DNA from: Balneola sp.
Lineage (GTDB): Bacteria > Bacteroidota > Rhodothermia > Balneolales > Balneolaceae
Length of the DNA stretch: 32,000 nucleotides
Assembly: GCA_965267565.1 (NCBI GenBank)
Contig: OZ254085.1
Span: 368,605 to 400,604 of the forward strand
Reading direction: 5' to 3'
In this document: piece by piece, positions 1-32,000 of the stretch
How positions within the stretch are numbered: the stretch's first letter is position 1
Layout of the letters: every line of letters begins with the position of its first letter
The notes under the pieces: generated by a model
What the model was told of the DNA's origin: nothing
The model's database searches: none
The model's input: only the letters and a program-made list of their open reading frames with translations
Position numbers and translations under genes: made by a program

Positions 1-1
1 G

Positions 2-1225
2 GGAGTGTTCGTATTCTTTTTTGGTGATATAGCAGCTGATTCCCGTTACAATGATCCCCTCCCGGATACACTTGATGTGAGCGGTCAGGAATTTAACGGA
101 ACAGCCGGAGAAGTGGACTTTGGTGTTACCTACACAGCTGATGCTGATACCGGATGGAATCTGGTTGGTAATCCATTTGGTGCTACCATTGATTGGGATG
201 ACTCTCCTAACTGGACTAAAACGAATATTGAATCCACTATTTATATCTGGGATCCGGCTGCTAACGGAGGTAATGGCGAATATTTAACATGGAATGGAGT
301 AACAGGAACATTAGGAAGTGGACTCATCCCTCCTTTTCAGGGATTCTGGATTAAAGCCTCGGCCACAAGTCCGGAGTTGAAAGTTACCACTGATGCAAAA
401 ACGACCGGAGGTTCATTTCTTAGAAAAGAAGTTCAAAGTCAATCTCAATTTGATGAACCAACTTTTGAATTAGAGTTATCTGCAAACGGACTTCAAAAAA
501 CAGCCAGTTTTGTATTTACAGATAACGGGAAAAAAGGAAAAGATCCATTTGATGCCTTTGAATTACTTCCGCTAACCAACAATCGGCTTGAAATCTTTAG
601 CTTGCTTGGCGACAACACCCCACTTGTAATTAATAACCTACCCAGAGAACTTACTAATCGACTTATAATTCCTGTGGGTGTTAATGGGTTTCAAAATGGT
701 TTACCTATAAGTGGCGATTATTTACTTAGAGCTATTAATTTTGATAACATTCCGGATGAATGGCTTATCATTTTAACTGATAACGATACAGGTGAACAAA
801 TTGATTTAAGAATACAGGAAGAATACGATTTCTTCCACACTACTCGAGGAAAGGCAAAAGTTGCAAAACCTAACACTCAAAGAAAAGTAGTGAGTTCGCA
901 ATCATCAAATACGCGCTTTACGCTCAAAATCACTACTGAAGAAATTGAAGCCAACATACCCGAAACTGCTTTTTTATCTCAAAACTACCCAAACCCTTTT
1001 AACCCTGAAACAACCATTCCATTTGGCATTGATGTAGATTCAGATGTTACTCTTGAGGTATTCGATATCCTTGGCAGAAAAGTCAGTACAGTAATTAATC
1101 GTCGGTTAACTGCCGGAACTTATAATATCAATTTCCAAGCTCAGAACTTAGCAAGCGGAGTATACTTCTATAGACTTACTACCGAATCAAAAGTATTCAT
1201 AGAAAAACTTACACTCATAAAGTAA
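2..1225 (+). CDS. secreted protein, 5'-truncated by the window edge, with T9SS (Por) type-A C-terminal sorting domain
   Basis: The reading frame is open to the window start, so the GTG at 5 is unlikely to be the true start. The last ~80 aa (about nt 980-1222) show the T9SS CTD pattern: LSQNYPNPFNPETTIPF ... VTLEVFDILGRKV ... LASGVYFYRLTTES ... KLTLIK. Confidence 0.8.
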   Translation, partial: GVFVFFFGDIAADSRYNDPLPDTLDVSGQEFNGTAGEVDFGVTYTADADTGWNLVGNPFGATIDWDDSPNWTKTNIESTIYIWDPAANGGNGEYLTWNGVTGTLGSGLIPPFQGFWIKASATSPELKVTTDAKTTGGSFLRKEVQSQSQFDEPTFELELSANGLQKTASFVFTDNGKKGKDPFDAFELLPLTNNRLEIFSLLGDNTPLVINNLPRELTNRLIIPVGVNGFQNGLPISGDYLLRAINFDNIPDEWLIILTDNDTGEQIDLRIQEEYDFFHTTRGKAKVAKPNTQRKVVSSQSSNTRFTLKITTEEIEANIPETAFLSQNYPNPFNPETTIPFGIDVDSDVTLEVFDILGRKVSTVINRRLTAGTYNINFQAQNLASGVYFYRLTTESKVFIEKLTLIK

Positions 1226-1309
1226 TTTCGGAAATTTTAAAGCACATTAGAACGTTCTTATTAAAAAGAATTAACTGGTTTTTTTTAATTATATGTGCAA
1301 TCATTAAGT

Positions 1310-1813
1310 ATGAAAAATATAGTCATAGCAATCTTCTTAATAGTATTTTCAAGCCAACATTTATACGGTCAGGAACAGGACATTCAGGTTTCAGGAGATG
1401 TAAGAGTAAATGCAAATGTGGTTTCGAGTATTGATTTGATCACAGTCCAGTCTATGACGTTTGGAAACGTTCAACCTGGTCAACAAGAAATTTATATCAA
1501 TCCTATCAACAGTATTAACGCTGGCTTCATGATAGCGACAGGAAATCCCGAAGCATCTTTCAGATTAACTTATTTACCTGAAATAGTTCTAACCCAAGTA
1601 GATGGTACCTCAACCTTAACTTTCACATACGAAATATCAGGTAATTCTATAGAGAATCAATCTACTTCCGAATTATTAGACACCGATAACAGATCGATTC
1701 AGTTTAGTCTTGAAGGCAGGTACTATTTTTGGATCGGCGGTAGAATAAATATTACAAATGCAGCTCCCGGTAATTATGAAGGAGACTTTACAATAGAGAT
1801 AGACTATATATAA
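1310..1813 (+). CDS. secreted fibre/pilin-like subunit, paralog 1 (DUF4402-like by motif)
   Basis: Signal peptide MKNIVIAIFLIVFSSQHLYG/QE. The start is moved from GTG 1295 to ATG 1310. It shares two motifs with the next three ORFs: N-proximal QSMTFGNV, and the C-terminal YYFWIGGRINITNAAPGNYEGDFTIEIDYI-stop. Confidence 0.65.
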   Translation: MKNIVIAIFLIVFSSQHLYGQEQDIQVSGDVRVNANVVSSIDLITVQSMTFGNVQPGQQEIYINPINSINAGFMIATGNPEASFRLTYLPEIVLTQVDGTSTLTFTYEISGNSIENQSTSELLDTDNRSIQFSLEGRYYFWIGGRINITNAAPGNYEGDFTIEIDYI

Positions 1814-1852
1814 TATCTGCATCATATACCCAATACCAGTTTCGGTAATCTT

Positions 1853-2509
1853 ATGAAAAGCATTTTACTACATATCTTTTCATCTCTAAGAAGCATTAAG
1901 AATTTAAAGTTCATTGCTTCAATCAGTCTTATTTTTTCTGTGATTTCAGGATCAAATAACTCATCATCTTTTGTTTCTGCACAAGAAATCAATTTTGGAC
2001 AATACAGCAGTGCTTACAGCATTACATTATCAGAATTTATTCCTTCTGAGGACCTGGATTTTGGAACATTGATTCAGAATCAAGGACCTGCCTTAATTGA
2101 TTTGGTAAATGCAAAAGTTCTTACCCTTGAAGGTGTTAAATACCTGGATGTAATTGTTGATATCACTGCTGATAATTACTTATTACTGAACGGTGATTTA
2201 GGATGTGAAACAGATCCCACATGCAGAATACCATTTACTTTACAAGCTGCATATGCAAACAGAGGAAATAACAATGTAAATGAGTCCGTAAATATCTCTG
2301 TACTATCCAACGTAGCAACCGCTCAATTCCAAATATTAGAAAGAACCGACGGTCCTCCGGGCCCACCTCCTACTCCGGTCTATGAGGGTTATGATCCAAG
2401 CGTGTTCAATGAAACCGCCTATTTGTATATATATGGATCAGTAAACGTTGGGAATGTTGACGCTGGAAGTTACTCCTCGAGCATATCCGTTACCATAAAT
2501 TATGATTAG
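1853..2509 (+). CDS. secreted fibre/pilin-like subunit, paralog 2 (largest; Cys pair and poly-Pro insert)
   Basis: N-terminal hydrophobic leader ending VSA/QE. Family motifs EDLDFGTLIQNQG and AYLYIYGSVNVGNVDAGSYSSSISVTINYD-stop are present. Extra segments are GCETDPTC and GPPGPPPTP. Confidence 0.6.
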   Translation: MKSILLHIFSSLRSIKNLKFIASISLIFSVISGSNNSSSFVSAQEINFGQYSSAYSITLSEFIPSEDLDFGTLIQNQGPALIDLVNAKVLTLEGVKYLDVIVDITADNYLLLNGDLGCETDPTCRIPFTLQAAYANRGNNNVNESVNISVLSNVATAQFQILERTDGPPGPPPTPVYEGYDPSVFNETAYLYIYGSVNVGNVDAGSYSSSISVTINYD

Positions 2510-3035
2510 GTCAGCCATATTCATATTGATTAGCTCAATGTGGGTATTACTTAATCTGACCCCTGCAAATAGCCAGTTTATCAATCTCAGGCTTAAAATT
2601 GAACCGGAACTTAATGTAACCATTGAACAGTCACTTGATTTCGGTGAAGTTGTTACAAATTCAGGATACACGGAGGTTGAGCTTGGCGATGTAAGAATGG
2701 GGGTTTTTTCAATCAGAGCCTATTACACACAAAATATACAGATTTCAATGTCTGTTCCGGATGAACTTACAAATATTAATCCGGCCATAACTGATGAGAT
2801 TCCTTTGGAATTAGAGGCTTCTTATAATAATTCAGGTGTAAATGATATTAGTAAAGCCGTTCCTCTATCCGATAATCAGGGTATGATTTTAATATATGAA
2901 GGGGAAGAAAACGCTCCTCGACCAAATGATGTTTGGCAGGAAATGTTTTTATATGTGTATGGCGGAATAGATGTAGGGAATATACCAACAGGTACATACA
3001 CAGCAGAGGTAGTTGTGAGTGTTACCTATGAATAG
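2502..3035 (+). CDS. secreted fibre/pilin-like subunit, paralog 3
   Basis: The ATG overlaps the upstream stop by 8 nt, suggesting translational coupling. Leader is MIRSAIFILISSMWVLLNLTPANS/QF. Family motifs are QSLDFGEVVTNSG and MFLYVYGGIDVGNIPTGTYTAEVVVSVTYE-stop. Confidence 0.65.
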   Translation: MIRSAIFILISSMWVLLNLTPANSQFINLRLKIEPELNVTIEQSLDFGEVVTNSGYTEVELGDVRMGVFSIRAYYTQNIQISMSVPDELTNINPAITDEIPLELEASYNNSGVNDISKAVPLSDNQGMILIYEGEENAPRPNDVWQEMFLYVYGGIDVGNIPTGTYTAEVVVSVTYE

Positions 3036-3082
3036 GACTTTTCCTATCAAAACATTAGAAGATCTTCATTAAAACACTCTAA

Positions 3083-3113
3083 TTGGAAACACAGTGTATA
3101 GTCTTTAGCTTTG
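3083..3113 (+). promoter_or_regulatory. candidate Bacteroidota-type promoter (TTG, ~20 nt spacer, TAGCTTTG = TAnnTTTG) for the subunit gene at 3154
   Basis: TTG at 3083-3085 and TAGCTTTG at 3106-3113 lie ~40 nt upstream of the ATG, inside the only long gap (118 nt) of the subunit block. Such octamers occur by chance in AT-rich DNA. Confidence 0.3.
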
Positions 3114-3153
3114 ATTAAAGAAATTCATAAAACTTCATTTAAAATTCAAAATC

Positions 3154-3705
3154 ATGAAAAATCTAAAATACATACTCGCTGCTTTGGTATTTGTTGCTTT
3201 TGCTAACACTACCGCTGTTGCACAGGAAACGCAGGATATTAATACTTCTGCTGTTATCCTTGCTGATATTGCCCTTACTTTCGTTTCTGATGTAAGTTTC
3301 GGTAACATTCAGGACACAGGTTCTCCTGTACTTGACCCTCAAGGTACTAATACTGCTGATGTTGGTGGTGGTGCTACTTTTGGAAAATTCTCTATTTCAG
3401 CTGCTAACTCTACTCAATTAGTTATTGACTGGGATCAGGCCACTGTTACTTTAAGTGATGGAACTAATTCTATGACTTTTACTCCTGATGTTTCAGCTAA
3501 TAGTACTGACGCTATTGCATCATCAAGTGATGTAACTAAAGCTACTGCAAACGCAGCTACAGAAACATCCGGTGCTGGTGCATTGTTTGTTTACGTTGGT
3601 GGGAATTTAGGTACACTTTCAGGTCAGGCAGCAGGTACTTACACTTCTGATAGTGGTACTGCAGGTGCTTCTGGTGATTTAACTTTCACTGTTAATTACC
3701 AGTAA
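3154..3705 (+). CDS. secreted fibre/pilin-like subunit, paralog 4; candidate major subunit
   Basis: Signal peptide MKNLKYILAALVFVAFANTTAVA/QE. The mature part is strongly T/S/A/G-rich. Family motifs are SDVSFGNIQDTG and ALFVYVGGNLGTLSGQAAGTYTS...GDLTFTVNYQ-stop. The ...YQ end resembles the C-termini of the classical chaperone-usher pilins FimA and PapA. The gene has its own upstream gap and a strong terminator directly downstream. Confidence 0.7.
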   Translation: MKNLKYILAALVFVAFANTTAVAQETQDINTSAVILADIALTFVSDVSFGNIQDTGSPVLDPQGTNTADVGGGATFGKFSISAANSTQLVIDWDQATVTLSDGTNSMTFTPDVSANSTDAIASSSDVTKATANAATETSGAGALFVYVGGNLGTLSGQAAGTYTSDSGTAGASGDLTFTVNYQ

Positions 3706-3728
3706 TTAATACTTTGATAGAATTAAAA

Positions 3729-3756
3729 GTCTCGTTTCCAACGGGACTTTTTTTTT
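3729..3756 (+). terminator. rho-independent terminator after the paralog-4 subunit gene
   Basis: GTCTCGT-TTCCA-ACGGGAC forms a 7-bp stem (one G-U pair) followed by a run of 9 T, 24 nt after the stop codon. Confidence 0.75.
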
Positions 3757-3773
3757 ATTAAAACTATCCGAAA

Positions 3774-3781
3774 TAAATTTG
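3774..3781 (+). promoter_or_regulatory. candidate -7 box TAAATTTG (TAnnTTTG) ahead of the chaperone-like gene
   Basis: The octamer matches the Bacteroidota -7 consensus and lies 49 nt upstream of ATG 3830, just after the terminator. No clear -33 TTG partner is present. Confidence 0.25.
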
Positions 3782-3829
3782 GTATTAATTCTTTACTTTA
3801 CTGCAATCATTTACAATAAAAAAGCAGTT

Positions 3830-4663
3830 ATGAAAATAAAAAGGGTTATAACGAGCGGCTTACTTTTGAGTATGATACTATCTGCGAGTCTTTTTTCGCA
3901 GGTGACCATTGCTCCTACAAATTTATTCCTTGATGATAACTCAAGGTTCGGAACATTTATGGTGATTAATAATTCGCAACAACCACAGGAAATCTCTATT
4001 GATTTCTTATTCGGATATTTTGACACCAACGAAAACGGCGACAAAAGTTTTGTCAGAGACAGTTCTGAAATTGAACAACAATATTCAATAGCAAGTAGCG
4101 TGAGGGCATTCCCTCAAAATTTTGTACTGCAAAGTGGCGATCGGCAAATTGTACGTTTGCGAATCAGTGCGCCACAGAATTTAGTTGATCAAACCTACTG
4201 GGCCCGGGTTAGAACTACTTCAACCCCTGAGAGCCCACCTTTAGAACTTGGAGCTTCTGAAACTGTGAATGCTCAAATTGGAGTTAAATTTGAACAAGTA
4301 ACAGGTTTATTCTACAAAGTTGGAGATACAAACACAGGGATAAACATAAATCAGATACGGACAAATTTGATTGATGAAAACACCATTCAAATTTTGTCTG
4401 ATTTTGAACGTACAGGGAATTCTCCCTTTTTGGGCACTGTAACTACTTCAATAATAAAAGATGGAAGAACAATCCGTACCTCTTCCCTTTCAACAAGCTT
4501 TTATTTTAATGGGACACATGGACATACTTTTAATATTGAAGATATGGAGCCCGGAAGTTATGAGATCAAAGTTGAATTTGTATCAGAGCGAAATGACATA
4601 TCAGATTCTGATTTAGTACAAATGACACCTTCAGTTTCAAGTACCACCGTTCAAATACAATAA
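3830..4663 (+). CDS. periplasmic pilus-assembly chaperone-like protein (PapD-like, divergent)
   Basis: The start is moved from TTG 3779 to ATG 3830. Signal peptide is MKIKRVITSGLLLSMILSASLFS/QV. The mature N-terminus VTIAPTNLFLDDNSRFGTFMVINNSQQPQEISIDF and the later segment FPQNFVLQSGDRQIVRLRISAP...QTYWARVRTTS follow the PapD_N strand pattern. Size and position, between the subunits and the large OM protein, also fit. Confidence 0.5.
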   Translation: MKIKRVITSGLLLSMILSASLFSQVTIAPTNLFLDDNSRFGTFMVINNSQQPQEISIDFLFGYFDTNENGDKSFVRDSSEIEQQYSIASSVRAFPQNFVLQSGDRQIVRLRISAPQNLVDQTYWARVRTTSTPESPPLELGASETVNAQIGVKFEQVTGLFYKVGDTNTGININQIRTNLIDENTIQILSDFERTGNSPFLGTVTTSIIKDGRTIRTSSLSTSFYFNGTHGHTFNIEDMEPGSYEIKVEFVSERNDISDSDLVQMTPSVSSTTVQIQ

Positions 4664-4699
4664 ATTTGAAAAAGTGCATACAACATAAAATTTTTATCT

Positions 4700-7684
4700 T
4701 TGAGAGATTGGTTCAAAATAGCAAAAGGATTATGCTTCATTCTCTTGTGTGTACTTCTAACACAGCCTGAAGCTATAGCTCAGAATACTTCTGATGAAAC
4801 TGAAGTATATCTCGAATTCAGGCACCGCGGTATTATTAACTCTGTTATCATCTCTTATTACAAAGATGATATTTTTTTCTTACCCGTTAACGAAATCTTC
4901 GACCTCCTCGATATAGAGAATAACCAGGATGGATTAACGATATCCGGGGATTTTTCATTAGAGCAAACCCCTTACGAAATAAATCTTCAGGATAATTTCA
5001 TAAGGTTTGGAGATAATCGATATCAAATCTCTTCAGAAGATTATTTAATCAAAGAAATAGACTATTACCTTAGACCCGGTTTATTCCTGGAAATATTTGA
5101 GTTAGAGTTCATGGTGGACTTCAGCAACCTTCGCCTGAATTTGGTCACTCAAAAAGAACTCCCGGTTGTCCAAAAAGTATTAAGAAATCAAAAAAGAAGA
5201 GTAGCTGATAATAACAGATTTTCTAACGAGAATTATGATTTAAAGTTTGCCCGCAAAAAACCCTTCATAGATGGAGGATTTGTAGACTATAACCTATCTG
5301 CAAACCTGTCCGATCAGATTAATATTTACAATTATAACAGTAATGTTGGATTACAGCTGTATGGAGGAGATCTTCAGGGTTCATTATTTGGAAGTTTTTC
5401 TGAAAACTTTTCCAATTTTGCTACTAATAATCTCCGCTGGAGAAGGTTTTTCAGGAACCAAAATCTTCTAACTAAGTTAACCATTGGTCAAACCCAAACA
5501 GATGGGGTTAACAGAAGCTCATACACAGGAATTCGTATTTCGAATGAACCTGTTGAGCCTCGTCTTCTGTTTGATGAATTTGAAGTTCAGGGAAGAACTT
5601 TACCCGAATCGGAAGTGGAGTTATATCTCAACAATGCATTGATAGACTTTCAGGTGTCTGATCAGGCTGGAAATTATCGGTTCTTAGCCCCTCTTACTTA
5701 TGGTTCAACACAATTGGATTTAAGAATTTATGGACCAACGGGGCAAATTATTGAAAGATCAAACCGTATTCAGGTTCCTTTTAACTTTCAGCCCGCAGGC
5801 GTTTTCAATTATGTTGCAAATATTGGGGAGCTCGATAATCCATTAATCGGTACAACAGATCGGGTATTAACTGCACAGGGTTCGGGATCATATGGTTTGT
5901 CTGAGTGGCTTACAGCAAAAGCAGGTATTGAATACTACGAGGGTTTTCATACATCAAGACCTACTTTTATTTCTTCTCTGTCGTCCAGAATTCTTACAAA
6001 TTATATTTTTACGCTTGAAGGCGCTACAGACGCTTTTTATCGATCAACTTTGAGCGCTATTTACCCAAATTCTGCAAGTTTTAATATAGATTTTATAGAC
6101 TATTCTTCCGGATTTAGTATTTATAACCCATCTAATGACGACAAAAGATTAAGTACTACTCTATTCTACCCTTTTACTTTTGGTTCAACCCCTTTTAATT
6201 TCAGAGTTTCTGCTTTTTCACGTTTTGGTGAAACATCCAATATTACCACATTCAGAGTGGATGCAAACTCACGTATTGACAAATTTAATTTCAGAGTCGG
6301 TTATACGGATCGCTATTTTGGTGAATTTGATATTTTGTCCCCAACAAGTTTATCGGCCATTGAAAACTCTGTTACTTATACCATTTCAAGAGGAAGAAAC
6401 ATTCCTTCTTATTTAAAGGGTACTTTTCTAAGAGCTCAAATGAGATATTTGCCTGTTCAAAAGGAAATTGAATCAGCTCAGTTTTTTATTTCGCGAAGTA
6501 TTTTCAAAAACGGAAGGTTTCAACTTTCAGTAGGCAGAAACTTCCTCAACCAATTCAGTTCGGTTAGATTTAGTTTCACCATAGATCTAAACAAAGTCAG
6601 ATCGAGCTCCAATTTCAGTTCAATAAGAGATAATTATAATATTACGCAAAACATCCGCGGTTCTGTTGGTTACGATACCAACTACAATAATTTCTTATTT
6701 ACCAGCCGTGAGCAAGTAGGAAGATCCGGCACTGCAGTAAGACTTTTTGTAGACAATAATAACAATGGGACTTTTGAAGAAGATGAAGACGATCCAATAA
6801 GTGAAAATGCTCTTCGGGTTACCAGATCCGGCGCCATGAACCACACAAAAAACGGCATTCTTTACTTCACCCAAATGCAGCCCTACTTCTATTACAACAT
6901 GGAATTAAATAAAGGCGCAATTAGAAATCCAATGTTGGTTCCGGAATTCGAAAACTTTGGATTGATTACTGATCCAAATCGCTTCAAAAAAGTAGAAATC
7001 CCTTTTTATATGTCAGGTGTGGTTGAAGGAACAGTAGAAAGATTATATGAAAATGGAAGACAATCAGGAATAGCAGGATTAAAAGTTTTGATTTCTTCTA
7101 ATGACGGAGACTTTTTGAAAGAAATCCGAACGTTCTCGGACGGTAGTTTTTATTCATTTGAAATACCTCCGGGAGACTATACAATCAGAGTTGATCAGAG
7201 TCAGTTAGAAATATTGGACGCAAAAGTACGCGACAGTCTTCCTACTTTTGAGGTGAGAGCAATTCCAGAAGGGGATTTTATTGAAGGTTTAAATATTGTA
7301 CTTGTTCCTGAAAACTTCGACGATTCGGATCTTGAAGTAGTTCGTGAAACTACCATTCTGGCTGATCTTGAGGGCAGTTCAGAACTACTCAATTTTGAAG
7401 CTGATTTACAGGATAAAGTGGACGAAACTCTACGCTTGATTGTTCAGGCTCAGAACGCCTTTTATAACAAAAATTTAAATCAAGCATTAGATTTTGTTAA
7501 TCAATCTTTGGAAATCTTTGAAACAGCCCAAGGATATGCCTTGAAAGGCAGTTTATTGTACTTAAAGGGTGATAAAGAAGAAGCTCAAAAAAGCTGGAAT
7601 ATGGCAACAAGATTTAATCCAGATATTTATATTCCTGAGGTAGAAACTTTGGACCAAATCATCAAAACAGAACCAGGCGATTAA
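4700..7684 (+). CDS. large outer-membrane protein in the usher position, with C-terminal CarboxypepD_reg-like beta-sandwich and TPR-like tail
   Basis: TTG start (uncertain) and signal peptide GLCFILLCVLLTQPEAIA/QN. The ~700-aa central region is rich in alternating aromatic/polar beta-strand patterns. About nt 7016-7310 encodes GVVEGTVERLYENGRQSGIAGLKVLISSNDGDFLKEIRTFSDGSFYSFEIPPGDYTIRVD. About nt 7429-7623 encodes a TPR-like helical tail. Confidence 0.5.
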   Translation: MRDWFKIAKGLCFILLCVLLTQPEAIAQNTSDETEVYLEFRHRGIINSVIISYYKDDIFFLPVNEIFDLLDIENNQDGLTISGDFSLEQTPYEINLQDNFIRFGDNRYQISSEDYLIKEIDYYLRPGLFLEIFELEFMVDFSNLRLNLVTQKELPVVQKVLRNQKRRVADNNRFSNENYDLKFARKKPFIDGGFVDYNLSANLSDQINIYNYNSNVGLQLYGGDLQGSLFGSFSENFSNFATNNLRWRRFFRNQNLLTKLTIGQTQTDGVNRSSYTGIRISNEPVEPRLLFDEFEVQGRTLPESEVELYLNNALIDFQVSDQAGNYRFLAPLTYGSTQLDLRIYGPTGQIIERSNRIQVPFNFQPAGVFNYVANIGELDNPLIGTTDRVLTAQGSGSYGLSEWLTAKAGIEYYEGFHTSRPTFISSLSSRILTNYIFTLEGATDAFYRSTLSAIYPNSASFNIDFIDYSSGFSIYNPSNDDKRLSTTLFYPFTFGSTPFNFRVSAFSRFGETSNITTFRVDANSRIDKFNFRVGYTDRYFGEFDILSPTSLSAIENSVTYTISRGRNIPSYLKGTFLRAQMRYLPVQKEIESAQFFISRSIFKNGRFQLSVGRNFLNQFSSVRFSFTIDLNKVRSSSNFSSIRDNYNITQNIRGSVGYDTNYNNFLFTSREQVGRSGTAVRLFVDNNNNGTFEEDEDDPISENALRVTRSGAMNHTKNGILYFTQMQPYFYYNMELNKGAIRNPMLVPEFENFGLITDPNRFKKVEIPFYMSGVVEGTVERLYENGRQSGIAGLKVLISSNDGDFLKEIRTFSDGSFYSFEIPPGDYTIRVDQSQLEILDAKVRDSLPTFEVRAIPEGDFIEGLNIVLVPENFDDSDLEVVRETTILADLEGSSELLNFEADLQDKVDETLRLIVQAQNAFYNKNLNQALDFVNQSLEIFETAQGYALKGSLLYLKGDKEEAQKSWNMATRFNPDIYIPEVETLDQIIKTEPGD

Positions 7685-7709
7685 GAAGGCGGCTTTAGCA
7701 CATAGTGCA

Positions 7710-9563
7710 ATGGATAGGTTATATACTTTAATCATTAATAAAATACCTTTTAAGCAATATGTATTAGCTTTCACAGCTATTGTTATGTGTTTTTCAATCG
7801 CTCAGGTTCAGGCACAAACAAGTTCAGGGGCAGGCTTTTCACAATCTGATGATTTACAAATTGCAACCATAGAGCAAAGTTACGATTCTCAGGTTATCCA
7901 GGTAATATCTAATCATTTTGACAGAAAAAAATTCTTTGTTGATGTTAACATCGACGCTGATATTATCCAGGATACCATCACAACTCAAAATCAAATTCTG
8001 ACCTCAAGAAATCAGAACATTGCTCTTCCGGGACTTCCTTTTCTACCGGATGATAACTTGCAGAATGTCGGACCTACAACCGGTAATGAGTCAGCGTTAA
8101 GCCAAAATGTTACCAGAAGGCTTATACTGAATAATATCATAGTAAATATTTATGCTGATACCAGCTTTTCTGTACCTGAACTGGATTTTATGAGGCAAAT
8201 TGCGGGGTTTGCTGCAAAAACAAATCCTGCGAGAGGCGACCAAATTAATATTACTCAGCTTGCTATACCTGATCCTGATTTTGAGCCTATTCCGATCGAA
8301 TCTACTAACATTAATGAACAAGTAGCAGAGCCTGAGACTTTCTTCTCTTCTTTAGGTGATTATATTACTGAATTCATTTTAATAGGCTTGTTTATTTTGT
8401 CTCTCATCGCAAACAGTGTTTTTTACAGAGATAAACAATCAAGTTCTAACCTCCGGCTTGAAAGAGCAAGTTTTAACTTGGAAGGAAATTTCCCGGGAAA
8501 TAACAATCCCTCCGGAGATCCTTTTGCGGGCGAAAGCCGCTCCTTAAATATAACTACTTCATCAGAAGAAGAGTTTTCAATGAAAGAGTTTGATGAATTG
8601 GCTAAAAACTTTTTTACTAAACCCGAAGAAACGGCTCTTCTTTTAGAATACTGGATTGATGAAGATCCGGTAAATGGAGCAACAAAAGCTGCGGAAATTA
8701 TCGCATCGGGGGATTCTACGCTGATCCGTTCCATTAAAAAAGATTTGCCTGAGGAAAAATATGAGGAAATAGTTCAGGCTTTAGAAGAACTATCTCCAAT
8801 GACTATTGAAGAGAAAAACAAAGCAGCTAAATATTTTAATACACTCATTAAAGAAGGTGATAACAAAGAGTCTAAAAAGAAGAATTACGCAAATTTAGGC
8901 CTCTTTAAATTTTTAGAGCATGTTACCAATCACCAGCTTATGGAGCTTCTCAAGAATGAAACAAATCAAACTGCAGCTCTTGTAATTGATTATCTGCCGG
9001 AAGATAAAGCCGCTGAATTGCTGAATAAATTGGATGGCGAAAAAGCTGCTGAGATCATGCTCAAGATGTCAACTTTACACAATCTCACCTATAAACAACA
9101 TAGCTTTATATCGTCCCGACTTTTTGATAAGGTAGTAGAGATCAGAGACGTTGAAAAACAGGAAAAAATGGGAATGGAAAACATCCTCCCAATCCTTGAA
9201 AAGCTACCAGTAAAAGAACAGAAAAAATATATTGAGCAGATTAAAGCATCCGGTTCTGTATTGGGAGAAATGCTTGAGAAACAATTCCTGACAATTGATC
9301 AGATTCCTGATCTTGATAATGAAATAATCAAAGAAGGTGTTGAGGCTTTAAACACTCCTACTCTTTTAGACTCTTTAGTTGGCTTGGATAAAGAAATTAT
9401 AGATAAAATATTGGCTGTACGCCCAAAAAGAGAGCAGAAATTAATACGTATGGAACTTGAAGAAATGGAAGGATCAGATGGTACTGATCAGGCAAAATCT
9501 AAATTGCTAAGCTCTTTAAGAAAATCCTACACCGAACATCTTCAGGAAGAAGTCGTTGAATGA
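7710..9563 (+). CDS. membrane protein with FliF-like periplasmic/TM part fused to FliG-like (N/M/C) cytoplasmic domains
   Basis: There are two hydrophobic segments, aa ~17-35 and aa ~217-239. The periplasmic stretch RRLILNNIIVNIYADTSFSVPELDFMRQIAGFAAKTNPARGDQINITQL resembles the end of the FliF/YscJ ring-building region. On the cytoplasmic side, LLKNETNQTAALVIDYLPEDKAAELLNKLDGEKAAEIMLKMSTL resembles the FliG middle-domain EHPQ region. ILAVRPKREQKLIRMELEEMEG...AKSKLLSSLRK resembles the FliG C-terminal torque-helix region. Confidence 0.55.
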   Translation: MDRLYTLIINKIPFKQYVLAFTAIVMCFSIAQVQAQTSSGAGFSQSDDLQIATIEQSYDSQVIQVISNHFDRKKFFVDVNIDADIIQDTITTQNQILTSRNQNIALPGLPFLPDDNLQNVGPTTGNESALSQNVTRRLILNNIIVNIYADTSFSVPELDFMRQIAGFAAKTNPARGDQINITQLAIPDPDFEPIPIESTNINEQVAEPETFFSSLGDYITEFILIGLFILSLIANSVFYRDKQSSSNLRLERASFNLEGNFPGNNNPSGDPFAGESRSLNITTSSEEEFSMKEFDELAKNFFTKPEETALLLEYWIDEDPVNGATKAAEIIASGDSTLIRSIKKDLPEEKYEEIVQALEELSPMTIEEKNKAAKYFNTLIKEGDNKESKKKNYANLGLFKFLEHVTNHQLMELLKNETNQTAALVIDYLPEDKAAELLNKLDGEKAAEIMLKMSTLHNLTYKQHSFISSRLFDKVVEIRDVEKQEKMGMENILPILEKLPVKEQKKYIEQIKASGSVLGEMLEKQFLTIDQIPDLDNEIIKEGVEALNTPTLLDSLVGLDKEIIDKILAVRPKREQKLIRMELEEMEGSDGTDQAKSKLLSSLRKSYTEHLQEEVVE

Positions 9564-10105
9564 TGGGTTTATCTGGGAAAAACCATATCAAGTATCTTTT
9601 GTATGTAATTGGTATATCACTTTGCATTGAGGTGGGATGTACATCTTCGAATCAGGTTTCAGAAACTCCGCAAGAACAAAATGATACTGCAAATATTGAC
9701 GATGGTTTAAATCAGCAAATCGTTAATGAAAATAATAAAAGATCGGATGAAGCTATTCGCGACTCTTTGAATGCTGTTTTAAAAGACGAAATTCATGCTC
9801 AATATCAGTCGCAGGCTAACCGGCTTACTACATTTTATATATTGGCACAACAACGGTTTTATAGTGGAGATTACCAACAAGCACTTTTTTTGATCAACAG
9901 AGCTGCAAATATTAAAGAGTCCGCTGATGTACTGGCTTTAAGAGGCAGCATTTATTTTGGCTTGGGATCAATTGAAAACTTCGTTTCCAACTGGAGAGAA
10001 GCATTAGAGAAAGACCGGAACGTACCAATACCGCCCTCACCCCCGATCATTGAAGAGCTAAAAAATCAGGGACTAATAAATGAAAATCTTGAACGTAACT
10101 TTTAG
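9560..10105 (+). CDS. TPR-like periplasmic protein (possible lipoprotein)
   Basis: The ATGA overlap with the upstream stop suggests translational coupling. A hydrophobic leader ends in ...IEVGC (Cys27; atypical lipobox). The helical segment FYILAQQRFYSGDYQQALFLINRAANIKESADVLALRGSIYFGLGSIENFVSNWREALEKD is TPR-like and paralogous to the tail of the 994-aa protein. Confidence 0.5.
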   Translation: MMGLSGKNHIKYLLYVIGISLCIEVGCTSSNQVSETPQEQNDTANIDDGLNQQIVNENNKRSDEAIRDSLNAVLKDEIHAQYQSQANRLTTFYILAQQRFYSGDYQQALFLINRAANIKESADVLALRGSIYFGLGSIENFVSNWREALEKDRNVPIPPSPPIIEELKNQGLINENLERNF

Positions 10106-10114
10106 AAATTTTAA

Positions 10115-10912
10115 ATGAAGATTTCATTTTCTAACATCATCAGCTTTTTAGTTTCATTGGGAATCCTTGTGTGGGGTTCTTTGATGGTGATTGGTTTTGC
10201 AGAATACAATGTAATCCCTTCAGACTTTGAGTTCCTTAACCTGCCAAGTTTAGCTATTGTATTCGGAGGAATAACAGCAAGCGTATTTATTAGCTATCCC
10301 TTTCGAAAAGTTGTAAGAGCATTTCGTGAAAGCTTTCGCCTGTTCTCCCAAAGTAATATCGACGATAAACTGCTTGAGCAAGACATTGAAAATATTCTTG
10401 AGTGGCAAAAGATGATTCGAATCGACCGAAACGCTGCTGTAGCGCAGTTAAGTGAGCAATACAGCGGACAATTTGAAGGATATTTGTTTTCGATACTGGA
10501 TACCAATTACTCCACAGAGGAGTTCAGAGAATTAGGTGAAATCAATATTCAGGAAACTTATACTCGGCAACAGCAAATAAATCAGATTATGGTAAGTATG
10601 GGTAAAACCGCACCGGTATTTGGTATGCTGGGAACTTTGTTTGGTCTGATTGTCATCCTTTCCGGTTTTAATGAAGTGGATTCTCTCCTTTCCGGTCTCG
10701 CAGCTGCCTTAATGACCACTTTATATGGGATTTTAATTGGGAATTTCATTTTCACACCAATGGCAAAGAAGATGAATAATATTGCTTCGCTACAGTACTT
10801 CCGGGAAAAAATGATTTTAGAAGGCGTTTTACTGATACAGGAGCAAAAATCTTCTCTTCAAATTTACGACAAGCTTAAAGCTCACATGCATCGAAATGTT
10901 CAACAATTTTAA
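10115..10912 (+). CDS. MotA/PomA-type stator A subunit (MotA/TolQ/ExbB proton-channel family)
   Basis: Four-TM layout with a ~100-aa cytoplasmic loop between TM2 and TM3. TM3 is TAPVFGMLGTLFGLIVIL. TM4, LAAALMTTLYGILIGNFIFTPMAKKM, closely follows the PomA/MotA pattern (ALLTTLYG....N..F.P.A.K). Confidence 0.8.
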   Translation: MKISFSNIISFLVSLGILVWGSLMVIGFAEYNVIPSDFEFLNLPSLAIVFGGITASVFISYPFRKVVRAFRESFRLFSQSNIDDKLLEQDIENILEWQKMIRIDRNAAVAQLSEQYSGQFEGYLFSILDTNYSTEEFRELGEINIQETYTRQQQINQIMVSMGKTAPVFGMLGTLFGLIVILSGFNEVDSLLSGLAAALMTTLYGILIGNFIFTPMAKKMNNIASLQYFREKMILEGVLLIQEQKSSLQIYDKLKAHMHRNVQQF

Positions 10913-10926
10913 GGTACTGCCAAGCT

Positions 10927-12663
10927 TTGAAAGTTGATGATCCATATAATAAAAAACAGTCATTATATCCCGAGCAGGAATTAGAATCTGCTGATGATGA
11001 TAGCTGGCAGGTCAGTTATCTCGATATAATCACTATTATTCTGGGCTTTCTCATTATCCTGCTATCCGTTTCTTCTTTAAAAGAAATAGAAACCTTTTCG
11101 GTATCCGATCTTTTTAAATCATCTGAAAATGAGACGGAGTTCATCACCACTCCAATCGAGCAAATTAAAGAACGTTTAGAGGCACTTCTTGCACAGGAAA
11201 TTGCAGATGGACAATTAGAAATCTATCGGGAGCTCAATGATGTGAAAATTCGCTTCAGAAGTGATGATTTATATCAATCGGGAAGTGCCGAAATTCAACC
11301 CGAAGCAAGTGCTTTGTTAAACCGAGTTCTGGCAGCTTTTAAACTAATCGAGTATGACGATTTTGAAATTGATGTGGAAGGTCACACTGATAACGTTCCT
11401 ATTACTACCGCTGCTTATCCATCCAACTGGGAACTTTCTACCGCTCGTGCCTCCAATGTCGTAAAATATTTCAATGAATCAGGAATTAAAGACGATAGGC
11501 TGAAGGCTTCCGGGTATGCTTCTTCTCGTCCTGTTGTGGAATTCGATGATCGGGGAAACCCTGTGGCTGCTTCAAAAAGTAAAAACAGAAGAATTGTATT
11601 GCGACTGTTTTATTCCAATCCTGATCAGATGTTAGCTGACCAAACAGAAGCAGTAGAAGAAATAACCGAAGAACCTATTGAAACTCCTGAGAATGAGCAG
11701 ATTCTCCCTGAAAATTCGCGGGAAACTGAAGCAGAGGAAGAGCCTCAAAACAACGAGCCAATTGCTCAAATCGAAAATTCCGCTTCACCAGAAGTAGTCG
11801 AGGAAGAAACTCCGGAGTCTGTTAACGAAGTGCAGGAATCTCAGCCTGAGACTATTAAAAGTAATACTTCGACTCCATCCACTCCACCCTCTTCCGGAAA
11901 TGAAGATAATATACAAGGATGCAGATACTCGGTTCAGGTGGGCAGTTATGAATCATTCGCAAACAGTATAAGAGTTGCTAACAGAACGGAAAATCAAACT
12001 TCACGATCTTTCGAAATCGTTTACAACAACTTTCTCTTCTCTGTTCGAAGTAATGCCTTCAATTCACTAACCCGTGCTTACCGTTTTAATGATCAATTTT
12101 CTGATGCCAATGATTCAGAAGAACCTTCTGCAGTTATTTATCAGTGTTATCAACAGGACTATCAGTATCCTAATTCGCTTAATTATGTTATTCAATTAGG
12201 CTTTTTCCAGAACGAACAAAATGCGCTTAATTTTCAACAAACACTTGCAAACGAATATGGTATTGACGCCAAAATTGAGTCATTATCAGTTCAGGCTTAT
12301 ACAGTTTTCGCCGGACCATATTCTGACAGGAAAGAAGCTCAGCAAAAAATTAGTGAGTTTCGTCAAAATGATATTCTGAGCAACGTTTTTCTTAAATATG
12401 ATCCCAAAACTGTTTCTGATTATTCCTACGATTATCAAATAATCGCAGGATCTTATCGAAGTAAAACCAGAGCTTTTCAAATTTCTCAAAGCCTGCAAGA
12501 TCTCCTAAATATTAGTTCTGAAGTGATCACAAAAGAGGATGGAAATTCTTATGTAATTACTCAATCTCAGAATAACTGGGATGATACACTAATAAGACTT
12601 GAGCAGTTGGCAGGAAGTAATCTAAACCTCACTCCTGTTATTTATTTGACCGAGAGGAGTTAA
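10927..12663 (+). CDS. MotB-type stator B subunit (OmpA-like peptidoglycan-binding domain) with acidic linker and three C-terminal SPOR-like repeats
   Basis: TTG start (uncertain). The N-terminus SWQVSYLDIITIILGFLIILL is a MotB-like TM with a conserved Asp. The OmpA-like domain is FRSDDLYQSGSAEI...VEGHTDNVPI...SNWELSTARASNVVKYF...NRRIVLRL. A Glu/Pro/Thr-rich linker spans about nt 11620-11916. SPOR-like repeats begin YSVQVGSYES, YVIQLGFFQNEQNALNFQ...YTVFAGPYSDRKEAQ and YQIIAGSYRSKTRAFQ. Confidence 0.8.
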   Translation: MKVDDPYNKKQSLYPEQELESADDDSWQVSYLDIITIILGFLIILLSVSSLKEIETFSVSDLFKSSENETEFITTPIEQIKERLEALLAQEIADGQLEIYRELNDVKIRFRSDDLYQSGSAEIQPEASALLNRVLAAFKLIEYDDFEIDVEGHTDNVPITTAAYPSNWELSTARASNVVKYFNESGIKDDRLKASGYASSRPVVEFDDRGNPVAASKSKNRRIVLRLFYSNPDQMLADQTEAVEEITEEPIETPENEQILPENSRETEAEEEPQNNEPIAQIENSASPEVVEEETPESVNEVQESQPETIKSNTSTPSTPPSSGNEDNIQGCRYSVQVGSYESFANSIRVANRTENQTSRSFEIVYNNFLFSVRSNAFNSLTRAYRFNDQFSDANDSEEPSAVIYQCYQQDYQYPNSLNYVIQLGFFQNEQNALNFQQTLANEYGIDAKIESLSVQAYTVFAGPYSDRKEAQQKISEFRQNDILSNVFLKYDPKTVSDYSYDYQIIAGSYRSKTRAFQISQSLQDLLNISSEVITKEDGNSYVITQSQNNWDDTLIRLEQLAGSNLNLTPVIYLTERS

Positions 12664-12811
12664 TTACTTTTATCTCATCCTTAAATCGGACGTTTGCCAT
12701 AGAAATTCAAATTGACCAGGAATAAAAACCGGTTTATTGTAGAAACTTATGACTTCCATCTGACGGATAACCCGCCTGATGGATCTAAAAGGCAAATATC
12801 GAGTCTGAAAG

Positions 12812-12842
12812 ATTGGTCAGACGGGCAATCCGTCAGACCAAT
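12812..12842. terminator. 13-bp imperfect hairpin in the convergent gap between the motB-like gene and the E2 gene (possible terminator)
   Basis: ATTGGTCAGACGG / CCGTCAGACCAAT form a stem with one A-A mismatch and a short loop, 13 nt beyond the E2 stop on the minus strand. There is no clear U-run on either strand. Confidence 0.3.
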
Positions 12843-12854
12843 GAAACCAAAATC

Positions 12855-14150
12855 CTAAAGCAACATCGATAAAGGATTCTCAAGCAAGTTTCTCACTGTA
12901 TTTAGGAACTGTGCAGCTTTTGCGCCATCTACAATTCTGTGATCGCTTGACAGCGTAACTTTCATTCGTTTACCCGGGACTACTTCTCCGTTTTCTACTA
13001 CAGGTACGTCGCGAATTGCTCCAACGGCAAGAATACAAGCATTTGGAGGATTGATGATTGCCGTGAATTCTTCGATACCGAACATTCCAAGATTCGAAAT
13101 AGTAAACGTACTTCCTTCCATTTGATCCGGTTGCAGTTTTCTGTCTCTGGCCAATCCGGCAAGTTCTCTGGTTTCTGCAGAAATTTCAGCTAAACCTTTC
13201 TTATCAGCATGATTAATTACCGGAGTCATCAAGCCTTCATCAATAGCTACAGCAACCGCTACGTGCACATCTCCGTGCTCCATAATGGTGTCATCATGCC
13301 AAGAGCTGTTTATTGCCTGATGACGTGTTAGCGCAATAGCACAGGCTTTTACTACAATATCATTAAAGCTGATTTTCACATCATTAGCTTCATTCATTGA
13401 AGAACGCGCAGCCATGGCCGCTTTCATGTCGATGTCGATCGTTTCATAGAAATGCGGATTAGTAAACTTACTTTCAGAAAGTCTGCGGGCAATAGTCTTT
13501 CTCATCTGTGAAACTTTCACTTCTTTGCTTTCCAGGCTTTGGAAAGTTCTTGGTGAAGAAGCTGAATCGGTAGCGCTTGAAGGTTTAGATAGTCCGCTTC
13601 CTGAGCTACTTTCTTTGAAGTTTTCAATATCAGATTTGATAATTCTTCCATCGGGACCTGAACCATTTACAGAAGCAAGATCAATTCCTTTATCCTCTGC
13701 CATTTTTCGTGCTAAAGGTGATGCTTTAATTCTTCCATCATCTGAAGATGAAGAATTATCTGATTTGGTTTCTTCTTGTTTGGTTTCCGAACCCTCTTCT
13801 TCTGTCTCGGAAGCTTTTGATTCAGAATCATCTGATTTCTCTTCAGAATCTGAGTCACTTGAACTAGAACTTCCTGCATCAGCTCCGTCCAATAAATCAG
13901 AAATATCTTCGCCTTCCTCTCCGATTATAGCTATTAATCCACCCAAAGGAACCGAATCTCCTTCAGCAGGAATAATTTTGAGAAGAGTACCATCATCAAA
14001 AGCTTCTACATCCATGGTAGCCTTATCTGTTTCCACTTCAGCAATAATATCTCCGGCAGAAATTTTATCGCCTTCCTGAACATTCCATTTAGCGATTACC
14101 CCTTCTTCCATGGTATCGCTGAGCTTCGGCATTTCTATCTTAATAGCCAT
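12855..14150 (-). CDS. pdhC: pyruvate dehydrogenase complex E2, dihydrolipoamide acetyltransferase
   Basis: Lipoyl domain with EVETDKATMDVEA, subunit-binding motif ASPLARKMAEDKGIDL, and catalytic motif SSDHRIVDGA. It follows the E1 alpha and beta genes in an operon. Confidence 0.9.
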   Translation of the reverse strand: MAIKIEMPKLSDTMEEGVIAKWNVQEGDKISAGDIIAEVETDKATMDVEAFDDGTLLKIIPAEGDSVPLGGLIAIIGEEGEDISDLLDGADAGSSSSSDSDSEEKSDDSESKASETEEEGSETKQEETKSDNSSSSDDGRIKASPLARKMAEDKGIDLASVNGSGPDGRIIKSDIENFKESSSGSGLSKPSSATDSASSPRTFQSLESKEVKVSQMRKTIARRLSESKFTNPHFYETIDIDMKAAMAARSSMNEANDVKISFNDIVVKACAIALTRHQAINSSWHDDTIMEHGDVHVAVAVAIDEGLMTPVINHADKKGLAEISAETRELAGLARDRKLQPDQMEGSTFTISNLGMFGIEEFTAIINPPNACILAVGAIRDVPVVENGEVVPGKRMKVTLSSDHRIVDGAKAAQFLNTVRNLLENPLSMLL

Positions 14151-14174
14151 ATTTCGTCAATTAGTAAGTGAGTT

Positions 14175-15158
14175 TTAATTTCTGTAAGTAACCTGATTCA
14201 CAGCATCCACAACCTGCTTTACGCTTGGATACCAAAGGTCGAATAAATTTTTTGCAAAAGGTGCACACACATCCGGAAGAGTAACTCTTTGAACCGGAGC
14301 ATCTAAATAATCAAAAGCTTCGCGCTGAATCAAAAATCCAACTTCAGCTGCTAAACCACCGAATGGATGCGCTTCATCCAACAACACACAACGATTCGTT
14401 TTCTTAATCGATTCAATGATCAACGGTAAATCTAAAGGCTTAACTGTTCTTGGATCAATAATCTCGCACTCAACACCGTCTTTGGCTAATTCCTTTGCTG
14501 CATTTACTGCAAGATGATACATCTTTCCGTGAGCAACTAAAGTCACATGCTCGCCTTCTCGCTTAACTTTTCCCTTTCCGATTGGAATGATGTAATCATC
14601 ATCTTCAGGAACTTCACCTTTCAATCCATACATCTGCTCCGATTCCATAAAAAGTACTGGATTATCGTCACGAATTGCTGATTTCAACAATCCTTTGGCA
14701 TCTCCTGGTTCTGAAGTGTAAATCACTTTTAATCCGGGAAAATGAGCATACATGGAATCGTAAGCTACTGAGTGAGTGGCTCCTAACTGTCCTGCAGAAG
14801 CATTTGGACCTCTAAACACAATCGGACAATCAATTTGTCCACCAGTCATGTACTTCACTTTTGAAGCATGGTTTATGATCTGATCTGCAGCTAACACTGC
14901 GAAGTTAAACGTCATAAATTCTACAATGGGACGTAAACCATTCATTGCAGCACCAACTCCGATTCCTGCAAATCCAAGCTCCGAAATCGGGGTATCGATT
15001 ACTCTTTTATATCCGTATTTATCGAGGAGTCCTTCCGTAGTTTTGTAAGCGCCATTATACTCGGCAACTTCCTCACCCATAATTAATACTTTCTCGTCAT
15101 TGGCCATCTCTTCATCGATGGCAGCTTTAATTGCTTCTCTAAATTGTAATTCAGCCAT
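14175..15158 (-). CDS. pdhB: pyruvate dehydrogenase E1 component beta subunit
   Basis: Transketolase-like pyrimidine-binding region VIDTPISELGFAGIGVGAAMNGLRPIVEFMTFNF. Length of 327 aa and operon context fit. Confidence 0.9.
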   Translation of the reverse strand: MAELQFREAIKAAIDEEMANDEKVLIMGEEVAEYNGAYKTTEGLLDKYGYKRVIDTPISELGFAGIGVGAAMNGLRPIVEFMTFNFAVLAADQIINHASKVKYMTGGQIDCPIVFRGPNASAGQLGATHSVAYDSMYAHFPGLKVIYTSEPGDAKGLLKSAIRDDNPVLFMESEQMYGLKGEVPEDDDYIIPIGKGKVKREGEHVTLVAHGKMYHLAVNAAKELAKDGVECEIIDPRTVKPLDLPLIIESIKKTNRCVLLDEAHPFGGLAAEVGFLIQREAFDYLDAPVQRVTLPDVCAPFAKNLFDLWYPSVKQVVDAVNQVTYRN

Positions 15159-15181
15159 TATTCTGTTCTTTGAAATTCTTT

Positions 15182-16282
15182 TTAGGTGTGGAAATAAGGA
15201 TCGTCTTCTACAAACATATCTTCATAGAGCTCTTCTTCTTTCGGGAAGTCTGAATTGTCTGCAAATTCTACCGCATCCAGTACTTCCTGATCTACTTTTT
15301 CCTCAATTTTTTCCAGAGCCGATTCTTTAGCAATATCATTTTCGAGAATGTATGTTTTCAATCGCTCAATCGGATCAATCTTTTGATATTCTTCCAGTTC
15401 CTCTTTGGTTCTGTACTTCTGAGGATCTGACATGGAATGTCCACGATATCTATATGTTCTGATTTCAACAAACCACGGCTCGGAATTTTTACGAACATCC
15501 TCCGCAATTTCTCTCATCTTCTCGTACACAGAGAACACGTCCATTCCGTTGATTACTGCACTTTTCATTCCGTACCCTTTCGCACGATCAACGATTTCAG
15601 CAACTGTATGACGTTTAGCAGCCGTTCCCATTGAATAACCGTTGTTCTCCACAACAAAAATCGCAGGAAGTCCCCAAAGTTGAGCAATATTGAATGTCTC
15701 ATGTAAAGCTCCCTGATCAACGGCTCCATCGCCGAAGAAACAAGTAGAAATGCGTCCGTTTTGCTCGTACTTATTTGCAAAAGCAAGTCCACCACCGATT
15801 GGGATATGTCCACCTACAATTCCGTATCCACCCCAAAAATGATTTTCGGCTTTGGCAAAGTGCATAGAACCGCCTTTTCCACGCGAACATCCGGTGGCTT
15901 TACCGAAAAGCTCAGCCATTCCTTCATTTGCAGAAATACCGCGACATAATCCCCAGCCGTGATCACGATAAGCCGTGATGATATCATCATCGTCATTTAA
16001 TGCAAAAGTGGTTCCTGTAGAAATTGCTTCCTGTCCGATATAGAGATGAAGAAATCCACCAAATTTTCCTTTTTGGTACTGCTGCATGGCACGTTCTTCA
16101 AATCGCCGCTGAAGATACATTTGCTCATACATTTCTTTCAGCTTTGCGCCGGAAAGTTTTAAATCCTTATGTTTTGATTTGGTTGCGGGAGGTAAATCTA
16201 CCCCTTTTTGTACCGCACCCGATTTTTCATCTCCAATTCCTCTTGGAGCAAATTCTACGTTGTCCGTTTTCTTTTTCGCCAT
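15182..16282 (-). CDS. pdhA: pyruvate dehydrogenase E1 component alpha subunit
   Basis: TPP-binding region FFGDGAVDQG...ENNGYSMGT and the YRYRGHSMSDP motif typical of heterotetrameric PDH E1-alpha. Confidence 0.9.
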   Translation of the reverse strand: MAKKKTDNVEFAPRGIGDEKSGAVQKGVDLPPATKSKHKDLKLSGAKLKEMYEQMYLQRRFEERAMQQYQKGKFGGFLHLYIGQEAISTGTTFALNDDDDIITAYRDHGWGLCRGISANEGMAELFGKATGCSRGKGGSMHFAKAENHFWGGYGIVGGHIPIGGGLAFANKYEQNGRISTCFFGDGAVDQGALHETFNIAQLWGLPAIFVVENNGYSMGTAAKRHTVAEIVDRAKGYGMKSAVINGMDVFSVYEKMREIAEDVRKNSEPWFVEIRTYRYRGHSMSDPQKYRTKEELEEYQKIDPIERLKTYILENDIAKESALEKIEEKVDQEVLDAVEFADNSDFPKEEELYEDMFVEDDPYFHT

Positions 16283-16369
16283 AATTAGTTTTTAATGCTT
16301 AGCCCGTCAAAAAAGGGCTTGAATATATTCAATTTTTAGGAAGTTTTCGTAATCAGCTTATTCAGATAG

Positions 16370-19039
16370 TTAAAGTGATTCAGCAATAATTTCATTCACT
16401 TTTTCTAAGGCTTCCGAAAGTTTTTCGGGTTGACGTCCACCGGCCGTAGCAAGATTTGGCTGTCCTCCGCCACCACCTCCAACTAATCTACCTAATTGAC
16501 CAACTAAAGCTCCTGCTTTTAGTCCTTTGTCTTTGATCAAATCTTCGGTAACAGAAACCATCAGGTACACTTTTCCTTCCGAATCGTCCTTTGAACCCAG
16601 AACAGTTATGGTATTCTCTTTTGATTTCTCAAGAGAATCATAGCCAAGCTGTTTTAGGACATCCATATCAGCTCCGGGAATTTCTCCTTTCACGAGAGCA
16701 ATTTCTCCTTTTACAGTTTCAGGGTTTTTAAGCAGATCACTTAAAACAGCACCGGTATTTTGAAGGTTTTGTTCAGCTAATTGCTTTTCAAGCGATTTCT
16801 TCTCTTCCTGCAGTTTCTTGATATCAGCTACTAAATCTTCACTTTGTCCGATTACAGATTTTATTTCCTTCACCAAGTTTTGTTCTTCACGAAGCAATTT
16901 ATCGGCAGCTTTTCCACAAACCGCTTCAATTCTTCGCACACCAGCAGCTACAGAAGTTTCCTGAGTAAATCGGAAGTAGCCAATCTCACCCGTTGCTTTC
17001 ACATGTGTCCCTCCACAAAGCTCCCGGGAGTAATCAGGATCGAAAGTAATTACGCGAACTTCATCACCGTATTTCTCCCCAAATAACATCATCGCACCCA
17101 TTTCTTTAGCTTCATCAATAGGAACGCTTCTTTTTTCATCCAGAGATATGTTTGCTTGAATTTTTTCATTCACACGCTGTTCAATCCGAGCAAGTTCTTC
17201 ATCAGTAACCGCTTCAAAATGCGAGAAGTCAAAACGAAGATGATGATCATCCACTAAAGAACCTTTCTGAGCTACATGATCACCCAGTTCTTCTCTGAGT
17301 GCAGCATGAACTAAGTGCGTAGCGGAATGGTGCTTCTCGGTTTCTTTTCTTTTTTCTGAATTTACCGAAGCCTTCCACATTCCGGTCAAATCATTGGGTA
17401 CTGATTCTACATAATGAAAAAATTCATCGTTAATCTTCTGAACATCGAATACATTCAGTGATTGTTCACCATTTGATATCGTTCCGGTATCCGCTATCTG
17501 ACCACCACTCTCTGCGTAGAACGGAGTTTTCGATAATTTTAAAGCGTAACGATTTTCTTCTTTTCTGTAAGAAATAATTTCTGTTTCAACAGATAACTCA
17601 TCATATCCAACAAACTGTGAATCCGAATCATCATTAACCATAAACCAATCACCGCTCCCACGCTGATCCACAGAAAACTTCCCCGCAGCTCTCGCACGAT
17701 CTTTCTGCTCTTTCATTAGTTCATTGAAGCGATCCACATCTACTTCAATTCCTTTTTCGCGAGCCATCAATTGGGTCAGATCAATTGGAAAGCCATAGGT
17801 ATCATGCAATTTAAAAGCATCATCACCTGAGATCTTATCTTTTCCATCTGATACTTGTTTGAAAAGAGCAATGCCCTGTCCCAGTGTCTTTAAAAAGCTC
17901 TTTTCTTCTGACTTGATGACATTGGTCACATATTCTTTCTGTGCTTCCAATTCCGGAAATACATCTTTGAATTGCTCAGCAAGAACATCAACTAGTTTGT
18001 AAAAGAACGGTTCTTTGAAATTCAGTTTGTCCCAACCATAACGAATAGCTCTTCTGAGAATTCGGCGAATTACATAACCACGTCCATCATTTCCCGGTGA
18101 AGCTCCGTCTGCAATAGAAAAAGCAACTGCACGAATATGATCAGCAATAACACGCATTGCGATATCTTTTTCGCTGTCGGAACTGTTATACTTTGTTCCG
18201 GCTAACTCCGAAATTTTGTTTAGAAGAGGAGTGAAAATATCTGCATCGTAGTTCGAAGTCTTACCTTGCAGAACCGCACAAATTCGCTCAAAACCCATTC
18301 CGGTATCCACATGCTGCGCAGGAAGTGTTTCAAGTGATCCATCTTTTTGGCGATTAAACTGAATAAAAACCAGGTTCCAGATCTCCATCACTCTTGGATC
18401 ATCCATATTCACCAATTCAGCGCCGTTTTGCTTCTTTCGTTCTTCATCAGAGCGTAAATCGATGTGAACTTCGGAACAAGGTCCGCACGGACCTGTATCT
18501 CCCATTTCCCAGAAATTGTCTTTCTTCCCAAACTTCAGAATGTGTTTTGGATTAATGGAAGTTTCACTTTTCCAAAGTTCAATGGCTTCGTCATCAACCG
18601 GAAGTCCGTCTTCCTCATCGCCACCAAAAACCGTAGCATATAACCGATCGGGTTCTAATCCCCACTCATCTACCAATAATTCCCAAGCCCATTGAATGGC
18701 TTCTTTTTTGAAATAATCTCCAAACGACCAGTTTCCCAACATCTCAAACAACGTATGATGATAGGTATCGTATCCAACTTCTTCGAGGTCGTTGTGTTTG
18801 CCGCTAACTCGAATACATTTCTGAGTATCAGCTGCTCGGCTCCACTCTTTTCCTTCATGAGTGAGCGTCTTTTCTTCGCCAAGAAATATTGGCTTGAACT
18901 GATTCATCCCTGCATTAGTGAACAACAAAGTAGGATCGTTCTTGGGAGCTACCGGAGCACTGTCAACGATGGCGTGGTTTTTTTCAGCAAAAAAGTCGAG
19001 GAATTCCTGTCTTATTTCAGAGGATGTCTTTCTGGACAT
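16370..19039 (-). CDS. alaS: alanine--tRNA ligase
   Basis: 889 aa. Class-II motifs FTNAGMNQFK and WNLVFIQFNR, editing-domain HSATHL...CGGTH, and C-terminal GGGGGQPNLATAGG. Confidence 0.95.
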   Translation of the reverse strand: MSRKTSSEIRQEFLDFFAEKNHAIVDSAPVAPKNDPTLLFTNAGMNQFKPIFLGEEKTLTHEGKEWSRAADTQKCIRVSGKHNDLEEVGYDTYHHTLFEMLGNWSFGDYFKKEAIQWAWELLVDEWGLEPDRLYATVFGGDEEDGLPVDDEAIELWKSETSINPKHILKFGKKDNFWEMGDTGPCGPCSEVHIDLRSDEERKKQNGAELVNMDDPRVMEIWNLVFIQFNRQKDGSLETLPAQHVDTGMGFERICAVLQGKTSNYDADIFTPLLNKISELAGTKYNSSDSEKDIAMRVIADHIRAVAFSIADGASPGNDGRGYVIRRILRRAIRYGWDKLNFKEPFFYKLVDVLAEQFKDVFPELEAQKEYVTNVIKSEEKSFLKTLGQGIALFKQVSDGKDKISGDDAFKLHDTYGFPIDLTQLMAREKGIEVDVDRFNELMKEQKDRARAAGKFSVDQRGSGDWFMVNDDSDSQFVGYDELSVETEIISYRKEENRYALKLSKTPFYAESGGQIADTGTISNGEQSLNVFDVQKINDEFFHYVESVPNDLTGMWKASVNSEKRKETEKHHSATHLVHAALREELGDHVAQKGSLVDDHHLRFDFSHFEAVTDEELARIEQRVNEKIQANISLDEKRSVPIDEAKEMGAMMLFGEKYGDEVRVITFDPDYSRELCGGTHVKATGEIGYFRFTQETSVAAGVRRIEAVCGKAADKLLREEQNLVKEIKSVIGQSEDLVADIKKLQEEKKSLEKQLAEQNLQNTGAVLSDLLKNPETVKGEIALVKGEIPGADMDVLKQLGYDSLEKSKENTITVLGSKDDSEGKVYLMVSVTEDLIKDKGLKAGALVGQLGRLVGGGGGGQPNLATAGGRQPEKLSEALEKVNEIIAESL

Positions 19040-19162
19040 TCGAGTGATTTAAAGCTTTAAAATTTTAGGAAGGTGAAGATAAAAAAAATATGCCTTACAC
19101 TCGATGGTTGATTTATGTTGTGATTTATTTGCTAACCTTAAAGCTCTCACAATTCAATGCCC

Positions 19163-19351
19163 CGTCATCTCCTCGCGAATGCAGGAGATCTGGATATTAC
19201 TGTTAATCGATGAGCAGTATCTTTGCTACAATTTTACTGTAAGTGATAAAATTGAAAACATAGAAGGTTTCATTCAAAAAAACTATTCACCTTTAATTAA
19301 AACCGTTCAATTCTATAAATCCAGATTCCCTGCATTCGCGTGGGAATGACG
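19163..19351. repeat. pair of inverted 31-bp hairpin-repeat units (19163-19193 and 19321-19351) flanking ~127 bp of AT-rich spacer
   Basis: CGTCATCTCCTCGCGAATGCAGGAGATCTGG compared with the reverse complement of CCAGATTCCCTGCATTCGCGTGGGAATGACG gives 26/31 identity by hand count. Each unit folds into a 6-7 bp stem around the loop CGCGAATGC. Confidence 0.6.
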
Positions 19352-19449
19352 CATCGTCTTTCACCAAGACTCTCACCAAATCTTATAATGCCAAAAGCGA
19401 TATTATTTAATGTGAATTCGAGTTAAGAAAAAAAGAACAAGGTACGTAA

Positions 19450-19589
19450 TTGCGAGGAGGCTGTAATAAGGTAAAAGTGGAAATTTCTATCGACGAAGCA
19501 ATCTCCCTGATTCTGTTCAATCCTTGCAAAGGGAGATTGCTTCGTCGAATAAGCTTTGTAACCTCATTAAATTCATAAACTCCTCGCAA
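19450..19589. repeat. nested palindromic element (outer 10-bp stem, inner perfect 18-bp stem)
   Basis: The outer stem pairs TTGCGAGGAG (19450-19459) with CTCCTCGCAA (19580-19589). The inner stem pairs CGACGAAGCAATCTCCCT (19491-19508) with AGGGAGATTGCTTCGTCG (19530-19547) across a 21-nt loop. Confidence 0.65.
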
Positions 19590-19739
19590 AGACGATTTCT
19601 ATTTCATACATAAATAAGAAAAGGACTTATCCCCGGGTTAATTTCCAAATTCACCAACACAACTCAATTCTGTATCACATTCACTTTGTGCTTTCGGGAT
19701 TTTGTGGCGACATTTATTTAAATCAAATTATTCAAAGTC

Positions 19740-20315
19740 ATGAAAACCATTCTGAATTTCTTTTTACGTGGATTGTTAATCGTTTTTCCGGTTGGAGTCA
19801 CCTTATATCTCGTATCTATCGCCATTGGGTGGGCGAATGAAACCATGAATTATCTCTTTTTCCGTTGGTTTGAATTTAATGTTCCGGGACTTGGAATAAT
19901 TACCGGTTTTTTAGCTATCACTTTTCTTGGATTTGTTTTTACCAGAGCTTTTACCAAACCAATTGTCCATCTTTTTGAAAAGATTTTAGGTAGAACACCT
20001 TTGGTAAGTATCATTTACAGTTCTCTGAAAGATCTGACGGAAGCATTCGTGGGTGATAAAAAGAAATTTACTAAGCCCGTAGTTGTGGATTTTGGTGTTC
20101 CGGGTGTGAAAAGGCTCGGTTTCATTACTCAGGAATCTTTGGATGATATCGGTCTCGAGGATCAAATAGCGGTGTACTGTCCGCATTCCTATAATTTCTC
20201 AGGAAATCTCTATGTAGTTGAAAGGAAACATGTGAAACCAATCAAAAAAGATTCTGCTGATTTTATGAAATTTGTGGTGTCAGGCGGAGTTTCTAACTTG
20301 AGCAAGGTGGAGTGA
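19740..20315 (+). CDS. DUF502 family membrane protein
   Basis: N-terminal FLRGLLIVFPVGVTLYL, then PGLGIITGFLAITFLGF, then ...RTPLVSIIYSSLKDL..., and C-terminal FMKFVVSGGVS. These follow the DUF502 pattern. Confidence 0.65.
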   Translation: MKTILNFFLRGLLIVFPVGVTLYLVSIAIGWANETMNYLFFRWFEFNVPGLGIITGFLAITFLGFVFTRAFTKPIVHLFEKILGRTPLVSIIYSSLKDLTEAFVGDKKKFTKPVVVDFGVPGVKRLGFITQESLDDIGLEDQIAVYCPHSYNFSGNLYVVERKHVKPIKKDSADFMKFVVSGGVSNLSKVE

Positions 20316-20349
20316 TAACCAATAACCAATAACCAATAACCAATAACCA
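20315..20349. repeat. perfect 5x tandem heptamer (ATAACCA)5
   Basis: The repeat was read directly from the sequence. It fills nearly the whole 36-nt gap between two convergent stop codons (TGA ending at 20315 and TAA at 20352-20354 on the minus strand). Confidence 0.9.
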
Positions 20350-20351
20350 AC

Positions 20352-21275
20352 TTAATAAACTTCTTCAAACGTACGAGCTGATGGCTTGATGTTCTTTTTC
20401 ATGTCTTCCCAGTCCCATTCTTTTGGATCGGTTTCAGCAAGGTCGCCACGTAATTGTAAATACTCCCTGTGACCTCGAAGTGCTAAATTATGATATATTC
20501 CTGTTTCCATCCCTTTCATTCCACAGATGTAAATAAGGGTATTCTCTTTTTCAAGGATTGGATCTAATCTATCAGCATGGTCATGAATTACGCTTTGAAC
20601 GTAGTACTTACTTCCATCCGAACGTCGTGCCTCTCTTGAAACACAACTTAAAAAATGAAAATTGGGGTGTTTCTCGGTCATCTCTTTTATAAAATCCGGA
20701 TATAAAATATCGGTTCGATATGCGCATCCAAAAACTAATGCTACATCGCCTTCGTAGCCATTTTCAAATAACTCCATGATCATTCCACGAAATGGTGCAA
20801 TTCCTGTCCCGGTCGCAAAAAATATGTAATTGAAATCCTTTTCGTTTTCGGGTAGTAAATATCGTTTACCACTCGGTCCTGTCAGTTTCACTTTGTCTCC
20901 GGGTTTCAAATCTGAGAGATAATTGGAAGCTACTCCTACGTATAATTTGCCGTCAATTTCATCTATTGTTCTCTTAACGGTTGTAGAAACTAAATGAGAC
21001 TTCCCTCCTTCACCTTTGGTTGGAGATGACACCGAATACAATCTTAGTTTATGAGGTCTGCCCTTTTCATTTTCACCGGGAGGTAAAACTCCGATCGATT
21101 GCCCTACCCTGATTCTATCCACCAGGTCGGTTCCTGATATATCAAAAGTGATGTGTCTGACGATATTAGGACTACTTTCTGCAGTACAAATATAATTTTC
21201 GAGGATGGTAGCTTCAGTAGGATCTTTCGGTGAGTATATGTTTAGTTCTACTTCAGGAAGTACGATTTCTGACAT
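20352..21275 (-). CDS. plant-type ferredoxin--NADP(+) reductase
   Basis: FAD-binding RLYSVSS, NADP-binding GTGIAPFRG, YICGMKGME, and a terminal aromatic residue (...FEEVY). Confidence 0.85.
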   Translation of the reverse strand: MSEIVLPEVELNIYSPKDPTEATILENYICTAESSPNIVRHITFDISGTDLVDRIRVGQSIGVLPPGENEKGRPHKLRLYSVSSPTKGEGGKSHLVSTTVKRTIDEIDGKLYVGVASNYLSDLKPGDKVKLTGPSGKRYLLPENEKDFNYIFFATGTGIAPFRGMIMELFENGYEGDVALVFGCAYRTDILYPDFIKEMTEKHPNFHFLSCVSREARRSDGSKYYVQSVIHDHADRLDPILEKENTLIYICGMKGMETGIYHNLALRGHREYLQLRGDLAETDPKEWDWEDMKKNIKPSARTFEEVY

Positions 21276-21303
21276 TTAATTTATTGGATAGAATTAGATA
21301 AAA

Positions 21304-21327
21304 TAAAAAACCCGCTCGAAAGCGGGC
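21304..21327 (-). terminator. rho-independent terminator of the OM beta-barrel gene
   Basis: The minus strand reads GCCCGCT-TTCG-AGCGGGT followed by TTTTTTATTT, 23 nt downstream of the stop at 21350. Confidence 0.7.
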
Positions 21328-21349
21328 TTTAAAATAAGAGATTTTTAGC

Positions 21350-21919
21350 TTAGAAATAAAACGTAAGTCCGGCTGTGATTACATTACCGCTAAATTGTTT
21401 ATCTCCGATGTTATCATTTGAGCCATCTAAATAGAGGTAACGATAATCGACATTTAAACCTGTACTTTCATTTAGAGGCAGATCTAATCCAAATCCTAAA
21501 TGATAACCAAGATTCAATTCGGCATCATCACCAGGTTGCACAAAACCATCATTGTAATCGTAAAATGTATAGTATGCTCCAAGCCCGATTAATCCATATG
21601 GCTGAAAGTTTGACGCTAACGGAACATACGCAAGTAAAGAAGCGGTAACCGGAATTTGGCGAATAGAAACAGTTCCTCCACCAGTAGTGTACTCTTGCTC
21701 TCCACGATATTCTGCTGCAAATTCAAAACCTAAAACTTCGCCTCTTGAACGACTTTGAATCCCAATAAACATCGTACCGTCCTGAGCGTCAGGAGCTTTA
21801 TAGTATCCTAACCGTGGTCCGAAACCGGATTTATCTTTCGTAGGTGCTGACTGAGCTGCCAGAATACCTGTAAACAGAAGTGAAAATATTATTGATAGAG
21901 TTGTTGTTAGTTTTTTCAT
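21350..21919 (-). CDS. small outer-membrane beta-barrel protein (OmpA-like transmembrane / OmpW-like class)
   Basis: Signal peptide ...FTGILAAQSA, alternating beta-strand pattern, and the C-terminal OMP signature ...VITAGLTFYF. Confidence 0.7.
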   Translation of the reverse strand: MKKLTTTLSIIFSLLFTGILAAQSAPTKDKSGFGPRLGYYKAPDAQDGTMFIGIQSRSRGEVLGFEFAAEYRGEQEYTTGGGTVSIRQIPVTASLLAYVPLASNFQPYGLIGLGAYYTFYDYNDGFVQPGDDAELNLGYHLGFGLDLPLNESTGLNVDYRYLYLDGSNDNIGDKQFSGNVITAGLTFYF

Positions 21920-22003
21920 GTTTTTAGTGTTATTAAAGTTCTAACACTTTAAACAACAACAGATTAGAATAGTTCCGGAAATTAAAAAACCTAACAGTGT
22001 ATC

Positions 22004-22684
22004 TTACTGATTGCTAATTTTATATCGAACTAATTCATCAACTGTAGGCCGGGTTCCGTTTTGTTCAATCAGATAAGCGGCTGTTCTGTCGGTTACATCA
22101 ACTCCACGCATTCTCATCAAATTTTCCTTGGTAAGTTCTTCCTTAGTATATCCTAAATCCATCATCCGACTTGTAAAGTTAGCTGTAACGCCCGCTCTTC
22201 GTGTTTCTGCAAGTTCTGCAATAGAAAGGTCATATCCGAGCTCCTTCATCATTCCGGCATAAGTAGCACTAACGCCGGCATTTTGAAGTTCTATAAGCTG
22301 ATCTAAAGTAACATCCGTATAACCAAGATCATGAAGCCGCTGTGTTTCTGTAGCTGTTACACCCTCATCGCGGAGCGCTGATAATTCTTCATTGGTCAAC
22401 TCTCCGTAACCTAATTGCTCCATCCATGTTCCCATTCCAGCGAGTAAATCCGGATCGTATTCGTTAAAAGATTGAGCAAATTCTGTAATCGGGGTTTCAA
22501 TATCGAAATCAACCTGAGAACCCACATAAAAGGTGAGTGTGGCTACAAAAGCAAAAAGCAGGATATAGTTAGAAAGCTTACCTGAATTGGAAGATTTATC
22601 CAGTTTACTTTGGTTTAGCTGGGATGTGGTATCATCCTCGAGATCTTTCAGATCGTTTTTAAGGTTTTTGAATCTCGTACTCAT
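22004..22684 (-). CDS. single-pass membrane protein with four tandem ~30-36-aa LGY...GV(T/S)A helical repeats
   Basis: TM segment YILLFAFVATLTFYVG. The repeats are QLGYGELTNEELSALRDEGVTATETQRLHD, LGYTDVTLDQLIELQNAGVSATYAGMMKE, LGYDLSIAELAETRRAGVTANFTSRMMD and LGYTKEELTKENLMRMRGVDVT. Confidence 0.5.
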   Translation of the reverse strand: MSTRFKNLKNDLKDLEDDTTSQLNQSKLDKSSNSGKLSNYILLFAFVATLTFYVGSQVDFDIETPITEFAQSFNEYDPDLLAGMGTWMEQLGYGELTNEELSALRDEGVTATETQRLHDLGYTDVTLDQLIELQNAGVSATYAGMMKELGYDLSIAELAETRRAGVTANFTSRMMDLGYTKEELTKENLMRMRGVDVTDRTAAYLIEQNGTRPTVDELVRYKISNQ

Positions 22685-22747
22685 AACGCCCTTTAAATTT
22701 GCTTGATAGTTACGAAAGATCTACAAAAAAGATGCAAAAAAATTATA

Positions 22748-23113
22748 TCAACTTACCAGTTTAAGTGATTTATCAAGGTCTCCGATTGTAAAAGGCTTAA
22801 CTATAAGATCTGCAAATTCGGTATGCTTAGCTCTTTCAAAATTGAGTCGATCAGAATTACCTGTGAGATAAATCACATGTGGGTTTATAGTTTCTTTTAT
22901 TTTTGCAACGGTGTCGATGCCATCCATTTGCCCTTTCAAGCGTATATCCATTAGCAAGATATCAGGTTTTTCAGATCTTGCAATTTCGACTGCATCTTCA
23001 CCTGAAACTGCTTTACCAGCTACTAAAAACCCTAATTCTTTGACCATGTTTTCCACGACCAAAGAAATAATCATATCGTCCTCTACAATTAGTACTTTTT
23101 TTTGCTTGCTCAT
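22748..23113 (-). CDS. stand-alone response-regulator receiver domain (CheY-like)
   Basis: KVLIVEDDMII...PDILLMDIRL...VIYLTGNSD...KPF. The protein is 121 aa with no output domain. Confidence 0.85.
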   Translation of the reverse strand: MSKQKKVLIVEDDMIISLVVENMVKELGFLVAGKAVSGEDAVEIARSEKPDILLMDIRLKGQMDGIDTVAKIKETINPHVIYLTGNSDRLNFERAKHTEFADLIVKPFTIGDLDKSLKLVS

Positions 23114-23192
23114 CCTATGCTGCTAATTTTTTAGTCTTATCGACTGAAACCCAAATAAATTTAATAGTAAATAAATATAGAAAATTTTTGTT

Positions 23193-24044
23193 CTATGTTA
23201 TCAATTCTGTTTTCAAAATTTCTCCGGTTACTGTGCTAATATAAACAAACCATCTGATTTCAGAGGTGTCTTCCTGCAAAACTGAAATTTTCCACGTTTT
23301 ATGTATTTCAGCACCACCCTCCTTTTCAATCAAATTATATTCCAGTTCAACTTCATCTATTACGTGCTCAGATTTAATTTCCTGCTCAAATATTTGATTT
23401 TGCTCATTTGCATATCGCACTTTTAAACCTATCACACTTTCCTTAGCAGCATTTGAACCGACATCAACAAAACCAGGATCTTCAATATCAGGATACCAAT
23501 TACCCCAGATTCTGTTTACTCCATTCGCATCCACATAAACTACTACTGACGTATTTTCAACCGGCACGCCATTTACAAATTGGTTTTCGAAGGTAAATTT
23601 CCACTGTAATGGTACATTATTTATATCCTGACCTTCGCAAATTGTGCAGCCGTCCAGTGAGATCATTTCTTTTATTTTTAAACTTGTAGGATCTGTAACT
23701 CCGGTATACTCTGCATTTTTTGCTACTGTATTTTTTGCCAATTGCAATATTTCATCGCTGTATTGCAGCTCTATTTTGACTTCATCTCGCGAAAGGCATG
23801 GATTTTCATCATTAGGGAAAAGTACTCTGCTGAATCCTGTGAAGCCATATTCGTTCAGAGTGGAACAAATTAAATTATCATTCTCCTGATGATATCTTGA
23901 ATTTAATTCTTCCAAAGTTTGTCTTTCCAAAGTTGGAATAAATACAGGATATTCTTCATCAATTTCAGGATCAGAAATTGATTCGCAATTTGCCAGTAAA
24001 CAACAAATCGCAATTAATACTAAAAAGTGCTTTTTATTAGCCAA
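23193..24044 (-). CDS. hypothetical lipoprotein (PepSY-like C-terminal motif)
   Basis: Leader ...LIAICCLLANC/ES is lipobox-like. The C-terminus WKISVLQEDTSEIRWFVYISTVTGEILKTE resembles PepSY. Coordinates are taken from the ORF track. My hand recount near 24000 was off by one base, so the start codon was not verified. Confidence 0.45.
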   Translation of the reverse strand: MANKKHFLVLIAICCLLANCESISDPEIDEEYPVFIPTLERQTLEELNSRYHQENDNLICSTLNEYGFTGFSRVLFPNDENPCLSRDEVKIELQYSDEILQLAKNTVAKNAEYTGVTDPTSLKIKEMISLDGCTICEGQDINNVPLQWKFTFENQFVNGVPVENTSVVVYVDANGVNRIWGNWYPDIEDPGFVDVGSNAAKESVIGLKVRYANEQNQIFEQEIKSEHVIDEVELEYNLIEKEGGAEIHKTWKISVLQEDTSEIRWFVYISTVTGEILKTELIT

Positions 24045-24124
24045 TGATTGTCCTAAGGGTTTACTTAAATTAACCAGTATATAGTATTACTTCAAGATCA
24101 GAGGCTTTTTTAGAGAAATTTAAT

Positions 24125-25276
24125 ATGTCATCACAATCAAATATTGGAATAATTGGAGCAGGAGTTTCAGGAATAACTACTGCTGTACTTTTACAAAAGG
24201 CAGGATTCGACGTCACCATCTATGCTAAAGAGCTGTACTCGCCTGACTCACAAAACTCTTCATTTGCAAGTTTATATCCCGCTGCTTCCATCATTCCTCA
24301 TTCCGTATATCATGATGAACTAAACGAATTATTTAGAGAGAGTCAGGCATTCTTTTCAAATTTGTTCAAAACCAATTATCCCGGTATTTCTCAACACAGG
24401 CATTTCGAACTTTTTTGTTTTGAGGCAAACAGACCCGATTACTTAAACGAAATGCAAAATTATAAGGAATTTGATCAGATAGACTGGATGCCATCTCACC
24501 CGGTTTTTAACATTAAAGATGGCTGGGAATTTGATTGTTATTTCGCTGACTGGAAGTCATACTTTCCTGAATTAATGAAAGATTTTTTGAGGAATGGAGG
24601 TTCTATAATTAACAAAGAAGTAAACCTTGAAAAACCTGACAAACTAAATCATAAGATTATCATAAACTGTTCTGGTATAAACAGTAATACAATTCAAGAT
24701 GAACCTGATCATCCTCTTGTAATGCTCGGACACCTTATAAAAATTGAACAAAAAATTATACCTACAGACTCAAACGGAAGAATTATTTCATTCAATTTCA
24801 GCCCCGGCAAAGAACATTATTCTAATGCTTCGGGCGAAGCACTCGATGTTTACTTTTATCCCAGAGAAAATGATATCGTATTTGGAGGCAGTCGATTTAA
24901 AGGCACAGTGGATTCGGACAATAATTGGGTTGGCAATAATAATTGTGATGTAAAGTTTCCGGATCAAATCCTGAAAATCAATCAGGAGATTTTAGAGCAT
25001 ACTTTTGGCTTTGAAATTGATGAAAGCTGTAAAATGAACTACCAAAAGGGTTTACGATATTTAAGAAATAAAGAAGATGGCTTAAAGTTAGAGCAAGAAA
25101 GCAATTCCGATCAATACATAATTCATAATTATGGACATGGGGGTGCAGGTGTAACTTTAAGCTGGGGTTGCGCTTTCCGAATTCTGAACATGATTCAAAA
25201 ATATAATTCCAAAAAATCTTACTCACTTCAGGAAAGCATTCAGCTTTTGAGAGATAAAGTGGTCTTAGAGCGATAG
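24125..25276 (+). CDS. FAD-dependent oxidoreductase, D-amino-acid-oxidase-like
   Basis: N-terminal Rossmann motif IGIIGAGVSGITTAVLL...V and the DAAO-type signature HNYGHGGAGVTLSWGCA near the C-terminus. Confidence 0.65.
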   Translation: MSSQSNIGIIGAGVSGITTAVLLQKAGFDVTIYAKELYSPDSQNSSFASLYPAASIIPHSVYHDELNELFRESQAFFSNLFKTNYPGISQHRHFELFCFEANRPDYLNEMQNYKEFDQIDWMPSHPVFNIKDGWEFDCYFADWKSYFPELMKDFLRNGGSIINKEVNLEKPDKLNHKIIINCSGINSNTIQDEPDHPLVMLGHLIKIEQKIIPTDSNGRIISFNFSPGKEHYSNASGEALDVYFYPRENDIVFGGSRFKGTVDSDNNWVGNNNCDVKFPDQILKINQEILEHTFGFEIDESCKMNYQKGLRYLRNKEDGLKLEQESNSDQYIIHNYGHGGAGVTLSWGCAFRILNMIQKYNSKKSYSLQESIQLLRDKVVLER

Positions 25277-25623
25277 TTTTTCCAGTGACCTGAGATTAAC
25301 AAAAGACTTCCAATCAACGTTATTCCTGCCTCTCCGTACTCACCCAGTACTTCATTGAAAAACCAGGCAAGAAATATTATTCCGAGACCAGAAATCAGCA
25401 AAACAGTTACCCAAACGGAATTATGTTTATTTTTTAAGGAGAGGAACACTGCAGGAGCTATCGCTACAAAGAATATGAGGTGTGTATATTCATGGAATTC
25501 TTCAAAAGCAGGCCATAAAGGAAGCAGTGCAACAATCACAGGAACCAATAAACAATGAATAGCGCATATTCCTGAAAGTCCAATCCCTACCCTATCCCAA
25601 AAACCCGGTTTTTTCTGGTCCAC
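25240..25623 (-). CDS. MerC-like small membrane protein
   Basis: GTG start, four hydrophobic segments, and the motif GICAIHCLLVPVIVALLP (CxxHC...P) as in MerC-domain proteins. The 3' end overlaps the convergent oxidase gene by 37 nt. Confidence 0.45.
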   Translation of the reverse strand: MDQKKPGFWDRVGIGLSGICAIHCLLVPVIVALLPLWPAFEEFHEYTHLIFFVAIAPAVFLSLKNKHNSVWVTVLLISGLGIIFLAWFFNEVLGEYGEAGITLIGSLLLISGHWKNYRSKTTLSLKS

Positions 25624-25719
25624 TCAGTCTGTTTTATTTTAATGGAAAATGAGAAGTTAAGATATTAATATCGAGTAAGATTATTAGGACAAATATCAAT
25701 TCTTATCATATTTAGTGTG

Positions 25720-26760
25720 ATGAAAGTTTACCGTTATTTCCTTTCTTACTCAGTACCTGCGTCTGCTTTTATTGGGCTATATTTTGGCGGTTGGATTTCT
25801 TTTCTGACCCCGCTATATGTTTTTATTTTTATTCCCTTTTTGGAGTATCTAATTGGTGAGAATAAATATAATCTTAGTCCGAAAGAGGAAGCTTCCGTAA
25901 AAGCTTCTGTATCGTATTCTATTCTTCTATGGTCGTACGTGCCTATTCAATACTTCCTCACTATTTATCTAATGTTCTCGTTTTCAAATGGATTATTAAA
26001 TGGTTTTGAGCTTGCTGGAGCCATTTTATCTGTTGGGATAAGTAATGGTGGCACCGGCATTACAGTAGCTCATGAACTCATTCACAGAAATAAAAAGTTT
26101 GAGCAATTATTGGGCAGATTATTACTCCTTACCACATTGTACATGCATTTCGCTATCGAACATGTGTATGGACATCACAAACATGTGGCAACACCTGATG
26201 ATCCTGCTACTGCAAAAAAAGGAGAGTTATTTTATACTTATTGGCTGAGAACCGTTCCGGAGCAATTTCTATCGGCCTGGGAAATTGAAAAACAAAGAAC
26301 CAAAAAATATAACCGGACTTTCTTTTCCTGGAAAAATGAAATGCTCCTTTTTGTACTAATTCAATTTCTGACTCTTGCTTTGATTGTATATGTATTTTCT
26401 GTTTATACTGCGATGGTTTTTCTCGGAACTGCAGTCATTGCATTCACGTTACTTGAAGCTGTTAATTATTTGGAGCACTACGGATTAGAAAGAAGATCCA
26501 ATCAAAATGGTAAGTATGAAAAAGTAACTCACCACCATTCTTGGAACAGTGACTTCTGGCTGAGTAGAATGTTGCTGTTTGAATTATCAAGACATTCAGA
26601 TCATCATGCTACTGCAAGCAGAAAATATCAAACTTTGCGATCGTTTGAAGACAGCCCTCAGTTGCCTACAGGTTATCCCGGAATGATACTTTTAGCCCTC
26701 TTTCCTCCTCTTTGGTTCAGGGTAATGAATCCACTTGTTGAAAAAGCATCTAAATCCTGA
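25720..26760 (+). CDS. alkB: alkane 1-monooxygenase (membrane di-iron hydroxylase/desaturase family)
   Basis: All four AlkB histidine boxes are present: HELIHR, EHVYGHHKHV, NYLEHYGL, LSRHSDHHA. The start is set at the ATG 3 nt after GTG 25717. Confidence 0.85.
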   Translation: MKVYRYFLSYSVPASAFIGLYFGGWISFLTPLYVFIFIPFLEYLIGENKYNLSPKEEASVKASVSYSILLWSYVPIQYFLTIYLMFSFSNGLLNGFELAGAILSVGISNGGTGITVAHELIHRNKKFEQLLGRLLLLTTLYMHFAIEHVYGHHKHVATPDDPATAKKGELFYTYWLRTVPEQFLSAWEIEKQRTKKYNRTFFSWKNEMLLFVLIQFLTLALIVYVFSVYTAMVFLGTAVIAFTLLEAVNYLEHYGLERRSNQNGKYEKVTHHHSWNSDFWLSRMLLFELSRHSDHHATASRKYQTLRSFEDSPQLPTGYPGMILLALFPPLWFRVMNPLVEKASKS

Positions 26761-26762
26761 AC

Positions 26763-28061
26763 TTATTCCACTTCTTTTAAGGTATAAGTAAGACCAATGC
26801 TACAAATCAGCATTCCAATTAAGAACCAGAATAATACATTTATGGAAAAAATTTCAGCAATGAAGCCAATTCCTGCAGCTATTATTGTGAATAATCCGAT
26901 GAAAGTATTTGATAACGAAATATAAAGCGGACGTTCTTTTTCAGGAGCAAAGTCAGTCAGGTAAGTTTTTCTGCTCAACCTCGCACCTCCGTGAATCATC
27001 ATATTCAAAAGAATGATTATTGAAAATGAATAGACATTTAAGTATTCATCAGGCAAAACTTCAAAGTATATGGTTAGCAATATATTAGCGATTCCGAGTC
27101 CTGCTACTACCATCATCAGTTTTCTGCTTGATTGATCCGCAAATTTGCCCCAAAATGGACTACTGATAAAACCTGCTATTCCACTGACTATCACAAACAG
27201 CCCCAGACCTTTAAATTCAGCTCCGGTTATATCTTTACCATAAATAATCATAAAAGGTTGAGCTAACGGAATTGCCATTAACATAGCTCTGGAAAGAATA
27301 AAGTTTCTCAGATTGGTATTGGATTTAAAAAGCTTCCAACCCTCTTTGACTTCTTTTACAGGACTTCTCCCCCCTTCGGTTGCACCGGGCTCTTCGTTAA
27401 TAGAAATAAAAAATAAACCGGCACCAACCCAAAGCATAGCCGAAAAGGAAATCAATAAAATTACGGGAAAATCACTACCGGAATCCTGGAGAAAAAAGTA
27501 CATTATACAACCAGCTGTGAGCGTAAGTAAACCTCCGCCTGTAGCTCTGGTTGCCAACAATCGACCTCTTCTCCCTTTCGGTATCGTTTTTGCCATGACA
27601 TCTTTAAAACTTACAGATCCAACACCACTCGCTATGCTGAAAAGAAATAAGGCCGATACTATCAAGATGGCTGCGTCATTACCTTCAAACAATAAAAAAG
27701 AGAGTAACATTATCGCAATCATACAGGCTTGGAAAATTGCTGCATATCCCCAAAAATATTTTCGCTTAGAGTATGCCCTGATTCTTGCAGAGACAAGAAG
27801 TTGAGGTATTAAAGAACCTGCATTTTTCAAAGGAACCAACAAACCTGTAAAACCTGAAGAAGCTCCTATAATATTCAAAATCCACGGTAACGTTACTCCG
27901 GGACTAACTAATTGTTCTGCGAGCTTAGAACAAAAGCCGCTCAGTGAGTTTTTAAAAAAATTTCCCGGAACACTGGTGCATTGATCTTCAGGAATTGCAG
28001 AACAAGCCCGTTCCTCTCCTTCATCTGTTATCCATCGATAAACTTTTTCATCAAATTTCAT
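26763..28061 (-). CDS. MFS-type transporter
   Basis: 432 aa with about 12 hydrophobic segments and a basic loop (GRRGRLLATRATGGG) after an early TM pair, typical of MFS transporters. Confidence 0.6.
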   Translation of the reverse strand: MKFDEKVYRWITDEGEERACSAIPEDQCTSVPGNFFKNSLSGFCSKLAEQLVSPGVTLPWILNIIGASSGFTGLLVPLKNAGSLIPQLLVSARIRAYSKRKYFWGYAAIFQACMIAIMLLSFLLFEGNDAAILIVSALFLFSIASGVGSVSFKDVMAKTIPKGRRGRLLATRATGGGLLTLTAGCIMYFFLQDSGSDFPVILLISFSAMLWVGAGLFFISINEEPGATEGGRSPVKEVKEGWKLFKSNTNLRNFILSRAMLMAIPLAQPFMIIYGKDITGAEFKGLGLFVIVSGIAGFISSPFWGKFADQSSRKLMMVVAGLGIANILLTIYFEVLPDEYLNVYSFSIIILLNMMIHGGARLSRKTYLTDFAPEKERPLYISLSNTFIGLFTIIAAGIGFIAEIFSINVLFWFLIGMLICSIGLTYTLKEVE

Positions 28062-28148
28062 GCTGATTAAACTTTGTAAGTCTTTTAATCATTCAATTCA
28101 TTTACAAAAACTTAACTACAAGGTGAAGTCACTTTCATATATTCATTT

Positions 28149-29021
28149 ATGGCAAAGAAAATTTTCTATTTCTTCAAATGGCTGCTTGTTTCTCTTTTTG
28201 GCCTTTTTATCATTCTGGTCATCTTCATTCACACTATCGACTTTTCGTTGAGTGATGAAGAGATAGATAGAGCTTTCCAAGGCTTGAGTTATAATCCTAC
28301 ATTTTCAATAGTTGAATCTGATATAGGAGAAATTCACTATGTTGCTATTGGAGATACTTCAAAACCCAAAGTAATTTTTGTACATGGTTCTCCGGGTTCG
28401 TGGGATAATTTCGCAAGATTTTTAAGCAATTCTGAACTTTTGGAATCTTTTAGATTGATTAGTTTTGATCGTCCCGGTTATGGAAAATCTAACCCCGGAC
28501 AACCTGTTCGTTCTCTAACCGATCAGGCTGGTGTAATTGAGGCTATTTTAGAAAATGAAAACAAATCTACTTCAAATATCCTTGTCGGGCATTCCTACGG
28601 AGGTCCGGTCATAGCTAAGTTTGCTATGGATTATCCCAAGCATACTCAGGGAGTAATTTTCGTAGCTGCATCTGTCGATCCAAAGCTTGAAGAAACTAAA
28701 TGGTTTCAGGTACCTGTACACTACAAAGTATTTTCATGGATTCTACCTGATATGCTTTACTCTTCTAACGAAGAAATAATTGCTTTAAAAAATGAACTTA
28801 AATTGATGGAGAATGACTGGGACAAGATTCAGATTCCTGTTTCCATTATTCAGGGGACTGAAGACAGACTGGTTCCATACGAAAATGCTGAATATTTGAA
28901 GACCAAACTTTCCAATGCCGTAGTTCAAATAATCGTCAAAGACATCAATCATTTTATTCCTTGGGAACATCCTGATTTAATTGAAAAAGAGATTTTTAGG
29001 ATAAAAGAGTCCCCGAATTAG
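28149..29021 (+). CDS. alpha/beta-fold hydrolase with N-terminal membrane anchor
   Basis: Oxyanion region VIFVHGSPGS, nucleophile elbow VGHSYGG, and late D/H residues (GTEDRLV ... NHFIPWEHP). Confidence 0.75.
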   Translation: MAKKIFYFFKWLLVSLFGLFIILVIFIHTIDFSLSDEEIDRAFQGLSYNPTFSIVESDIGEIHYVAIGDTSKPKVIFVHGSPGSWDNFARFLSNSELLESFRLISFDRPGYGKSNPGQPVRSLTDQAGVIEAILENENKSTSNILVGHSYGGPVIAKFAMDYPKHTQGVIFVAASVDPKLEETKWFQVPVHYKVFSWILPDMLYSSNEEIIALKNELKLMENDWDKIQIPVSIIQGTEDRLVPYENAEYLKTKLSNAVVQIIVKDINHFIPWEHPDLIEKEIFRIKESPN

Positions 29022-29072
29022 TGCCTTCACATTTCGTTTACAACCCAGAAAGGCTTTCATAATGTGCATAAT

Positions 29073-29102
29073 GTGCTTTTAAAGGGCACTTATCTTATTT
29101 TT
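29073..29102 (+). terminator. candidate terminator after the hydrolase gene
   Basis: GTGCTTT-TAA-AGGGCAC forms a 7-bp stem (two G-U pairs) followed by a T-rich tract TTATCTTATTTTT. Confidence 0.35.
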
Positions 29103-29137
29103 CGATTTAATTATGGAATAATCAATTAACTATATAG

Positions 29138-31063
29138 ATGCCAAATTCCTATTCCCGTCCGGAGTTCAAAAAATTTGAAAAAGTACCTACTAACATTTTT
29201 CACAATGCTAAAGAAGCCTCACTTCATGTAGCAAGTGAAATTGCCTCTCTGATCAAAGAAAAAAACGAAAAAGGAGAACATACTGTATTAGGCTTAGCAA
29301 CAGGATCTACTCCCACGCAAGTATATGATGAACTTGTAAGACTTCACAAGGAAGAAGACCTGAATTTTGAAAATGTAATCACATTTAACTTAGATGAATA
29401 TTTTCCTATGGATCCTGAATCCATCCATAGTTACGTGTATTTCATGAACGAATATCTTTTTGATCATGTGAATATCAAACCTGAAAATATTCACATTCCT
29501 GACGGCACATTAGAAAGAGATGATGTATATGAGTTTTGTCGGAATTATGAAGAAAAAATAAAGAGTGTTGGTGGATTAGATATTCAAATTCTTGGAATCG
29601 GTAGAACGGGGCATGTTGGATTTAATGAGCCCGGATCCTCTATCAATTCAGCAACCCGACTTATTGCCTTAGATAGTTTAACCATATTAGATGCTGCCAG
29701 TGGGTTTTTCGGAGTTGAGAATGTTCCCCGAAGAGCAATAACGATGGGTGTGGGTACTATACTTTCTGCAAAGAAAATCTTTCTTATGGCATGGGGAGAA
29801 GGAAAATCGGAGGTCATTCAAAAAACGGTAGAAGGCGAACAAACTTCTTCCGTACCGGCAACATTTCTTCAGCAGCATGATGATACTGAAATTATATTAG
29901 ATGAAGCTTCATCAGCTGATTTAACAAGAGTTAAAACACCATGGCTTGTTGGTCCAATCGAGTGGACTGATGACATCTTAAGGAAAGCGGTTGTCTGGCT
30001 TAGTCTTCATCTCCAAAAGCCAATTCTCAAGTTAACCGATGAGGACTACAGTGAGTACGGAATGAATGATGTGTTGACCTCCATCGGCAGAGCGTATAAT
30101 GTAAACATCAGAATTTTCAATGAAATTCAGCATACCATAACAGGTTGGCCCGGAGGTAAACCTAATGCAGATGATACAAACCGACCGGAAAGAAAAGAGC
30201 CTTTCCCAAAAAGGGTATTGATTTTCAGCCCCCACCCCGATGATGACATAATATCTATGGGTGGTACCTTTATCAGATTGGCTGATCAGGGTCATGAAGT
30301 TCATGTAGCTTATCAGACTTCCGGAAATATTGCAGTATTTGACGATGAGGCCGTTAGGTTTGCAGATTTCGTAATGGATTATCATAAAACTTTTGGCACT
30401 GCCTCAAGTGATATTGAAAATCTTTATTCTGATGTAAGAAATTCTCTGAAAAATAAAGAAGCCGGCGATGTTGATTCGGAGCAGGTTAAAACTATTAAAG
30501 GACTAATTCGTCGTGGAGAAGCTAAAGCTACAGCACGTTATGTAGGTTTACCGGATGAAAACATTCACTTCCTTGATCTACCCTTTTACGAGACCGGAAA
30601 AGTCCGTAAAAAACCCATCGGACCTGAGGATATAAAAATCACCAAGGATTTGATTTCAGAAATTAAACCGCACCAAATTTATGCAGCGGGAGATTTGTCT
30701 GACCCTCATGGCACACACAGAGTTTGTTTAGATGCTATATTAACAGCTTTGAGAGAACTTAAAAATGAGAAATGGATGAAAGATTGCTGGACATGGTTAT
30801 ATCGTGGAGCATGGCAGGAATGGGGTATCGAAGAAATCGAGATGGCAGTTCCTTTAAGCCCTGAAGAAACCGACCGAAAAAGAACCGGGATTTTTAAACA
30901 TCAATCTCAGAAAGACCGACCTCTGTTTCCCGGAACAGATAAAAGAGAATTTTGGCAAAGGGCTGATGACAGAACAAAAAATACAGCTGCATTATATGAT
31001 CAGCTTGGGTTGGCGGAATATGAAGCTATGGAGGCTTTTGTTCGCTGGAAAGAGCTTGACTAA
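29138..31063 (+). CDS. nagB: glucosamine-6-phosphate deaminase fused to a LmbE/PIG-L-type deacetylase-like domain (long Bacteroidota-type NagB)
   Basis: The N-terminal half carries LGLATGSTPTQVYDEL, FNLDEY and GIGRTGHVGFNEPGS. The C-terminal half carries VLIFSPHPDDDIISMGGT ... DPHGTHR, which is PIG-L-like. Confidence 0.85.
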   Translation: MPNSYSRPEFKKFEKVPTNIFHNAKEASLHVASEIASLIKEKNEKGEHTVLGLATGSTPTQVYDELVRLHKEEDLNFENVITFNLDEYFPMDPESIHSYVYFMNEYLFDHVNIKPENIHIPDGTLERDDVYEFCRNYEEKIKSVGGLDIQILGIGRTGHVGFNEPGSSINSATRLIALDSLTILDAASGFFGVENVPRRAITMGVGTILSAKKIFLMAWGEGKSEVIQKTVEGEQTSSVPATFLQQHDDTEIILDEASSADLTRVKTPWLVGPIEWTDDILRKAVVWLSLHLQKPILKLTDEDYSEYGMNDVLTSIGRAYNVNIRIFNEIQHTITGWPGGKPNADDTNRPERKEPFPKRVLIFSPHPDDDIISMGGTFIRLADQGHEVHVAYQTSGNIAVFDDEAVRFADFVMDYHKTFGTASSDIENLYSDVRNSLKNKEAGDVDSEQVKTIKGLIRRGEAKATARYVGLPDENIHFLDLPFYETGKVRKKPIGPEDIKITKDLISEIKPHQIYAAGDLSDPHGTHRVCLDAILTALRELKNEKWMKDCWTWLYRGAWQEWGIEEIEMAVPLSPEETDRKRTGIFKHQSQKDRPLFPGTDKREFWQRADDRTKNTAALYDQLGLAEYEAMEAFVRWKELD

Positions 31064-31067
31064 CTAA

Positions 31068-32000
31068 TTATTTTCTGGAAAACATTTTTGGCTTAAGAAG
31101 TACTGTAGTAGGCTCTGCATCGGCCTCAGAATTACACATTTCTTTAAACTTGCTTAAGTAGGCTTCTTTAAGATCTTTTTTATTGATGCCTATAGTGCCA
31201 AAATTATACTTTCTTTTTTTGTTGCCTCTAAGCTGTCCAAACCCAAGGATAGTTAAATGTTCAATTTTGCTTGAATCTTTTTCGAGTACAGCCTGATAAA
31301 AGCCACGAGCTACTTCATCATTCGATGCGAATACAGAATCAATCTCTGAACTTTTTAAATCTATAATTGAACCCAACTTATAACCATCTTCAAAAGTTGA
31401 GCCTTTACTCTTAAATGAATTTCTGACAACGAAGCATCGACTTCTTGAGTAATTATCTTCAAGAGTTTTCATAAACCCTTTCATCTTCAAATCATCCGAT
31501 TTGTATCCGTTTTCATCCAAAACAATGCAGATTTTTCTTTTAGAATGCTCAAGAAGATGTTTTGCAGCTAATTTTCCTGTTGCGTAATTATCTACCGTAA
31601 TCACCGGAATTGAAGAATCGTATATATCATGACAAAAGATAGTCGGAACTCGTTTGGATAATTTTTGATACAGCTTTACTCCATATACCGATTTTCTTGC
31701 TGTTCCGAGAATCAACAAGTCATAGTTATTTTCCTTGGATATTAATTCAAGAGCGGACTCCTGTGAGTGTACATCATCATGAATATCAATTACAACCTCT
31801 TTCCCAACTGATTCAGCTACAGAACGAACTACAGATAAGGTTTGGAAAAAATCAGCATCGTTTGAGTTGATAATGGAGAACAGGATTTTGTTAGAGGGAT
31901 TCTTTCTTTTTTGTTCTTCTTTAAGTTTCTCTTTATTAATAAAAGTCCCCTTACCCACTCGACTCACAAGAAATCCCTGATCATTTAATTCTTGCATCGC
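31068..32000 (-). CDS. transcriptional regulator, 5'-truncated by the window end: GntR-type HTH tail plus LacI/PBP-type sugar-binding domain
   Basis: The frame stays open to nt 32000. The first visible residues ..LNDQGFLVSRVGKGTFI are the end of a winged HTH, and the remainder has a periplasmic-binding-protein-like fold pattern. The Met at 31997 is probably internal. Confidence 0.6.
   Translation of the reverse strand, partial: AMQELNDQGFLVSRVGKGTFINKEKLKEEQKRKNPSNKILFSIINSNDADFFQTLSVVRSVAESVGKEVVIDIHDDVHSQESALELISKENNYDLLILGTARKSVYGVKLYQKLSKRVPTIFCHDIYDSSIPVITVDNYATGKLAAKHLLEHSKRKICIVLDENGYKSDDLKMKGFMKTLEDNYSRSRCFVVRNSFKSKGSTFEDGYKLGSIIDLKSSEIDSVFASNDEVARGFYQAVLEKDSSKIEHLTILGFGQLRGNKKRKYNFGTIGINKKDLKEAYLSKFKEMCNSEADAEPTTVLLKPKMFSRK

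Follow-up and report, generated by a model that had tools for sequence, protein, structure and literature searches.

Gene organization and the fiber module

We analyzed a locus of ten genes in a 32-kb window, i.e., the whole stretch of DNA under analysis, of contig OZ254085.1 from Balneola sp. The ORF listing bore out the coordinates that had originally been predicted for these genes, which are co-directional and, like all other features described below, lie on the plus strand. The predicted spacings were reproduced as well, namely 8 nt shared by genes 2 and 3, a gap of 124 nt ahead of the chaperone candidate, 25 nt separating the usher gene from the gene for a FliF-FliG fusion (FliFG), a 4-nt overlap of the latter with the gene for a TPR protein, and 9 and 14 nt before the MotA and MotB genes, respectively. 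Upstream of the fiber genes lies the 3′ end (5..1225) of a gene for a T9SS-secreted very large surface protein carrying a T9SS C-terminal domain (Por_Secre_tail, E = 3.7e-11), which, as noted before, is absent from the four fiber subunits. Its full-length orthologues comprise about 2500 amino acids and contain DUF2341, Laminin_G_3, Invasin_D3 and Por_Secre_tail. This gene precedes the fiber genes in motor-bearing and motor-less loci alike and is a conserved upstream neighbor, but its membership in the system is uncertain.

The first four genes encode secreted subunits that are paralogous, as expected from the original prediction, and related to DUF4402. Subunit 1 (1310..1813, alternative start 1295; DUF4402, E = 1e-7) has a signal peptide, an N-terminal run of alternating hydrophobic residues and, in the orthologue alignment, the C-terminal motif G-x-Y-x-G-x-F-T-I-E-I-D-Y-I. 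It is paralogous to subunit 4 (3154..3705; DUF4402, E = 5e-5; blastp 2e-9), and the DUF4402-like subunits 2 (1853..2509) and 3 (2502..3035), both with weak DUF4402 matches, are paralogous to each other (9e-11). DUF4402 was matched in 24 of 35 orthologues spanning the four subunit groups. A search for sequence similarity between the DUF4402 subunits and solved pilins gave no match, and a pilin-like fold can be assigned to them only tentatively.

Subunit 4 is rich in Ala, Gly, Ser and Thr and evolves fastest of the locus genes; its orthologues are about 30–38% identical to one another, and comparison with the closest loci gave a dN of 0.68–0.72 and a dN/dS of 0.6–0.8. An intrinsic-terminator-like hairpin with a 12-bp stem and a T run follows its gene (3725..3751), and such a hairpin with a T run, though with differing stem sequences, was present at this position in all ten of the ten loci checked. 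Since a terminator or attenuator follows gene 4, this gene probably encodes the abundant major subunit. No terminator was found at the 25-nt junction between the usher and FliFG genes, and the chaperone, usher and motor genes are closely spaced without an intervening one. The locus probably consists of two transcription units, with the split behind gene 4 instead of at the 7684/7710 junction named in the original prediction.

The following gene (3830..4663, alternative start 3779; the start at 3830 agrees with database homologues) encodes a 277-aa protein with a signal peptide and two Ig-like halves. PapD_N was matched below threshold in 8 of 32 homologues (best value 0.002), and neither FimC nor the PDB gave a recognizable match in profile searches. 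The names given to some homologues by NCBI or JGI are "fimbrial biogenesis chaperone," "molecular chaperone" and "PapD," and in every locus, also in the distant L039 (hhalign 5e-48) and in L043, the gene is located between those of subunits and usher. Position, subthreshold PapD_N matches and the names chosen by other annotators thus make the protein a probable periplasmic fimbrial chaperone.

For the 994-aa protein in the usher position (4700-7684), an usher fold was predicted by an AF2 model (pLDDT 80.6) and Foldseek. The outer-membrane usher body (residues 1 to ~886; 4700..7357) consists in this model of an N-terminal domain, a β-barrel with a plug-like insert and two C-terminal β-sandwich domains. 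The top 19 PDB matches were all FimD/PapC (E = 2.6e-29 to 1.9e-9), and Pfam Usher was detected in 3 of 29 homologues. The C-terminal tail (residues ~887–994; 7358..7684) was modeled as a helical TPR.

The motor module

The FliF/FliG-like membrane protein of the original prediction proved to be a natural fusion, as supported by predicted fold and profile. This putative rotor protein FliFG (617 aa; 7710..9563) starts with a transmembrane helix followed by a periplasmic RBM3/collar-like domain (aa 47–183; nt 7848-8258) with an invariant LPGLPxxP loop (nt 8028-8048) and an RGD motif. A second transmembrane helix (aa 211–238) leads to cytoplasmic FliG N/M/C domains (aa 284–616; nt 8559-9557). Pfam FliG_N/M/C and MgtE_N were found in residues 320–590, and the profile matched FliG in the PDB with 2e-20. 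In hhalign, FliFG matched residues 370–431 of E. coli FliF (1.4e-5) and FliG (2.5e-15), and Foldseek on the AF2 model retrieved FliG and the RBM3/collar of the FliF MS-ring. R574, which corresponds to FliG R281, is retained by at least 90% of the FliFG family, whose overall identity is only 19–26%, and the position of FliG D289 is acidic. In place of the EHPQ motif that binds FliM, a degenerate ETNQ is found, as would fit a rotor without FliM/FliN. In two members of the family, a LysM domain is located on the periplasmic side of FliFG. This would fix the "rotor" to peptidoglycan and speaks against free, continuous rotation, at least in these two proteins.

The TPR protein expected after the rotor gene was confirmed by Pfam. 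It is a 181-aa lipoprotein (9560..10105) with an invariant lipobox Cys27, an acidic low-complexity linker and a two-repeat TPR module. It occurs in all FliFG loci of the two types described below, is fused to FliFG in L043, and appears to be translationally coupled to FliFG via the 4-nt overlap.

Both predicted stator subunits were recovered. The A subunit (10115..10912; MotA_ExbB, 7e-17) matched the NCBIfam models MotP/MotA/PomA with 1e-31 to 1e-27, compared to 0.02 for ExbB and 0.17 for TolQ, and its best PDB matches were flagellar MotA/PomA (3e-24). No confident alignment was obtained for counterparts of the charged residues R90/E98. The B subunit (578 aa; 10927..12663) matched MotB_plug, OmpA and SPOR in Pfam and the MotD/MotB/MotS families of NCBIfam. 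A plug and a transmembrane helix with Asp33 are followed by an OmpA-like domain for peptidoglycan binding (aa 116–204), and a linker connects this domain with a SPOR-repeat tail (aa 332–578; nt 11920-12660). MotA is encoded by the most conserved gene of the locus (65–95% identity; dN 0.045 versus saturated dS), and FliFG showed a dN of 0.19 versus saturated dS; to judge from the sequences, the motor genes are under strong purifying selection. As stated originally, no further flagellar gene was found in the window.

Conservation and exchange of the two modules

Balneolaceae loci were selected by FliFG, and completeness was counted only where a locus was long enough. In every such locus, i.e., 6 genome/assembly and 25 metagenome loci, the same genes occur in the same order. 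L037/L038, L039 and L043 again show the order chaperone-usher(TPR tail)-FliFG-TPR-MotA-MotB, with FliFG only 23–25% identical, and usher and FliFG have remained adjacent in four lineages, which have different flanking genes. In Gracilimonas and Balneola vulgaris, the fiber genes are kept and the four motor genes are absent. The expectation that motor and fiber genes are conserved together thus holds for their order over large distances, but the motor is optional.

Beyond these loci, FliFG-TPR-MotAB is the core that unites a larger family, which comprises more than 100 divergent clusters and includes some without an usher. In the type-2 loci L035/L036, L040 and L042, no usher or chaperone was detectable beside FliFG-TPR-MotAB, and the usher seems to be only one possible partner of these genes. 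Genes for large T9SS cargo proteins lie next to loci of either type. Among 40 loci, the motor genes were always accompanied by the TPR protein and never by flagellar genes.

The two modules meet within the usher gene. The usher tail and the TPR lipoprotein are paralogues (28% identity, E = 1e-9). Compared with L001/L002, the tail is 80–86% identical, whereas the barrels share only 30–60%; compared with L033, the tail is only 60–66% and the barrel 80–92% identical. This places a recombination breakpoint near residues 850–900, with the tail staying with the motor genes while the fiber module recombines separately. Sequence comparison thus shows that the tail shares its inheritance with the motor genes and not with the barrel, and that the true boundary of the modules falls within the usher gene, at about residue 886. 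The TPR tail is missing exactly in the loci without a motor, in which SPOR takes its place: the ushers of Gracilimonas and Balneola vulgaris carry MotB's SPOR tail fused at the same junction, and such motor-less usher-SPOR fusions made up 36 of the 120 best usher homologues. Usher and MotB have colinear SPOR tails, which fall into two old groups that are reciprocally monophyletic. The motor-less ushers are still under selection. The long persistence of fiber genes without a motor implies that the motor is not necessary to keep the fiber and presumably not to build it.

Functional models and comparison with known systems

The combination of a pilus usher with a minimal flagellar-type motor, for which we found no prior description in the literature, suggests a previously undescribed ion-driven surface machine. 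With a probability of roughly 0.5, the locus encodes one envelope-spanning machine of two modules, in which an ion-driven rotor is docked to the outer-membrane usher. The four DUF4402 subunits would be exported by Sec and held by the 277-aa chaperone, and the usher would polymerize and secrete them. The FliF(RBM3-collar)-FliG fusion would form an inner-membrane ring, which might be turned by PomA/MotA-MotB stators anchored to peptidoglycan via their OmpA-like and SPOR domains. Fiber and motor modules would be coupled by the shared two-repeat TPR module, one copy being on the lipoprotein made stoichiometrically with the rotor and the other forming the periplasmic C-terminal tail of the usher; these copies may dock on the LPGLPxxP loop atop the rotor collar. 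Ion flow would thereby exert torque or displacement on the usher and the fiber base, and the fiber would be powered, i.e., turning or moving, instead of static. In relatives that lost the motor, fusion of the usher to the SPOR tail might result in a static fiber fixed to the cell wall. Because no rod-like periplasmic component was found, the torque path across the periplasm to the outer-membrane barrel is not evident.

The missing rod would also fit a motor that powered the usher in a Ton/Tol-like manner, with a limited stroke or pull via the TPR tail causing plug opening, subunit secretion, or fiber extension or retraction without spinning of the fiber. We consider this rather unlikely, although the usher barrel has a plug, as in TonB-dependent transporters, TPR connectors join inner- and outer-membrane parts and the LysM-bearing FliFG variants imply a wall-fixed ring. 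A complete FliG with its torque-helix residues and a flagellar-type A subunit are features associated with continuous ring rotation, and the selection on motor-less ushers indicates that secretion itself needs no such energy.

Fiber and FliFG-TPR-MotAB might also differ in function and be joined only by shared regulation, shared localization or inherited synteny, the motor serving T9SS surface proteins or an envelope process at the pole or septum. Either module can be found alone, they recombine separately, a terminator lies between the subunit genes and the remainder, and T9SS cargo genes accompany both locus types. This reading, which includes the originally considered unrelated abutting operons, is nevertheless improbable in view of the usher-FliFG adjacency across four lineages with differing flanks and down to 23–25% FliFG identity, the tight spacing from chaperone to motor, and an usher tail that is homologous to the motor's TPR protein and inherited and lost with the motor.

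Flagellar stators are load-sensitive, and the fiber could pass load to the motor, with stator and rotor acting as a mechanosensor or transducer instead of a source of movement. Signaling genes neighbor some loci (CheR and MCP in L035, response regulator and histidine kinase in L043), but they are not conserved between loci and none of the ten proteins contains a signaling output domain in Pfam, which makes such a sensing role very unlikely. That the motor genes are flagellar leftovers or ordinary fliG/motAB copies beside a pilus operon, as might be thought from the JGI label FliG for family members and the many true flagellar genes of some Balneolaceae (Aliifodinibius; PMC9909488 supplement), is highly improbable given the membrane-anchored fusion without RBM1/RBM2 and EHPQR motif, the purifying selection, the single architecture of more than 100 divergent clusters, the constant TPR partner and the reported absence of flagellar assembly genes from Balneola genomes (PMC9909488).

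The two-module machine favored here shares with chaperone-usher pili the order of several small secreted subunits, periplasmic chaperone candidate and outer-membrane usher, the FimD/PapC layout with N-terminal domain, plugged barrel and two C-terminal domains, and the terminator 3′ of the major-subunit gene. The nearest subclass is presumably the "archaic" sigma/Csu class with its small β-rich subunits. In contrast to known pili, the subunits belong to DUF4402 without sequence match to solved pilins, the chaperone is not recognized in profile searches against FimC or the PDB, and the usher has an additional C-terminal TPR tail, or a SPOR tail if motor-less. Moreover, chaperone-usher assembly as known so far draws on no inner-membrane energy source, whereas here it is linked to an inner-membrane motor.

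With 5:2 ion-driven motors (ExbBD-TonB, TolQR-Pal, GldLM/PorLM of T9SS gliding, AglRQS-Glt), the proposed machine shares the logic of an inner-membrane motor acting through the periplasm on an outer-membrane machine. TPR proteins are periplasmic connectors also in the Tol (CpoB) and Glt systems. However, the Balneola A subunit scores as flagellar MotA/PomA and not as ExbB/TolQ, none of these four systems uses a FliG/FliF ring, and a TonB-, TolA- or GldM-like shaft protein was not found by Pfam among the ten Balneola proteins.

Common to the flagellar motor are FliG N/M/C with the R281 equivalent and the acidic D289 equivalent, the FliF RBM3/collar-like periplasmic domain with the RGD motif, a PomA/MotP-like A subunit, and MotB with plug, transmembrane Asp and OmpA-like domain. 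Different are the union of FliF and FliG in one polypeptide lacking RBM1 and RBM2, the degenerate EHPQR FliM-binding motif, the SPOR repeats of MotB, the TPR lipoprotein as constant partner, and the absence of FliM/FliN, export gate, rod, hook and filament genes from the window and every related locus. MS-ring protein and FliG have also been joined in a single chain in laboratory FliF-FliG fusions of Salmonella and Vibrio, which are reported to still form rings (e.g., PDB 8z4d; PMC11481574) and are engineered or mutant full-length proteins inside a complete flagellum. FliFG of Balneola, in contrast, is a natural fusion with a far shorter FliF side and occurs outside flagellar gene sets.

Gene layout and the fibre module

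The ten co-directional genes of the original prediction were found by ORF listing between positions 1295/1310 and 12663, and the predicted spacing proved exact: genes 2 and 3 overlap by 8 nt, 124 nt precede the 277-aa form of gene 5, genes 6 and 7 are separated by 25 nt, genes 7 and 8 overlap by 4 nt, and gaps of 9 and 14 nt follow. Four subunit genes and the genes for a 277-aa chaperone candidate and a 994-aa protein (the fibre module) are followed by those for a 617-aa FliF/FliG-like protein (FliFG), a 181-aa TPR lipoprotein, MotA and MotB (the motor module). Homologues of the window placed it in Balneola (Balneolaceae). As anticipated, no flagellar export, rod, hook or FliM/FliN gene was found within the 32 kb, the remainder of which has housekeeping functions. 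The gene upstream of the locus (3′ end at 5-1225) ends with the T9SS sorting domain that had been ascribed to it. A protein of ~2500 aa with DUF2341, Laminin_G_3, Invasin_D3 and the T9SS sorting domain is always encoded upstream of the fibre genes, motor or no motor, and is present in full length in three related loci (L004, L007, L009). In many relatives, three to four small genes lie between the gene of this giant protein and the first DUF4402 gene (L004 635-3498; L005 564-3395; L007 400-5776, with a duplicated set; L009 4688-7438). Their products have hydrophobic, pseudopilin-like N-termini and one carries DUF4900; the small genes are absent from the window (1226-1294) and from L001 and L002.

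The proposal of four paralogous secreted subunits was borne out by signal peptides in all four proteins and by blastp-level similarity of subunit 1 to subunit 4 (2e-9) and of subunit 2 to subunit 3 (9e-11). Pfam assigned the small proteins of the window to DUF4402, DUF4402 matches were obtained for 24 of 35 subunit orthologues, and all four subunits have an N-terminal alternating hydrophobic stretch and a common C-terminal G-x-Y-x-G...Y motif, features that would fit a donor-strand mechanism. Profile comparison of the subunit alignments with the PDB did not match solved pilins. Gene 4, the probable major-subunit gene, is the most variable of the locus (dN ~0.7) and is followed by a strong hairpin with a T run (3725-3751); a hairpin was present at the same place in all ten loci checked, with differing stem sequences. 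In pilus operons, a terminator hairpin after a gene is the usual sign of the major-subunit gene. Its position after gene 4 implies two transcription units, one comprising the subunit genes and one reaching from the chaperone gene to motB. In the related locus L006, 1.5 kb with only short, doubtful ORFs (3999-5521) separate subunit genes 3 and 4, the usual gap being ~100-200 nt.

The 277-aa protein, proposed as a PapD-like chaperone candidate, is probably a fimbrial chaperone, judging from its position, PapD_N matches below threshold in 8 of 32 homologues, Ig-like matches in each half, and the designation of some homologues as chaperone or PapD by NCBI/JGI. This assignment drew no support from a PDB profile search or from hhalign to E. 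coli FimC, neither of which gave a match. Many homologues also show a Por_Secre_tail match, which might mark them as T9SS-secreted proteins; this interpretation was rejected, because the match lies inside the protein (residues ~196-255 of 276), does not reach the threshold and reflects no more than a common Ig-like sandwich.

For the 994-aa protein, placed in the usher position by the original prediction, sequence-level domain matches were weak, a PDB profile search with its alignment returned nothing relevant, and hhalign of E. coli FimD against the family profile was negative. In an AF2 model built on 29 homologues (pLDDT 80.6), an N-terminal domain precedes a large barrel, into which a plug-like sandwich is inserted; two sandwiches follow on the C-terminal side, and a TPR helix bundle ends the chain. 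In a Foldseek search against the PDB, ranks 1-19 were all FimD or PapC (best E 2.6e-29; 730-937 aligned columns). By its modelled fold, with the plugged barrel and the N- and C-terminal domains of chaperone-usher pathway ushers, this protein is an outer-membrane usher. Since the usher was recognized by fold despite failing in the same searches, the negative FimD/FimC hhalign and PDB profile results are uninformative. The final ~110 residues of the usher form a TPR module that shares 28% identity with the TPR lipoprotein (E 1e-9).

The FliFG rotor protein and its stator

The FliF/FliG-like character of the 617-aa protein was supported at several levels. Pfam FliG_N/M/C matched its C-terminal half, an alignment of 30 homologues retrieved solved FliG structures from the PDB at 2e-20, and hhalign connected the family profile with E. 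coli FliG (2.5e-15) and with residues 370-431 of E. coli FliF, including the RGD motif (1.4e-5). In the AF2 model (pLDDT 69), a periplasmic domain of alpha-beta-beta-alpha-beta topology, which includes a long hairpin, lies between two membrane helices, the first of them N-terminal, and the FliG part that follows is all-helical. Foldseek placed full-length FliG at the top, followed by about twenty FliF MS-ring RBM3/collar structures (E 1.7e-4 to 5e-3) and, with far weaker scores, PrgK and SpoIIIAG. Taken together, the FliG profile and fold matches and the FliF RBM3 matches identify FliFG as a natural FliF(RBM3)-FliG fusion. The modelled periplasmic segment of 170 aa comprises a single RBM3/collar-like domain and has no room for RBM1 or RBM2.

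FliFG carries FliG N/M/C together with the charged torque helix of the flagellar motor: R281 of FliG corresponds to R574, which at least 90% of the family members retain despite an overall identity of just 19-26%, and D289 aligns with the acidic E580 in hhalign to E. coli FliG. The FliM-binding EHPQ(R) motif reads ETNQ in the window protein and ExxQ in the family, and neither FliM nor FliN genes were found in the window or the related loci. In a deep alignment, the strictest conservation was found in a periplasmic loop, LPG[LI]PxxP, followed by the RGD motif and by a few FliG positions. In two family members, P0390 (L043 5844-8267) and P0354, the N-terminal membrane helix is immediately followed by a LysM domain; the C-terminus of FliFG in L043 is moreover fused to the TPR lipoprotein (TM/lipobox and TPR), giving an 807-aa protein.

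The two proteins assigned as a MotA/PomA and MotB stator have the expected make-up, a four-TM A subunit and a B subunit with plug, transmembrane Asp and peptidoglycan-binding domain. MotA (265 aa) matched Pfam MotA_ExbB and shows the TM3 and TM4 proline motifs; NCBIfam MotP/MotA/PomA models scored 1e-31 to 1e-27 compared to 0.02 for ExbB and 0.17 for TolQ, and the best PDB relatives were flagellar MotA and PomA (3e-24). MotB (578 aa) contains MotB_plug, OmpA and SPOR domains, with D33 as the transmembrane Asp. All matches to the NCBIfam flagellar models stayed under the curated equivalog cut-offs, which makes this stator a divergent member, and the equivalents of MotA R90 and E98 could not be aligned confidently. 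The cytoplasmic loop of MotA (residues 120-132; 10400-10520) contains an invariant F-x-G-Y-L-F-S-x-L-D-T-N-Y motif that is missing from the flagellar MotA/PomA structures with which it was aligned and might denote a family-specific interface. The 181-aa protein gave the Pfam TPR match expected of it; a long acidic linker leads from its invariant lipobox cysteine to a two-repeat TPR.

MotA is the most conserved protein of the locus (65-95% identity). Because dS was saturated, no dN/dS ratio could be used for most genes and only dN values were considered. Compared to the closest loci, dN was 0.045 for motA, 0.19 for the FliFG gene and 0.29 for motB. Such low values next to saturated synonymous sites indicate that the motor genes are working genes and not relics.

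Conservation, recombination and probable loss of the motor genes

The original prediction required that fibre and motor genes be conserved together. Balneolaceae loci found with FliFG (6 assemblies and 25 metagenome contigs) carried the full gene set whenever the contig was long enough, in front of at least two distinct downstream flanks (pdh/alaS or rpoN). The linkage extended to distant loci with FliFG identities of 23-25%: L037 and L038 (23-25%), both short contigs, contain an usher with TPR tail, FliFG and the TPR protein, L037 also a chaperone homologue further upstream; L039 (23%) contains a chaperone (hhalign 5e-48 to the window family), an usher with TPR tail, FliFG, the TPR protein, MotA and MotB; and L043 (~24%) contains two chaperones, a DUF4402-like subunit, an usher with TPR tail, FliFG, MotA and MotB. 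In L037, the chaperone and usher genes are separated by BCCT and OpuAC osmolyte-transport genes in opposite orientation (1341-4291). Conversely, co-conservation did not hold in two Gracilimonas loci (L007, L008) and the Balneola vulgaris type strain (L009), which have the four subunit genes, chaperone and usher at the same chromosomal places and lack genes for FliFG, the TPR protein, MotA and MotB there.

The ushers of these motor-less loci are 1120-1550 aa long. Residues 1-886 are colinear with the window usher (62% identity), and the C-terminus is colinear with the SPOR repeats of the window MotB (residues 332-577; 24% identity, E 5e-16). A deletion running from the linker of the usher to that of MotB would produce this layout. 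Among the best 120 usher homologues, 77 had the length of a TPR-tailed usher, 36 carried a SPOR tail and 7 were shorter. A recent degenerative deletion was rejected as the source of the motor-less form, as usher-attached and MotB-attached SPOR tails were cleanly separated in a tree into two old, reciprocally monophyletic groups. The clean split suggests a single old event, after which both forms were maintained for a long time. Since a TPR-tailed usher goes with a short, SPOR-less MotB in the distant usher-linked loci, loss of the motor is the preferred explanation of the motor-less form. Retention of the fibre, and presumably its construction, does not depend on the motor. Wall anchoring by SPOR would appear to be important for the usher machinery: the motor-less usher carries the anchor itself, and in loci with a motor the anchor could act on the usher solely by way of a physical connection between the usher and the complex that includes MotB.

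In the passage of PMC5167729 that cites Urios 2006, B. vulgaris is described as flagellated and motile, and Balneola genomes have been reported to lack flagellar assembly genes, with many of these genes in Aliifodinibius (PMC9909488). The motor described here was rejected as the explanation of these flagella and this motility, as none of the four motor genes is present at the locus in the type strain. Its locus (GCA_000375465.1, 7536-14343) consists of the fibre genes and the usher-SPOR fusion, and the appendages seen by microscopy might be the usher-SPOR fibre.

The window locus is a mosaic, in which motor genes and flanks are nearest to L001 and L002 (MotA 95% and 90%, FliFG 74% and 67% identity) and fibre genes are nearest to L033 (79-93%). 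In a sliding comparison along the usher, the nearest relative changes at residues 850-900, with the barrel closest to L033 (80-92%) and the TPR tail to L001/L002 (80-86%), whose barrels are 30-60% identical. Accordingly, positions 1310-7357 resemble L033, and 7358-12663 and the upstream gene are closest to L001/L002. The TPR tail of the usher (residues ~887-994, 7358-7684) hence shares the history of the motor and not that of the usher body (4700-7357), and surface-fibre alleles appear to be exchanged among strains as a cassette. The 25-nt junction between usher and FliFG genes contains no terminator-like site.

A full HMMER scan of 1.84 billion representatives with FliFG yielded 650 matches, 169 with E ≤1e-10 and 46 with E ≤1e-30. 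Among the matches listed, more than 100 proteins of 580-750 aa span the query from ~45 to 605 with 20-30% identity, share the fusion architecture and rank over ordinary 330-aa FliG. One group of loci (L035/L036, a Fibrobacterota MAG judging by the name of a MotA cluster mate, L040 and L042) encodes FliFG, a conserved 365-378-aa protein, the TPR lipoprotein, MotA and a short MotB, with no usher or chaperone detected by hhalign or Pfam; a divergent, hidden usher or chaperone in these loci thus found no support. FliFG, the TPR lipoprotein and MotAB form the core that is constant across loci with and without usher. The 365-378-aa protein has no Pfam match, is encoded between FliFG and the TPR lipoprotein (L035 11722-12858; L040 11851-12969; L042 9232-10329) and may be an alternative motor partner. 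Genes for CheR and a NIT/hemerythrin chemoreceptor adjoin the motor operon in L035 (15605-20487), and genes for an AraC-type response regulator and a histidine kinase do so in L043 (9755-11928); such signalling neighbours are not conserved across loci. L042 is bordered by two large T9SS cargo proteins, and a link of the motors with T9SS surface proteins is possible.

A possible motor-driven fibre and its relation to known systems

Next to the observed parts, their linkage, the co-inheritance of adaptor and motor, motor-gene selection and torque-helix conservation, we propose a mechanism in which each functional step is conditional and read from sequence. FliFG would form a ring resembling that of FliF RBM3, which wall-anchored units of the MotA5B2 type would turn. 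The TPR modules of the lipoprotein and the usher tail would bind the invariant proline-rich loop atop the collar, and through this contact the usher and its fibre could be driven. A moving or turning fibre is favoured over a purely energised gate, though not strongly, because the wall-anchored usher of the SPOR form contrasts with the rotor-tied usher of the TPR form. Free rotation is countered by the two family members with a LysM domain on the periplasmic side of FliFG, by the lack of an encoded rod-like component and by the uncertain equivalents of MotA R90 and E98. We give about one chance in five to the full reading, that this is a second kind of bacterial rotary organelle in which MotAB powers a minimal FliF-FliG ring that has no C-ring, hook, rod or export apparatus and that rotates or drives a chaperone-usher fibre via TPR modules, as one branch of widespread stand-alone FliFG-TPR-MotAB motors of Fibrobacterota, Balneolota and relatives that power different outer-membrane partners. 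If true, the flagellar rotor-stator pair is usable as a free-standing module, which bears on the origin or re-use of the flagellar motor.

Full-text literature searches gave no account of such a system; DUF4402 occurred in no paper of the literature searched, and FliF-FliG fusions were found as laboratory constructs only. A recent MotAB phylogeny does not mention stators of the Bacteroidota group or such FliG partners. A conserved, selected gene set that joins fibre and motor with an adaptor would represent either a new way of powering a fibre or a new use of the rotor-stator pair. The family offers a natural minimal rotor, with one protein in place of FliF, FliG, FliM and FliN, and natural pairs with and without motor (Balneola sp. 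versus B. vulgaris or Gracilimonas), so that minimal torque requirements and the origin or exaptation of the flagellar motor become directly testable.

Chaperone-usher pili are the textbook case of energy-independent outer-membrane assembly. The window system shares their usher; here it is linked to a MotAB-type motor, although motor-less variants exist, and this gene linkage suggests that independence of inner-membrane energy may not apply. As far as we know, FliG and the FliF ring have been described solely in flagella. FliG N/M/C with the torque helix and the MotA/MotB-type stator are common to both systems, but the window system lacks RBM1/RBM2 and an intact EHPQR motif, neither FliM nor FliN is encoded in the 32 kb, and genes for export gate, rod, hook and filament are absent from these 32 kb and from about 40 related loci. 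It differs from ExbBD/TolQR in its flagellar-type A subunit and in the absence of a TonB/TolA-like protein from the locus, and from the GldLM/PorLM motor of the T9SS in that none of the ten proteins matched GldL/PorL or GldM/PorM in Pfam/NCBIfam. Ton, Tol, GldLM and Agl-Glt, in which an inner-membrane motor energises an outer-membrane machine, come closest in working, but none of them has a FliF/FliG ring or a flagellar-type stator, both of which are encoded here. Features of a chaperone-usher pilus and of a flagellar motor are combined in this system, which does not fully belong to either class.

Follow-up and report, generated by a model that had tools for sequence, protein, structure and literature searches.

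A probable chaperone-usher fibre locus of highly diverged sequence with four DUF4402 subunits in Balneola sp.

In this study, we analyzed a window of 32,000 nucleotides from Balneola sp. (GCA_965267565.1 OZ254085.1:368605-400604), in which four genes for secreted paralogs (S1 to S4) are followed by the genes designated C5 and U6. S1-S4 are likely to be the pilins of a surface fibre that would be built by a highly diverged chaperone-usher (CU) pathway. Chaperone-usher pilins had already been suggested by the first-pass annotation of this DNA, and this reading is supported by family scans for DUF4402, by the adjoining PapD-like and FimD/PapC-like genes, and by models of protein complexes that were run along with controls. 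What the computations show directly is the paralogy of S1-S4 and their membership of one family, the conservation of gene order and terminator, and the predicted folds and interfaces. As regards production of the fibre, its arrival at the surface, the order of its subunits and its binding target, the statements made here are what we infer from these results.

Chaperone-usher pili are the textbook adhesins of Proteobacteria, and the known fimbriae of Bacteroidota are of type V, which are assembled differently. With the present locus, DUF4402, a Pfam entry that carries no function, gains a probable pilin role together with a proposed mechanism. A complete CU system in Balneolaceae appears to have been missed by annotation, Pfam being blind to the usher and to the chaperone of this genome, and a chaperone of the C5 type occurs in about one quarter of the sampled genomes of the phylum. 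The locus would widen both the distribution and the sequence diversity known for the CU pathway, including an usher variant with periplasmic TPR or peptidoglycan-binding SPOR tails, and it offers a concrete model of surface attachment for an abundant marine and saline group.

The subunit genes and their protein family

The genes and sites of the fibre module have the following coordinates in the window:

1310-1813, plus strand: S1, DUF4402 subunit of 167 aa counted from the ATG, with a signal peptide cut before Gln21
1853-2509, plus strand: S2, DUF4402-like subunit of 218 aa, carrying a conserved insert rich in proline (PPGPPPTP) as well as a Cys pair that most orthologs share
2502-3035, plus strand: S3, DUF4402-like subunit of 177 aa, whose mature N-terminus (QFINLQ..EPEL) is highly conserved
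3036-3153, plus strand: intergenic gap between S3 and S4, candidate internal promoter region for S4
3154-3705, plus strand: S4, DUF4402 protein of 183 aa that probably is the major subunit and self-polymerises
3725-3760, plus strand: hairpin resembling an intrinsic terminator, directly 3' of S4 (12-bp stem, 3-nt loop, then a T-run)
3830-4663, plus strand: C5, predicted periplasmic chaperone with a PapD fold of two beta-sandwich domains (AF2 model)
4700-7684, plus strand: U6, predicted outer-membrane usher of 994 aa (AF2 model and Foldseek)

The first-pass annotation had described four secreted paralogs that share an FG motif, a G-x-Y block and a near-terminal tyrosine. The ORFs and an alignment of S1-S4 agree with this description: F-G, G-G, G-x-Y and the penultimate tyrosine are invariant in the alignment, and the features are kept across orthologs. 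Among 20 orthologous loci, the penultimate tyrosine is found in S1 and S3 at 20/20 each, in S2 at 18/20 and in S4 at 16/20. In more distant relatives the tyrosine frequently stands at the C-terminal end itself or is absent, and the FG motif is missing from some S1 orthologs. The best-conserved paralog is S1, whose orthologs occupy the first position at 20/20 loci and whose C-terminal block (...EIDYI) is nearly invariant among them; in S3, Gln25, F47, G48 and Y176 are invariant over 21 orthologs. The alternating N-terminal segments, the GCETDPTC pair of S2 and its GPPGPPPTP insert, all pointed out before, were found in the sequences. The proline run is present in 23 of the 24 S2 orthologs, and 16/24 have at least two Cys in the mature part.

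All four signal peptides end in A, G or S followed by Gln, and none has a lipobox Cys. Cleavage before Gln, proposed earlier and seen in all four, marks S1-S4 as substrates of signal peptidase I and not as lipoproteins; it reflects the Bacteroidetes Q-rule, a general habit of the phylum that is not particular to the S1-S4 system (PMC5837995). A second, adhesin-type domain is absent from all of S1-S4, both in the sequences and in the Pfam scan. T9SS cargo was also considered and was rejected because the Pfam scan found no Por_Secre_tail domain in S1-S4.

On the basis of sequence comparison, S1-S4 all belong to one family, Pfam DUF4402 (PF14352; gathering cut-off, 25.2 bits), as the first-pass annotation had suggested. 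In hmmscan, S1 scored 33.2 bits, above the cut-off, and S4 scored 24.5 bits, rising to 25.3 bits with its frame neighbours in the genome search, which was counted as over the cut-off. S2 (13.3 bits) and S3 (12.8 bits) fall below it when taken alone, and they were placed in the family because of their profile-profile homology to the S4 and S1 groups. Blastp already links S1 with S4 (1e-11) and S2 with S3 (7e-13), and hhalign between the ortholog-group profiles of S1-S4 gave probabilities of 98.9-99.9% and E values of 3e-17 to 1e-30. Specifically, the S4 family was matched by the S1 family with E 6.9e-25, by the S2 family with 98.9% and E 3e-17, and by the S3 family with 99.0% and E 5.3e-18; the S2 and S3 families matched each other with E 1.1e-30. 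DUF4402 is also matched by 31 of 41 relatives of the S4 group (best E 9e-38). The same hmmscan covered the two other profiles that had been proposed along with DUF4402, and neither SCPU nor Fimbrial matched S1-S4 at E values up to 1. A weak DUF4402 match in a giant ORF upstream is probably noise, since the ORF encodes an invasin-like adhesin with Ig repeats. Three distant DUF4402 representatives lie on contigs of 1.2-1.5 kb, whose neighbourhoods are uninformative. Our literature search found no paper mentioning DUF4402, and for pili in Balneola or Gracilimonas it gave only unrelated CU papers.

Predicted chaperone, usher and donor-strand interactions

Judged by its predicted fold, C5 is most likely a PapD-type periplasmic chaperone. 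Its AF2 model has a pLDDT of 93.3, and the top PDB matches in Foldseek are mostly CU chaperones, including CfaA, FimC, PapD, CsuC, Caf1M and SafB (probability 1.00, E about 1e-8). Enterococcus WxLIP proteins match the model equally well, at ranks 3, 4 and 6 (E 1.1e-8 to 1.3e-8), and a few C5 relatives have weak WxLIP matches in Pfam. No Pfam model matches the C5 of the window, and PapD_N has no match anywhere in the genome; among 40 members of the C5 family, nine are matched by PapD_N (best 1.2e-6). Searching the C5 profile against the PDB retrieved no solved structure by sequence.

Two hallmarks of CU chaperones are an invariant proline that kinks strand D1 and an arginine on strand F1 (PMC4654587). 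In C5, Pro96 is kept in 39/40 relatives and sits between the model strands 92-95 and 98-101; from its position, rather than from superposition, it would be equivalent to CsuC Pro59. Arg127 is conserved in 21/21 sequences of the family and 33/40 of the phylum, and it lies on strand 122-134 in the predicted interface. Pro30-Thr31 is followed by Asn in the C5 of the window; of the 40 relatives, 13 likewise have Asn here and only seven have Arg. The predicted donor segment of C5 comprises residues 142-160, a seemingly long stretch in which about five hydrophobic residues alternate; the A1 strand of C5 comprises residues 25-32. Domain 2 contributes residues 219-224, 233-234 and 255-258, including Arg255, to the predicted interface.

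The predicted fold of U6 is most likely that of a FimD/PapC-type usher. In the AF2 model (pLDDT 86.8), an N-terminal domain is followed by a barrel of 24 strands, which is interrupted after strand 6 by a plug-like insert, then by beta domains on the C-terminal side, one of them CarboxypepD_reg-like, and by a TPR tail. The strand count was taken from the secondary-structure list of the model, which reads 6 + 6 (insert) + 18 strands flanked by beta domains. FimD and PapC account for each of the top 18 PDB matches in Foldseek (E 6.5e-31 to 3.6e-9, with up to 947 aligned columns), and the first non-usher match is SdrD (1e-7). Pfam Usher (PF00577) did not match U6 or any of the 34 relatives examined, nor did it match elsewhere in the genome, which is 99.5% complete, and the U6 profile retrieved no solved structure in the PDB by sequence.

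Modelling of subunit-chaperone and subunit-subunit pairs, which had been suggested earlier, gave a donor-strand topology in both cases. The complex of C5 and S4 scored 0.87 (best of three controls, 0.02); the mark applied was attained by 58/80 solved complexes, compared with 2/110 mismatched pairs. Three copies of S4 scored 0.67 (best of three controls, 0.00); here the mark was attained by 20/30 solved homodimers and 1/23 proteins solved as single chains. These benchmark counts hold only roughly, because our own alignments were used and, for S4, also three copies. Solved CU complexes that a predictor has learned may raise its scores, which express likeness, not binding.

The models support a mode of binding in which C5 grips the first and last strands of S4. 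They likewise support docking of the S4 N-terminus on the next S4 at the surface that binds C5, i.e. donor-strand exchange. The predicted donor is formed by the N-terminal 16 residues of S4 (24-39), and the acceptor groove is predicted to be lined by residues 39-55, 157-166 and 175-181. The donor would touch 48 residues of the next copy, 39 of which also touch C5 in the prediction. The earlier idea that the alternating N-terminal stretch acts as a donor strand holds in these models for its first half (residues 24-39), whereas the second half is predicted to be the subunit's own first strand, lining the groove. The alternating small/hydrophobic pattern is kept in distant relatives. Beyond the donor strand, predicted S4-S4 contacts are made by residues 84, 87, 90 and 181-183, and the last copy in the trimer model contacts one neighbour only. 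Judged from the interfaces only, S4 would be an open beta-sandwich (an incomplete Ig fold).

In the mechanism that we propose, S1-S4 would be exported via Sec and cut before Gln by signal peptidase I. C5 would take up each subunit in the periplasm, with its N-terminal strand and an alternating hydrophobic strand (about residues 145-156) laid against the first and last strands of the subunit, and would complete the open beta-sandwich (donor-strand complementation). At U6 in the outer membrane, the C5 strand would be ousted by the free N-terminal extension of an incoming subunit (donor-strand exchange), the subunits would join head to tail, and the fibre would be threaded outwards. S4 would serve as the abundant rod subunit, and S1-S3 would be translated together as minor components at the tip, as adaptors or at the base.

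Major subunit, distribution and alternative explanations

At 20/20 Balneolaceae loci, the four subunit genes precede C5 and U6 in this order, and among 19 distant loci in the phylum, most combine 2-6 subunit genes with C5 and U6. C5 itself is present in 84 of 121 genomes of the family and in 75 of 301 genomes sampled across the phylum. The first three subunit genes are closely packed: S3 overlaps S2 by 8 nt in the window, S2 overlaps or abuts S1 and S3 at most loci, and the S1-S2-S3 spacing is 0-40 nt across loci. The third and fourth subunit genes are separated by 51-1286 nt in 19/20 loci; at the remaining one (L005), the gap is missing from the ORF calls because the called S4 ORF begins upstream of the signal peptide. 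No consensus sigma-70 site was found in the S3-S4 gap by a scan that does not cover promoters of the Bacteroidota type. All 20 orthologous loci have a hairpin followed by a T-run downstream of the fourth subunit gene and ahead of the chaperone gene, with stem sequences that differ. In 16/20 loci, S4 shows the lowest conservation of all components. The major subunit is probably S4, given the terminator in 20/20 loci, its status as the fastest-evolving component and its predicted self-polymerisation. S1, S2 and S3 are probably minor subunits; a role of S2 as tip or adaptor is a guess. With respect to sequencing runs, three 'RNA?' runs contain none of the locus, and the runs that contain it resemble the genome's own DNA runs.

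Directly downstream of U6, the window contains four further genes, which were identified by Pfam:

7710-9563, plus strand: FliF/FliG-like membrane protein
9560-10105, plus strand: TPR protein of 181 aa
10115-10912, plus strand: MotA-like protein
10927-12663, plus strand: MotB/OmpA/SPOR protein

The FliF-FliG/MotAB module occurs in 10/20 family loci, and the fibre module is kept with or without motor genes. A TPR-tailed usher was found at 11/11 loci with motor genes (one of the 11 from another family) versus 0/23 without, a co-occurrence whose independence is overstated among related genomes. It is conceivable, albeit rather unlikely, that the periplasmic TPR tail of U6 and its paralog, the 181-aa TPR protein, physically couple the usher to the FliF-FliG fusion and the MotA/MotB stator, and that ion flow over the inner membrane powers or gates secretion, rotation or retraction of the fibre. 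The fibre itself would need no motor, since half of the family loci keep a complete fibre module without one. On the fibre side, the present analysis prepares the question of whether a pilus is acted on by the neighbouring rotor and stator of flagellar type.

Several features of the locus would also fit products other than discrete pili. The closest solved relative of S4 belongs to the SCPU/Csu family, S1-S4 have no separate adhesin domain, and a few S4-S4 contacts are predicted outside the donor strand (84, 87, 90 and 181-183), as might be expected if the CU machinery deposited a coat or matrix at the surface, in the form of a donor-strand-linked sheet or amorphous layer. In Myxococcus, such a coat is attributed to the SCPU ('spore coat protein U') system. 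However, the last copy of the S4 trimer touches a single neighbour, which points to a linear chain, and the locus has the classic layout of a pilus operon, combining one major and three minor subunits and a terminator that follows the major gene. Moreover, spore formation is not known from Balneolaceae, and we regard a coat as improbable. Binding of C5 by itself would also suit a pure export role, in which S1-S4 remain unpolymerised, as folded beta-sandwich cargo that is escorted by C5 and either exported by U6 as monomers or kept in the periplasm. This possibility is quite improbable, because the N-terminal extension is predicted to lie in the neighbour's C5 groove, with 39 of its 48 contact residues in common, its alternating pattern is conserved in distant relatives, and four paralogs with distinct conserved N-termini would be hard to explain.

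Type V (FimA/Mfa-type) pilins are exported as lipoproteins, are about twice the size of S1-S4 (167-218 aa), and polymerise after proteolytic removal of an N-terminal strand, with no chaperone or usher. The host belongs to the wider Bacteroidota, in which type V pili are common (PMC5789003), yet S1-S4 have signal-peptidase-I sites and matched no type V Pfam family. Because the lipobox is absent and the locus has its own adjoining chaperone and usher genes, C5 and U6, type V pilins were rejected as an exceedingly improbable explanation. The preferred reading remains that of chaperone-usher pilins.

Comparison with known systems

By predicted fold, C5 corresponds to FimC/PapD and U6 to FimD/PapC of the classical type 1 (FimA/C/D) and P (PapA/D/C) pili of Escherichia coli, and the donor-strand topology predicted for S4 and C5 is the same as in classical CU pili. 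By classical criteria, no Fimbrial, PapD_N or Usher match from Pfam is present in the window. The C-terminal strand (...TF.V.YQ) resembles that of FimA, but only this last strand aligns. Comparison by hhalign with E. coli FimA, FimC and FimD yielded non-significant probabilities of 0.6-2%, which is a weak test with single-sequence templates. Classical chaperones anchor the subunit carboxylate in domain 1 by an Arg after 'PT' and a Lys, whereas C5 has Asn at the position of the Arg. In the pap and fim operons, an attenuating terminator follows the major subunit gene, in the same manner as the hairpin follows S4; in K-12, fimA is directly followed by a small RNA gene. The WxLIP proteins of Enterococcus are two-domain Ig-like proteins, as is C5, and belong to a cell-wall-associated system of monoderm bacteria. 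That system lacks an outer-membrane usher, while here an usher gene directly follows C5.

Archaic (sigma) systems, such as Csu of Acinetobacter baumannii (CsuA/B-A-B-C-D-E) and CupE of Pseudomonas aeruginosa, resemble the present locus in having small single-domain paralogs together with one chaperone and one usher. When the S4-family profile was compared with the PDB, the three best matches were CsuA/B, at nearly full length (E 0.007-0.014); a second profile again retrieved CsuA/B, with E of only 0.16-0.25, and the S1 profile retrieved no solved structure by sequence. Pfam SCPU (PF05229) weakly matches 3/41 relatives of the S4 group (best 0.047); it has no match in 201 genomes of the phylum, a result of little weight as control genomes were equally silent. 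There are also differences from Csu: its major subunit gene comes first, whereas here it is the last of the subunit genes; Csu has a gene for a two-domain tip adhesin, and none is present here; and U6 carries an extra CarboxypepD_reg-like domain plus a TPR or SPOR tail. Unlike archaic ushers, U6 and its relatives escape detection by Pfam Usher.

In the alignment with CsuA/B, the FG motif and the C-terminal strand G-x-Y...V-T-V-N-(Y/F) correspond, and the near-terminal Tyr of the S4 family is placed opposite the C-terminal Phe of CsuA/B, with one more residue after the aromatic on the S4 side. The penultimate tyrosine had been taken as a hallmark of classical pilins; its conservation was borne out, but the likeness is more to archaic or non-classical systems than to classical ones, given this alignment with Phe and the lack of an Arg after 'PT' in C5. 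Archaic chaperones anchor the subunit C-terminus by a conserved F1 Arg and residues of domain 2 (PMC4654587). C5 lacks the classical Arg/Lys anchor, and its Arg127, on the strand that would correspond to F1, may play a similar part together with domain 2, which lies in the predicted interface. Based on these sequence features, the system looks closer to archaic, or non-classical, pili than to classical ones, the CsuA/B match being marginal. In the Csu rod, subunits are joined by an N-terminal donor strand, and a second, twin-hairpin 'clinch' contact leads to a zigzag rod (PMC9452303); the N-terminal donor-strand linkage is likewise predicted for S4.

Secreted subunits and their conserved locus

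The window carries four tandem genes for putative pilus subunits (S1-S4), ahead of genes for a predicted PapD-fold chaperone (C5; 3830-4663, + strand) and a predicted usher (U6; 4700-7684, + strand).

Subunit genes of the window
1310-1813, + strand: S1, ORF with a signal peptide ending before Gln
1853-2509, + strand: S2, ORF with a signal peptide ending before Gln
2502-3035, + strand: S3, ORF with a signal peptide ending before Gln
3154-3705, + strand: S4, ORF with a signal peptide ending before Gln

Cleavage before Gln follows the 'Q-rule' seen generally in signal-peptidase-I substrates of Bacteroidetes (PMC5837995); it is not specific to this system, yet it marks S1-S4 as non-lipoproteins. 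The first-pass annotation had described four secreted paralogs sharing an FG motif, a G-x-Y motif and a penultimate Tyr, and all of these are present in the S1-S4 alignment, where the common F-G pair lies ~25-30 residues into the mature chain and a G-G turn is also shared. Judged from sequence, this likeness is beyond chance, because S1 matches S4 (1e-11) and S2 matches S3 (7e-13) in blastp, and because the ortholog profiles of each subunit gene match one another in hhalign with a probability of 98.9-99.9% (E values of 6.9e-25 for S1-S4, 3e-17 for S2-S4, 5.3e-18 for S3-S4 and 1.1e-30 for S2-S3). The annotation was also right in pointing to the DUF4402 family, since Pfam places S1 above the cut-off (33.2 bits vs 25.2) and S4 at it (24.5 bits vs 25.2), with weak matches for S2 and S3. 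The SCPU and Fimbrial models, which it had put forward for the same hmmscan, matched none of the four proteins at E up to 1. No mention of DUF4402 was found in the literature searched. The family is large, with 770 representative clusters matched in an exhaustive S1 profile search (E up to 0.001).

Close homologs are named Gracilimonas, Balneola and Balneolaceae. Across 20 comparison loci from genomes of the same family (chaperone identity 36-86%), the order of four small subunit genes, a 274-295-aa C5 and a 917-1491-aa U6 was constant in 20/20, and the penultimate Tyr was kept in 20/20 (S1), 18/20 (S2), 20/20 (S3) and 16/20 (S4) loci. C5 was present in 84 of 121 sampled family genomes and its profile was matched in 75 of 301 genomes sampled phylum-wide, where these counts, like those over loci, come from related genomes and hence do not represent independent samples. 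Farther afield, most of 19 loci repeat this arrangement, the number of subunit genes varying from two to six. Two distant loci, L042:10564-14847 and L030:4399-7334, vary the layout: one has six tandem subunit genes ahead of the chaperone gene, and the other has a subunit gene between two chaperone genes, a 1533-aa usher and motor genes. An HMM search of the whole Balneola sp. genome detected one such locus only; a lone 243-aa ORF (G000:C1:2898483-2899211, + strand) gave a weak match to the S4-group HMM (E 1.5e-4).

Predicted chaperone, usher and donor-strand exchange

C5 had no Pfam match, and PapD_N was absent from the whole genome in the Pfam search. The AlphaFold2 model of C5 consists of two beta-sandwich domains (mean pLDDT 93.3, pTM 0.84), and most of its top Foldseek matches in the PDB are periplasmic pilus chaperones, including CfaA, FimC, PapD, YadV, CupB2, SafB, EcpB, CsuC, Caf1M and DraB (probability 1.00, E about 1e-8). 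Enterococcus WxL-interacting proteins (9i1y, 9i25) match the model equally well, which hints that pilus chaperones share their fold with a component of a Gram-positive surface complex. PapD_N is reached individually by 9 of 40 C5 family members (best E 1.2e-6), and these matches bridge the family to pilus chaperones at the sequence level as well. Hallmarks of such chaperones are an invariant D1-strand proline and, typically in archaic and alternative ones, an F1-strand arginine (PMC4654587). Pro96 of C5 (39/40 relatives), at the break between two short strands, answers to the former, and Arg127 (33/40 relatives), in strand 122-134, to the latter; where classical chaperones have Arg after 'PT', C5 has Asn.

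For U6, Pfam matches were restricted to CarboxypepD_reg/SdrD_B and TPR models, and Pfam Usher had no match in U6, in 34 relatives or in the whole genome. Its structural model (mean pLDDT 86.8) was divided according to the strand list.

Parts of the U6 model
Residues 34-150: N-terminal mixed domain
Residues 190-281: six long strands
Residues 290-359: six-strand insert
Residues 369-659: eighteen further long strands
Residues 664-870: two beta domains
Residues 883-990: helical TPR tail

As modelled, this is the layout of an usher, with a predicted 24-strand barrel and a plug after strand 6. The top 18 Foldseek matches are all FimD or PapC (E 6.5e-31 to 3.6e-9, with as many as 947 columns aligned); other proteins follow only from 1e-7.

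Binding of S4 by C5 is supported by complex prediction, with a score of 0.87 (best of three controls, 0.02). The pass mark was attained by 58 of 80 solved complexes and by 2 of 110 mismatched pairs, a calibration that applies only roughly because purpose-built alignments were used here. The predicted interface comprises, on the C5 side, the N-terminal strand 25-32 and segment 142-160, the latter with alternating hydrophobics and corresponding in the monomer model to the low-confidence loop ahead of the last strand of domain 1; on the S4 side, it comprises the first core strand (36-43), the FG region (46-54) and the C-terminal strand (175-183), leaving residues 24-35 free. Three copies of S4 scored 0.67 (best of three controls, 0.00) and likewise passed; here the mark was attained by 20 of 30 same-chain pairs and 1 of 23 single chains among solved proteins, again only a rough guide because a purpose-built alignment and three copies were used. 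The complex modelling supports the suggestion of the first-pass annotation that the N-terminal segment may serve as a donor strand: in the trimer model, residues 24-39 of the last copy dock on one neighbour only, at 39-55, 157-166 and 175-181. As many as 39 of the 48 acceptor residues also belong to the predicted chaperone interface, which argues that the chaperone strand and the N-terminus of the next S4 would compete for one groove, i.e. donor-strand exchange. The complex predictions may in part reflect memory of solved pilus complexes.

Subunit roles and neighbouring genes

Among the orthologous loci, the genes for S1, S2 and S3 either overlap or have spacers of 0-18 nt (40 nt in L004), and the window shows a 39-nt spacer between S1 and S2 and an overlap of S2 with S3. 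S4 is preceded by a gap, both here and in 19/20 loci, and is followed in 20/20 loci by a hairpin with a T-run, the stem sequences differing. S4 is also the least conserved component in 16/20 loci (median identity 33% vs 44-51%). This gene spacing, the terminator-like hairpin, the low conservation of S4 and its predicted self-polymerisation suggest that the abundant, exposed subunit of the rod is S4 and that S1-S3 are minor subunits. In contrast to most loci, where S4 is the most diverged gene, S4 in one related genome (L011:3750-4349) shares 76% identity with that of the window (3154-3705), against just 50-60% for the remaining five components, which suggests that an allele of the major subunit has been exchanged between lineages. 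S2 has a proline-rich insert in 23/24 orthologs and a Cys pair in 16/24, and strong conservation is seen at the N-terminus of mature S2 (QEI.FG.YSS) and of mature S3 (QFINLQ..EPEL), which would be compatible with specific pairing of heterotypic strands. As S1-S4 all lack a second domain, there is no obvious tip adhesin among them.

Downstream of U6, on the same strand, lie genes for a FliF/FliG-like membrane protein, a 181-aa TPR protein, MotA and MotB-OmpA-SPOR. Since this motor module is found in only 10/20 family loci, the fibre system does not need it. The TPR tail of U6 (window 7442-7684) is homologous to the 181-aa protein (9560-10105; BLAST about 1e-7), and among the sampled loci, which come from related genomes, a TPR-tailed usher occurs in 11/11 with FliF-FliG/MotAB genes and 0/23 without them. 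Nine motor-less ushers have a SPOR tail in place of the TPR tail, and SPOR is also carried by the MotB of the window. FliF-FliG and MotA HMMs built from the locus, which are family-specific and no general test for flagellar genes, detected no second genome copy at E up to 0.01 except one FliF-FliG match (0.0074).

The product of the gene upstream of S1 (window 2-1225, + strand) matches Por_Secre_tail (E 3.7e-11), the C-terminal sorting domain of T9SS. By BLAST, only 2/20 related loci have this gene in the same position, and a link with the fibre locus is therefore improbable. L003 (G000:C1:358774-361998), some 7-10 kb upstream of the start of the window, holds a giant ORF with an open frame of 2677 aa and an Invasin_D3 match (E 6.4e-23); its weak DUF4402 match (E 0.05) is probably noise.

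Comparison with known chaperone-usher systems

When the S4 group was combined with its distant relatives in one profile, the three best PDB matches were all CsuA/B, which forms the rod of the archaic Csu pilus (E 0.0072, 0.0099 and 0.014), and a second profile found CsuA/B again (E 0.16-0.25); Pfam SCPU was weakly matched by 3/41 relatives. The CsuA/B alignment spans residues 5-155 of 155. Within it, the donor regions coincide, the FG motif reads FGT in both, and in the C-terminal block G-x-Y...VTVN-Y lies opposite G-D-Y...VTVN-F. On this alignment, the near-terminal Tyr would be the counterpart of the CsuA/B terminal residue Phe152, which the chaperone cleft holds by its carboxylate (PMC4654587). 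Unlike Phe152, the Tyr is followed by one extra residue in the window proteins, and it is the last residue in many distant relatives. In the case of FimA, only the final strand aligns (…TFTVNYQ vs …TFKVQYQ). In their predicted fold and mechanism, S1-S4, C5 and U6 form a chaperone-usher system, with an usher that has extra periplasmic domains. At the sequence level, the system belongs to none of the Pfam families by which classical systems (Fimbrial, PapD_N, Usher) and archaic pilins (SCPU) are defined.

Follow-up and report, generated by a model that had tools for sequence, protein, structure and literature searches.

A natural FliF-FliG fusion gene beside flagellar-type stator genes in a chaperone-usher pilus operon of Balneolaceae

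Genes at the locus

The window, i.e., the whole 32-kb stretch of DNA analysed, contains at positions 7710..9563 (+ strand) a gene for a 617-aa protein in which a truncated FliF is naturally joined head to tail with a complete FliG (FliF(RBM3)-FliG, as assigned from Pfam, the homologue set, a family profile, Foldseek, and HMM comparisons). The gene is real and conserved, since the database holds an identical protein on a 3.35-Mb contig as well as at least 86 full-length homologues, which rules out a chance ORF at 7710-9563. A sequence-only reading had already regarded this ORF as an apparent fusion of FliF and FliG; all peptide strings quoted there are found in the protein, and every testable element of that reading is supported by the results described below. 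No literature on such a natural FliF-FliG fusion protein was found.

In Balneolaceae, the fusion gene is part of an operon for a chaperone-usher pilus, in which four pilin-like genes, a putative chaperone gene, and the usher gene precede it. The four paralogous DUF4402 proteins (1295..3705, + strand; individually 1295-1813, 1853-2509, 2502-3035, and 3154-3705), recognized by Pfam DUF4402 and synteny, are secreted and carry a C-terminal G(-14)...Y(-2) motif (consensus GxYxGDITxTVxYD); they are putative pilin subunits as far as can be told from their sequences, with neither a PDB match nor detectable homology to solved pilins. Directly 3' of the fourth of these genes lies a terminator-like hairpin (3725..3751, + strand) with a 12-bp stem and a T-run that possibly acts as an attenuator. 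It is followed by the gene for a secreted protein of 294 aa (3779..4663, + strand), a putative pilus chaperone by operon position and synteny, for which no match to PapD/FimC was obtained with Pfam, PDB profiles, or hhalign. The usher itself (4700..7684, + strand) was assigned by AF2, Foldseek, and Pfam and is extended at its C-terminus by a TPR domain (aa ~883-987). Its AF2 model (pLDDT 81) matches FimD with an E-value of 4.8e-29 and PapC with 1e-18 to 2e-22 over 700-940 columns in Foldseek, and the Pfam Usher model is matched by 3/35 usher homologues (best E 5.9e-6); at the level of the predicted model, the FimD/PapC type is structurally clear. Shared with chaperone-usher pili (FimD/PapC; archaic Csu-type) are the fold of the usher (N-terminal domain, barrel, plug, and one or more domains at the C-terminus as in those ushers), several small subunits with C-terminal Gly(-14)/Tyr(-2), and the order of pilins, chaperone, and usher, whereas the added C-terminal TPR sets the Balneola usher apart, and no likeness to PapD or Fim proteins was detectable in its chaperone and pilins. 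To our knowledge, no chaperone-usher system has been linked to an inner-membrane motor.

The usher and fusion genes are separated by 25 nt without a terminator-like site, and the fusion gene is translationally coupled to the next gene, whose start overlaps the fusion stop by 4 nt (ATGA). The latter encodes a secreted TPR protein of 181 aa (9560..10105, + strand; assigned in part from its co-occurrence at the loci), which is paralogous to the C-terminal TPR of the usher. Two genes downstream of the fusion gene, the stator genes begin, which agrees with the earlier proposal that the protein is encoded next to a stator: a flagellar-type MotA (10115-10912) and a MotB (10927-12663) are found here. 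The MotA subunit (10115..10912, + strand; 265 aa; based on NCBIfam, PDB profile, and conservation) matches the MotP/MotA/PomA models of NCBIfam with E-values of 1e-31 to 1e-27, as compared to 0.02-0.17 for ExbB/TolQ (all below the equivalog cut-offs), and PDB MotA (8ucs/6ysf) with 3e-24 over aa 9-257. Judged by these profile comparisons, it is closer to MotA/PomA than to ExbB/TolQ and of the flagellar type over its full length. For the loop charges equivalent to R90/E98, no clean alignment was obtained. The MotB-like subunit (10927..12663, + strand) combines a plug (MotB_plug 25.3 bits, cut-off 24), a TM segment with a conserved Asp (SYLDIIT), an OmpA-like peptidoglycan-binding domain (OmpA 65.7 bits), an acidic linker, and two SPOR domains. 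Across 46-47 loci, conservation reaches at least 90% for the plug, the SYLDIIT Asp, and the pore motifs of MotA. An assignment to the Zorya anti-phage system (ZorAB) was rejected, as there is only a generic ZorB/MotB match, no match to ZorA, and no other Zor gene.

Architecture of the fusion protein

The protein consists of a signal-peptide-like N-terminus, a periplasmic domain of ~180 aa, one TM helix, and a cytoplasmic part of ~378 aa. The same topology had been deduced beforehand (a first hydrophobic segment, a ~180-aa periplasmic region, a TM segment, and ~380 cytoplasmic residues) and is confirmed by hydropathy (aa 17-35 and 219-239) and by the charges flanking the TM helix, which are acidic before it (net -4) and basic after it (net +1) and thus fit an N-out/C-in orientation. 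The N-terminal hydrophobic segment (7710..7814, + strand; aa 1-35) might alternatively be the equivalent of FliF TM1, but it is probably a cleavable signal peptide rather than an uncleaved TM1, since the hydrophobic stretch of aa 17-35 terminates in AQVQA/Q according to hydropathy and family alignment, with a conserved 'AQ' and an invariant Q36 among the family members. The TM helix proper (8364..8426, + strand; aa 219-239, from hydropathy) is collinear with TM2 of E. coli FliF.

The periplasmic domain (7815..8354, + strand; aa 36-215) has an alpha-beta-[insert]-beta-alpha-beta order and resembles the ring-building RBM3 domain of FliF according to AF2, Foldseek, and a family HMM. Its AF2 model (mean pLDDT 72.5, core >90) retrieves FliF RBM3/S-ring structures from the PDB as the best 18 Foldseek matches without exception (E 5e-7 to 2e-5), separated by a gap of ~1000-fold in E-value from the next fold, OsmC (E 3e-3 or worse); SpoIIIAG is matched with an E-value of 0.011. 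Pfam YscJ_FliF_C (PF08345) is matched by 11/50 diverse relatives, two of them above the curated cut-off of 23.8 bits (P0214 with 38.0 bits and P0212 with 26.7 bits), and a broad-family HMM, which aligns to residues 347-432 of E. coli FliF, scores 22.6 bits against this protein alone, with no more than 6.6 bits reached by any of 2000 shuffles. The previously suspected FliF likeness of the periplasmic end is borne out by these data. The window protein's own periplasmic domain gave no significant direct HMM match to Pfam FliF models or PDB FliF, and its link to FliF is drawn from the structure model and from distant relatives and their profiles. SpoIIIAG and the injectisome proteins PrgK/YscJ likewise have an alpha-beta-beta-alpha-beta RBM fold with an inter-strand insertion (PrgK model 2y9j, E 0.065), but their matches are much weaker than those of FliF RBM3, and they come without a FliG part or an associated stator. 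RBM1 and RBM2 of FliF, which house the type III export gate, are absent from the fusion protein: there is no match to PF01514 YscJ_FliF (RBM1-RBM2), and only ~180 periplasmic residues are present.

Within the domain, a disordered insert with low pLDDT that corresponds to the FliF beta-collar contains the motif PGLPFLP (8028..8048, + strand; aa 107-113), which does not vary among 36 members of the family and reaches at least 90% conservation across 50 diverse relatives; we propose it as a partner-binding tip. An RGD motif (8232..8240, + strand; aa 175-177) lies between helix 2 and strand 3, i.e., at the same place as in E. coli FliF (...EKRGDSLNVV). Behind the TM helix, residues 292-320 (8583..8669, + strand) hold the C-terminal FliG-binding tail motif of FliF (P305...A309.LL..W315I..D), assigned by a tail HMM and by conservation, with P305, A309, and W315 conserved in relatives. 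The tail HMM matches the 19 residues that end E. coli FliF (534-552) with 12.0 bits, whereas 2000 shuffles reach at most 6.0 bits, and it attains 21.9 bits in a junction-spanning alignment. Against an in-silico concatenation of E. coli FliF and FliG, the broad-family HMM scores 116.9 bits in one single alignment that runs from FliF residue 347 via RGD, TM2, and tail across the 552/553 junction into FliG_N. Because this profile aligns unbroken across the junction, the fusion protein can be said to retain a FliF tail that is, by profile homology, equivalent to the FliG-binding region, and the junction appears as a clean read-through of fliF into fliG. The truncated FliF has accordingly been shown to keep the RBM3/collar-type ring-building domain, TM2, the cytoplasmic linker, and the C-tail.

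The cytoplasmic remainder comprises all three FliG domains, each over its Pfam gathering cut-off: FliG_N (8670..8909, + strand; aa ~321-400; PF14842, 33.3 bits, cut-off 25), FliG_M (8910..9164, + strand; aa ~401-485; PF14841, 51.3 bits, cut-off 25), and FliG_C (9165..9524, + strand; aa ~486-605; PF01706, 35.2 bits, cut-off 23.3). Among 50 relatives, FliG_C is found in 50/50, FliG_M in 46/50, and FliG_N in 35/50. The family profile aligns to 210 residues of T. maritima FliG-MC in the PDB (E 2.6e-21) and to FliG_N in its complex with the FliF tail (5tdy, chain 5tdy_B; E 0.0017), and hhalign to E. coli FliG gives 92.7% probability. The three FliG-like blocks claimed from the sequence are hence more than a generic MgtE_N repeat; an MgtE_N match of 38.7 bits (cut-off 25.9) is nested in the stronger FliG_M/C match, and CBS or MgtE domains are lacking. 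The FliM-binding EHPQ motif has been lost. As had been noted before, it reads ETNQ here (aa 417-420), with only the Glu kept (36/50 diverse relatives), and there is no fliM or fliN in the window or in the related loci examined. The equivalent of the torque helix (9420..9467, + strand; aa 571-586, RPKREQKLIRMELEEM) was located by profile/PDB and hhalign alignments, according to which R574 corresponds to R281 and E582 to D289 of E. coli. The charges of this helix are unequally conserved across homologues: R574 is found in 48/50 diverse relatives, E582 in all members of the Balneolaceae family and in 24/50 of the diverse set, and the position of E. coli D288 is uncharged (Met, Leu, or Ser in the fusion family, hydrophobic in the window protein).

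Compared to FliF and FliG of E. coli and Salmonella, the fusion protein has in common the RBM3/collar domain with RGD, TM2, the linker, the tail (P...A.L...WI..D), FliG N/M/C, and the Arg and Glu of the torque helix, all in collinear order; where E. coli fliF and fliG overlap by 8 nt, a single polypeptide is encoded instead. It differs by the absence of RBM1/RBM2, by a probable signal peptide in place of TM1, by a much shorter collar insert with a novel invariant LPGLPxLP motif, by the missing EHPQ, by a TIGR00207 equivalog score of only 60.9 bits that stays under the cut-off of 226.7 bits, and by the lack of flagellar genes around it. The direct joining of the FliF C-terminus to the FliG N-terminus is shared with engineered or spontaneous full-frame FliF-FliG fusions (Salmonella; Vibrio PDB 8z4d/8z4g), and 8z4d is among the PDB matches of the family profile and Foldseek searches. 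Engineered fusions of this kind are reportedly functional in Salmonella. They have been found to assemble rings (PMC6079021). The laboratory fusions, however, contain full-length FliF within a complete flagellum, whereas the Balneola protein is natural, truncated, and encoded in genomes reported to be without flagellar assembly genes.

Distribution and flagellar status of the carriers

The fusion architecture occurs in 102/142 cluster representatives (98/138 newly retrieved ones and four retrieved earlier). The order pilins-chaperone-usher-fusion-TPR-MotA-MotB does not vary among 39 Balneolaceae species genomes wherever the flank suffices, and fusion, TPR, and MotA-MotB follow each other at 8/8 loci checked outside this operon set, the order being kept in loci at 18-40% identity. 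At one of these eight loci (L009), rotor protein and TPR form a single fused polypeptide. Some distant relatives have a fusion-X-TPR-MotA-MotB arrangement without an usher, and in usher-less relatives another secreted protein with a barrel-like C-terminus takes the equivalent place. Conversely, the trio of usher, RBM3 protein, and TPR protein is also found without FliG or MotAB, and LysM-RBM3 proteins devoid of FliG still accompany usher and TPR protein. In some relatives (e.g., P0149), a periplasmic peptidoglycan-binding LysM resides on the FliG polypeptide with MotAB next door, which is hard to square with free rotation; a Pfam search found no LysM in the window protein. SPOR domains are present on MotB and also on Gracilimonas ushers.

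No other flagellar genes were detected in the 32-kb window, and the Balneola genomes studied as well as Gracilimonas tropica DSM 19535 were reported to be without flagellar assembly genes (PMC9909488). G. tropica carries the fusion cluster (L043) and yet is non-motile by its published description, which suggests that the output is not obvious swimming. In the family, incomplete flagellar pathways have been read as gradual loss (PMC9909488), flagella and motility were described for Balneola vulgaris (PMC5167729), and Aliifodinibius genomes hold many true flagellar genes; more generally, 11% of non-motile species retain a rotor protein (PMC12199754). As MotA/MotB and the pilus operon adjoin the fusion gene and carriers are reported to be without flagellar assembly genes, fusion and stator together look like a stripped-down flagellar-type motor that is reused for a non-flagellar purpose.

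A candidate envelope motor and its alternatives

Regarding the function of this gene set, we lean with some reserve towards an inner-membrane FliF/FliG-type ring that is driven by MotAB and coupled to an envelope output via the TPR protein and the usher, with the fusion protein as a minimal rotor. By homology, the RBM3-like domains would oligomerise into an inner-membrane ring, with a FliG ring on the cytoplasmic face and a short periplasmic collar that is tipped by the invariant LPGLPxLP motif. Stators of the MotA5B2 type would be anchored to peptidoglycan via the OmpA and SPOR domains of MotB, and ion flow via the conserved Asp channel of MotB would let them push the torque helix of FliG_C (R574, E582) and turn the ring, probably in one direction only because there is no switch complex. 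More speculatively, the collar tip may be gripped by the co-conserved TPR protein and the paralogous C-terminal TPR of the usher, such that ion-motive force could cross the periplasm to the chaperone-usher fibre machine for extrusion, rotation, or gating, while in relatives without an usher the force might go to another outer-membrane barrel protein. Ring formation, rotation, and the contacts between ring, TPR protein, and usher are all inferred here. Chaperone-usher assembly classically needs no energy source, and the need for a motor is thus not evident. A bolder version, to which we assign a low probability, has the FliF-RBM3/FliG ring and MotAB as an inner-membrane engine that spins, extrudes, or tensions the pilus through the TPR-tethered usher, with the usher-less relatives representing a general 'mini-motor' that serves outer-membrane machines in the FCB group, or else has the module resemble the pre-flagellar rotor-stator core that gave rise to the flagellar motor.

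Sustained rotation would be dispensable if the FliG domains served as a fixed platform for docking and activation of MotAB, which would then perform Tol-Pal/TonB-like cyclic work on an outer-membrane protein, e.g., gating or localising the usher. Relatives with LysM, FliG, and adjoining MotAB suggest such a peptidoglycan-tethered 'rotor', LysM-RBM3 proteins pair with usher and TPR even without FliG, the SPOR domains on MotB and Gracilimonas ushers point to a fixed septal/peptidoglycan localisation, and the layout of stator, energised inner-membrane protein, TPR, and outer-membrane partner resembles, from general knowledge, tolQRA-tolB-pal-cpoB. We nonetheless consider a static platform rather improbable, given that the RBM3 fold specifically matches the ring-forming domain of FliF, that complete FliG N/M/C, the torque Arg and Glu, and a full-length flagellar-type MotA exceed the needs of docking, and that the window protein itself is free of LysM. 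It is also unlikely that fusion, TPR protein, MotA, and MotB constitute a self-contained machine whose pilus neighbourhood reflects co-regulation or history instead of mechanical coupling: although distant relatives keep the module without an usher and the strong terminator-like hairpin separates the pilin genes from the remaining operon, the gene order is strictly fixed in the 39 species genomes, the 25 nt between usher and fusion gene contain no terminator-like site, a TPR domain gained by the usher is paralogous to the TPR protein of the module, the trio of usher, RBM3 protein, and TPR exists alone, and usher-less relatives have the barrel-like secreted protein in the equivalent place.

Very little speaks to us for the MS/C-ring of a genuine reduced flagellum with its other genes elsewhere in the genome. 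The flagellated, motile B. vulgaris (PMC5167729), the many true flagellar genes of Aliifodinibius, and the ring assembly by engineered fusions (PMC6079021) are in keeping with such a flagellum; against it stand the absence of RBM1 and RBM2 with the export gate, the loss of EHPQ, the lack of any flagellar gene nearby in the 32-kb window, the pilus genes as operon partners, and the reports of Balneola and G. tropica without flagellar assembly genes, the latter being non-motile. A decaying and now functionless remnant of an ancestral flagellar cluster, as might be suspected from the gradual-loss reading of incomplete pathways (PMC9909488) and the rotor protein kept in 11% of non-motile species (PMC12199754), is scarcely credible in view of the intact frame, the same architecture in 102/142 representatives, invariant functional residues, fixed synteny with translationally coupled genes, and the gain of new conserved features such as the LPGLPxLP motif and the TPR partners.

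Returning to the MotAB-driven ring, it would be a naturally minimal flagellar-type rotor without export apparatus, rod, or FliM/FliN switch, which makes testable the long-standing question of how small a rotor can be and still be driven by MotAB, and of what FliF and FliG require from one another; Balneola sp. EhC07 and G. tropica DSM 19535 are cultured carriers in which such experiments could be done. Moreover, where a genome is reportedly without flagellar assembly genes, 'orphan' rotor genes can serve a conserved machine of their own and need not be debris. Should the link to the usher be mechanical, it would no longer hold that chaperone-usher fibres are always assembled without an energy source, and the system, if true, would be the first energised pathway of the chaperone-usher type, would establish a new class of rotary appendages on the cell surface, and would join flagellum, Tol, Ton, Gld, Agl, and Zor as a new ion-driven envelope motor. 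With GldLM/PorLM (T9SS gliding), TolQR-TolA, ExbBD-TonB, AglRQS, and ZorAB, it shares an inner-membrane stator of the MotAB family that is tied to a periplasm-spanning or outer-membrane process, although its MotA is flagellar-type and not ExbB/TolQ-like or ZorA-like. We know of no FliG/FliF-type rotor ring in any of these systems.

Some further observations concern the protein and its lineage. The FliF tail, the probable signal peptide, and the membership in the chaperone-usher operon had escaped the sequence-only reading. The FCB-group lineage that harbours the fusion also possesses a T9SS, as seen from Por_Secre_tail cargo.

Domain identities of the fusion protein

The open reading frame at 7710-9563 (+) encodes a FliF(RBM3)-FliG fusion protein of 617 aa, and every peptide quoted from it in the sequence-only reading was found there. 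The protein is identical to one database entry (from a 3.35-Mb contig); its full-length homologues number 86, measure ~600 aa each and are annotated only as 'FliG C-terminal domain-containing protein' or 'FliG'. Hydropathy analysis marked aa 17-35 and aa 219-239 as hydrophobic. The second segment is preceded by an acidic and followed by a basic flank; these charges fit the topology proposed earlier, with a periplasmic N-terminal and a cytoplasmic C-terminal part. The first segment terminates in AQVQA/Q and, because 'AQ' is conserved family-wide and Q36 is invariant in the family alignment, it is likely a cleavable signal peptide and not an uncleaved FliF TM1. An antisense ORF of 103 aa (8423-8734, -) lies within the conserved coding frame, is unsupported as a gene and is probably spurious.

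Profile comparisons identify the cytoplasmic part as a complete FliG. The three FliG-like blocks previously proposed were all recovered by Pfam above the curated cut-offs (FliG_N 33.3, FliG_M 51.3, FliG_C 35.2), and a 36-sequence family profile aligned with Thermotoga FliG-MC over 210 residues (E 2.6e-21) as well as with 5tdy_B, a FliG_N fragment whose crystal structure includes the FliF tail (E 0.0017). E. coli FliG matched the fusion family with 92.7% probability (hhalign), and the protein stays under the FliG equivalog threshold (TIGR00207, 60.9 bits vs a cut-off of 226.7). MgtE_N also scores 38.7, as expected of a fold homologous to FliG; an MgtE_N-only helical repeat was ruled out by the same Pfam domain search. 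The charges of the torque helix are retained in part: R574 aligns to E. coli R281 and E582 to D289. Neither residue varies in the close family, and 48 of 50 diverse relatives share R574, which shows that this Arg and Glu are conserved; E582 occurs in 24 of the 50, and the position of E. coli D288 is hydrophobic. The FliM-binding EHPQ motif indeed reads ETNQ, with the Glu alone conserved among relatives.

The link of the periplasmic part to FliF is drawn solely from a structure model and from broad-family profiles. With the domain of the window alone, no match was obtained in Pfam (E up to 10) or among PDB sequences, and a single E. coli FliF sequence reached 2% probability against the fusion family (hhalign). 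The AlphaFold model of aa 36-215 (mean pLDDT 72.5, core blocks >90) shows a helix, a long strand, a disordered insert carrying the invariant PGLPFLP, a second long strand, a helix and a strand. In Foldseek, each of its 18 best PDB matches was a FliF RBM3/S-ring structure (E 5e-7 to 2e-5, probability 1.0), in agreement with the FliF-like periplasmic end suspected before; OsmC came next (E 3e-3 or worse), then SpoIIIAG (0.011) and PrgK (0.065). The periplasmic domain, used as query in an exhaustive profile search, retrieved 142 cluster representatives, several of which passed or approached the Pfam model YscJ_FliF_C, which spans residues 253-437 of Salmonella FliF (PMC6079021). Two of these relatives scored above its cut-off of 23.8, P0214 (38.0 bits) and P0212 (26.7 bits), and 11 of 50 diverse members matched at E <=0.01. 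E. coli FliF itself received 22.6 bits from a profile of 50 diverse members, vs 6.6 for the best of 2000 shuffles. Structure model, distant relatives and E. coli profile agree in assigning the periplasmic part to the RBM3/collar end of FliF; the protein is therefore FliF minus RBM1/RBM2, continuing directly into FliG.

The collinearity of FliF followed by FliG is established by alignment to an in-silico concatenation of E. coli FliF and FliG. One unbroken alignment runs from FliF 347 via EKRGDSLNVV, TM2 and the linker into the extreme C-terminal tail (E. coli DPRVVALVIRQWINNDHE vs KPEETALLLEYWIDEDPV in the fusion protein), and passes the 552/553 junction into FliG_N. A tail-only profile scored FliF 534-552 at 12.0 bits (shuffles <=6.0), and a profile of tail plus FliG_N gave 21.9 bits on the concatenation vs 8.7 on FliG alone and 5.1 on FliF alone. 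The two E. coli genes, fliF and fliG, have an 8-nt overlap, which would make such a fusion an easy genetic event.

Operon context and variant architectures

The stop of the fusion gene overlaps the start of a gene for a TPR protein of 181 aa (9560-10105; ATGA), which is followed by the stator genes that had been proposed to lie next to the fusion. MotA (265 aa) has its best matches in flagellar MotP/MotA/PomA (E 1e-31 to 1e-27) and not in ExbB/TolQ, and solved flagellar MotA structures (8ucs/6ysf) cover nearly its full length (E 3e-24). The MotB-like protein (10927-12663) is unusually long at 578 aa. Besides the plug and the SYLDIIT segment with the channel Asp, it has an OmpA-like domain, an acidic low-complexity linker and two SPOR domains, a domain type that binds peptidoglycan when septal or denuded; in distant relatives, MotB is plain and of ~227 aa. 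Conservation of the stator pore and plug motifs is established, at >=90% across 46-47 related loci. A Zorya defence system was rejected, as PADLOC shows generic ZorB/MotB similarity alone and no ZorA.

Upstream, a protein of 994 aa (4700-7684) has the FimD/PapC usher fold (model pLDDT 81), matching ushers over 700-940 columns in structure searches (FimD E 4.8e-29, PapC ~1e-22); Pfam Usher was detected in 3 of 35 homologues. Its extra C-terminal TPR (aa ~883-987) is an established paralogue of the free TPR protein. In Gracilimonas, the usher homologues (1171-1549 aa) carry C-terminal SPOR domains in place of the TPR. Further upstream lie four tandem paralogous secreted DUF4402 proteins (1295-3705), which are putative pilins; they had no PDB match by profile search and terminate in GxYxGDITxTVxYD; its Gly (-14) and penultimate Tyr (-2) are the C-terminal hallmark that classically marks chaperone-usher pilins. 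The chaperone position is occupied by a secreted protein of 294 aa, for which a profile search of the PDB and hhalign against FimC were negative and no PapD/FimC homology was found. Between this gene and the fourth DUF4402 gene, directly after the latter, a strong terminator-like hairpin (3725-3751, +; 12-bp stem and T-run) may act as an attenuator setting the ratio of pilins to assembly machinery.

The order pilins-chaperone-usher-fusion-TPR-MotA-MotB is fixed: given a long enough contig, it was always present in 39 species-level genomes (labelled Balneola, Balneolaceae, Gracilimonas, Aliifodinibius or Balneolales, and one MAG labelled Roseivirgaceae), among them the cultured Gracilimonas tropica DSM 19535 and Balneola sp. 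EhC07, and it persists with differing flanking genes. Beyond this family, the survey found periplasmic domain, TM and FliG N/M/C combined in 98 of 138 newly retrieved representatives (102 of 142 in all); a further protein search queried with distant members yielded 5 matches only. TPR, MotA and MotB lie downstream in all 8 loci beyond the Balneolaceae operon set (L003-L006, L009, L050, L051, L053), with the TPR fused to the rotor protein itself in L009 and an usher homologue upstream in others of the eight. One subfamily has no upstream usher and encodes, between the fusion and TPR genes, an extra, conserved protein of ~360 aa that combines a signal peptide, an alpha/beta domain and a barrel-like C-terminus ending in ...RF or ...RL (L050:11846-12922, L051:9232-10329, L005:2550-3650), which matched no Pfam family. 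In addition, ~25 complete short forms (250-385 aa) comprise a TM, often LysM, the RBM3-like domain and a second TM, and are devoid of FliG, while some long forms unite LysM, the RBM3-like domain and FliG on one polypeptide with MotA/MotB adjacent. Examples of the latter, with a periplasmic, peptidoglycan-binding LysM, are L053:799-3000 (P0149), P0103 and P0201.

A proposed minimal rotor and its rivals

We lean towards a rotor-stator unit coupled to the outer membrane. The RBM3-like domain would build an inner-membrane ring, which MotAB units would turn through FliG_C with no switch; TPR modules would grip the invariant proline-rich collar tip and tie the ring to the usher or another outer-membrane barrel. 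Against this reading speak the LysM variants, which place a peptidoglycan-binding domain on the supposed rotor and would be unexplained if the ring turned, and chaperone-usher assembly, which normally proceeds without energy input, as does the listing of G. tropica as non-motile (PMC5167729). The strongest rival, a non-rotating, Tol/Ton-like force transducer, is rather unlikely; the LysM variants speak for it, the flagellar type of MotA against it. That the motor is unrelated to the pilus appears unlikely. In L007 (534-5080) and L008, a 322-aa LysM-RBM3 protein lies between an usher homologue and a TPR protein with no MotAB nearby, an arrangement that amounts to the usher-ring-TPR trio minus its motor.

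A reduced true flagellum is very unlikely. The 32-kb window holds no further flagellar gene, and flagellar assembly genes are reported to be absent from Balneola, Fodinibius, Rhodohalobacter and G. tropica DSM 19535, members of an essentially non-motile family; Aliifodinibius has an incomplete flagellar set including true fliF, fliG, flgB and others (PMC9909488). Flagella and motility have been cited for B. vulgaris (PMC5167729); its type strain is outside the 39 loci, for which the search pattern may be limiting, and so no link to its motility is claimed. A relic of flagellar genes is hardly credible, and for the fusion gene itself a pseudogene or relic was rejected on the grounds of conservation.

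The component domains are all known, as is the logic of a FliG ring driven by MotAB; their combination is far from any described system. Unlike flagellar FliF and FliG, the natural fusion lacks the export-gate housing and the switch, and it is conserved in 102 of 142 representative clusters; it is embedded in a chaperone-usher pilus operon and occurs in lineages reported by published surveys to lack flagellar assembly genes. We found no paper on a natural FliF-FliG fusion, on DUF4402 or on a FliG/MotAB motor linked to a chaperone-usher system. The fusion would surprise flagellar-motor specialists and offers a tractable minimal rotor for which cultured hosts exist.

Genes flanking the cluster

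The window opens with the C-terminal end (Por_Secre_tail) of a T9SS cargo protein (5-1225), which in relatives reaches ~2500 aa with Laminin_G_3 and Invasin_D3 domains and is encoded directly upstream of the pilin genes in ~60% of Balneolaceae loci. Neighbouring T9SS cargo genes suggest that the distant members belong to FCB-group bacteria. More distant Balneolaceae carry four extra genes between the T9SS cargo and DUF4402 genes (L002:635-3498, L003:603-3395, L004:1-1563; ~137, 200, 440-476 [DUF4900] and 130 aa), which the window does not have. A stand-alone CheY-like response-regulator receiver protein is encoded ~10 kb from the cluster (22748-23113, -), and the gene after MotB in the distant locus L005 encodes a CheR methyltransferase.

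Follow-up and report, generated by a model that had tools for sequence, protein, structure and literature searches.

What does a flagellar-type stator do in a locus without a flagellum, and why does its B subunit end in three SPOR-like repeats? These questions are raised by a MotA/MotB-type gene pair in the window, as the whole 32-kb stretch of Balneola sp. DNA analyzed here is called. The initial annotation had considered the pair by itself, as a lone stator; instead, it forms the 3' end of a tightly packed operon, which runs from four DUF4402 proteins through a 294-aa protein, an outer-membrane usher with a C-terminal TPR domain, a FliF(RBM3)-FliG fusion (FliFG) and a TPR lipoprotein to MotA and MotB-SPORx3 (Table 1). 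The gaps between the usher, FliFG, TPR, MotA and MotB genes are 25, -4, 9 and 14 nt. The gene order is unchanged in ~47 Balneolales loci despite differing flanks, with the ORFs intact in ~47 genomes; because the usher-linked loci all come from this one order, common ancestry could account in part for these genes having stayed together. The identities of the domains, the conserved residues, the synteny and the signs of purifying selection given below were computed here. The operon joins a flagellum-derived rotor and stator to an outer-membrane pilus usher, not to a flagellum, which suggests a previously undescribed ion-driven envelope machine. Homologs of the T9SS-type surface protein (1000-1760 aa) lie upstream in many of the cluster loci and are absent at one of them (L001), adjoining the cluster often but not always.

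Table 1. Features of the locus, with nucleotide positions in the window and the evidence for each assignment.
Feature	Position	Strand	Evidence
3' part of a large T9SS-sorted surface-protein gene (start beyond window edge)	5..1225	+	Por_Secre_tail E 3.7e-11
DUF4402 protein a, candidate secreted pilus subunit	1295..1813	+	Pfam DUF4402 E 1e-7; signal peptide
DUF4402-like protein b	1853..2509	+	Weak full-length DUF4402 match E 0.13; paralog alignment; synteny
DUF4402-like protein c	2502..3035	+	Weak full-length DUF4402 match E 0.19; synteny
DUF4402 protein d, possibly the major subunit	3154..3705	+	Pfam DUF4402 E 4.8e-5
Terminator- or attenuator-like hairpin, 12-bp stem and T run	3725..3751	+	Lies between subunit and assembly/motor genes
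294-aa secreted protein in pilus-chaperone position	3779..4663	+	Kept in all loci
Outer-membrane usher, FimD/PapC fold	4700..7684	+	AF2 pLDDT 82.5; Foldseek
Natural FliF(RBM3/collar)-FliG fusion, rotor candidate	7710..9563	+	Pfam; profile; AF2 and Foldseek
TPR lipoprotein of the motor module	9560..10105	+	Weak TPR matches; start overlaps FliFG stop by 4 nt
Stator A subunit, MotA/PomA type, four TM, 265 aa	10115..10912	+	Pfam; solved-structure alignments; conservation
Stator B core: TM with Asp33, plug (aa 20-65), OmpA-like peptidoglycan-binding domain (aa 116-228)	10927..11610	+	Pfam; alignment
Acidic, Pro-rich, poorly conserved B-subunit linker (aa 229-330)	11611..11916	+	Composition; dN/dS
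SPOR-like repeat 1, invariant Cys332 and Cys407	11917..12159	+	Profile comparison
SPOR repeat 2, canonical (aa 417-494)	12175..12408	+	Pfam SPOR 46-56 bits
SPOR-like repeat 3	12418..12657	+	hhalign against repeat 2, 98.8%; best PDB match CwlC SPOR

Both ORFs of the pair lie at the positions given in the initial annotation. The A subunit matches Pfam MotA_ExbB (PF01618; E 6.8e-17, 61.8 bits) and, over its full length, the solved structures of flagellar stators (MotA of C. sporogenes, 2.6e-24; PomA, 7e-17). Its topology, TM1-TM2, a cytoplasmic loop of ~95 aa and TM3-TM4, as well as the motif ALMTTLYG...N.IFTPMAKK, which is almost invariant, bear out the initial reading of a MotA/PomA layout and not an ExbB/TolQ one. 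The prolines of TM3 and TM4 (P167 and P215) and residues T174, T201/T202 and N210 are invariant, and no gene of the cluster is better conserved than motA (65-95% aa identity; dN 0.045 with dS saturated; 95% aa against 79% nt identity). The loop has conserved basic residues K99, R/K102 and K/R105, followed by acidic E111, E114 and E115. In E. coli MotA, the loop charges that pair with FliG are R90 and E98. The basic-to-acidic spacing is 9 residues here versus 8 there, the spacing and register depart from those of MotA and PomA, and single positions vary; judging from this alignment, the loop charges should not be equated with R90/E98.

The B subunit (ORF 10927-12663, 578 aa, TTG start) matches the Pfam models MotB_plug (25.3 bits, cut-off 24), OmpA (4.8e-18, 65.7 bits) and SPOR (5.8e-15). 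Asp33 in SYLDIITIILGF aligns with the channel Asp of MotB and is invariant, together with Tyr31 and Thr36, in 75/75 relatives. The MotB-type TM with its Asp, the OmpA-like anchor and the acidic spacer had all been recognized in the initial annotation, and each holds. The core is under purifying selection (dN/dS 0.048), and the 101-aa linker (D+E 28%, P 12%, K+R 2%) has a dN/dS of 0.47 and a length of 20-160 aa among MotB orthologs. By homology, the two genes are predicted to encode a working flagellar-type stator of the composition MotA5:MotB2, acting as an ion channel and as a rotary motor.

Behind the linker, the three repeats previously described as SPOR-like are recovered, repeat 2 by Pfam and repeats 1 and 3 by profile comparison. 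Repeat 2, the middle one, had been called nearest to the consensus and is the sole repeat to pass Pfam SPOR (PF05036, cut-off 21) alone, with 46.1 bits, or 55.8 in the whole protein; on its own, repeat 1 stays under this threshold (17.4 bits), and repeat 3 gives no match in a Pfam search. The hhalign comparison of family profiles relates repeat 3 to repeat 2 (98.8%, E 9e-17), repeat 1 to repeat 2 (96.3%) and repeat 1 to repeat 3 (96.6%), showing the three repeats to be homologous. The top solved-structure match of repeat 1 (E 7e-3) and repeat 3 (E 6e-4) is the SPOR domain of CwlC (1x60). Like the SPOR domain of FtsN, repeat 1 has a conserved Cys pair. The three repeats are present in 47/48 Balneolales MotB orthologs. 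In their matches to Pfam SPOR and to the CwlC SPOR sequence, the repeats resemble the known SPOR proteins (FtsN, DamX, DedD, RlpA and CwlC), from which their tandem arrangement at the C-terminus of a stator B subunit, following an OmpA-like domain, sets them apart; a literature search found no paper connecting SPOR with MotB. SPOR domains are classically septal, and targeting of the stator to septa or new poles, or a grip on peptidoglycan at two depths, as put forward in the initial annotation, would be a plausible role for the repeats. In some Gracilimonas species without motor genes, it is the usher that bears this SPORx3 module as a fusion (an usher-SPOR fusion protein is present in G. mengyeensis and G. 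halophila, and the one Gracilimonas locus with this fusion that was read, L057, lacks the motor genes), and the repeats therefore seem tied to the whole pilus/usher apparatus and not specifically to torque generation.

The partner on which this stator would act is encoded two genes upstream. FliFG has a signal peptide or TM, a periplasmic alpha-beta-beta-alpha-beta domain (aa 47-183, nt 7848-8258) with an invariant PGLPFLP loop, a TM at aa 211-238, and FliG N, M and C domains at aa ~290-617. Pfam FliG_N, FliG_M and FliG_C all match, and the profile comparison with T. maritima FliG gives 2.5e-21. In the alignment, the torque helix (RPKREQxLIRxELE) falls on T. maritima KRAAALLKDELE; residues R574, E582 and R604 do not vary, the first two lying opposite the Arg and Glu of T. 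maritima FliG. The AF2 model, of moderate confidence (pLDDT 69.7, pTM 0.34), shows the alpha-beta-beta-alpha-beta domain with a long hairpin, and by Foldseek it matches full-length FliG (E 2e-7) as well as the RBM3/S-ring of the FliF MS-ring (E 3e-4 to 7e-3, target TM-scores ~0.5). From this model, the periplasmic domain is predicted to fold like FliF RBM3 with its collar. The FliFG of the window itself has no FliF match in Pfam, and distant homologs match YscJ_FliF_C (27.7 bits for that of KSB1). RBM1, RBM2 and a separate C-terminal FliG-binding tail are absent, with a single RBM between leader and TM and FliG fused behind it. The FliM-binding EHPQ motif of FliG is degenerate, the family having E-x-x-Q (NETNQ or tedkq) at this place; with FliM and FliN also absent from the cluster, a FliFG ring may differ greatly from the C-ring. 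Engineered or spontaneous FliF-FliG fusions of Salmonella and Vibrio still form rings, and likewise supply MS-ring and FliG from one polypeptide (PMC10941966, PMC11481574). Those laboratory fusions hold a full-length FliF in a complete flagellum (PMC10941966, PMC11481574), whereas the fusion described here is natural, widespread, restricted to a single RBM and without a flagellum. The TPR lipoprotein between rotor and stator genes has 43% identity to the TPR protein of KSB1-type cassettes, and nearly all of its orthologs have a hydrophobic leader ending in Cys.

With respect to the flagellar motor (MotAB/PomAB, FliG, FliF), the locus shares full-length homology of the A and B subunits, the channel Asp, the plug, the OmpA-like anchor, the FliG N/M/C domains with the conserved torque-helix Arg and Glu, and an RBM3-like periplasmic ring domain with collar. 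It differs in the FliF cut to one RBM and fused to FliG, the degenerate EHPQ motif, the linker and SPORx3 of MotB, the partner genes for a TPR lipoprotein and an outer-membrane usher or barrel, and the lack of a type III export apparatus, rod, hook, filament, FliM and FliN in the cluster. No other flagellar gene was found in the window or within 10 kb at ~50 related loci, the parts sought being FlhAB, FliPQR, rod, hook, filament and FliM/FliN. The initial annotation was to be given up if homologs of the pair always sat in canonical flagellar operons or if the C-terminal repeats were not SPOR folds; among the related loci checked, the homologs lie outside such operons without exception, and the repeats are SPOR-like.

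The pair could nevertheless serve a true flagellum encoded elsewhere in the genome, as a further set of stators with an unusual FliG. Balneola vulgaris has been described as flagellated (PMC5167729), the Aliifodinibius genomes have many flagellar genes in addition to the cluster (L043), and the best matches of the A and B subunits are flagellar stators. However, these scores are far under the NCBIfam equivalog cut-offs (109 versus 394 and 142 versus 283 bits), with the A subunit falling short of every one of them (flagellar MotA, PomA and MotP; its 109 bits are the best, against 394 for MotP). The cluster is also present in Gracilimonas tropica (L046), described as non-motile, and in genera reported without flagellar-assembly genes, Balneola and G. 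tropica among them (PMC9909488). Given also the fusion of FliG to a single-RBM fragment of FliF, the degenerate FliM-binding motif and the cassette that stands alone in many lineages, this explanation is improbable. Still less probable is that the genes are what remains of a lost flagellum, in decay and without present function, as might be thought from the partial flagellar gene sets of Balneolaceae, which have been read as gradual loss (PMC9909488). The selection data contradict it, with the low MotA dN at saturated synonymous sites and a MotB core dN/dS near 0.05, as do the intact ORFs, the invariant channel and torque residues, and the retention of the cassette across distant lineages. An anti-phage system of the Zorya type, or another 5:2 motor family (ExbBD, TolQR, GldLM, AglRQS), was considered and rejected as hardly credible: MotB matches the PADLOC ZorB models (E 3e-20), a generic MotB homology, but there is no ZorA match, the 265-aa MotA lacks the long ZorA tail, genes for ZorC, ZorD and ZorE are absent, and none of those systems has the four-TM MotA/PomA topology with an adjacent FliG.

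The 5' half of the operon resembles chaperone-usher pili (FimD/PapC; the archaic Csu type with SCPU subunits): genes for several small secreted subunits come first, followed by one for a periplasmic protein of ~280 aa and then by that of an usher. The usher has the complete domain set of this class and a further domain at its end, with an N-terminal domain, a barrel with a plug-like insert, two C-terminal beta-sandwiches and a C-terminal TPR domain (aa 883-987, nt ~7346-7660); its model matches FimD/PapC by Foldseek (E 4e-28 to 2e-19 over 740-945 columns), and one homolog has Pfam Usher PF00577. The additional C-terminal TPR (SPORx3 in Gracilimonas), the DUF4402 subunits, the lack of a recognizable chaperone and the ion-driven rotor-stator module directly behind the usher set the locus apart from known systems of this kind. 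The four DUF4402 paralogs have leaders, an N-terminal alternating hydrophobic strand and a common C-terminal G.Y....I.Y motif; no PDB match was found for them, and their role as pilins is therefore that of candidates, protein d being possibly the major subunit because the terminator-like hairpin lies directly 3' of it. The 294-aa protein has no Pfam or PDB match and reaches only 0.6% in hhalign against PapD, and its place and size fit a pilus chaperone, making it a candidate by position.

Paralogs of the usher's TPR domain are the motor's own TPR lipoprotein (E 1e-9) and the TPR protein of KSB1 (E 3e-13); on these similarities, the Balneolales usher appears to have acquired a copy of the TPR domain of the motor module. 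In other lineages, the module occurs as a five-gene cassette of FliFG, a candidate outer-membrane barrel X, a TPR lipoprotein, MotA and a short MotB, and the FliFG fusion is matched at E<1e-30 by 143 clusters (50% identity). The gene order FliFG-X-TPR-MotA-MotB is present in ~30 metagenomic loci with unrelated flanks, and the C-terminus of X corresponds to an outer-membrane beta-signal. Gene X, which follows the FliFG gene and precedes that of the TPR protein, is missing in Balneolales and present in every other cassette. The acidic linker and the three SPOR domains of MotB are an addition specific to Balneolales.

Because the generic cassette occurs without an usher, the link to the pilus may be specific to Balneolales or merely positional. 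FliFG-TPR-MotAB could then be an autonomous envelope motor with a target other than the usher, for example in tethering or energizing of the Tol-Pal kind or at a SPOR-guided division site, and the usher locus would be just its neighbor. This is consistent with the cassettes of KSB1 and the ~30 metagenomic loci, which have no usher or DUF4402 genes, with the hairpin that parts the subunit genes from the remainder, with the septal association of SPOR domains in general, and with the different closest relatives of the pilus and motor halves, which therefore recombine as separate modules. Against it, the usher holds a paralog of the module's own TPR domain and is only 25 nt from FliFG, Balneolales have this outer-membrane protein directly upstream in place of barrel X, and SPORx3 is fused to the usher where the motor is missing. 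On balance, an autonomous motor is considered rather unlikely.

Here it is proposed instead that the stator turns a FliFG ring, which acts on the usher via the TPR domains, with SPORx3 as an additional peptidoglycan anchor or localizer; this reading is given about an even chance of being correct. Ion flow past MotB Asp33 would turn the MotA pentamer, which would push the torque helix of FliG and so turn or strain the inner-membrane FliFG ring. The periplasmic collar of the ring, with its invariant PGLPFLP loops, would be touched by the TPR lipoprotein and by the TPR domain of the usher, and ion-motive force could thereby reach the usher in the outer membrane for gating, for driving pilus assembly or for pilus movement. 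The OmpA-like domain would fix the stator to peptidoglycan, as in flagella, and the flexible acidic linker with SPORx3 could provide a second, long-reach grip on glycan strands without stem peptides, by which the apparatus would be anchored or localized. Rotation, coupling through TPR domains, the usher as output and the ligand of the SPOR domains are what we infer from the domains and their neighbors. Against this reading, classical chaperone-usher assembly requires no energy input, and since the Gracilimonas species without the motor keep the pilus genes, some part of the function at least can do without the motor.

The proposed arrangement has likenesses among other envelope machines. As in Tol-Pal and TonB-ExbBD, an inner-membrane 5:2 ion motor would energize an outer-membrane protein across the periplasm, and Tol-Pal also includes a TPR protein (CpoB/YbgF); here, however, the A subunit is of the four-TM MotA/PomA type and not the three-TM TolQ/ExbB type, and force would go to a FliG ring and not to TolA or TonB. 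The scaffolds of high-torque flagella (MotXY/FlgT, PflAB) likewise bring additional periplasmic parts, with TPR (PflB) and OmpA-like (MotY) domains. They position stators around the rotor as separate proteins built around the flagellar rod, whereas here a rod is absent and MotB itself carries the additional peptidoglycan binder as a fusion.

In a wider and more tentative reading, which we regard as possible but doubtful, FliFG-(outer-membrane barrel)-TPR-MotA-MotB would be a new class of trans-envelope rotary machine, derived from the flagellar motor and free of export apparatus and axial structure. The Balneolales form would be the first chaperone-usher pilus powered by ion-motive force, rotating, extending, retracting or gating a DUF4402 filament, and SPORx3 would place the machine at remodeled or septal peptidoglycan. 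We know of no chaperone-usher system in which an energy source is used at the outer membrane. If the coupling to the usher is true, the rule that these pili are assembled without an energy source would be overturned, and flagellar-type 5:2 motors would have a fourth output besides swimming, gliding/T9SS and Tol/Ton. With a conserved and complete rotor-stator pair, no flagellum and candidate partners in the same operon, the locus offers a concrete and testable case, and there are carriers in culture: G. tropica DSM 19535 has the motor, and G. mengyeensis and G. halophila have the usher-SPOR fusion. The fusion of MotB with SPOR domains would represent a new means by which a stator is fixed to the cell wall, and the FliF-FliG fusion, as a minimal rotor, bears on whether a useful rotor-stator core could exist without type III secretion and hence on the origin of the flagellum.

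The flagellar-type stator pair, a MotA-type A subunit and a MotB-type B subunit, forms the final two genes of a same-strand run (gaps of 25, -4, 9 and 14 nt), and both reading frames lie exactly where the initial annotation had placed them. Beyond this run and the pilus-like genes ahead of it, the window contains housekeeping genes (pyruvate dehydrogenase, AlaRS and others).

Stator pair and the genes preceding it in the run
Feature	Position	Strand	Size	Remark
Outer-membrane usher	4700-7684	+	994 aa	Upstream of FliFG; assigned by model and Foldseek
FliF-FliG fusion (FliFG)	7710-9563	+	617 aa	Directly upstream of the TPR gene
Small TPR protein	9560-10105	+		Between FliFG and MotA
A subunit (MotA)	10115-10912	+	265 aa	
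B subunit (MotB)	10927-12663	+	578 aa	TTG start

The A subunit is of the flagellar stator type, as first described, with a Pfam MotA_ExbB match (E 6.8e-17) and the order TM1-TM2, long cytoplasmic loop, TM3-TM4. It aligns full-length with the solved flagellar stators C. sporogenes MotA (2.6e-24), Paenibacillus MotA (1.6e-20) and Vibrio PomA (7e-17), and its NCBIfam matches are exclusively flagellar MotA, MotP or PomA models, at scores far under the equivalog cut-offs (109 vs 394 bits). MotA is the best-conserved gene of the Balneolales loci (65-95% identity), being 95% identical in protein and 79% in DNA to its closest relative, with a dN of 0.045 and saturated synonymous sites. Our own mapping onto PomA and PomB shows conserved counterparts of PomA T158, T186 and N194 and likewise of PomB D24, and the Na-type positions Met165, Met179 and PomB Leu35 are occupied by Ile, Leu and Ile. 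The residue roles behind this comparison follow PMC11725901.

The B subunit has matches to MotB_plug (25.3 bits, cut-off 24), OmpA (E 4.8e-18) and SPOR (E 5.8e-15), and the essential Asp proposed for it is Asp33, which takes the position of the channel Asp in the alignment with C. sporogenes MotB and is found without exception in 75 relatives. The acidic spacer corresponds to aa 229-330 (28% Asp+Glu, 12% Pro); orthologues differ in the length of this linker (20 to 160 aa) and share its composition alone. The three C-terminal SPOR-like repeats (SPORx3, with repeats R1, R2 and R3) are confirmed at the sequence level, R2 by Pfam SPOR and R1 and R3 by profile comparison. Taken singly, R2 is the sole repeat to pass the Pfam model (46 bits), R1 reaches 17.4 bits (cut-off 21) and R3 has no score. 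Comparison of family sub-alignments with hhalign relates R3 to R2 at 98.8% (E 9e-17), R1 to R2 at 96.3% and R1 to R3 at 96.6%, and among solved structures the R1 and R3 profiles both match best to the CwlC SPOR domain of B. subtilis, 1x60 (E 7e-3 and 6e-4, respectively). The repeats are complete and in order in 47 of 48 Balneolales MotB orthologues, the other one having a single repeat. Against the closest relative, dN/dS is 0.05 for the MotB core and 0.47 for the linker, and dN is 0.32 for SPORx3; dN/dS was mostly not computable, dS being saturated even at this distance, and dN and the contrast between amino acid and nucleotide identity were used. Together with those of MotA, these values are not what a relic would show. 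Cys332 (11920-11922) and Cys407 (12145-12147) bracket R1, are invariant in the 21 aligned orthologues and may form a periplasmic disulfide; a disulfide has been reported in the SPOR domain of FtsN.

The search for this plug-OmpA-SPOR architecture returned more than 100 full-length relatives, whose named sources are all Balneola, Balneolaceae or Balneolales, except one 'Bacteroidota bacterium'. No exact match to the B subunit of the window turned up in the contig index.

The FliFG protein carries Pfam FliG_N, FliG_M and FliG_C, and its family profile matches T. maritima FliG (2.5e-21), with the torque helix RPKREQxLIRxELE aligned to KRAAALLKDELE. Residues R574, E582 and R604, which correspond to R281, D289 and R297 in E. 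coli numbering, are invariant among 33 homologues, and the FliM-binding EHPQ motif is down to E-x-x-Q. The AlphaFold model (pLDDT 69.7) has a periplasmic N-terminal half with an alpha-beta-beta-alpha-beta fold and a long hairpin, and a TM helix at aa 211-238. In Foldseek it matches full-length FliG (E 2e-7) and the RBM3/collar of the FliF MS-ring (E 3e-4 to 7e-3, target TM-scores of about 0.5). The periplasmic domain of the window protein itself has no match to Pfam FliF, and the link to FliF is drawn from this predicted model together with distant homologues, three of which match Pfam YscJ_FliF_C (27.7, 23.7 and 22.5 bits). The peptide PGLPFLP (8028-8048, aa 107-113) is invariant and, in the model, lies at the tip of the RBM3 hairpin, a disordered stretch; L-P-G-L-P..P is at least 90% conserved even among FliFG relatives of 20% identity. 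It is likely an interaction peptide, with TPR domains perhaps as the ligand-binders. The leader of the small TPR protein is lipoprotein-like, with a terminal Cys, in almost all orthologues.

When one genome per species was scanned, 51 loci emerged, 47 of them Balneolales or Balneolales-type, including Balneola sp. EhC07, G. tropica DSM 19535 and an Aliifodinibius MAG; a few MAGs among the 47 have differing titles (Roseivirgaceae, 'Bacteroidota', 'bacterium'). The four distant loci are from a KSB1 genome, a Calditrichaceae fragment and two unclassified MAGs. Every Balneolales locus has the order DUF4402 a-b-c-(d), 294-aa protein, usher, FliFG, TPR, MotA, MotB, and the flanks vary, with sigma-54 replacing pyruvate dehydrogenase downstream in some. 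Elsewhere in the window, a stand-alone response-regulator receiver protein (22748-23113, -) lies between two proteins without a family match (22004-22684, -, and 23193-24044, -), and the relative positions of this trio are unchanged in the compared loci L001 and L004. The window also encodes, at 29138-31063, a 641-aa fusion of a glucosamine-6-phosphate isomerase/6-phosphogluconolactonase-type domain and a PIG-L deacetylase domain, unrelated to the stator finding.

The initial annotation depended on homologues of the pair not being confined to canonical flagellar operons, and this is borne out by about 80 loci, none of which has a flagellar export, rod, hook, filament or switch gene within 10 kb; the window likewise has no further flagellar genes. 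At the level of whole genomes, the case against a flagellum follows the literature: Balneola, Fodinibius, Rhodohalobacter and G. tropica are reported to lack KEGG flagellar-assembly genes, and Aliifodinibius to have some of them (PMC9909488), and G. tropica, which carries the full cluster, is described as non-motile. In contrast to the absence reported for the genus Balneola, Balneola vulgaris has been described as motile with flagella (PMC5167729); no locus of this species came up in the one-genome-per-species scan. Zorya or another defence system was considered and rejected, with no ZorA match.

Upstream of the stator genes lies a pilus-like half. The usher model (pLDDT 82.5) matches FimD/PapC in Foldseek (E 4e-28 to 2e-19 across 740-945 columns) and bears an extra C-terminal TPR domain, which is a paralogue of the motor TPR lipoprotein (28% identity, E 1e-9) and is also similar to the KSB1 TPR protein (36% identity, E 3e-13). 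The usher gene is preceded by that of the 294-aa secreted protein and by four DUF4402 paralogues, candidate pilus subunits. Profiles of the 294-aa protein and of DUF4402a had no meaningful match among PDB sequences, and the label of PapD-like chaperone is not claimed for the former (hhalign 0.6% against PapD). The fourth DUF4402 gene is separated from that of the 294-aa protein by a strong terminator-like hairpin (3725-3751), a 12-bp stem followed by a T run, which may act as an attenuator of transcription passing from the subunit genes to those for assembly and the motor. The window start cuts a very large T9SS-sorted surface protein, whose C-terminus is at 5-1225; many loci, though not all, have a homologue of it (1000-1760 aa) immediately ahead of the cluster.

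The motor genes also occur in another setting. Searched against 1.84 billion cluster representatives, the FliFG profile gave 143 clusters at E<1e-30, most of 570-750 aa and matching over the periplasmic and FliG parts. A metagenome scan seeded with FliFG subfamily A7 gave 42 loci, about 30 of them long enough to read, and all of these have FliFG, a protein X (357-395 aa), a TPR lipoprotein, MotA (270-276 aa) and a short MotB (220-230 aa) without SPOR, among unrelated housekeeping genes. X (in L058-L091, e.g., L064 10804-11877) has a signal peptide and, at its C-terminus, a typical outer-membrane beta-signal (...YGLQxVFRF), making it a candidate outer-membrane barrel; it has no match in Pfam or PDB. 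X as the ancestor of SPORx3 or a homologue of any window protein was rejected (hhalign <6% for all). The main rival reading, that the motor works independently of the pilus, finds support in these cassettes without an usher. X, however, is absent from Balneolales, where the usher is the outer-membrane protein adjoining FliFG; because of this, and because the usher TPR domain is paralogous to the motor TPR, we read the usher as a substitute for X in partnering the motor at the outer membrane. Both the replacement of X and the TPR paralogy speak against an independent motor.

The locus in the window is itself a mosaic. Its pilus half (1295-7684; 294-aa protein and usher N-terminus, 84-85% aa) is nearest L012/L013 and its motor half (7710-12663; FliFG 74%, MotA 95%, MotB 84/62%) is nearest L006/L007, and in its housekeeping flanks it resembles all four to about the same degree. 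This suggests that the two halves are exchanged as separate modules, a point in favor of a motor independent of the pilus.

The usher-SPOR proteins of Gracilimonas argue against that independence. Several species of the genus, including G. mengyeensis and G. halophila, have usher homologues of 1164-1549 aa ending in SPOR domains (P0230-P0262); isolates are among the carriers, and G. tropica retains the motor. The Gracilimonas sp. locus L057 (10001-13516) has the DUF4402 genes, a homologue of the 294-aa protein and a SPOR-fused usher, and has no FliFG, TPR, MotA or MotB. Aa 913-1161 of this usher are collinear with all three repeats of the window MotB (aa 332-577, E 5e-16), with the common start CRYxVQ. 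The simplest history would be an in-frame deletion from the usher TPR domain to the MotB linker. Since SPORx3 was kept after the loss of the motor, its role would be in the envelope apparatus, in anchoring or placement, and not in torque generation as such.

No paper linking SPOR to MotB was found, nor one on a natural FliF-FliG fusion, on a FliG-MotAB cassette outside flagella or on DUF4402; a 2025 survey explicitly left open the function of rotor proteins in non-motile species. The whole machine may be a new class, though this is less likely than not. By homology, MotA5-MotB2 units would let ions through at Asp33 and rotate against a FliFG ring by way of its FliG torque helix, with the stator fixed to peptidoglycan by the OmpA-like domain and with the linker and SPORx3 as a second, long-reach anchor on peptide-free glycan strands. 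The periplasmic collar of FliFG, with its invariant Pro-rich loops, would be the obvious ligand of the two TPR domains, one lipoprotein-tethered and the other part of the usher. In this way the outer-membrane pore could receive force or rotation, and the candidate outputs there are gating of the plug, hand-over of subunits, and rotation or retraction of a filament.
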